In this document: piece after piece, positions 1 to 24,468 of the stretch
Position numbering within the stretch: position 1 is the first letter of the stretch
How the letters are laid out: each line of letters opens with the position of its first letter
From: Acidobacteriota bacterium
GTDB lineage: Bacteria > Acidobacteriota > Vicinamibacteria > Vicinamibacterales > UBA2999
DNA: 24,468 nucleotides
Direction of reading: 5' to 3'
NCBI GenBank assembly: GCA_031378585.1
Contig: JANNEJ010000801.1
Coordinates: 1-24,468 of the forward strand
Position numbers and translations under genes: made by a program
The notes under the pieces: model-generated
Seen by the model: the letters and a program-made list of their open reading frames with translations, nothing else
What the model was told of the DNA's origin: nothing
The model's database searches: none

Positions 1-40
1 GTCGATGGTCTTCACGCGGCCTTCACCAGCGGCTTCGAGC
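1..40 (-). repeat. Displaced duplicate of the 3' end of the actD-like gene (direct repeat of 1802-1841); may extend beyond the window edge
   Basis: 1-27 identical to 1802-1828; 37/40 identity over 1-40 vs 1802-1841. Both encode LEAAGEGRVKTID on the minus strand; mismatches (28, 31, 34) are third-codon synonymous. The same frame upstream of 40 does not resemble ActD. Confidence 0.9.
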
Positions 41-152
41 CACCCGCATCGTCCTCGTCCGCGCGTCGCCCGCGCGGTCGCGCCGGCGGTGTGCCCCGGT
101 TGGCCGTCGCGTGGGCCCGCGTCGGTCGTCGGCGGGTGCGGCTTGGCCCCGG

Positions 153-263
153 GCGCGCCAATGCGCGCGTGAATCCGCTGTGGGAAGCGGTGCCAAGGCG
201 GGAAACCCGCCAGGGGGTGGGCCAGGGTCTGATTAATGGGCGTTCTGTCACCCCAGACCCCTG
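153..263. other. Cluster of four short inverted repeats in non-coding DNA
   Basis: gcgcgc-caat-gcgcgc (153-168); ccgct-N6-agcgg (175-190); ggcggg-aaa-cccgcc (197-211); gggtctg (225-231) / cagaccc (254-260). Function unknown. Confidence 0.45.
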
Positions 264-272
264 ACGGTCCGG

Positions 273-746
273 TCACCGAGGGGTCCAGAAGAAGAGTGTC
301 ATGTTCGCGAGGTCGTCCAGAGTCATGCCCGGAACCTCTGCCAGGTCGTACTTGCCAACGTAGGCCGCGAGCATCTCCTTGCGCGCCGGGAAGTCGAGTA
401 CCTCACGAGCCTTGACCTCGAAGGCCGCATCGCCGATGCGCACCGTCGCATGGGGATTGGCTCGGACGCGCCGGCCCCAGTAGCCGCCGGGCTGGGTGGC
501 GGTGATCACGCCGTTTGGCGTACCCACGAACCAGATGTTGACCACGAACGGCGGAAAGCCGTCCGGCTCGAGTTGCATCTCCCGCGTGCCGTTCACCGTG
601 CTCCAGTCGCCCGGCGCTGCGGTCAGCGTGCCGCCGAGCCAAACACCCGGTGTGCCGTGGTATGGGGTAACGACGACGAACACGACCGCGCCGATCGCGA
701 GCACCGCGCCAAGCGCGATACCCGCCTTCCTCGCCATACCCGCCAT
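273..746 (-). CDS. Membrane-anchored hypothetical protein, probable FMN-binding split-barrel-like fold (DUF2255/nitroreductase-like)
   Basis: 157 aa; GAGAGGG 7 nt upstream of the ATG; N-terminal hydrophobic helix (IALGAVLAIGAVVFVVV); pattern VNIWFV...YW.RRVRANPHATVRIG...FEVKAREV...AYVGKY typical of split-barrel proteins. Family call by recognition only. Confidence 0.65.
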   Translation of the reverse strand: MAGMARKAGIALGAVLAIGAVVFVVVTPYHGTPGVWLGGTLTAAPGDWSTVNGTREMQLEPDGFPPFVVNIWFVGTPNGVITATQPGGYWGRRVRANPHATVRIGDAAFEVKAREVLDFPARKEMLAAYVGKYDLAEVPGMTLDDLANMTLFFWTPR

Positions 747-783
747 GGTGCTACCCTCTCGTGCGACCTGGGCCGCGTGATGT

Positions 784-996
784 CTACTTCTTCGTCGGCT
801 CGAAGCGATAGCCTAGGCAACTGATCGGCCCGTCGAGTTCGCTCAGGATGTAGCAGGTTTCGGTGACGTAATCGTGAGTGAGCGCGCTCGTTTCGGGCTT
901 GGCTCGGTGCAGCATCGCCACCGAGGCCTTGCCGCCGAGCACGTCGGCCAGCTTCCTGATGGATGCTCGTCTTGCCGACCCCGCACCGGGCTCCAA
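784..996 (-). pseudogene. Probable cupin-domain gene fragment (recognisable part about 843-960)
   Basis: ADVLGGKASVAMLHRAKPETSALTHDYVTETCYILS resembles the first cupin motif (H..vtE.YYil.G) but stops before the G.G.l strand; flanking sequence looks non-coding and there is no clear start or RBS. Confidence 0.35.
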
Positions 997-1029
997 ATGG
1001 GTCTAGGTGATGCGTTGGTGTGATGTTGA

Positions 1030-1038
1030 TGCTACGAT
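1030..1038 (+). promoter_or_regulatory. Extended -10 promoter (TGcTACGAT) for a probably leaderless vapBC transcript
   Basis: TG-n-TACGAT ends 6 nt before the vapB ATG (1045); no Shine-Dalgarno; GATG(C/T) repeats at 1009-1040 are a possible RHH operator. Confidence 0.5.
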
Positions 1039-1044
1039 GCTCCC

Positions 1045-1290
1045 ATGCGCACCACCGTCAATCTCGATGAGGATGCCTTGATCGCGGCGCGCCAGGTGGC
1101 CCAGCGAGAGCGGATCTCGCTAGGCCAAGCCGTATCCGAGCTCGTTCGCCGTGGGGCAACGGCTGGCGACCTGTCAGCTGCCGCCCGGCCGCGCGCACAG
1201 CTGAGGGGTCGGTTTGCGCTGCTGCCCGCGCGCGGCGAGGTGGTCACGACTGCGCACGTGCGCGAGTTGATGGAGCGCGAAGGCATCTGA
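1045..1290 (+). CDS. vapB: Type II antitoxin, VapB/ribbon-helix-helix family
   Basis: 81 aa, MRTTVNLDEDALIAARQVAQRERISLGQAVSELVRRG RHH signature; 2 bp upstream of a PIN-domain gene. Confidence 0.85.
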   Translation: MRTTVNLDEDALIAARQVAQRERISLGQAVSELVRRGATAGDLSAAARPRAQLRGRFALLPARGEVVTTAHVRELMEREGI

Positions 1291-1292
1291 GC

Positions 1293-1901
1293 ATGCGTGC
1301 GCTGCTCGATGTCAACGTCTGGGTCGCCCTCTTCGACGATGCCCATCAGTTCTCGGCGCGGGCCAATACCTTCATCGACGCCCGCGACACCAAGATCGCC
1401 AGTTGCCCGATGGTGGAGAACGCCGTGATCCGGGTGATGAGCCTGCCTTCCTACGGCCGCGCCGGCGGGCTGCCGATGCAACGGGTCCGCGCACGCCTCA
1501 GCGAAGCCTGCGGCGCGCTCGACCACCAGTTCTGGCCCGATGACATCACCCTGCGCGACGACGCCCGCGTCGACTTCTCGCGGGTCCAGGGCCACAACCA
1601 GATCACCGACCTGTACTTGCTCGCGCTGGCTGTGCACCATGGCGGACGGCTCGTCACGTTCGACCAGGCGATCTCGCTGCGCAGCGTGCGGGGCGCCACG
1701 CCGCGTCACCAGCCTCTTCTCGGACGTCGAAGGCACCTGTCGCGCCCGGAGTGCCGCTACGCGCTGGCTCGCCGACCAGTGTGCTCGGACGATCGCGATC
1801 AGTCGATGGTCTTCACGCGGCCTTCACCGGCCGCCTCGAGCGCCGTGGTCATGCCGGCCGTCAACCCGTCGGCCGGCCGCTGCACGCCGACCAGGATGTA
1901 G
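1293..1901 (+). CDS. vapC: Type II toxin, VapC PIN-domain ribonuclease with an atypical ~59-aa read-through tail
   Basis: LLDVNVW (Asp), MVENA (Glu), QITDLYLLALA (Asp), LVTFD (Asp) acidic tetrad; PIN domain ends near residue 143; the ORF continues to 1901, overlapping the convergent actD-like gene by 103 bp. Confidence 0.85.
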   Translation: MRALLDVNVWVALFDDAHQFSARANTFIDARDTKIASCPMVENAVIRVMSLPSYGRAGGLPMQRVRARLSEACGALDHQFWPDDITLRDDARVDFSRVQGHNQITDLYLLALAVHHGGRLVTFDQAISLRSVRGATPRHQPLLGRRRHLSRPECRYALARRPVCSDDRDQSMVFTRPSPAASSAVVMPAVNPSAGRCTPTRM

Positions 1902-2305
1902 CCGTCTGACACTTCCGGGTCGTAGAGCGGCGGCAGACGACGTGGCAACTTGGCGCTCACAAACAGCGTCAGCACCGTGGCCAGAATCGCGCCGAGCATC
2001 GTCATCTCGAACATCACGATCAGGTTCGGCCACGGCGCCACGATCGGCATGCCGCTGGTCTTGAGCGGCCACGATTGCTGCGTGAGGGTCGTCAACAAGT
2101 AGGCGCCGGTCAGTCCGATCACACCGCCCAGGCCTGCGATCCAGTGCATCCAGGTGGCGCTGTCCTTGTGGCTGAATTCGTACTCTTCGAATGGCTCCGA
2201 CGACATCACCTGGATGTCGGCGTTGGCCACGCCGGCCGCGCGCAGGCCGTGGACAGCCCGCTGCGCGGTCTCCGGGCTGTTGTAGAGGCCGTAGATCGCG
2301 GTCAT
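1799..2305 (-). CDS. ActD-like (DUF3341) two-TM membrane subunit of the second ACIII-like module
   Basis: 168 aa from ATG 2305 (ATGA overlap with the NrfD stop); IYGLYNSPE..., MSSEPFEE, two TM helices with MFEMTMLGAILATVLTLF, LYDPEVSDG. The longer track ORF (to 3595) is a shadow of the NrfD gene. Confidence 0.85.
   Translation of the reverse strand: MTAIYGLYNSPETAQRAVHGLRAAGVANADIQVMSSEPFEEYEFSHKDSATWMHWIAGLGGVIGLTGAYLLTTLTQQSWPLKTSGMPIVAPWPNLIVMFEMTMLGAILATVLTLFVSAKLPRRLPPLYDPEVSDGYILVGVQRPADGLTAGMTTALEAAGEGRVKTID
1802..1841 (-). repeat. Second copy of the 40-bp direct repeat (current 3' end of the actD-like gene)
   Basis: 37/40 identity with positions 1-40. Confidence 0.9.
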
Positions 2306-3660
2306 GGACGCGCCCTCCACAGGCCTTGCGCTTCCTCTTCGTCGTCCACGGGCACGGCCGGGTGCGGCTGGTTGCCCACCTTCATCTCCCAGATCGAGAT
2401 GATCGGCACGAACTTCGAGAACAGCATGTAGAGCAGCGCCATGGCCGCGAAGGTGGCGACCATGATGATGATCTCCGGGGTCTGCGGGCCGTAGGTGCCC
2501 CAGCTGTAGGGCAGCTGCTTGGTCGACAGCCCAGGCACGATGATGAGGAAGCGCTCGAGCCACATCCCCACGACTACACCGCACGAGACCATCACGATGC
2601 TGGGCAGCGTCCGCAGCCGACGGAACGACAGGATGCTGACCGGAATGATGAAGTTGCAGAACACCATGGTCCAGTAGAACGGCGCGAACGCGCCGCGCTG
2701 CGTGGCCCAGAACACCGCCATCTCGGACGGCTCGTTGCCGTACCACACGGTCAGCCGCTCCGAGAATACGAAGTAGCCCCACAGCAGGCTCATGAGCAGC
2801 AGCAGCTTGGCGAGGTTGTCGAAATGCAGCGGATGCAGATAGGCATGCAGTCGCAGCGTGCGCCGCAGCACGGCCATGGCGATGATGAGCGCGGCAATGC
2901 CGCTGAAGATCGCGCCGGCCACGAAGTAGGGCCCGAAGATCGTCGAATGCCACATCGGCACATGGGCCATCGAGAAGTCGAACGACACGATGGTGTGCAC
3001 CGACACCGCCACCGGGATGATGGCCACGGCCATGATCTGCATCGCCGTTTCGAGGCGGTGCCACTGCATGGTGGTGCCCTGCCAGCCCAGCGCCAACGCG
3101 CCGTAGATGCGCTGGCGCAGTCCGGTGGTGCGGTCGCGGATCAACGCGAAGTCGGGAATCATCGGCAGCAGCAGGAAGAGCAGGCTGCCGATCAGATAGG
3201 TGTTGATGGCGAAGAAGTCCCACACGAGCGGCGAGCGGAAGTTGGGCCACAGTTCGCGCGAGCTCGGGTAGGGCGCGACCCAGAAGAACAGCCACGGCTT
3301 GCCCAGGTGGACTATCGGGAAGATCGCGCCAATCATCAGCGCAAACGCGGTGATGACCTCGGCGCAGCGGGTGACCGGACGGCGCCAGCGCGCGTTGACC
3401 AGACGCAGGATCGCGGAGATCAACGTACCGGCGTGGCTGATGCCGATCCAGAACACGAAGTTGGTTTCGTAGAAGCCCCAGAACACTGGCCAGTTCACGC
3501 CGGCCACGCCCATTCCGTACCAGAGCTGATAGGCCCATGCGGCCGCGCCGCACAGCACGATCGAGGCAAGGATCAGCCCCACGCCGTAGAACCACACCGT
3601 GGTGTGGAGCAACGGCCGCACCAGGTCGTCGGCGAGCGGGTTATTGCGTGTCCGGTTCAT
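2302..3660 (-). CDS. NrfD/PsrC-family quinone-interacting membrane subunit, ActC-like (second module)
   Basis: 452 aa, polytopic; FWIGISHAGTLISAIL, RSPLVWDFFA, SVHTIVSFDF, WHSTIFGPYFVAGAIFSG, GMWLERFLII are ActC motifs. Confidence 0.92.
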   Translation of the reverse strand: MNRTRNNPLADDLVRPLLHTTVWFYGVGLILASIVLCGAAAWAYQLWYGMGVAGVNWPVFWGFYETNFVFWIGISHAGTLISAILRLVNARWRRPVTRCAEVITAFALMIGAIFPIVHLGKPWLFFWVAPYPSSRELWPNFRSPLVWDFFAINTYLIGSLLFLLLPMIPDFALIRDRTTGLRQRIYGALALGWQGTTMQWHRLETAMQIMAVAIIPVAVSVHTIVSFDFSMAHVPMWHSTIFGPYFVAGAIFSGIAALIIAMAVLRRTLRLHAYLHPLHFDNLAKLLLLMSLLWGYFVFSERLTVWYGNEPSEMAVFWATQRGAFAPFYWTMVFCNFIIPVSILSFRRLRTLPSIVMVSCGVVVGMWLERFLIIVPGLSTKQLPYSWGTYGPQTPEIIIMVATFAAMALLYMLFSKFVPIISIWEMKVGNQPHPAVPVDDEEEAQGLWRARP

Positions 3661-4348
3661 TCCACGACTGCCGTTGCAGGTACGTAACCTTCGGTTCGGT
3701 GCCCAGGTCTTCGAGCAGCTTGGTGCCCCGGGGCGAGTGAGTGAGCCGCGCCACGCGGCTCTCGTGATCGTTCAAGTCGCCGAAGATGATGGCGCCGGCC
3801 GGGCACGACTGCGCGCACGCCGGCTGCACGTCGGCCTCGGTCACTGATCGGTCCTCGGCCTTCGCCGTGGACTTACCCGACTTGATCCGCTGCACACAGA
3901 ACGTGCACTTCTCCATCACGCCCACTTCGCGCACCGACACATCGGGGTTCAACTGCAACTGCAGGGGCTTTTCCCACTGCGGGTTGAAGAAGTTGAAGAA
4001 GCGGACGTTGTAGGAACAGGCGTTGGCGCAGTAGCGCGTGCCGATGCAGCGGTTGTAGACCTGGGCATTCAGCCCTTCGTCGGTCTGATGGCTGGCATAA
4101 GTCGGGCACACGGCTTCGCACGGCGCGTTGTCGCAGTGCTGGCACATGACCGGCTTGAACTTCACTTTCACGTCTGGGAAGTCGCCCTCCCAGTAGCGTT
4201 CGACGCGCAGCCAGTGCATGGCGCGGCCGCGCGCCGCTTCGGTGGCGCCTGACGTCGGGATGTTGTTCTCGGCGTGGCAGGCGGTCACGCAGGCTTCGCA
4301 GCCCGTGCACTTGTCCAGATCCACGACCATGCCCCAGCGATGCGCCAT
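3641..4348 (-). CDS. 4Fe-4S dicluster-domain electron-transfer subunit (ActB2/QrcC/PsrB-like)
   Basis: 235 aa from ATG 4348 with a GAGGA RBS; CTGCEACVTAC, CQHCDNAPCEAVC, CIGTRYCANAC (one Cys replaced by Thr, 3Fe-4S type as in ActB), EKCTFC...PACAQSCP. Confidence 0.92.
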   Translation of the reverse strand: MAHRWGMVVDLDKCTGCEACVTACHAENNIPTSGATEAARGRAMHWLRVERYWEGDFPDVKVKFKPVMCQHCDNAPCEAVCPTYASHQTDEGLNAQVYNRCIGTRYCANACSYNVRFFNFFNPQWEKPLQLQLNPDVSVREVGVMEKCTFCVQRIKSGKSTAKAEDRSVTEADVQPACAQSCPAGAIIFGDLNDHESRVARLTHSPRGTKLLEDLGTEPKVTYLQRQSWNEPDTQ

Positions 4349-4350
4349 CA

Positions 4351-4512
4351 GTGGCCGGTCCTCTCGAGGTTCGTGGTGAATTCCGACGCGCGGCGCCCGA
4401 GCGCCAAGGCGCGACGAGCGAGAATACCAAGCCTGTATTTGAGCGAGGAGCAACGCCGGCGGTCGGGATGCCCCGCGAGGAAGTCGCCGCGAAGATCGGG
4501 AGGACCGGCCAC
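4351..4512. repeat. 162-bp palindromic intergenic element (MITE/REP-like) with 13-bp perfect terminal inverted repeats
   Basis: gtggccggtcctc (4351-4363) is the exact reverse complement of gaggaccggccac (4500-4512); 4370-4384 vs 4479-4493 pair at 12/15; inner ccgac-N3-cggcg / cgccg-N3-gtcgg (4383-4395 / 4454-4466); central aatac-N7-gtatt hairpin. Confidence 0.75.
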
Positions 4513-6693
4513 CTAGCCCCGTCCTTTGGTGTGGTCGGGCCGCTCGCGCGTGGCACCGGCAAACAGAATCAGGCTGCCGTCCGCGTCGGCCACCTTCGCG
4601 ATCTTCACGCGCGTGGCTGCCCAGGCGAGCTGCCCCGACGCGGCCTCCGCGACGGGCGCCAGAATGGCGAGCGGATTGGACCCGCGACCGCTGGCGTAGC
4701 GCGTGAACGTGCCGTGTCCCTGTCCGGCCGGCATCGCCACCGCACCTGGACCGATGCCTGGAGAGATCACCGCCGGCGCACGCACCGACCCGTACGCCGA
4801 GGCGATTTCGACGATGTCGCCGTCTGCGATGCCAAGCTCCTGGGCCGCGCGTCCGTTGATCTCGACCCAGCTGCTCCACATGGCCGTCGTCAGCGGATCG
4901 GGCAGCTCCTGCAGCCACGGCAGATGGGCCAGCGAGCCGTCGAGCAATGCCTGCGAGGCGAACGGGAAGAACTGAAACGGGTATTCGCTCGGGTTGCCGT
5001 CGAACTCTGGAGCCCGCCATGCCGTGGGTGCCGGCACGGCAGCCGCTCGACCAGGCGCGCCCAGCGCGGCAGCGAGGGGCGACGGCTCGGGCGCGAGCGG
5101 CGTCTGCAGCATCTCTTCGAAAGTCTGCCACGGCATCGCCGGGCTGAGCGGCTGCTTCAAGCGGCGGCCGGCATCCAGCAGCACGTCAGGCATGGACCGC
5201 GTGTCGTAGAGCGGACGCATGGCGGGCGGCGCAACGGTGGCGACATGCGCTGTCGCGCCTGATTCCGGCGCCGAGTCGACCCACGATTCCAGGAACGAGT
5301 GGTCGGGCAGGATCAGGTCGGCCAACACGCTCGTGTCGTCGATGAACGATCCGAAGCTGGCAATGAACGGCACCTGTCGCAGCCACTCGCCGGCCTTCCA
5401 CGCGGATGGCGCTGCAAACACCGGGTTCGCCTCGTCGAGCAGCAACAACTGCGGGGGGGCCGCGGCAAGAGCGTCGCGCAGTGAGCGTGGCGCGCGCGCG
5501 GGGGCCGCCGTCTGCGGCATGAACGACATGCCGCCTTCGGCGCCCACGCTGCCCACGAGCGCGTTCAGGGCGTTGACCGCCAGTGCCTGCGCGAGTCCGT
5601 TGGTGTGCGCCAGCGGAGCGCCGCCAATCACCGCCACGGCAGGGCCGTACTCCGCGAACTCCCGCGCCAGCCGCTCGATGCGCGCGACCGGCACGCCCGT
5701 CTCTTTGGCTGCGGCGTCGGGTGTGAACGCCGGAAGACCCGCCGACCAGCCGTCAACGAGCGCACCGGCACGGCCAGCGGCATCGCCAGGCCTGAGGCCG
5801 GCCTTCATGATGACGTGCGCCAGACCAAGCGCCAGCGCGCCTTCGGTGCCCGGCCGTACGGCCAGCCACTCGTCGGCGCTCGCGCCGGTCTGCGACATGC
5901 GCGGCTCGACCTGCACGAACTTCGGCCGCACGCCCCCACGGCCCTGACGCATCGCGCCATACGCTACGCTGTGGGCCAGGGGCGAGTTCCAGGTGCCCAG
6001 GAAGTCGGCGCCGAAGTTGACGAGATACCGCGTGCGCGCCAGATCAAAGGTCGGCAACTGGTGGCGGCCGAAGCTCAACTCGTTGGCATGACGCAGAACC
6101 GCGTCGTCGAAGATCTCGAACGTGAGGGGCGCAGGCGCGCCGAGCCGCCGCAGGAACTCCGACACGAGTTCGTGCCGGCGTCCACGGCGGGGTCGCGACA
6201 GGAACGCGATCTGCGCGGGACCCGCCGCAACCGCGGCGTCGAGACGCTCAACCAGCATCGCCAGCGCCTCGTCCCACGAGATCTCGGTGAACTGACCGCT
6301 GCCGCGCTCGCCGGTGCGTCGCTGCGGTGCCACGAGCCGGTCGGGGTGATAGGTGACCTGCACGCCAGCCTGGCCGCGCACGCACAGCCGGCCTTGGCTG
6401 ATTGGATGCGCCGCATCGCCTTCGAGCTTCCGCACGAGGCCCATGCGCGTCACGCCGGGCTGGCCCTTGCGGAACACCTCCGCATCGCCGTCCATGACCC
6501 GGGCCGACACGCCGCAGCCTGCCGCGCAGAGCGGACACACGCTGGGCTTCCACACGGCAATGCCCGGCAGGATTTCCTCGTCAGGAATGAACCGGACGAT
6601 CTGATTCTCGGGATTGCCACAACTGGCCAGCGCCGCGGTCGTGCCGGTGATGGCGGTGACCTTGATAAACCGCCGGCGGTCCATGGTGTTCAT
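4513..6693 (-). CDS. Molybdopterin-oxidoreductase-family subunit (ActB1/QrcB-like), Tat lipoprotein with N-terminal FS0 motif
   Basis: 726 aa; MDRRRFIK Tat motif and LASC lipobox; C53-x2-C56-x3-C60-x43-C104; VEPRMSQTGASADEWLAVRPGTEGALALG; C-terminal LPWLQELPDP...WVEIN...LGIADGDIVEI domain typical of the ActB/QrcB branch. Start could be 6684. Confidence 0.9.
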   Translation of the reverse strand: MNTMDRRRFIKVTAITGTTAALASCGNPENQIVRFIPDEEILPGIAVWKPSVCPLCAAGCGVSARVMDGDAEVFRKGQPGVTRMGLVRKLEGDAAHPISQGRLCVRGQAGVQVTYHPDRLVAPQRRTGERGSGQFTEISWDEALAMLVERLDAAVAAGPAQIAFLSRPRRGRRHELVSEFLRRLGAPAPLTFEIFDDAVLRHANELSFGRHQLPTFDLARTRYLVNFGADFLGTWNSPLAHSVAYGAMRQGRGGVRPKFVQVEPRMSQTGASADEWLAVRPGTEGALALGLAHVIMKAGLRPGDAAGRAGALVDGWSAGLPAFTPDAAAKETGVPVARIERLAREFAEYGPAVAVIGGAPLAHTNGLAQALAVNALNALVGSVGAEGGMSFMPQTAAPARAPRSLRDALAAAPPQLLLLDEANPVFAAPSAWKAGEWLRQVPFIASFGSFIDDTSVLADLILPDHSFLESWVDSAPESGATAHVATVAPPAMRPLYDTRSMPDVLLDAGRRLKQPLSPAMPWQTFEEMLQTPLAPEPSPLAAALGAPGRAAAVPAPTAWRAPEFDGNPSEYPFQFFPFASQALLDGSLAHLPWLQELPDPLTTAMWSSWVEINGRAAQELGIADGDIVEIASAYGSVRAPAVISPGIGPGAVAMPAGQGHGTFTRYASGRGSNPLAILAPVAEAASGQLAWAATRVKIAKVADADGSLILFAGATRERPDHTKGRG

Positions 6694-6709
6694 TTCGGGG
6701 TGGCCTGGC

Positions 6710-7336
6710 TCAGTAGTGGCACGTGAGGCAGTCGTTCGACGCCTGCTTCTGTTTGTGACAGTTCACGCAGAAGGCCATGTCCATGTCGACGGCCCGCACG
6801 GCCACGGTCTGCTCGGCCTGGTTGCCATGACACGTCGAACACGGGGTGCCGGCCTTGATGTGCGGGGCGTGCTCGAAGCGCACGTGGGCCTCGCGCGTGA
6901 ACCCATAGACGCGCTGCCACTGCAGGTCCAGCCCCTTCTCGTAGGTCGCGGTCAACTGCTTGATGAGCGGTGCGTCGGTGGCCACCTGCGAGTGGCAGAT
7001 CATGCAGGTGTTGATCGACGGAAACCCGGCGCGCGGGCTGCGTTCGACGCCCTCATGGCAGTCGGTGCACACCAGTTCCTTGTCGAGATGGATCTTGTGG
7101 CTGAACGGGAACGGCTGCTGCGGCTCTTTGCGCACGCCGAAGTGCGAGCGCACGCCCTCTCCGAAGGTGCGGTTCGCCGGCGTGTAGACCGAGGGCGTGC
7201 CCCAGCGCGACGGCTGGGCCATGCGTTCGGCCTGCACCTGCTCGGAGCGGCTGGACCAACCACTGCACCCGGCCGCCACGGCCGACAGCAACCCGACCAG
7301 AGCCCAGGCGAACCCGGAGCTCTTACTTCTGGACAC
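6710..7336 (-). CDS. Pentaheme cytochrome c (ActA-like), predicted lipoprotein
   Basis: 208 aa, GTG start overlapping the upstream stop; five CxxCH (CTDCH, CMICH, CSTCH, CVNCH, CLTCH); QPFPFSHKIH and FEHAPH ActA-type motifs; signal ending VAAG-C. Confidence 0.9.
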   Translation of the reverse strand: MSRSKSSGFAWALVGLLSAVAAGCSGWSSRSEQVQAERMAQPSRWGTPSVYTPANRTFGEGVRSHFGVRKEPQQPFPFSHKIHLDKELVCTDCHEGVERSPRAGFPSINTCMICHSQVATDAPLIKQLTATYEKGLDLQWQRVYGFTREAHVRFEHAPHIKAGTPCSTCHGNQAEQTVAVRAVDMDMAFCVNCHKQKQASNDCLTCHY

Positions 7337-7739
7337 TGCCGAGGCTGCGGACGTAGTTGACGAGATGCCAGGTGTCCTGGTCGGTCAGCTTGCCCTTGAG
7401 GCCCTTCATCAGGTACTCGGGTCCCGCGCCTTCTTGAATGACCACGAAGATCTCGCCGTCGCTGCCGCCGCGGTCCCAGGTGGCGTCGGCGAGGTTGGAC
7501 GGCTTCATGGTCTTGGGCGCCGACGGGCTGTCGCCTTTGCCGGTGGCACCATGACAAAAGCGGCAGTACTTCTGGAAGACCGCCTGCCCGGACGCCATCG
7601 ACGCGGCACTGGACGGCACTGGATTCTTCAGCTTGGCGGCCACGGCTCTGGATGTCGTCTGCTCGCCGGCGGCAGACAGACTCGTGGCCAACATCAGGCA
7701 CAGCACCGACAGACTTGCGACGAAACTTCGCTGACCCAT
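7323..7739 (-). CDS. Class I monoheme cytochrome c, probably soluble periplasmic
   Basis: 138 aa from ATG 7739 (GAGGAG upstream); Sec-type signal without an obvious lipobox; KNPVP...GQAVFQKYCRFCHG, SDGEIFVVIQEG, distal Met (LMKG), WHLVNYVRSL. Confidence 0.88.
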   Translation of the reverse strand: MGQRSFVASLSVLCLMLATSLSAAGEQTTSRAVAAKLKNPVPSSAASMASGQAVFQKYCRFCHGATGKGDSPSAPKTMKPSNLADATWDRGGSDGEIFVVIQEGAGPEYLMKGLKGKLTDQDTWHLVNYVRSLGSVQK

Positions 7740-7892
7740 CTCAGATATGACTCCTCGCGTGGCGTTCGCGATATTCGTGACCCGTAGGCAATCAATGACT
7801 ATTTGAGATTGACGGCAGCCAGACGGCCTCGCATCGTCACATACCCACACATCGAAATGCAATCGAACGTCTTCGCCCGTTGGCCTCGCGCC

Positions 7893-7910
7893 AAAGCGGC
7901 CGCGGGCCGC
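7893..7910 (-). terminator. Possible weak intrinsic terminator after the methyltransferase
   Basis: gcggcc-N3-ggccgc hairpin just after the stop, followed by only three T on the minus strand. Confidence 0.25.
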
Positions 7911-7914
7911 GCCG

Positions 7915-8541
7915 TCAGGAACGCGCTTTGCTGAGTACCCAGGTCGTCATGCAGCGCTGGTCCTGGACGATCGTCGTCTTCAACGGGTCCAGCTGGTGCC
8001 CACCGAGCCGCGCCGTGAGATTCATCAGACGTGCCTGGTCGACGAGATACCAGTCCGCGCCGTCGGGCAGCTGGAAACGCCCGCCGCCGAGCGGCCGCAT
8101 GCGGTGTTCCATGCCGATCGTCGACGACAGCCGGCAGAACAAGAGACCGCCGGGCTTCAGCACCCGCCACATCTCGAGCACCATCGCATCGAAGTGCTGG
8201 TCGTCGCGGGCAAAGTGCAGCACGGAGTTGCTGACGACGACGTCCATGGCCAGGTCGGCAAACGGCAGGCGCTCGATCAGGTCCACCCCGAAGCGGTCCG
8301 GCGCCAGCCACGGCGCCAGCGTGGCGGCCAACGCCCGCGCCGCGGCCACCGCGGCCGGGTCCCGGTCGGTGGCCCACAGATCGAAGCCCTCACGCAGCAT
8401 GTAGACCAGGTTGCGACCGGTGCCGCATCCCGCGTCGAGCACCTTCATGCCCTTGACGATGCGCCCGCGCAGCAGTTGGTCGAACAGGTAGATGTCGATG
8501 TGATCGAACTGGTCGAGCAGCGTCCCGGGGCCGGCCGTCAC
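7915..8541 (-). CDS. Class I SAM-dependent methyltransferase
   Basis: 208 aa; VLDAGCGTGRN motif I, MDVVVSNSVLHF, MWRVLKPGGLLF; substrate unknown. Confidence 0.9.
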   Translation of the reverse strand: MTAGPGTLLDQFDHIDIYLFDQLLRGRIVKGMKVLDAGCGTGRNLVYMLREGFDLWATDRDPAAVAAARALAATLAPWLAPDRFGVDLIERLPFADLAMDVVVSNSVLHFARDDQHFDAMVLEMWRVLKPGGLLFCRLSSTIGMEHRMRPLGGGRFQLPDGADWYLVDQARLMNLTARLGGHQLDPLKTTIVQDQRCMTTWVLSKARS

Positions 8542-8553
8542 GGTGCGTTCCTG

Positions 8554-10755
8554 CTACTTTCCGGGCGTGTAGGTCTTCTCGGTGTGGCCCTCGAGCTGCT
8601 TCGGGTAGAAGTAGACCTCGCGCAGGTTGCCGGTCGCATAGCGCTCAGCCTGGTCGTTGAAGTGCTTGGAGCTCGGGTCGCTGCTGAGACCGCCAGCCGT
8701 AATCGCCCGGGCGCGCACGCCGTCCTTGCCGAATTCCACCGCGGCCACGAAGCTATTGCCGCTCGACCCATAGATCTTCTTGCTGCCGTTGTACGACCGC
8801 GCACCAAACGAGGCCAGCGATCCCCACCGGGCGGACGCGAAGGCCACCGGCGTGCTCGGCTGGTCGTCGGTGTAGGGGTGCGCGATGGCCGGTGAGATGC
8901 GCTGGAAGCGGTTAATCTCGCCCCAGGCCGTCTTCCACGAGCCGAAGTCGGCCGCGAGCTTGTCGGACGCTGCCGCAAGCGCCTCGAGCCGCTGCTGGCC
9001 CGTGGCCTTCGTGCGCATGAACTCGTAGACGCCCACATTGGCCGTGCGGGCAGCGGGCGCGGACTTCGACCACAGCTCCTCGCCCCAGAAGATCGCGAGC
9101 GACTGCGGCACAGAATCCACGGCCCAGCGGCGATCCCAGGTCTTCAGCAACGCAATCTGCTCGGCCAGCTTGGCCTTGAGCGGGTTCGACACGGGCGTCT
9201 GGTCCCAGGCTTTCAGCAGCAGCGGGATCTGGAGGTCGAACTCGGGCTGCTGAGTGTCGAAGCCGGCCGCAATTAGCGCGTCGATTGAGAAATCCTTCTT
9301 CTTGTCGAGCACGCGGATCGCATGGATGCCACGCGGATTCTCGCCCGCGGTGTCGAAGTAGGCTGGGAAGGCGCTCTGCTTCTTGCTGTACGCGCCCGCG
9401 GCCATGAACGGCCAGTCATTGGTGTTGTAGACCCAGCCGTTGGGCGGATTCTCCACACTGGGGCTGTCGTCGACCGCGTGCACGCCCTGCCAGTCGTTGG
9501 CCGGCACGCTGCCGTCGACCGGCTTTGACCAGTCGAGCTTTGGGTTGCGCTTGGGCACGAAGTTCGAGTGGAAGTAGGCGATGTTGCCGTCGGCATCGGC
9601 ATAGAGCGTGTCGTTTGACGAGTTGGTGTGCAGCTCCATCACCTGCTTGTACTCGGCGATGTTCTTCGTCTTCGTGCGGCCGTACGACTGTTGCAGCGCC
9701 TTGAGGGGCTGCTCCATCAAGCTCACGGCCACCCACTTGCCGTCCTGCTCGCGCCCGATGGGCCCATGGTGCGTGCGGTACACCGTGAACTCTTTCGACG
9801 CCATGCCCGTGGCGGTCTTGTAGGGGATCGTGACCTTCTTGACCCGCACTTCACGTTCCTCGGCGCCGTACTTGTAGAAGGGCTTGCCGTCCTTCTGCAC
9901 GATGGTCTCGAGGAACTCATCGATGTTGTCGACCCCGCTCGACGTGTGCATCCAGCCAGCCTTCTCGTTGAACCCCTGGTAGATGAAGAACTGGCCCCAG
10001 GTGAGCGCGCCGTAGGCGTTGAGGCCTTCCTGGCTCGTGACCTGCGCTTCCTCGCGGAACGAGAACGACGTGTGCGGATTGATCCAGAGCAGCGCTTTGC
10101 CGGCGGTGGTGTTGGCTGGCGCCACGGCGAAGCCGTTTGACCCGGTGGGTTCGGGCGGCACACTCATGTAGCGCGGGTCAGCCTCGACGTGCGCGAGGGC
10201 CGCGGGGTTCTTGCCGTAGAAGGCTTCCAGGCGGGCTATTGACACGCTCTCGATATCGCCGCCGATGCTGCCTTCGCTGAAGCTGAGCGCCATCCACGGT
10301 TCAAACGTCGCGATCACGCGCGGCTTCACGTCGGGATGGGTGTGCAGGTAGTAGTTCAGGCCCTCGGCCCAGGCGGTCATGAGCGCCTTCAGGGAATCGG
10401 GCGCCTTCTCGTATTCCGCCTTCAGCTCGACGGGGTCGATGAAGAGCTTCATCCGCAAGTCGCGGTAGATCTCTTTTTCGCCTTCCGCCTCGGCCAGGCG
10501 GCCCATGGCGTTGATGAAATTCGTCTCGACCCGGTTGAAGTCGTCTTCCGCCTGCGCGTACATCAGACCGAACACCACATCCGCGTCGGTCTTGCCAGAG
10601 ATATGGGGCACGCCCCAGTCGTCGCGCACGATGGTGATACCCGCGGCGCGGGTTTGCCAGGCGGCCACCTCGGGGCTAACGGCCGGCGGAGGCGGCGGCG
10701 CAGCCTTGCAGGAGAGGCCGGCGACGAGCAGGGCGACGAGGGCAATGCGCTTCAT
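8554..10755 (-). CDS. Penicillin acylase family (peptidase S45, Ntn-hydrolase) lipoprotein
   Basis: 733 aa; LVAGLS-C lipobox; IVRDDWGVPHI, FGLMYAQAED, nucleophile G-SNGFAVAP, LWINPH, RTHHGPI, YADADGNIAY, WVYNTN. Confidence 0.93.
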   Translation of the reverse strand: MKRIALVALLVAGLSCKAAPPPPPAVSPEVAAWQTRAAGITIVRDDWGVPHISGKTDADVVFGLMYAQAEDDFNRVETNFINAMGRLAEAEGEKEIYRDLRMKLFIDPVELKAEYEKAPDSLKALMTAWAEGLNYYLHTHPDVKPRVIATFEPWMALSFSEGSIGGDIESVSIARLEAFYGKNPAALAHVEADPRYMSVPPEPTGSNGFAVAPANTTAGKALLWINPHTSFSFREEAQVTSQEGLNAYGALTWGQFFIYQGFNEKAGWMHTSSGVDNIDEFLETIVQKDGKPFYKYGAEEREVRVKKVTIPYKTATGMASKEFTVYRTHHGPIGREQDGKWVAVSLMEQPLKALQQSYGRTKTKNIAEYKQVMELHTNSSNDTLYADADGNIAYFHSNFVPKRNPKLDWSKPVDGSVPANDWQGVHAVDDSPSVENPPNGWVYNTNDWPFMAAGAYSKKQSAFPAYFDTAGENPRGIHAIRVLDKKKDFSIDALIAAGFDTQQPEFDLQIPLLLKAWDQTPVSNPLKAKLAEQIALLKTWDRRWAVDSVPQSLAIFWGEELWSKSAPAARTANVGVYEFMRTKATGQQRLEALAAASDKLAADFGSWKTAWGEINRFQRISPAIAHPYTDDQPSTPVAFASARWGSLASFGARSYNGSKKIYGSSGNSFVAAVEFGKDGVRARAITAGGLSSDPSSKHFNDQAERYATGNLREVYFYPKQLEGHTEKTYTPGK

Positions 10756-10914
10756 GGGTGCTCCGTATGCTCGGCGGCGCGCGAACCGCGCCGGGACGGA
10801 ACGAATTGTGGCACAGATGCCGGGCGCCGTCAGGGTCGGTTAGGGGCCGAGCCACGTGGCGCGAGCGCGCCCAGGCGCGCCTCAGGGACGCGAAGGAGCG
10901 GGAGCTGCCGCGCC

Positions 10915-11220
10915 CTAGCGCAGCGACGGCGGCATGTACGGCAGGCCGCGCGTACCGTAGTCCATGAACATCTCGGCAAACAGAATCGCCACGAAGAAGA
11001 AGCTCATGACCACCGTGATCTTCGTGAGGCGGCTGCTGTACTTCACGTGCATGAAATACAGAATGACGAGCGTGGCCTTGATGACCGCGATGGTCAGGGC
11101 CACGACCGGGTTCAGTGAGCCAAGATTGATGAAGGCGGCGCCAACCGTGATGGCGCTGAGCACCATCAGCATGCCAAAGATGCCGAAGTAGACCTTGAGG
11201 GGCGAGACGTGAACAGACAT
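10915..11220 (-). CDS. ctaF: Cytochrome c oxidase subunit IV (caa3-type)
   Basis: 101 aa, three TM helices, VALTIAVIKATLVILYFMHVKY motif; follows subunit III. Confidence 0.9.
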   Translation of the reverse strand: MSVHVSPLKVYFGIFGMLMVLSAITVGAAFINLGSLNPVVALTIAVIKATLVILYFMHVKYSSRLTKITVVMSFFFVAILFAEMFMDYGTRGLPYMPPSLR

Positions 11221-11236
11221 TGATCGACTCCCAGCT

Positions 11237-11346
11237 CAGGTGGCCGTTGGTCAGGCCACCTGGCCGCCCCGCGAAGCGGGGCAAAGAAACACTGCCCTAG
11301 CGAAGCCCCGCCGAACCGTGGTTGACATGTGGCGGCGCTTCGCTAG
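11237..11346. repeat. Three tandem hairpins between ctaE and ctaF (REP-like)
   Basis: caggtggcc-N8-ggccacctg (11237-11262); gccccgc-gaa-gcggggc (11266-11282); 16-bp arms with one mismatch (11297-11312 / 11331-11346) including the ctaE stop. Confidence 0.7.
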
Positions 11347-12126
11347 TTGTGGCGTTCCACGAGGTAGAGCAGCGGGAACAGGAAGATCCACACGATGTCG
11401 ACGAAGTGCCAATACAGGCCGGTCATCTCGACCGGTGCATGCCATTCGCTGTCGAAGCGGCCCTTGTGCGCCATCCACGTGATGATGAACAGAATGACGA
11501 TGCCCACGATCATGTGCAGCGCGTGCAGCCCGGTCATCACGAAGTAGAGGCTGAAGAAGAGCTGCGTGGTGCGCTGCAGTTCGTCTGGGCCCATCGTGGC
11601 GACGGCATGGCCCTCGCCGGCCGCTGGTGCTTCGTGGGCCTCTCCGGGAGCGGGCTCGTGCGCGAACTGGAAGCTCGCGCCCGGCACGTGATTATGAGCG
11701 AACTTGTCGGCGTACTCGTAGACCTTGATGCCGAGGAACACGCTGCCGAGCACAATCGTGGCCAGCAGCCAGTTGACGGTGGCCTTGCGCTGGTTGGTCT
11801 GCGAGGCCCGCACCGACAGTGCCATCGTCAGCGAACTGGCAATGAGCACCACGGTGTTGATCAAACCTGGCAGAATCTCAATCGACTTGCTGGCGGCGGC
11901 AAACGCCTCGTAGTACCACGAGCGGTAGAGTGTGTAGGCGAAGAACAGGCCGCCGAAGAACAGCACTTCGGTGAGCAGGAAGACCCACATGCCGAGCACG
12001 CCAGCTTCGCGCTGCTGCGACATCGTCTCGAAGTGATGCTGCAGCGCGGGGTGGTGCGCGTGGCTGTGACCAAGCGCAAGGCCGTGCCCATCCGCATGCG
12101 GGTGGGCGGCAGCGTGAACGTGGGCG

Positions 12127-12134
<8 letters not shown>
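11343..12134 (-). CDS. ctaE: Cytochrome c oxidase subunit III
   Basis: 263 aa, TTG start overlapping the ctaD stop; [53 protein letters not shown]. Confidence 0.95.
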
Positions 12135-13749
<1,615 letters not shown>

Positions 13750-13752
13750 GGC

Positions 13753-14766
13753 TTACCTTTGCGCGCCCTGCGCCGGCGCGGCTGGCGTACTGCTGGGGGT
13801 GGCCGCCGCCGGCACGAGCGCCGGTGCGCTGGTGGGCGCTTGCGGCGAGAGCGACTTGATGTGCTCGATGAGGGCGGCCAGGCCCTCTTCGCTGATGAGA
13901 CCCTGGAACGTGGGCATGAGCGGCGCGAAGCCCTTCACGACCTTGGACTGCGAGTTGAGAATCGATTCCCGCAGGTAGCCTTCGTCCACCATCACGGTCG
14001 TGCCGTCGGCCAGCTCCATGGGCTTGCCCATGATGTCCTTCAGCGACGGCCCGCGACCCTGGCCGTTGTCGAGATGGCAGGTGGTGCACGCAAGATCGTT
14101 GAAGAGCTTGCCGCCGCGTTCGGCCATCGTGCCCTCGGTGCCGCCGCCGGCGAGCCACGCCTGGTACTGCGGCGGCTCCATGACGACGACTTCGCCAATC
14201 ATGCCCGAGTGCTTGGTGCCGCAGTACTCCGCGCAGAAGATCCGGTAGCGGCCCGGCTTCGTGGCCGTGAACCACAGCGGTTGGTACCGGCCTGGGATGG
14301 CGTCGATCTTGGTACGGAAGGCCGGAAAGTACAGGTCATGCAGTACGTCTTCCGAGGTGACCAGGACTTTGATGGGCCGGCCCATCGGCACATGCAGCTC
14401 GTTGATTTCGCGCTGGCCGCCGGTGTGCTGGAACTTCCACATCCACTGCTCGCCGACCGCGTAGATCTGCATCGTCTCGGCTGGGGGCACGCGCATCTCG
14501 TAGAAGAGCTTGGCGCCCCAGCCGAACATCACCATGGAGATGATGGTCGGGATGATCGACCAGGCCAGCTCGAGCGGCAGCGACCCCTCGATATGGGCCC
14601 CGACTTCCTCGGCGTGTTTGCGTCGATACCGAATGCCGAAAAACACCACGGCAATCGCAACGGCCACCGTGAAGAAGGCCGACACGGCGACGATGAAGAG
14701 ATAGAGCGCGTCGACCTCCGAAGCGAAGGAGGAAGCGGCCTCTGGAAACAGCGAAATACCACCCAT
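13753..14766 (-). CDS. coxB: Cytochrome c oxidase subunit II with fused C-terminal cytochrome c (caa3-type)
   Basis: 337 aa; DVLHDL and CAEYCGTKHSGM CuA ligands; CTTCH heme motif with distal Met (PLMPTF). Confidence 0.96.
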   Translation of the reverse strand: MGGISLFPEAASSFASEVDALYLFIVAVSAFFTVAVAIAVVFFGIRYRRKHAEEVGAHIEGSLPLELAWSIIPTIISMVMFGWGAKLFYEMRVPPAETMQIYAVGEQWMWKFQHTGGQREINELHVPMGRPIKVLVTSEDVLHDLYFPAFRTKIDAIPGRYQPLWFTATKPGRYRIFCAEYCGTKHSGMIGEVVVMEPPQYQAWLAGGGTEGTMAERGGKLFNDLACTTCHLDNGQGRGPSLKDIMGKPMELADGTTVMVDEGYLRESILNSQSKVVKGFAPLMPTFQGLISEEGLAALIEHIKSLSPQAPTSAPALVPAAATPSSTPAAPAQGAQR

Positions 14767-14772
14767 ATGAAC

Positions 14773-15627
14773 TCAGTGCCCGGCTGGGGCGCGGCTATCG
14801 CGCCGAAGCGAAATCGCTATGAACCCGAACAGCACCACCATCGTGACGGCACCGCCCAGCCGCACGGCGTTCATCGCCGCGAAGCTGTAGGAACCCTTTG
14901 CCGGCTCGTAGTGATAGCAGTAGAGCAGCACCTGATCGACCACCGACCCGATTCGGCCTTCAGACGACTCCATCATCGCGAACTTCAAATCGCGCGGCGG
15001 GTACTCGATCCCGAAGAGATACCGCGCGAGCCGTCCGTCGGGAGTGGCGACGATGACCCCACTGGCGTGGGCGAACTGTTGGGTCTCGTCGTCCCACGCG
15101 AAGTGGAATCCCGCCGTGTCGGTCGCGCGCCGGATGTTGGCGTCGTCGCCGGTCAGGAAGTGCCAGCCCTGGTCAGAACCCGGCCGCGCATACCGGTCCA
15201 GATAGGTGGCTTTCTTCGCGGCCGCCATGACCGGCGTTTCGCGCGAGTCGATGCTGATGGCCACAACGTCGAAATCGGTGCCGACCGTCTGGTCGAGCAC
15301 GCCAATCGCGCTCACCAGTCCGTTGAGAATCTGGTTACAGAGCATCGGACATTCGTAATACACGAACGCCAGCACGACCGGCCGCTTGCCAAAGTAGTCG
15401 CCCAGCTTCACCGGCTGGCCGTGCTCGTCGCGGAAGGCCGCGTCGAGCGGCAGCACGGCATCGAGCTTCTGCTCGAAGCGCACGTTCTGCAGGGCTGAAG
15501 GCGTCGTGTCCGACGTGGGGCCGGGCGCTGGCCTCAGCCCAGGGGCATTGCCCTGTGCGCTCGCCGACACGGCTCCCGCCACGGCCAGTGCCGCGAGCGT
15601 CAGAGCGTATCGCCGGGTGATGTTCAT
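14773..15627 (-). CDS. SCO1/SenC family copper chaperone
   Basis: 284 aa; signal peptide, YYECPMLCNQIL (CxxxC), QFAHASG (His), C-terminal TM helix; directly upstream of coxB. Confidence 0.92.
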   Translation of the reverse strand: MNITRRYALTLAALAVAGAVSASAQGNAPGLRPAPGPTSDTTPSALQNVRFEQKLDAVLPLDAAFRDEHGQPVKLGDYFGKRPVVLAFVYYECPMLCNQILNGLVSAIGVLDQTVGTDFDVVAISIDSRETPVMAAAKKATYLDRYARPGSDQGWHFLTGDDANIRRATDTAGFHFAWDDETQQFAHASGVIVATPDGRLARYLFGIEYPPRDLKFAMMESSEGRIGSVVDQVLLYCYHYEPAKGSYSFAAMNAVRLGGAVTMVVLFGFIAISLRRDSRAPAGH

Positions 15628-15639
15628 GATGTCGGTGCG

Positions 15640-16110
15640 CTACCGTGCCGTGGTGGTACGGCCGCCTGATGAATCCTGCACGACCATCGACGCCGTCGAC
15701 CCACTGCCTGCACGCGCCGGCAGACCCCGCTGCAACGTGAGCGCCATGGCCCGTTCGATCGGGATGTGCACCACGCCGTTGGCCTTGTCCAGCCAGCCGT
15801 AGCTCGTGAGCGCGCCGCGTTGTGCGGTCTTCAGTTCGTAGATGTCCTTGAACGGCTGCGTCTGCAGCCGGGGTGCCGGCGGGTCCTGCGACAGGCCCTG
15901 CGCGAGCGGGAACGTGCGCGCGGCAGTGTCGACGGAGGTGGCGCGGGTGCCCAGGAACATGAAGATGCCGTAGACGAGCCCGGCCGAGAGCGCCATCGCC
16001 ACCGCCAGCCACAAGGCAAAGCGATAGCCGACGCCCGGCTCGATGTCCGTGTGCTCGTAGGCCGCTCCTGCGGGGGTGGGTCCGTATTCGTTGTCTGCGT
16101 CGTTCGACAT
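15640..16110 (-). CDS. actG: ACIII accessory subunit ActG
   Basis: 156 aa, single TM helix, PRLQ...YGWLD...VHIPIERAM motif; located after actF. Confidence 0.75.
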   Translation of the reverse strand: MSNDADNEYGPTPAGAAYEHTDIEPGVGYRFALWLAVAMALSAGLVYGIFMFLGTRATSVDTAARTFPLAQGLSQDPPAPRLQTQPFKDIYELKTAQRGALTSYGWLDKANGVVHIPIERAMALTLQRGLPARAGSGSTASMVVQDSSGGRTTTAR

Positions 16111-16150
16111 ATCAGTCCTGCGCTTCGTCCTTCGTTGGGGCGTTCTGGTC

Positions 16151-16185
16151 GAGCCCCAGTCCCCAGCCCCTAGCCCCCAGACCCC
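16151..16185. repeat. Five tandem degenerate heptamers, G-tract rich on the coding strand
   Basis: gagcccc-agtcccc-agcccct-agccccc-agacccc; minus strand reads GGGG TCT GGGGG CTA GGGG CT GGGG ACT GGGG. Confidence 0.8.
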
Positions 16186-16188
16186 GAG

Positions 16189-17373
16189 CTAGTGCGTGTG
16201 GTGCGTCAACGCCTTGGCCAGTCCTTCGTCGTGGAGCGGCAGCAGCGGTCGCCCCTTCAACTGGGCGGCAAACAGCATCACGAACACGCCGCCAAGCGCG
16301 ATGGGCAGCGCGATGTCGATGAGACCGACCGAGAGGCCTTCGTGATGGAACTCGGGCGCGACGTGCCAGTAGTAGTCGACCAATCGGACGGCGACCATCC
16401 AGGACGCAATCAGACTCAACCGGCGCCAGTCGCGCTTGATGTCGCGTGAGAGCAGCAACACGTAAGGCAGCACGAAGTGGAGCGCCACCAGTGCCCAGCC
16501 GACAAACTGCCAGCCGTTCTGCGCGCGCACCCAGTAGTGCGGAATCTCTTCCTGCGTGTTGGCCGAGTAGATGATGAGGAACTGCGAGAACGACAGGTAG
16601 GCCCACAGCATGATGAAGGCGAAGAGCAGCTTGGCCAGGTCATGGAAATGCGAGGGGTTGATGACCTTGTCGAACGGGGCGTCCTTCGACAGCATCACCA
16701 GCACGGCAATCGAGAAACCCAGCGCCGACAGCGCCTGGCCCACGATGTAGAGCAGTCCCCACATGGTCGAGAACCAGTGCGGGTTGATCGACATGGTCCA
16801 GTCGACGACCGCAAATGTCACGGTGAGGCCGAACACCAGCAAGCCGCCGCCCGACAAGGCCGCCATCTTCTTTGCCATGGCCGGGTCGCCCGTGCGGTCT
16901 TGTTCGGCCGACCACTTGCTCAGCAGCGTGGCCATGCCAGTCCACACGGCGAAGTAGAACACCTGGCGCGCCAGGAAGAACGGCGTGTTCAGGTAGGCCA
17001 CCTTGTCCCGGATCACGGGGTCGCTCGCGGCCGCCTCGGCGTCGGTCCAGTGGTAGAGGTGGTCCATACCGAAGACGATGGGAATGAAGAGCACCGCCAT
17101 GAACGGCAGCGTTCGGGTCGACGCTTCGAGCACGCGACGGATCACCAGGCCCCAGGCGCCGCCCGTGAGGTGCTGCACCATGAGCAGCGCCAGGCTGCCG
17201 AGACCCACGCCAGTCCAGAATACCCACGCCACCAGATACGCCTCGTAGAAGCGGTCTGCGCCGGACATGGTGAAGCCCACGCCCGTCAACACCGCGCCAA
17301 CGACGGCGGCGATCATGGCCTTGTTCTGAACGCCCGAGACGCTCGCGGGCGCGCTGTCTGTTTCCGCAGTCAT
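16189..17373 (-). CDS. actF: ACIII subunit ActF (NrfD-like membrane protein)
   Basis: 394 aa from ATG 17373; LMVQHLTGGAWG, YLNTPFFLAR, DWTMSINPHWFSTMWG, HFHDLAKLLFAF, YLSFSQFLIIY. Confidence 0.92.
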   Translation of the reverse strand: MTAETDSAPASVSGVQNKAMIAAVVGAVLTGVGFTMSGADRFYEAYLVAWVFWTGVGLGSLALLMVQHLTGGAWGLVIRRVLEASTRTLPFMAVLFIPIVFGMDHLYHWTDAEAAASDPVIRDKVAYLNTPFFLARQVFYFAVWTGMATLLSKWSAEQDRTGDPAMAKKMAALSGGGLLVFGLTVTFAVVDWTMSINPHWFSTMWGLLYIVGQALSALGFSIAVLVMLSKDAPFDKVINPSHFHDLAKLLFAFIMLWAYLSFSQFLIIYSANTQEEIPHYWVRAQNGWQFVGWALVALHFVLPYVLLLSRDIKRDWRRLSLIASWMVAVRLVDYYWHVAPEFHHEGLSVGLIDIALPIALGGVFVMLFAAQLKGRPLLPLHDEGLAKALTHHTH

Positions 17374-17375
17374 GT

Positions 17376-18005
17376 CTAGTGTTCCGCCTTCTTCGCAGGC
17401 TCGGTTCCGGCCGCGGCGAGCGAGGCCGCCGGAGCATCGAGCCGGCCGCGGTCGGCCGCGGGCACGTCGTCGACCGTGGCGTTCTGGCTGAGCTGCAGGG
17501 CACGCACGTAGGCGGCAATCAGCCAACGGTCGCGCGGAGGAATCTGATCGGCGTAACCCTGCATCGCGCCGAAGCCGTTGGTGACGACGTCGTAGAAGTA
17601 GCCCGGGGCAATCTGCCGCAGCCGGTCCTGGTGATAGGTCGCGGCCTGCCGGAGCCCGCGCTGCACCACCATGCCCTTGCCGTCGCCGAGTTGACCGTGG
17701 CAGGGCGTGCAGTAAATGGTGAATCGTTCCCGCCCGCGGTCCAGGTCGCTGGCCGTGACGGCAAACGGGAAGGTCGACGCGAGTTCGCCGTCGACCTTAC
17801 CGGTGTAGAAGTGGTCGTCGTCGCGCAGCTGGCCGCGGGCCACCGTGCCGGCCGGCAGGTTGCGCGAGGCGCGGCCGTCGGCAAACGAGGCGTTCGCCTC
17901 GTAGACCTCGTAGTTCGGGCCGTTGTGCATATCCTGACGGCAACCGGCAAGCAGGGCCGACGCCGCGACGAGCGCACACGTGAGCAGACGTCCATTATTC
18001 CGCAA
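17376..18005 (-). CDS. actE: ACIII subunit ActE, monoheme cytochrome c lipoprotein
   Basis: About 209 aa from TTG 18005 overlapping the actD end; LLAG-CRQDMH lipobox; CTPCH; GFGAM distal Met; DRWLIAAYVRALQ. Confidence 0.92.
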   Translation of the reverse strand: MRNNGRLLTCALVAASALLAGCRQDMHNGPNYEVYEANASFADGRASRNLPAGTVARGQLRDDDHFYTGKVDGELASTFPFAVTASDLDRGRERFTIYCTPCHGQLGDGKGMVVQRGLRQAATYHQDRLRQIAPGYFYDVVTNGFGAMQGYADQIPPRDRWLIAAYVRALQLSQNATVDDVPAADRGRLDAPAASLAAAGTEPAKKAEH

Positions 18006-18543
18006 CGTCGTACACTCCCTTCGCGCCAAGACCCTGCAGGAACGCGCCCGTCTGCTCCACGGCGAAGTGCGCATCTTCGGCCTCGATGACGAGAAAGAAC
18101 TTGTCGGACGACGCCAGCGAGAACCGCTCCACGTTGAACACGGGGTGATAAGGCTGCGGCAGGCCGTTCAGCGCAATCATCCCGATGGCCGCCGTGAGCG
18201 CCGAGAAGAGAATCGTCAGCTCGTACGACGGAATGACGAACGCCGGCCACGTGCCGAGCGGGCGGCCACCGACGTTCATCGGATACTCGATGGCCGACGC
18301 CCAGTACTGCAGCGTGAAGCCGGTGGCCATGCCACAGAACGCCATGAAGAGCACGAGCTTCGGCAGGATCGTCCGCTTCTTGTGGATGATGTCGTTCAGT
18401 TCTTCGATCGGGATCGGCGTGTACGCCTCCATCCTGGAGTAACCCGCGGCTACGGCCTTGATCGATGCGTCGACGATGCCTTGCGCCGAGTCGAACTCGG
18501 CCATCAGCCCGTAGAGCCCCGTCTTGTCTGTGTTCGCCTGCAT
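17995..18543 (-). CDS. actD: ACIII subunit ActD (DUF3341)
   Basis: 182 aa; YGLMAEF, EAYTPIP, VGGRPLGTWPAFVIPSYELTILF, LPQPYHPVF, SDKFFLVIE. Confidence 0.93.
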   Translation of the reverse strand: MQANTDKTGLYGLMAEFDSAQGIVDASIKAVAAGYSRMEAYTPIPIEELNDIIHKKRTILPKLVLFMAFCGMATGFTLQYWASAIEYPMNVGGRPLGTWPAFVIPSYELTILFSALTAAIGMIALNGLPQPYHPVFNVERFSLASSDKFFLVIEAEDAHFAVEQTGAFLQGLGAKGVYDVAE

Positions 18544-18557
18544 GACTTGAATCCCGC

Positions 18558-19973
18558 CTAGTGGCCCGCGCCGTGGCCGTCGTGCCCGTGGGGCACGTGC
18601 ACCTTGGCTTCAGGCAGCAGCGTGCGCACCTCGAACATCGAAATCATCGGCACGAAGCGCATGAACAGGAAGAAGAGCGTCACGAAGAGGCCGATGGTGC
18701 CGAAGAACATCATGAAGTCCCACTGCGTCGGGGAATACATGTCCCACGACGAGGGCACGAAGTCGCGGTGCAGCGACGTCACGATGATGACGAACCGCTC
18801 GAGCCACATCGCCAGGTTGACGATGAGCGACAGCACGAAGATCACCTTCAGATTCTGCCGCACGCTCTTGAACCACAGCACGTGGATGAGCACGGCGTTG
18901 ATGAAGATGAGCAGCCAGTAGGCCCATCCGTACGGGCCGGTCATGCGGTTCCACAGCATGAAGCGCTCGTAGGGATTGGCGCTGTACCAGCCGAAGAACG
19001 CCTCCATGCCGTAGCCGTAGGCCACGATGAGGCCGGTCGCAAGCATGACCTTCGCCATGTTGTCGATGTGCTTCATCGTGATCAGGTGCTCGAGCCGGTA
19101 GGCTGAGCGAATCGGAATGGCCAGGGTGAGCACCATGCCGAAGCCCGAGTAGATGGCACCCGCCACGAAGTAGGGCGGAAAGATGGTGGCGTGCCAGCCG
19201 GGGATGACCGACACCGCGAAGTCGAAGCTCACGACGCTGTGCACCGAGAGCACCAGCGGCGTCGACAGGCCGGCCAGAATCAGACTGGCCACTTCGTAGC
19301 GGTGCCAGTGCCTGGCCGAGCCGCGCCAGCCCAGAGCCAGCGTGCCGAACACCATTCGCTTCACGTTCGACGTGGCCCGGTCGCGCATCGTGGCCAGGTC
19401 GGGGATCAAGCCGACGATCCAGAACACCACCGAGACCGTGGCGTAGGTGGAGACGGCAAACACGTCCCAGATGAGCGGGCTGCGGAACTGGGGCCAGAGG
19501 CCCATCGTGTTCGGATACGGGAAGAGCCAGTAGGCCGCCAGCCACGGACGGCCCGTGTGGAGCAGCGGGAAGAGCGCGGCACAGGCCACCGCGAAGATCG
19601 TCATCGCCTCGGCAAAACGGCTGATCGACATGCGCCACTGTTGCTTGAAGAGCAGCAGGATCGCCGAGATCAACGTGCCGGCGTGGCCGATGCCGATCCA
19701 CCACACGAAGTTGATGATGTCGAAGGCCCAGCCTACCGGGATGTTGTTGCCCCAGATGTAGATGCCCTTGAGCAGGAGGTAGCCGATGGCCAGTTGCAGC
19801 GCCGACAGGCCGGCAAGGCCGATGAGGAAGCCGACGATCCAGCCGAAGGAATAGCGCTTCGACAGCGGGATCTGCGCGACCGCTTCGGTAATCGTCTCGT
19901 AGTCCTGGCCCGCCCCGAGCACGGGGTTGTCAAGGGTCGTGGCAGACGACTGTACGTGGACGTGCTGCGCCAT
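18558..19973 (-). CDS. actC: ACIII subunit ActC (NrfD family, quinol site)
   Basis: 471 aa; WWIGIGHAGTLISAIL, RSPLIWDVFAV, SVHSVVSFDF, WHATIFPPYFVAGAIYSG, MWLERFVII. Confidence 0.96.
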   Translation of the reverse strand: MAQHVHVQSSATTLDNPVLGAGQDYETITEAVAQIPLSKRYSFGWIVGFLIGLAGLSALQLAIGYLLLKGIYIWGNNIPVGWAFDIINFVWWIGIGHAGTLISAILLLFKQQWRMSISRFAEAMTIFAVACAALFPLLHTGRPWLAAYWLFPYPNTMGLWPQFRSPLIWDVFAVSTYATVSVVFWIVGLIPDLATMRDRATSNVKRMVFGTLALGWRGSARHWHRYEVASLILAGLSTPLVLSVHSVVSFDFAVSVIPGWHATIFPPYFVAGAIYSGFGMVLTLAIPIRSAYRLEHLITMKHIDNMAKVMLATGLIVAYGYGMEAFFGWYSANPYERFMLWNRMTGPYGWAYWLLIFINAVLIHVLWFKSVRQNLKVIFVLSLIVNLAMWLERFVIIVTSLHRDFVPSSWDMYSPTQWDFMMFFGTIGLFVTLFFLFMRFVPMISMFEVRTLLPEAKVHVPHGHDGHGAGH

Positions 19974-22900
19974 CTAGTGCTCGCTCTCGGTCGAGGCCGC
20001 GTCGTGAGACCCGGTGTGCCCGCCCACAGTCGGGTTCGACGGCAACGCGGGGTTCGGATTGCGAACCGCCGCGAGATAGGTCGTGCGGGGCCTGGTGTTC
20101 AGTTCCGCCAGCATCGAGTAGTTGCGTGGGTTGGCCTTCAGCTTGGCCACGCGGCTGGTCGGATCGTTGAGGTTGCCGAACGTGATGGCCTGACTGGGGC
20201 TCGCGGCTTCGCACGCCGTGACGACTTCGCCGTCGCGAATCTCGCGATCCTCGCGCTTGGCATCGATGCGGGCCGAGTTGATGCGCTGCACGCAGTAGGT
20301 GCACTTCTCCATGATGCCGCGGCTGCGCACGGTCACGTCCGGATTGCGCTGCATCTTGAGCGACGGGGTTTCCCAGTCCTGATACAGCGTGAAGTTGAAG
20401 CGGCGCACTTTCCACGGGCAGTTGTTGGAGCAGTAGCGCGTGCCGACGCACCGGTTGTAGACCATGTCGTTCAGGCCTTCAGCCGAGTGCACTGTCGCCG
20501 ACACCGGGCACACCACCTCGCAGGGCGCGTTCTCGCACTGCTGGCAGGGCATGGGCTGGTAGTAGGTATCGGGGTTGTCGATGTCGCCCGAGTAGTAGCG
20601 GTCGATGCGGAGCCAGTGCATCTCACGGCCGTTGCCGACCTGATCCTTGCCCACGACCGGAATGTTGTTCTCGGACTGACACGCCACCACGCACGCATTG
20701 CAGCCGGTGCAGGTGTTGAGGTCGATGGCCATACCCCACGAGTAGCCCGAGTACTCCCATTTGGGATAGAGCGTGAGCCCATCGGAGAGCTTCATGTGCT
20801 CCATCTCGTGGGCAAACGCCGGATTGGCCTTGTACTCCTCGAGGTTCGTCGACCGCACCAGGTTGCGGCCTTCGATCGACCAATGGTCTTGCGTGCTCAC
20901 GAGCTCGTAGGTGCCGCCCGTCTTGGCCACTTCGGCCGCGCCGAACCACGGCGCGCTGCTGCCCCGCAGGGCATAGGTGTTGACGCCCACGCCCGTGCCA
21001 ACACGGCCGGCCCGCGCGCGGCCGTAACCGACGGCAATCGTGATGGCGTCAAGCGCGTGTCCCGGATCGATCCAGACCGGCGCGTCGATGGCGCGGCCAT
21101 CGTGCGTGACCTTCAGCAGGTCGCCGTTCTTCACGGCGAGGCGTTCTGCGGTACCAGGACCGATGAGGGCCGCGTTGTCCCAGGTGAGCTTGGTGACCGG
21201 CTTGGGCAGTTCCTGCAGCCAGCCGTTATTGGCGAAGCGCCCGTCGTAGACCGAGGCGTCGCGCTTGAACACCACTTCGAAGGCCGGCACGGCCGTCGGG
21301 CCCGCCAGACCGGCGTTCCAGCCGGCATTCAATGCGACGCTGGTCGCGCCGAAGGCCGAGCCGTCGATGTAGCCATCGTGCAGCCAGCGGCGCCACTGCT
21401 TTTCGAACGTGGCAGCAGGCGCGGCCATTGTGCCGGCGGGTGCGCCCGCCTGAATCACCGAAGCGGCGCCCGCCGCCGCGGCCATCCAGTATTCGCGCAC
21501 CACATCGTAGCCGTTGCGTTCGGCGCGGTCGCTCAGCGTCGCCACGACTTCATGCGGCGACTTGCCGCCGTTCATCGGCTGCAGCAGCGGTTGCACAATC
21601 GACACGGTGCCGTCGAGGCTGCGCGCGTCGCTCCACATCTCGAGATAGTGGGTTGAGGGCACGTGCCACTGGCACTGCTCGGCGGTCTCGTCGTAGAAGA
21701 GGCCGGAGTGCGCGCGCAGCGCCACTTTCTGCAACGCCTCGCCGAACTTCCAGTCGGCCGGCGCCGTGAATACGGGATTGGCTTCGCCAACTATCAGCAG
21801 CGCCTGCACGCGGGCGGCGTTCATGTCGACGACCAGCTGCCGCATGGCGGCGTGCTGTTCCGACGCGTCCTCTTCCGGCGTGGGCATGTAGGTGACGGTC
21901 TGGCCGGCGTTGCCGAGCAGGTCGTTCATGGCGTGCGCGACGGCGTGCACGGCGGCCGGTTGGCCTTCGCCCGCGACGACGAGCGAGGCGCCCCGATGCG
22001 CGGCAAGATCCTTGGCAATGGCGGCCACGAAGGCCTCGGTGCCCGAGGGCGCCGCACCGGTGATGCCGGTGACGCCGAGCGCGGCGGCGACCGCCCGGGC
22101 GAAGGCATCGACCTGGCTGGCCTTCATGGGCAGACGGTGATCGGCGCGTCCGCCGGTGACCGACGGCGTGGCTTCCGCCACATACAGACGGCTGAAGCGA
22201 TCGGGGTCGGCGTCGAGGCGGCGGCGCGAGGCAAAGGCGCGCGCGTACTTCACGCCAAACGCGTTCTCGGCGGCCAGGAAATCGGCGTCGAGCGACAGCA
22301 CCACGTCGGCCACGGCGAAGTCGTACACCGGCTCGACGTAGCTGCCAAACGCCATGCGGGCGCCGGCCCGCACGTTGTCGCGCGTCGTCGGTTCCCACTG
22401 AATCCACTTCGCGTCGGGATGCGCCGCGAGAATCTGCTGGATCTGTGCGGCCAGCGTGGGCGAGTTGACCGTTTCGGTCAGGATCCGCAGGCCCGCGCCC
22501 TTGCTGGCGGCCTGCGCCGACAGCGCACCGCGCATCGCGGCCACAAAGCCGCTCCACGGACGAATCTCGCCAAGTTCGGTCATCGAGCTCGAGCGGTCAG
22601 GATCGTACAGCGTGAGTACCGAGGCCTGCGCAAACAAGTCCGTGCCGCCACGGCTCGCGGGATGGTCGGGGTTGCCCTCGATCTTGGTGGGCCGGCCTTC
22701 GTGACTCTCGACGAGCAGGCCCGTCGCCACGCCGCCAAGCGACATGGCCGTGGCATAGAAGAGCGGCTTGCCGGGCACGAGCTCTTCCGGCTGCCGCACA
22801 TACGGCACGATCAGCTCGTCGGGCTGCACCGTGCAGCCCGTGACGCCGGCAAGCGCCAGCGATGCGCTCATCAGCTTCAAGAAATTCCGGCGACCCACGG

Positions 22901-23060
22901 GATCGTTGAATTCGGAGGCGTTGGCCGGGAACTCGCGGTGCAGGAACTCCTTGAACTCCGGAGTTTCCGCGACGGCTTCCAGGCTGCGCCAGTACTGCGG
23001 ACCGCTGGCGTCCTGGAGCTTGGCGCGAATGGCGTTGAGATCTAGCTGCTCTGCACTCAT
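19974..23060 (-). CDS. actB: ACIII subunit ActB (fused molybdopterin-like and FeS domains)
   Basis: 1028 aa; YWRSLE extended-Tat region, GRRNFLK, VTG-C lipobox; no FS0 cysteines (YATAMSLGG); GRFANNGWLQELP; C-terminal CTGCNACVVAC, CQQCENAPCEVVC, CVGTRYCSNNC, CTYC...TACEAASP. Confidence 0.96.
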   Translation of the reverse strand: MSAEQLDLNAIRAKLQDASGPQYWRSLEAVAETPEFKEFLHREFPANASEFNDPVGRRNFLKLMSASLALAGVTGCTVQPDELIVPYVRQPEELVPGKPLFYATAMSLGGVATGLLVESHEGRPTKIEGNPDHPASRGGTDLFAQASVLTLYDPDRSSSMTELGEIRPWSGFVAAMRGALSAQAASKGAGLRILTETVNSPTLAAQIQQILAAHPDAKWIQWEPTTRDNVRAGARMAFGSYVEPVYDFAVADVVLSLDADFLAAENAFGVKYARAFASRRRLDADPDRFSRLYVAEATPSVTGGRADHRLPMKASQVDAFARAVAAALGVTGITGAAPSGTEAFVAAIAKDLAAHRGASLVVAGEGQPAAVHAVAHAMNDLLGNAGQTVTYMPTPEEDASEQHAAMRQLVVDMNAARVQALLIVGEANPVFTAPADWKFGEALQKVALRAHSGLFYDETAEQCQWHVPSTHYLEMWSDARSLDGTVSIVQPLLQPMNGGKSPHEVVATLSDRAERNGYDVVREYWMAAAAGAASVIQAGAPAGTMAAPAATFEKQWRRWLHDGYIDGSAFGATSVALNAGWNAGLAGPTAVPAFEVVFKRDASVYDGRFANNGWLQELPKPVTKLTWDNAALIGPGTAERLAVKNGDLLKVTHDGRAIDAPVWIDPGHALDAITIAVGYGRARAGRVGTGVGVNTYALRGSSAPWFGAAEVAKTGGTYELVSTQDHWSIEGRNLVRSTNLEEYKANPAFAHEMEHMKLSDGLTLYPKWEYSGYSWGMAIDLNTCTGCNACVVACQSENNIPVVGKDQVGNGREMHWLRIDRYYSGDIDNPDTYYQPMPCQQCENAPCEVVCPVSATVHSAEGLNDMVYNRCVGTRYCSNNCPWKVRRFNFTLYQDWETPSLKMQRNPDVTVRSRGIMEKCTYCVQRINSARIDAKREDREIRDGEVVTACEAASPSQAITFGNLNDPTSRVAKLKANPRNYSMLAELNTRPRTTYLAAVRNPNPALPSNPTVGGHTGSHDAASTESEH

Positions 23061-23078
23061 CGTTCTGAATCCGTCCTC

Positions 23079-23115
23079 CGCCTTCGCGCGCTCCGGTTCC
23101 TGACGCGCTACGGCG
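23079..23115. repeat. REP-like imperfect hairpin between actA and actB
   Basis: cgcc-ttc-gcgcg-N13-cgcgc-tac-ggcg in a 103-bp spacer. Confidence 0.5.
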
Positions 23116-23163
23116 TGACTTCGGCCGGTAGCCTTCTCGTTCTGTGGCGTTGTCCCGTCGCCG

Positions 23164-23814
23164 TCAGCGATGGCACACCGAGCAGTTGGTCAGGCTCTGA
23201 ATCTTGTACTCGGCCACGAGTTGGGGTCCGAGCTCTTCTTGCGCCACCGCCGGTTTGTAGCCCATCGTGAGCACTTCCGACCGTGGCCGCACGTACTGTT
23301 CGGGGTTGCGATGGCAGTTCAAGCACCATTCCATCTGCAGCGAGTTCTGCTGGCGCATGAGGGGCATCTGGTCGACGCGGCCGTGGCACGTCTCGCACCC
23401 CACGCCCTTCTTCACGTGGATGCTGTGATTGAAGTAGACGAAGTCTGGCAAGTCGTGCACGCGCAGCCACTTGAGCGGCTTGTCGTCGCGGAAACTGGCG
23501 CGGACCGGCTCGAGGTAGGGGCTGGTTGACCAAATCTGCGAATGGCAGTTGATGCAGGTCTTGGTGGGGGGGATGCCGGCTGACGACGACACCTCAACGG
23601 CCGTGTGGCAGTACCGGCAGTCGATGCCAATCCCACCTACGTGGTGCTGGTGGCTGAACTGGACGGGCTGATCTTTGTATTTGTTTGCCGTGGTCACGAA
23701 ATCGGACCGCTGCAACACCGGCAACGCTGCTCCAAGTGACGCCACGACGCCGAGCACTACGATGATGCTCGTCTTCGACCAGATGTTCGAGCTTTTTGGA
23801 AAAATCTGCGCCAT
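23164..23814 (-). CDS. actA: ACIII subunit ActA, membrane-anchored pentaheme cytochrome c
   Basis: 216 aa from ATG 23814 (MAQIFP); N-terminal TM helix; QPVQFSHQHHVG; CRYCH, CINCH, CETCH, CLNCH, CSVCH. Confidence 0.96.
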   Translation of the reverse strand: MAQIFPKSSNIWSKTSIIVVLGVVASLGAALPVLQRSDFVTTANKYKDQPVQFSHQHHVGGIGIDCRYCHTAVEVSSSAGIPPTKTCINCHSQIWSTSPYLEPVRASFRDDKPLKWLRVHDLPDFVYFNHSIHVKKGVGCETCHGRVDQMPLMRQQNSLQMEWCLNCHRNPEQYVRPRSEVLTMGYKPAVAQEELGPQLVAEYKIQSLTNCSVCHR

Positions 23815-23872
23815 GAGCCGTCGTTTCAGCAGTCGCCGGACTGCTTCCTCCCCGCGGCGTGCGGGCACGCGT

Positions 23873-23890
23873 TTGTGAAAACTTTCGCAA
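23873..23890. promoter_or_regulatory. Putative Rex operator
   Basis: TTGTGAA-AACT-TTCGCAA vs the Rex consensus TTGTGAA-N4-TTCACAA (one mismatch), immediately downstream of the candidate -10. Confidence 0.6.
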
Positions 23891-23895
23891 GCAGA

Positions 23896-23924
23896 CTTGT
23901 ACCAGAAACCCAAACAAAGGACAA
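23896..23924 (-). promoter_or_regulatory. Candidate sigma70 promoter of the act-cox operon
   Basis: Minus strand TTGTCC-N17-TACAAG with TGn before the -10, in the AT-rich spacer upstream of actA. Confidence 0.45.
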
Positions 23925-23981
23925 GGCACCGGAATGGTCTGATTTGCTATTGAAATCGTGAAAATTATGGCAAATAACCAA

Positions 23982-24467
23982 CTACTGCTGCCTTGTTGGG
24001 ACTATGGAAATGGCGCCAGGGGCGGACTCCCAGCGGTATTCGACCGACGACAGCCACTTGTCGAACCACTCGAGTTCCACCTGCACCCGAAAGAGCACGT
24101 GCCGCAGTTCGGCCCAGCCGTGGCCCTCGCGCGGCGCCACCCAGAGCCGCGTCGGCACGCCGTTGTACTTCAACGCCCGGTGCATCTCAACCGACTGCGG
24201 CATGGGCACGCGAGGGTCGTCCTGGCCTACGAGAAACAGGGTCGGTGTCTTCACGTTGGCCACGTGTCGAAGCGGCGAGTGTTCCCAGTAGAGGTCGATG
24301 GGCGCGTCGGCTTGCCAGGGCGTGCCGCCAAACCAGGGGGTGCGGAAGGCGCGATGGTCGCTCTGCGCGTACATCGAGATCCAGTTGGCCGCCCCCGCAC
24401 CGCTTGATGCGGCCTTGAACCTGGTCGTGAAGGTGACGAGTTTGTTCGTCATGTGGCCCCCGGCGCT
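23982..24467 (-). CDS. Prolyl oligopeptidase family (S9) peptidase, C-terminal part; 5' truncated by the window edge
   Basis: Frame is open to the window edge with (W)SAGGHM nucleophile elbow, VKTPTLFLVGQDDPRVP (Asp) and REGHGW (His). Confidence 0.92.
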   Translation of the reverse strand, partial: SAGGHMTNKLVTFTTRFKAASSGAGAANWISMYAQSDHRAFRTPWFGGTPWQADAPIDLYWEHSPLRHVANVKTPTLFLVGQDDPRVPMPQSVEMHRALKYNGVPTRLWVAPREGHGWAELRHVLFRVQVELEWFDKWLSSVEYRWESAPGAISIVPTRQQ

Positions 24468-24468
24468 C

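What the first reader, a model, noticed from the sequence alone, without database searches (positions are those of the whole stretch)
1799..7739. Second ACIII/Qrc-like module of different design next to a canonical ACIII-caa3 operon
Seen: cytochrome c - pentaheme A - B1 - B2 - C - D, mostly tightly coupled, about 3 kb downstream of the actA-G/sco/cox operon. Unlike the canonical copy, B is split, B1 has an ordinary Tat signal and keeps FS0 cysteines, A is a predicted lipoprotein, the monoheme partner looks soluble, and ActE-lipoprotein, ActF and ActG are absent. The ActC quinol-site residues (His in HAGT, Asp in WD, His/Asp in SVH...FDF) and the ActB-type 3Fe-4S motif (CIGTRYC) are retained. 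Established: split-B ACIII-like clusters and QrcABCD of sulfate reducers exist, but QrcABCD has no ActD. Inference: an intermediate between substrate-converting CISM enzymes and ACIII, possibly a three-way junction linking quinone, cytochrome c and an unknown periplasmic substrate, or running as a cytochrome c:quinone reductase under different conditions. I know of no biochemical characterisation of this exact composition but cannot search the literature.
Basis: partly seen in the sequence, partly recalled or inferred. Interest (0 to 1): 0.8.

Follow-up and report, generated by a model that had tools for sequence, protein, structure and literature searches.

The report
Reduced second alternative complex III operon
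Next to its standard ACIII-caa3 respiratory operon, this acidobacterium has a conserved six-gene cut-down relative of alternative complex III, a design already catalogued from genomes but never studied biochemically.

Summary
On the minus strand, 1799-7739 encodes a monohaem cytochrome c, a pentahaem ActA-like protein, a split ActB (B1 and B2), an ActC-type membrane subunit and ActD. All six genes are intact and under purifying selection (dN/dS 0.07-0.38).

- **ACIII, not Qrc:** C scores 300-324 bits against the four solved ActC chains and keeps the quinol-site residues. D matches Pfam ActD. B2 matches the ActB C-terminal domain best. All four Qrc models fail their cut-offs, and QrcD gives no match at all.
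- **B1:** it keeps the FS0 cysteines and passes the Pfam molybdoenzyme thresholds. The presumed Mo-ligand position is not conserved: D/S/G in close homologues, and never Cys in 122 representative relatives.
- **Not unusual:** the same six-gene module is conserved in Vicinamibacterales. ActF-less split-B relatives form an Acidobacteriota clade. FS0-bearing split-B clusters also occur in Woeseiaceae (with cox, ActE and an ActF-like gene), Nitrospirales and Chloroflexota. The literature already describes split-B, FS0-bearing and ActF/G-less ACIII clusters.

Most likely it is a menaquinol:cytochrome c oxidoreductase with one membrane proton path. The "three-way junction" and reverse-direction ideas remain untested. 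This scan's notes on it are all on this same window.

The parts
7323..7739 (-). Monohaem class I cytochrome c (138 aa), predicted soluble periplasmic partner. Its stop overlaps the start of A by 14 nt.
   Evidence: PF13442 and PF00034. One CxxCH and a cleavable signal without a lipobox. Orthologues in the six-gene clade show the same signal type.
6710..7336 (-). Pentahaem ActA-like cytochrome c (208 aa), predicted lipoprotein.
   Evidence: Five CxxCH and lipobox AAGC. PF14522 and PF14537. QrcA model 61 bits against a cut-off of 180. The lipobox Cys is seen in the six-gene clade; outside it, motif matches are rare and look incidental.
4513..6693 (-). ActB1-type molybdoenzyme-fold subunit (726 aa). 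Carries a Tat signal plus lipobox and the FS0 [4Fe-4S] cysteines. Probably has no Mo cofactor.
   Evidence: PF04879, PF00384 and PF01568. QrcB model 299 bits against a cut-off of 440. C25, C53, C56, C60 and C104 are invariant, while position 196 is D/S/G. AF2 model pLDDT 88, with TM-scores of 0.63-0.75 to both ArrA/PsrA and ActB.
4349..4512 (-). 164-nt B1-B2 spacer that folds into one long hairpin. An insertion specific to this genome.
   Evidence: MFE -99.3 kcal/mol, z = -5.1. Orthologous loci L017 and L018 have a 3-nt gap here.
3641..4348 (-). ActB2-type iron-sulfur subunit (235 aa, no signal peptide). Cysteine pattern for three [4Fe-4S] clusters and one [3Fe-4S] cluster.
   Evidence: 15 Cys in groups of 4+4+3+4, including CIGTRYC. 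Scores 222-257 bits to the ActB C-terminal domains, against 131 for ArrB and 106 for PsrB. QrcC model 253 bits against a cut-off of 400.
2302..3660 (-). ActC-type NrfD-family quinol-binding membrane subunit (452 aa).
   Evidence: 300-324 bits to the four solved ActC chains, no PsrC match. H118, D148, S220, D228 and R370 conserved. No QrcD match. Falls in an Acidobacteriota clade of ActF-less modules.
1799..2305 (-). ActD (168 aa, two predicted TM helices).
   Evidence: PF11821 at 6.8e-27. Weak matches to solved ActD chains. E100 aligns with Glu122 of R. marinus ActD. Two hydrophobic segments.
10915..23913 (-). Canonical actA-B(fused)-C-D-E-F-(G)-sco-coxII-I-III-IV operon, used as the internal comparison.
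   Evidence: ORFs. The TAT-variant extension TIGR04519 is found on ActB only. ActC scores 499-628 bits to solved ActC chains.

Best explanation
The module encodes a reduced member of the alternative complex III family: ActA, split ActB1 and ActB2, ActC and ActD, plus a dedicated soluble monohaem cytochrome c.

**Assembly (inferred)**
- B1 is exported folded by Tat and probably carries the signal-less B2 with it, as in other CISM alpha/beta pairs.
- B1 and A are held at the membrane by lipid anchors.
- They dock on the ActC-ActD membrane pair.

**Mechanism (inferred from solved ACIII structures)**
- Menaquinol is oxidised at the periplasm-side site of C (H118, D148, D228).
- Electrons pass to the [3Fe-4S] cluster of B2, along the five haems of A, and on to the co-encoded cytochrome c.
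- That cytochrome delivers them to a terminal oxidase or another periplasmic reductase.
- Without ActF the complex has only the ActC proton path. It would conserve less energy per electron than the canonical copy.

**B1:** most likely a scaffold without Mo cofactor that still binds FS0. FS0 would be either a structural relic or one more member of the FeS2-4 wire, whose role is unknown even in canonical ACIII.

**Shown here:** gene content, conservation, family placement and conserved residues.

**Inferred:** direction of electron flow, the partner, and the absence of a pterin cofactor.
For: - **Subunit matches to ACIII:** C 300-324 bits to solved ActC. B2 222-257 bits to the ActB C-terminal domain. 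D matches Pfam ActD and keeps the coupling Glu.
- **Catalytic residues:** quinol-site and gating residues are conserved (PMC5928083).
- **Conserved module:** the same module is found in relatives at 60-96% B1 identity.
- **Selection:** dN/dS is 0.07-0.38 for all six genes.
- **Link to ordinary ACIII:** FS0-bearing split-B clusters in Woeseiaceae sit directly after coxII-I-III and carry ActE and an ActF-like gene. This ties the B1 type to an oxidase-linked ACIII context.
- **Dedicated partner:** the cytochrome c gene overlaps the A gene by 14 nt, which suggests co-production.
- **B1 ligand position:** variable, inside a motif shared with ActB.
- **Weak molybdoenzyme signal:** B1 orthologues score 60-78 bits on PF00384. 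Other high-scoring PF00384 proteins in the same genomes score 130-254 bits.
Against: - No experiment exists on any ActF-less or FS0-bearing ACIII, so the direction of electron flow rests on analogy.
- In many genomes the module is a stand-alone operon with no oxidase within 9-10 kb.
- FS0 is conserved in about 110 of 122 relatives. That is more than expected for a pure relic.
- From my own knowledge, arsenite oxidase shows that a Mo-bisPGD site can work without a protein ligand. A variable ligand position therefore does not prove absence of the cofactor.
- No characterised ACIII sequences were in my tree. Placement relative to them rests on HMMER scores only.
- Evidence of expression is weak.
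Confidence: 0.6

Rival explanations
1. It runs the Qrc way. The complex takes electrons from the reduced periplasmic cytochrome c and reduces menaquinone, possibly driven by proton-motive force, as proposed for ACIII-like clusters of iron oxidisers.
For: - The best NCBIfam models for A, B1 and B2 are QrcA, QrcB and QrcC.
- Like Qrc, it has a single NrfD-type subunit and no ActF.
- JGI names several homologues 'menaquinone reductase, molybdopterin-binding-like subunit'.
- Many copies have no adjacent oxidase.
- Reverse flow has been proposed for FeOB actAB1B2CDEF clusters (PMC4643136).
Against: - All four Qrc models fail their cut-offs, and QrcD gives no match at E <= 0.01 anywhere in the genome.
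- C is ActC-type and comes with ActD, which Qrc lacks.
- The partner is a class I monohaem cytochrome, not a tetrahaem c3. From general knowledge such cytochromes usually have high potentials, which would make menaquinone reduction uphill.
- QrcB has no cofactors at all (PMC13059093), whereas B1 keeps FS0.
- The closest oxidase-linked relatives (Woeseiaceae) look like ordinary ACIII.
Confidence: 0.15
2. B1 is a working Mo/W-bisPGD enzyme. The complex then links the quinone pool, and possibly the haem chain, to an unknown periplasmic substrate converted at B1.
For: - B1 passes the Pfam thresholds for all three molybdoenzyme domains, which canonical ActB does not.
- Its best solved-structure sequence matches are ArrA and PsrA.
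- FS0 and many residues in domains II-IV, including GQGH, are invariant.
- The AF2 model has the complete fold.
- MoaA, MoeA and MobA-like genes are present in these genomes.
Against: - The ligand position is D 89, S 16, G 14 among 119 close homologues. It is never Cys among 122 representatives.
- The segment carries a motif shared with the window's canonical ActB, and ACIII ActB is cofactor-less by structure (PMC5928083).
- The PF00384 score is two- to three-fold lower than for other PF00384 proteins in the same genomes.
- No TorD/NarJ-type chaperone or accessory gene lies in any neighbourhood examined.
- MoeA occurs in 51 of 57 genomes with a B1-like gene, against 258 of 301 overall, so there is no enrichment.
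Confidence: 0.1
3. It is a branched junction without Mo. FS0 extends the FeS2-4 wire to the B1 surface, where a second redox protein docks. Quinol electrons can then leave either by the haem chain or by the iron-sulfur chain.
For: [quoted passage not shown]
- FS0 cysteines are conserved in about 110 of 122 relatives, in both split and fused forms.
Against: - No candidate second partner is conserved next to the module.
- From my own knowledge, the FS0-equivalent cluster N7 of complex I is retained without taking part in electron transfer.
- FS0 was lost several times in the family without loss of the rest of the protein.
Confidence: 0.1

Closest known systems
Canonical alternative complex III (ActABCDEF(G)) of Rhodothermus marinus, Flavobacterium johnsoniae, Roseiflexus and Chloroflexus
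   Same: - Pentahaem ActA.
- A molybdoenzyme-like B1 part, and a B2 part with three [4Fe-4S] clusters and one [3Fe-4S] cluster.
- ActC with the same quinol-site and gating residues.
- ActD with the coupling Glu.
   Different: - B is split into two genes.
- B1 keeps FS0, has a plain Tat signal with a lipobox, and lacks the TIGR04519 extension.
- A is a lipoprotein rather than anchored by a helix.
- The monohaem partner looks soluble and is encoded first in the operon.
- There is no ActF or ActG.
- C scores 300-324 bits to solved ActC, against 499-628 bits for the canonical copy in the same window.
Split-ActB ACIII-like clusters described from genomes: actAB1B2CDEF of iron oxidisers (PMC4643136), actAB1B2CDE of Nitrospirales lacking ActF/G (PMC12342949), ActABCD clusters of MBNT15 (PMC9386147)
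   Same: - Split B1/B2.
- The FS0 motif in B1.
- ActC plus ActD.
- Loss of ActF and ActG in some lineages.
- A Nitrospirales locus (L062) turned up in my own B1 scan at 40% identity with the order A-B1-B2-C-D-E.
   Different: - Here the monohaem cytochrome gene lies upstream of A, not after D, and lacks a lipobox.
- A is lipidated.
- The C subunit belongs to a separate Acidobacteriota clade.
- None of these clusters has been characterised biochemically.
QrcABCD menaquinone reductase of sulfate reducers
   Same: - A multihaem cytochrome.
- A molybdoenzyme-like subunit.
- A four-cluster subunit with a [3Fe-4S] cluster.
- A single NrfD-type subunit.
- The best NCBIfam models for A, B1 and B2 are the Qrc ones.
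   Different: - All scores fall below the curated cut-offs, and QrcD does not match at all.
- Qrc has no ActD.
- QrcB has no cofactor (PMC13059093), whereas B1 has the FS0 cysteines.
- QrcA is described as hexahaem (PMC8076601); A has five haem motifs.
Psr/Phs/Arr-type complex iron-sulfur molybdoenzymes
   Same: - The B1 fold and FS0.
- The Arg after the fourth FS0 Cys, and the GQGH-type motif.
- Tat export.
- The alpha/beta/NrfD-type layout.
   Different: - No conserved Mo ligand.
- B2 has a three-Cys [3Fe-4S] group.
- The membrane subunit is ActC-type (aligned over residues 12-427 with the ten-helix ActC) and comes with ActD.
- A pentahaem cytochrome is added.
- No maturation chaperone gene lies nearby.

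Membership tests
Alternative complex III (ACIII) | ActC-type NrfD subunit with the P-side quinol site (His139, Asp169, Asp253 in R. marinus numbering) and Arg395 | tested here: met
   300-324 bits to 6lod_C, 6f0k_C, 8k9e_C and 6btm_C. H118, D148, D228 and R370 are present.
Alternative complex III (ACIII) | ActD subunit, described as found only in ACIII, with the conserved membrane Glu | tested here: met
   PF11821 at 94.6 bits against a cut-off of 25.7. E100 aligns with Glu122 of 6f0k_D.
Alternative complex III (ACIII) | Pentahaem ActA | tested here: met
   Five CxxCH motifs, spaced like the window's own ActA for the first four. PF14522 matched.
Alternative complex III (ACIII) | ActB with a B2 part carrying three [4Fe-4S] clusters and one [3Fe-4S] cluster | tested here: met
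   Cys groups of 4+4+3+4, with CIGTRYC matching CVGTRYC of the canonical ActB. 222-257 bits to ActB C-terminal domains. The split into two genes is an accepted variation (PMC9386147, PMC4643136).
Alternative complex III (ACIII) | B1 part without any prosthetic group | tested here: not met
   FS0 cysteines are present and invariant. The absence of a pterin cofactor cannot be tested with these tools.
Alternative complex III (ACIII) | ActE, a lipid-anchored monohaem cytochrome encoded after ActD | tested here: not met
   The only monohaem cytochrome is upstream of A and has no lipobox.
Alternative complex III (ACIII) | ActF, a second NrfD-like membrane subunit | tested here: not met
   No ActF-like ORF lies in or beside the module, nor in any of the Acidobacteriota relatives within 9 kb.
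Alternative complex III (ACIII) | Quinol:cytochrome c/HiPIP oxidoreductase activity | not testable with these tools
   Needs a purified complex or membranes.
QrcABCD | QrcD-type membrane subunit (NF041784, cut-off 570 bits) | tested here: not met
   No match at E <= 0.01 anywhere in the genome.
QrcABCD | QrcA, QrcB and QrcC at equivalog level (cut-offs 180, 440 and 400 bits) | tested here: not met
   61, 299 and 253 bits.
QrcABCD | Four subunits, no ActD, and a QrcB without cofactors | tested here: not met
   ActD is present. B1 has the FS0 cysteines. The Qrc description is from PMC13059093 and PMC8076601.
Catalytic Mo/W-bisPGD enzymes of the Psr/Phs/Arr type | Conserved Mo ligand (Cys, Sec, Ser or Asp) after the GSPN-type segment | tested here: not met
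   The Cys of ArrA and PsrA aligns with D196. That position is D/S/G in 119 close homologues. It is D/G/A/E/N/S/H and others, never Cys, in 122 representatives.
Catalytic Mo/W-bisPGD enzymes of the Psr/Phs/Arr type | FS0 cluster and the three Pfam domains of the catalytic subunit | tested here: met
   PF04879, PF00384 and PF01568 are all over their thresholds. FS0 cysteines are invariant.
Catalytic Mo/W-bisPGD enzymes of the Psr/Phs/Arr type | Bound Mo or W pterin cofactor | not testable with these tools
   The fold search does not separate ActB from true enzymes (TM-scores 0.63-0.75 for both). The MoeA co-occurrence test was uninformative.

The most novel reading that the evidence does not exclude
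The conserved FS0 makes the otherwise unexplained FeS2-4 chain of ACIII a working five-cluster wire. It would end in B1 at a second redox site: either a docking site for another periplasmic carrier, or a pterin site with no protein ligand, as in arsenite oxidase. The ActF-less complex would then be a true three-way junction between menaquinol, cytochrome c and a third partner.
Probability: 0.1. Interest if true: 0.75.

Novelty: new member of a known kind. Interest (0 to 1): 0.3.

Why it matters
No ACIII lacking ActF, or carrying FS0, has ever been purified. Two questions about ACIII are still open: what the FeS2-4 chain does, and whether ActF is needed for proton pumping (PMC5928083, PMC13059093).

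Here one genome carries a natural minimal ActAB1B2CD complex beside a full ACIII-caa3 operon. The minimal form is conserved across Vicinamibacterales and Terriglobia. That gives a ready-made comparison for both questions.

The work also shows that automatic names attached to these genes should not be taken as evidence of sulfate-reducer-type or selenium metabolism in Acidobacteriota. The names seen were "menaquinone reductase QrcB-like" and "anaerobic selenocysteine-containing dehydrogenase". As a genomic observation the finding is ordinary, because variation of this kind has been catalogued since 2010-2013.

Tried and rejected
- **Expression:** no RNA run was listed for the whole module. Four RNA-labelled runs gave only short contigs at 85-96% identity over parts of D, C, B2, B1 and A. 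This suggests that relatives are transcribed, but DNA carry-over and other organisms cannot be excluded.
- **Cofactor supply:** MoaA, MoeA and MobA-like genes and several true molybdoenzymes are present in the family's genomes, so their presence says nothing about B1. MoeA is found in 51 of 57 genomes with a B1-like gene, against 258 of 301 overall, which is uninformative. The B1-like set at E < 1e-50 may also include other enzymes.
- **Qrc reference sequences:** four 'Deltaproteobacteria' MAGs had no QrcB above the cut-off. No Qrc sequences could be placed in a tree, so Qrc membership was judged from the NCBIfam cut-offs only.
- **Fold search:** the B1 model matches ArrA, FdhH, PsrA and ActB about equally. 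It cannot tell a cofactor-bearing protein from an empty one.
- **Papers:** Refojo 2013 (BBA 1827:1378) and Venceslau 2010 (JBC) are not held. Their content is cited only through papers that quote them.
- **Terminal acceptors:** cbb3 is over its cut-off in 2 of 4 complete relatives, and cytochrome b is present in all. These are branched respiratory chains, and no specific partner could be assigned.
- **Rejected, decay:** dN/dS is 0.07-0.38 for all six genes.
- **Rejected, chance ORFs in GC-rich DNA:** every gene has strong family matches and conserved orthologues.

Full report
**What is there**

The window is a whole 24.5-kb contig of a 78%-complete metagenome-assembled genome. Source names on close homologues place it in Acidobacteriota, Vicinamibacterales.

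All relevant genes are on the minus strand. A canonical ACIII-caa3 operon occupies 23913-10915. It runs actA, fused actB, actC, actD, actE, actF, a putative actG, sco, then coxII (with a cytochrome c domain), coxI, coxIII and coxIV. A penicillin-amidase gene and a methyltransferase gene follow.

Then comes the module of the finding:
- cytochrome c, 7323-7739
- A, 6710-7336
- B1, 4513-6693
- B2, 3641-4348
- C, 2302-3660
- D, 1799-2305

Four of the five junctions are overlaps or a 16-nt gap. The B1-B2 junction is a 164-nt spacer.

**Check of the observation**

Every stated feature was found.
- The cytochrome has one CxxCH and a cleavable signal without a lipobox.
- A has five CxxCH and the lipobox AAGC.
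- B1 has RRRFIK and the FS0 cysteines C53-x2-C56-x3-C60...C104.
- B2 has 15 cysteines in groups of 4+4+3+4, the three-Cys group being CIGTRYC.
- Pfam gives cytochrome c, multihaem c7/c3, the three molybdoenzyme domains, four-cluster ferredoxin, NrfD and ActD.
- C aligns with R. marinus ActC so that H118, D148, S220, D228 and R370 fall on His139, Asp169, Ser245, Asp253 and Arg395 (residue roles from PMC5928083).
- E100 of D falls on Glu122 of ActD.

- B1's Tat signal ends in the lipobox LASC. Its Cys is invariant in 119 close homologues and in 16 diverse relatives, so B1 is a predicted Tat lipoprotein.
- The lipobox of A is seen in the six-gene clade; outside it, motif matches are rare and look incidental.
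- The B1-B2 spacer is an insertion that folds into one hairpin. It is missing from orthologues at 96% and 83% identity.

**Is it real and maintained?**

Orthologous six-gene modules occur at 60-96% B1 identity in many Vicinamibacterales assemblies. Some sit behind caa3 as here, others elsewhere as stand-alone operons.

Nei-Gojobori dN/dS against three orthologous loci is 0.07-0.38 for each of the six genes. For comparison, coxI gives 0.01-0.08. The module is not decaying.

In a sample of 301 Acidobacteriota genomes, orthologues above 60% identity were found in 7 of the 9 other genomes of the window's own family. Beyond that family, identity drops to about 40%.

Evidence for expression is weak. 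No RNA run holds the sequence well. Metatranscriptome contigs cover only short pieces at 85-96% identity.

**Which family?**

| Subunit | Result |
|---|---|
| C | 300-324 bits to the four solved ActC chains, 33-65 bits to ActF, no PsrC match |
| Canonical ActC, same window | 499-628 bits to solved ActC |
| B2 | 222-257 bits to ActB C-terminal domains; ArrB 131, PsrB 106 |
| D | Pfam ActD |
| QrcA / QrcB / QrcC models | 61 / 299 / 253 bits, against cut-offs of 180 / 440 / 400 |
| QrcD model | no match in the whole genome |

So C is a divergent ActC, and the complex is of the ACIII type, not Qrc.

B1 is the odd subunit.
- It passes all three Pfam molybdoenzyme thresholds. Canonical ActB shows none of them at E <= 0.001.
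- Its best solved-structure sequence matches are ArrA and PsrA rather than ActB.
- An AF2 model (pLDDT 88) has the full fold. It matches true enzymes and ActB about equally.

**Does B1 look catalytic?**

- The Mo-ligating Cys of ArrA and PsrA aligns with D196.
- Among 119 homologues at or above 57% identity, that position is D 89, S 16 and G 14, although its neighbours are nearly invariant.
- Among 122 representatives of 50%-identity clusters it is D, G, A, E, N, S, H and others, and never Cys. The FS0 cysteines are kept in about 110 of those 122.
- The local segment follows a motif ([FY]E.[FL]....[LV][RK].A....FG) that the window's own canonical ActB also shows. ACIII ActB is cofactor-less by structure (PMC5928083).
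- B1 orthologues score 60-78 bits on PF00384. Other high-scoring PF00384 proteins in the same genomes score 130-254 bits.
- No TorD/NarJ-type chaperone or other accessory gene lies near the module in any neighbourhood with Pfam annotation.

Taken together, this favours a Mo-less scaffold that still binds FS0. It is not proof. Arsenite oxidase has no protein ligand to Mo (my own knowledge), and the Moco pathway is present.

**How unusual is the design?**

A scan of species-representative genomes with a B1 profile gave at least 590 confirmed loci. The best 80 fall into these classes:

| Group | Gene order |
|---|---|
| Vicinamibacterales | cytc-A-B1-B2-C-D |
| Terriglobia / Acidobacteriaceae | A-B1-B2-C-D, no cytochrome |
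| A second Vicinamibacterales type, about 40% identity | A-B1-B2-C-D-E |
| Woeseiaceae and other Gammaproteobacteria | coxII-I-III-A-B1-B2-C-D-E plus an ActF-like gene |
| Nitrospirales | A-B1-B2-C-D-E |
| Chloroflexota | A-B1-B2-C-D-E |

In a quick ML tree of C rooted on ActF:
- All ActF-less Acidobacteriota modules form one clade (SH-aLRT 99), with the six-gene group inside it (100).
- The canonical acidobacterial ActC (100) is sister to the Woeseiaceae split-B ActC (98).

A rough FastTree of B1 places canonical ActB among fused FS0-bearing forms and needs several FS0 losses. FS0 retention is therefore the common state in this wider family, and its loss is a recurrent derived state. The tallies include one unpublished genome (G024).

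**Literature**

- Split actB1/actB2 with the FS0 motif is described for iron oxidisers (PMC4643136).
- ActABCD clusters are reported in MBNT15 (PMC9386147).
- QrcB is described as lacking all cofactors (PMC13059093).
- The role of FeS2-4 in ACIII is stated to be elusive, with a possible second electron exit (PMC5928083).
- I found no biochemical work on an ActF-less or FS0-bearing ACIII, and no description of the variant with an upstream soluble cytochrome and a lipidated ActA.

**Most likely mechanism**

By analogy with the solved ACIII structures:
1. Menaquinol is oxidised at the P-side site of C.
2. Electrons enter the [3Fe-4S] cluster of B2.
3. They run along the five haems of A and reduce the co-encoded soluble cytochrome c.
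4. That cytochrome feeds an oxidase or another periplasmic reductase.

Relatives carry caa3, cytochrome b and, in some cases, cbb3, so no single acceptor can be named. Without ActF only the ActC proton path remains.

The direction of flow, the absence of a pterin cofactor and the role of FS0 are inferences. The rival readings are reverse Qrc-like operation, a working Mo site, and a branched FeS exit. They are kept at 0.1-0.15 each.

**Verdict**

This is a further lineage-specific member of the already catalogued 'variations on the ACIII theme'. Its main use is as a natural minimal ACIII beside a full one.

Noticed in passing
window 4349-4512: The 164-nt B1-B2 spacer folds into one long hairpin (-99.3 kcal/mol, z = -5.1). 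Orthologues at 96% and 83% identity lack it: B2 starts there 3 nt after the B1 stop. It looks like a small palindromic insertion inside an operon.
   Followed up: partly
window 1-40 and 1802-1841: The last 40 nt of actD recur at 93% identity at the very start of the contig. The two copies flank about 1.8 kb that holds a PIN-domain (VapC-like) gene at 1293-1901. This could be an integration with a duplicated target. It could also be an assembly effect at a contig end, caused by strain variants with and without the islet.
   Followed up: partly
window 19974-23060 (canonical ActB): The canonical ActB has 14 cysteines in its B2 part where the module's B2 has 15. The last ligand position reads Ser (TACEAASPSQ) instead of Cys (PACAQSCPAG).
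   Followed up: partly
G134 contig C3, about 388-449 kb (same family as the window): About 60 kb of one contig holds four respiratory units: a module-2 orthologue, the canonical ACIII (actC at 405.7 kb), a cbb3-type ccoN over its cut-off (436.6 kb) and a third ActC-like gene (448.2 kb, 52% identity). It looks like a respiratory island.
   Followed up: no
L067, L068, L072, L078, L079, L086, L092: Vicinamibacterales assemblies also carry a second, about 40%-identical split-B type with the order A-B1-B2-C-D-cytochrome c. The order therefore holds at least three ACIII-type designs.
   Followed up: partly
L054-L056, L059, L060, L064, L069, L073, L080: In Woeseiaceae and other Gammaproteobacteria MAGs, coxII-coxI-coxIII lie directly upstream of a split-B ACIII cluster. 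Its B1 carries at least the fourth FS0 cysteine, which was part of the search pattern. The cluster also has ActE and an ActF-like gene. This is the reverse gene order to the act-then-cox arrangement of the window.
   Followed up: no
homologues P0018-P0120: JGI names these B1 proteins either 'anaerobic selenocysteine-containing dehydrogenase' or 'menaquinone reductase, molybdopterin-binding-like subunit'. Neither name fits the evidence here. The 'qrcABCD' reported as transcribed under anoxia in a sulfate-reducing Terriglobia MAG (PMC10564751) might belong to this family. I could not check that.
   Followed up: no

Follow-up and report, generated by a model that had tools for sequence, protein, structure and literature searches.

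The locus raises the question of what a molybdoenzyme-like large subunit does when it sits in an ACIII-type gene cluster, keeps the cysteines of an FS0 iron-sulfur cluster, and carries an aspartate, Asp196, at the apparent metal-ligand position. The first-pass annotation offered two answers for this subunit, B1. It was either a new Asp-ligated Mo/W enzyme wired to an ACIII core, or a cofactor-less subunit whose FS0 is an extra electron entry or exit point for a soluble partner. The first answer did not hold up. Of the second, the part that makes B1 a Mo-less subunit with FS0 is favored by the invariant FS0 cysteines, the affinity to QrcB and ActB, the ActB-type last domain, and the lack of a chaperone gene; a role of FS0 as a port for a soluble partner would be a further step. 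We read B1 as the probably Mo-free, FS0-bearing large subunit of a second ACIII/Qrc-type complex in an acidobacterium, and give a probability of about 0.72 to this reading as set out below.

The window, meaning the whole 24,468-nucleotide stretch of DNA that was analyzed, holds B1 in a six-gene module:

1799..2305, minus strand: D, ActD-like subunit (Pfam ActD, E 3e-27)
2302..3660, minus strand: C, NrfD-like membrane subunit (Pfam NrfD, E 2e-28)
3641..4348, minus strand: B2, four-cluster ferredoxin subunit, QrcC/ActB2-like, with 15 Cys (NCBIfam QrcC, 253 bits)
4513..6693, minus strand: B1, ActB1/QrcB-like large subunit of 726 aa (P0001), assigned from the ORF and its translation, Pfam, NCBIfam, an AF2 model, and a Swiss-Prot match
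6710..7336, minus strand: A, pentaheme cytochrome c, ActA/QrcA-like, with a lipobox and five CxxCH motifs
7323..7739, minus strand: monoheme cytochrome c, ActE-like, with one CxxCH (Pfam Cytochrome_CBB3 and Cytochrom_C); its probable start is M42 of the listed ORF

A canonical act operon lies in the same window. Its products are paralogs of A (34% identity to ActA), B2 (53% to the C-terminal part of ActB), C (42% to ActC and 22% to ActF), D (23%), and the monoheme cytochrome (26% to ActE across 94 residues). Against the QrcA model, A scores 61 bits, under the cut-off. All 15 cysteines of B2 are invariant in 71 orthologs, including the 12 of the [4Fe-4S] side wire. Its CIGTRYCANAC group corresponds to the ActB group with three Cys and would form a [3Fe-4S] site.

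Among species-level genomes, 503 stretches have a relative of B1, and nearly all of the best 80 loci carry the label Acidobacteriota. Gene order A-B1-B2-C-D is kept in all fetched loci that are long enough (best 80 of 503) and in distant relatives, and the monoheme cytochrome gene lies upstream in most of these 80. No second NrfD-like gene (ActF) was found in the module or its conserved flanks. Outside the six genes no flanking gene is conserved, with at most 9 of 44 loci sharing one. Fused B1-B2 forms with FS0 occur in the wider family (P0131). Public runs that contain this DNA are freshwater-sediment metagenomes, and none of the public runs lists RNA data over 1799-7862. Transcription of acidobacterial qrc-like genes under anoxic conditions has been reported (PMC10564751).

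Within B1, the following features bear on cofactor binding and export:

6667..6678, minus strand: twin-arginine motif RRRF, residues 6-9; R6, R7, and F9 do not vary among 39 orthologs
6619..6621, minus strand: Cys25 of the lipobox LASC, invariant in 66/66 orthologs
6346..6552, minus strand: FS0 domain, residues 48-116 (Pfam Molybdop_Fe4S4, E 6e-13)
6535-6537, 6526-6528, 6514-6516, and 6382-6384, minus strand: FS0 cysteines C53, C56, C60, and C104
6106..6108, minus strand: Asp196, where the Mo ligand has been lost; ArrA, PsrA, PhsA, and Arx-like enzymes have their ligand Cys in this column
6082..6105, minus strand: residues 197-204, just past the ligand position (D/E197, V199, L200, R201, A203, N204), with column conservation of 0.83-1.00 except at residue 198
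4894..4941, minus strand: ActB-type signature DGSLAHLPWLQELPDP, which opens the last domain (residues 585-600); all 66 orthologs have D585, G586, H590, Q595, and E596

The AF2 model of B1 has the four-domain Mo-bisPGD fold (pLDDT 90.9). Foldseek places ArrA, FdhH, Nap, and PsrA at TM 0.70-0.74 to this model, with ArrA as the top PDB match (TM 0.74). Pfam finds the FS0 domain (PF04879), followed by Molybdopterin (PF00384, residues 119-469) and Molydop_binding (PF01568, residues 605-675). Long plus-strand ORFs over 5219-6726 were discounted, as full-length homologs of the minus-strand frame number in the hundreds. The twin-arginine motif points to Tat export, and B1 is probably lipid-anchored on Cys25, judging by the motif alone. 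B2 begins right at its first Cys group and has no signal peptide, and would therefore be exported together with B1.

The only cysteines in the B1 translation are residues 25, 53, 56, 60, and 104, and the last four form the motif C53-x2-C56-x3-C60-x43-C104. That this motif is intact was noticed at first reading, and all four cysteines are present in 66/66 orthologs from species-level genomes. Of 123 distant representatives, which share 35-57% identity with B1, 112 also have all four. Because the four are invariant in all 66 orthologs, the predicted cluster motif is not there by chance. The third spacer is x43 in the B1 clade, as a result of a 16-residue insertion, versus x27 in most wider-family members and in PhsA. 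Arg106, beside the fourth FS0 Cys, is invariant in the 66 orthologs, and 7 of 30 members of the wider family have L, Q, or T in its place. The canonical ActB (19974-23060) was said to have none of the FS0 cysteines, and indeed only C76 and C463 occur in its B1 part.

We then turn to Asp196. The first-pass annotation had placed this residue at the position of the Mo-ligating Cys, and three independent alignments bear it out for ArrA, PsrA, and PhsA. In a phmmer search of the PDB, ArrA (HSSVC) and PsrA (SVsLC) align their ligand Cys to D196 with no gaps nearby, and B1 R201 aligns with the ArrA Lys five residues past the ligand Cys. With MAFFT L-INS-i, PhsA and two TorD-associated Arx/Arr-like enzymes have their ligand Cys in the D196 column, which also takes in the matching position of YnfE/YnfF. 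The acidic residue that follows the ligand Cys is also present in Cys-bearing relatives. The identity of residue 196 is another matter, and here the Asp-ligand idea fails the conservation check that the first-pass annotation had itself set. It is Asp in 25, Gly in 20, Ser in 15, Ala in 4, Asn in 1, and Thr in 1 of the 66 orthologs. Its conservation of 0.38, against a median of 0.79, places it in the lowest 11% of B1 columns, and it is hypervariable across the 123 distant representatives. By these alignments, the B1 family has at this position neither a conserved metal ligand (Cys, SeCys, Ser, or Asp) nor a conserved non-ligating residue of the Aio kind, and Asp196 would be a filler of a decayed ligand position with no conserved role.

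This bears directly on the idea that B1 is an active Mo/W-bisPGD enzyme, with Asp196 ligating the metal as in the NarG type and the enzyme joined to an ACIII core. In its favor are the place of D196 in the column where ArrA, PsrA, and PhsA have their ligand Cys, the retained fold, the many enzyme-conserved residues, and a MoaC gene in the genome. Against it, Asp is found in fewer than half of the same-operon orthologs, and the Gly and Ala found in others are unable to ligate a metal. The motif CxxCxxxC is a mark of the Cys-ligated lineage. Profiles for the Asp lineage score far below their cut-offs (TIGR03479, 97 bits against 985; narG, 33 bits against 1084), which places B1 outside type II DMSOR, and PcrA and NarG match B1 only over residues 101-300 in the phmmer search. 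No chaperone gene lies nearby, and the last domain is ActB-type. We consider an Asp-ligated B1 highly improbable, and B1 reveals no new molybdoenzyme of this kind.

Ligand loss alone is no proof that Mo has been lost, because arsenite oxidase (AioA) binds Mo-bisPGD with no amino-acid ligand listed (PMC10100899). B1 might likewise hold a pyranopterin/nucleotide cofactor, either Mo/W-bisPGD or a metal-free pterin, and act as a catalyst or as a relay past FS0. Such a cofactor would fit the high retention of enzyme columns. Among 60 columns identical in five annotated Mo enzymes, B1 keeps 47 and ActB 18, with 45-51 kept in Cys-bearing relatives. The VEPR...ADEWLAVRPGT region, picked out earlier as nearer to active enzymes than its ActB equivalent, is clearly closer to YnfE/PhsA. 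At the acidic position of the DPR motif and of the PGTD motif, orthologs retain Glu (61/66 each), and R106 is invariant in orthologs. With the N-terminus left out, B1 keeps 39 of 50 such columns, and a cofactor-binding pocket may still be under selection. This retention is a weak indicator, because family members that also lack FS0 still keep 27-36 of the 50. R106 is replaced in some of the wider family, as noted. A residue right above a metal should be constrained, yet orthologs have D, G, S, or A there. Neither of the nearest characterized relatives, QrcB and ActB, has a cofactor (PMC10772276, PMC5928083).

The last domain and the accessory genes were also considered. The segment PFASQALLDG stands where YnfE has HYKSRTHS, in agreement with the first-pass annotation, and the last domain begins with a first strand of ActB type. 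The pattern DG[RS]xAN..WLQELPxP is common to B1 and the canonical ActB of the window, and is absent from PhsA, YnfE/F, and the Arx-like enzymes. The window's gene list holds no Moco or TorD-type gene, in line with the first-pass annotation, and no TorD-type gene was found in the conserved flanks of the module. Two plasmid-borne Cys-bearing enzymes have a TorD-type gene adjoining. The 78%-complete genome has no PF02613 (TorD-type) match, and elsewhere encodes MoaC, so that it can make Moco, along with seven other PF00384 matches; these genes say nothing about the cofactor of B1. Pfam score and coverage were rejected as a cofactor test. A TorD-associated Cereibacter enzyme matches PF01568 with the same truncation as B1 (profile positions 28-106), and its PF00384 score of 83 bits compares with 70 bits in B1. 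Across the sequences compared, such scores and profile coverage fail to split cofactor-binding from cofactor-free members. A ligand-free cofactor in B1 strikes us as quite unlikely.

The family placement agrees with a Mo-free subunit of ACIII/Qrc type. The best NCBIfam match of B1 is QrcB (NF041783) at 299 bits, short of the cut-off of 440, and at 237 bits in a whole-genome search. As a D. vulgaris QrcB-like calibrator, 18 candidate representatives were considered, and all fall under the QrcB cut-off. In a quick ML tree (LG+G4) that contains no PDB ActB or QrcB sequences, the window's canonical ActB falls inside the 39-row clade of B1 (SH-aLRT 100) on a very long branch (1.69), and the Cys-bearing relatives fall outside this B1/ActB clade. 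Within the family FS0 was lost at least twice with the module kept, once on the branch of the canonical ActB and P0216, and once in the clade of P0165, P0149, and P0169. From the tree it would seem that loss of the Mo ligand came first and loss of FS0 followed in some branches, with textbook ActB as the most reduced form. Most probably B1 represents a variation on a known complex and no new enzyme.

The preferred reading, a Mo-free B1 with FS0, leads to the following model. The complex would consist of the monoheme cytochrome c, pentaheme A, B1, B2, the NrfD-like C, and the ActD-like D, and would interact with quinone without ActF. Tat-exported and probably lipid-anchored, B1 would derive from an ArrA/PsrA-like molybdoenzyme that has lost its Mo ligand and most probably its Mo/W-bisPGD cofactor too. 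One [4Fe-4S] cluster, FS0, would still be held by C53, C56, C60, and C104. Going by homologous CISM alpha-beta pairs, FS0 would adjoin the B2 cluster farthest from the membrane, at an expected 10-12 A. It would then serve as a fifth cluster, lengthening the three-[4Fe-4S] side wire of B2 and giving one [3Fe-4S] and four [4Fe-4S] in all. The pterin cavity may be filled by side chains such as R201, D/E197, and F195. The sequences themselves show the motif and its conservation, the variability of residue 196, the family affinities, and the synteny; in this model we infer cluster occupancy, the absence of Mo, B1-B2 docking, and electron flow via FS0.

FS0 might instead be bound off-pathway as a structural relic with no electron-transfer role, like complex I cluster N7, the FS0 equivalent that some NuoG/Nqo3 keep off the main electron path. 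The repeated loss of FS0 from retained modules speaks for this, and ACIII functions without FS0 (PMC5928083). The conservation of the four cysteines in orthologs and distant representatives speaks against it. So does the invariance of all 12 side-wire cysteines of B2, as expected if an unbroken wire is under selection, although a role in folding would leave the same pattern. As a complete account of FS0 we find the relic unlikely, and for the cluster's function in B1, a port and a relic are about equally likely. The broader notion that a ligand-less, FS0-bearing B1 is not inert, having either a ligand-free pterin cofactor or in FS0 a true second electron port on a five-cluster wire, is scarcely less unlikely than the ligand-free cofactor taken singly. 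Were FS0 such a port for a soluble partner, this ACIII variant would trade electrons with a periplasmic partner besides the heme wire, making it a branched or bifurcating quinol oxidoreductase. B1 is part of a large uncharacterized ACIII/Qrc-type group whose side wire would be one cluster longer if FS0 is occupied. Such complexes bear on the open question of what the ACIII three-[4Fe-4S] side wire does; in R. marinus ACIII this wire stops ~7 A beneath the surface (PMC5928083).

Among known systems, QrcB of Nitratidesulfovibrio vulgaris (Q72E84) is the best Swiss-Prot structural match of B1 (29% identity, residues 4-701). Both are Tat-exported Mo-bisPGD-like subunits with no Mo ligand, and in both systems a four-cluster ferredoxin, an NrfD-like subunit, and a multiheme cytochrome stand alongside. 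QrcB is reported to have no bis-MGD and no FeS cluster (PMC10772276, PMC13059093, PMC6303296; the first two for its FS0 status), whereas B1 has the four invariant FS0 cysteines. The Qrc cytochrome has six hemes versus five in the B1 module, and the B1 operon, unlike QrcABCD, adds an ActD-like gene and a monoheme cytochrome. QrcD has been reported solely from Deltaproteobacteria (PMC8076601).

The ActB chains of ACIII from R. marinus (6F0K), F. johnsoniae (6BTM), and R. castenholzii (6LOD) match B1 at E 1e-21 to 1e-23, and the B1 domain of R. marinus ACIII is cofactor-free (PMC5928083). ActB is a fused protein, whereas B1 and B2 are separate genes, with FS0 cysteines in B1 and no ActF in the module. 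B1 is only 25% identical to the canonical ActB of its window and far more enzyme-like. On the enzyme side, ArrA (6CZ7) and PsrA/PhsA (2VPW) are the best PDB matches of B1 (E 1e-41 and 4e-35; TM 0.74 and 0.73) and have the same type of FS0 motif. B1 differs from them in the variable residue that replaces the ligand Cys, the loss of the HxSxC context (F192, E193), the ActB-like last-domain motif, and the lack of a TorD-type chaperone gene. A published phylogeny places ActB next to ArrAB, and NuoG/Nqo3 and FhcB are precedents for a Mo-bisPGD fold that outlives its cofactor (PMC10100899). Unlike B1, these precedents belong to the formate dehydrogenase branch, are cytoplasmic, and serve in a different complex.

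FS0-bearing split ActB1 has already been described from sequence in neutrophilic iron oxidizers (Kato et al. 2015, PMC4643136). As described, the ActB1 of Ferriphaselus and Mariprofundus has CX2CX3CXnC and a separate actB2, as in B1. Their clusters, actAB1B2CDEF, include ActF and have the x27 spacer, whereas the B1 module has no ActF and the spacer is x43.

The gene for B1 (P0001), an ActB1/QrcB-like large subunit, belongs to a six-gene minus-strand operon, defined from ORFs, Pfam, NCBIfam and comparison with the canonical act operon of the window. The features of this second module, of B1 and of the canonical operon are:

7323-7739, minus strand: monohaem cytochrome c
6710-7336, minus strand: pentahaem cytochrome (A)
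4513-6693, minus strand: B1, 726 residues (ORF and translation)
B1 residues 6-9, minus strand: twin-arginine motif RRRF
B1 Cys25, minus strand: lipobox cysteine
B1 C53, C56, C60 and C104, minus strand: FS0 ([4Fe-4S] site) cysteines
B1 residues 48-116: Molybdop_Fe4S4 (Pfam, E 6e-13)
B1 residues 119-469: Molybdopterin (Pfam)
B1 residues 605-675: Molydop_binding (Pfam)
6106-6108, minus strand: Asp196 of B1
3641-4348, minus strand: B2, four-cluster ferredoxin
2302-3660, minus strand: C, NrfD-like subunit
1799-2305, minus strand: D, ActD-like subunit
11343-23913: canonical actABCDEF operon, then caa3 oxidase

Every subunit of the second module has a paralogue in the canonical operon (A 34%, B1 25%, B2 53%, C 42%, D 23%, cytochrome c/ActE 26% identity). 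By the same comparison, the module contains no ActF, the second NrfD-like subunit. The two operons are separated (7915-10755) by genes for a methyltransferase (7915-8541) and a penicillin-acylase-like protein (8554-10755), an arrangement shared with some ten close relatives. At the operon end, immediately downstream of the gene for the ActD-like subunit, is an ORF (1293-1901, plus strand) that looks PIN-domain-like by eye. A 98% identical copy occurs in one related locus (L001) and is absent from the others.

The three Pfam domains of B1 are the set of a Mo-bisPGD catalytic subunit, and Pfam scores do not tell Mo-binding from cofactor-free members. The translation contains no cysteines besides Cys25 and the FS0 four. 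The first-pass annotation had described an intact FS0 site, missing from canonical ActB, and an Asp at the apparent Mo-ligand position; all its sequence statements were borne out. In the B1 part of canonical ActB, C76 and C463 are the sole cysteines. With phmmer against the PDB, the ligating Cys of ArrA (6CZ7) and PsrA (2VPW) aligns to D196. In a separate, independent MAFFT L-INS-i alignment, the column of D196 also holds the Cys of a PhsA encoded on a plasmid, the Cys of two Arx/Arr-like enzymes associated with TorD, and the counterpart position of YnfE/YnfF. An AF2 model (pLDDT 90.9) places residue 196 in the loop directly preceding helix 198-208. YnfE and PhsA are much nearer to the VEPR...ADEWLAVRPGT stretch of B1 than to its ActB counterpart, and PFASQALLDG stands where the YnfE-type motif has HYKSRTHS.

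Relatives of B1 are encoded in 503 stretches of species-level genomes. The best 80 of these loci are labelled nearly all Acidobacteriota (Vicinamibacterales, Terriglobia, Bryobacteraceae, Ca. Sulfopaludibacter). A-B1-B2-C-D synteny holds in every one of the 80 that extends far enough, and most have a cytochrome c gene upstream. Beyond these genes, no conserved flanking genes were found among the fetched loci. In 66 cleanly extracted orthologues (at least 56% identity), the four FS0 Cys, Cys25, R106, R201, D585, G586, H590, Q595 and E596 are invariant. At position 196, D occurs in 25, G in 20, S in 15, A in 4, and N and T in one each. Its conservation (0.38 versus a median of 0.79) is in the lowest 11% of columns. 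Among 123 wider full-length representatives (35-57% identity), 112 retain all four cysteines, and as many as 16 residue types occur at position 196. The proposed Asp-ligated Mo/W enzyme is refuted by this lack of conservation, which the first-pass annotation had itself named as a ground for rejection, and we consider such an enzyme highly improbable. Residue 197 is D or E in 63/66 orthologues, residues 199-204 are near-invariant, and Cys-bearing relatives likewise have an acidic residue directly after the ligand Cys. The surroundings are therefore ancestral and the ligand position alone has decayed.

The best-supported reading is the other one offered, a cofactor-less subunit that retains FS0. 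Against Mo are the unconstrained ligand position, a last domain of ActB type and two characterised relatives, QrcB and ActB, that are both cofactor-free. No TorD-type gene was found in the window, the conserved flanks or the 78%-complete genome, which also counts against Mo; such a gene adjoins two Cys-bearing plasmid enzymes. B1 could instead bind a pterin cofactor without a protein ligand, as arsenite oxidase does (PMC10100899). The host genome can make Moco, and B1 retains 47 of 60 columns in which five annotated Mo enzymes agree (ActB 18, Cys-bearing relatives 45-51). As a calibration, members lacking both ligand and FS0 still hold 27-36 of 50 columns of this kind (B1 39, Cys-bearing relatives 41-43), so retained columns are a weak indicator. 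We think the pterin alternative unlikely. E263 (5902-5904) and E284 (5839-5841) take the place of the Asp in the DPR and PGTD motifs of the enzymes, and are Glu in 61/66 orthologues each and in 24/30 and 28/30 of the wider family. These are conserved acids at nucleotide-binding-type positions, although B1 is expected to be cofactor-free.

The best NCBIfam model for B1 is QrcB (299 bits, cut-off 440), then PhsA and ArrA; scores for TIGR03479 (type II DMSO-reductase alpha-subunit) and NarG are far under cut-off. By sequence and fold, ArrA and PsrA are the best PDB matches, with ActB chains after. Among Swiss-Prot models the top match is D. vulgaris QrcB (29% identity), which according to the literature carries no bis-MGD and no FeS cluster (PMC10772276; PMC13059093). 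The R. marinus structure has an ActB B1 domain without prosthetic group (PMC5928083). The last domain of B1 starts with DGSLAHLPWLQELPDP. Canonical ActB shares its DG[RS]xAN..WLQELPxP, whereas PhsA, YnfE/F and Arx-like enzymes lack it. A quick ML tree united B1 and 38 other rows in one clade (SH-aLRT 100), with canonical ActB inside on a long branch beside an FS0-less fused form; three Cys-bearing relatives fall outside. FS0 is absent from two separate sub-clades. Distant members have similar gene clusters (multihaem cytochrome, B1 or fused B, NrfD, ActD, at times cytochrome c).

The 15 Cys of B2 are invariant in 71 orthologues and follow the ActB pattern, three four-Cys groups and one three-Cys group. 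Since B2 has no signal peptide, it is presumably exported along with B1, which carries a Tat signal, the way PsrAB and DmsAB are. Where CISM alpha and beta subunits pair, FS0 adjoins the first beta-subunit cluster. In ACIII, a [3Fe-4S] cluster beside the quinol site feeds the ActA and ActE haem wire, and three [4Fe-4S] clusters run off towards B1, ending about 7 Å under the surface; an external redox partner was suggested for this otherwise unexplained side wire (PMC5928083). Because of the CISM arrangement, FS0 of B1 should, by homology, prolong such a wire as far as the vestige of the active site. There it may serve a periplasmic partner as a port, or may be an N7-like relic. Cysteine invariance in both B1 and B2 points to selection on the wire, but repeated FS0 loss elsewhere in the family points to dispensability. 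The whole complex could oxidise quinol, as ACIII does, or reduce quinone, as Qrc does. Canonical ActB has Ser at residue 954 (20199-20201; TACEAASPSQAI), the expected last FeS-ligand Cys position, and its Cys positions end at 950; the B2 counterpart is Cys (PACAQSCPAGAI). The cluster with Ser954 would be the one facing B1.

In one locus (L085:448-12067, B1 relative P0124, 47% identity), an A-B1-B2-NrfD-ActD module lies beside a divergently oriented gene for a NarG-like nitrate reductase, which is accompanied by an Rrf2 regulator and a gene for cytochrome c. This neighbourhood may tie the module to anaerobic respiration. An acidobacterial "qrcABCD" is reported to be transcribed under anoxia (PMC10564751) and is a candidate for the second module.

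The second module is of moderate interest, chiefly because it offers a natural way to study the unexplained FeS side wire of ACIII. It is a complex of ACIII/Qrc type whose split ActB1 bears FS0, a kind already known: split actB1 with CX2CX3CX27C was reported for the ACIII-like cluster that iron oxidisers carry (Kato et al. 2015, PMC4643136). The x27 spacing is also that of PhsA and most of the wider family. In contrast to the iron-oxidiser protein, all 66 acidobacterial orthologues have x43, through an insertion of 16 residues that separates Cys three from Cys four (6385-6513, B1 61-103); AF2 models it as an extended beta-hairpin whose strands span 61-75 and 78-92.
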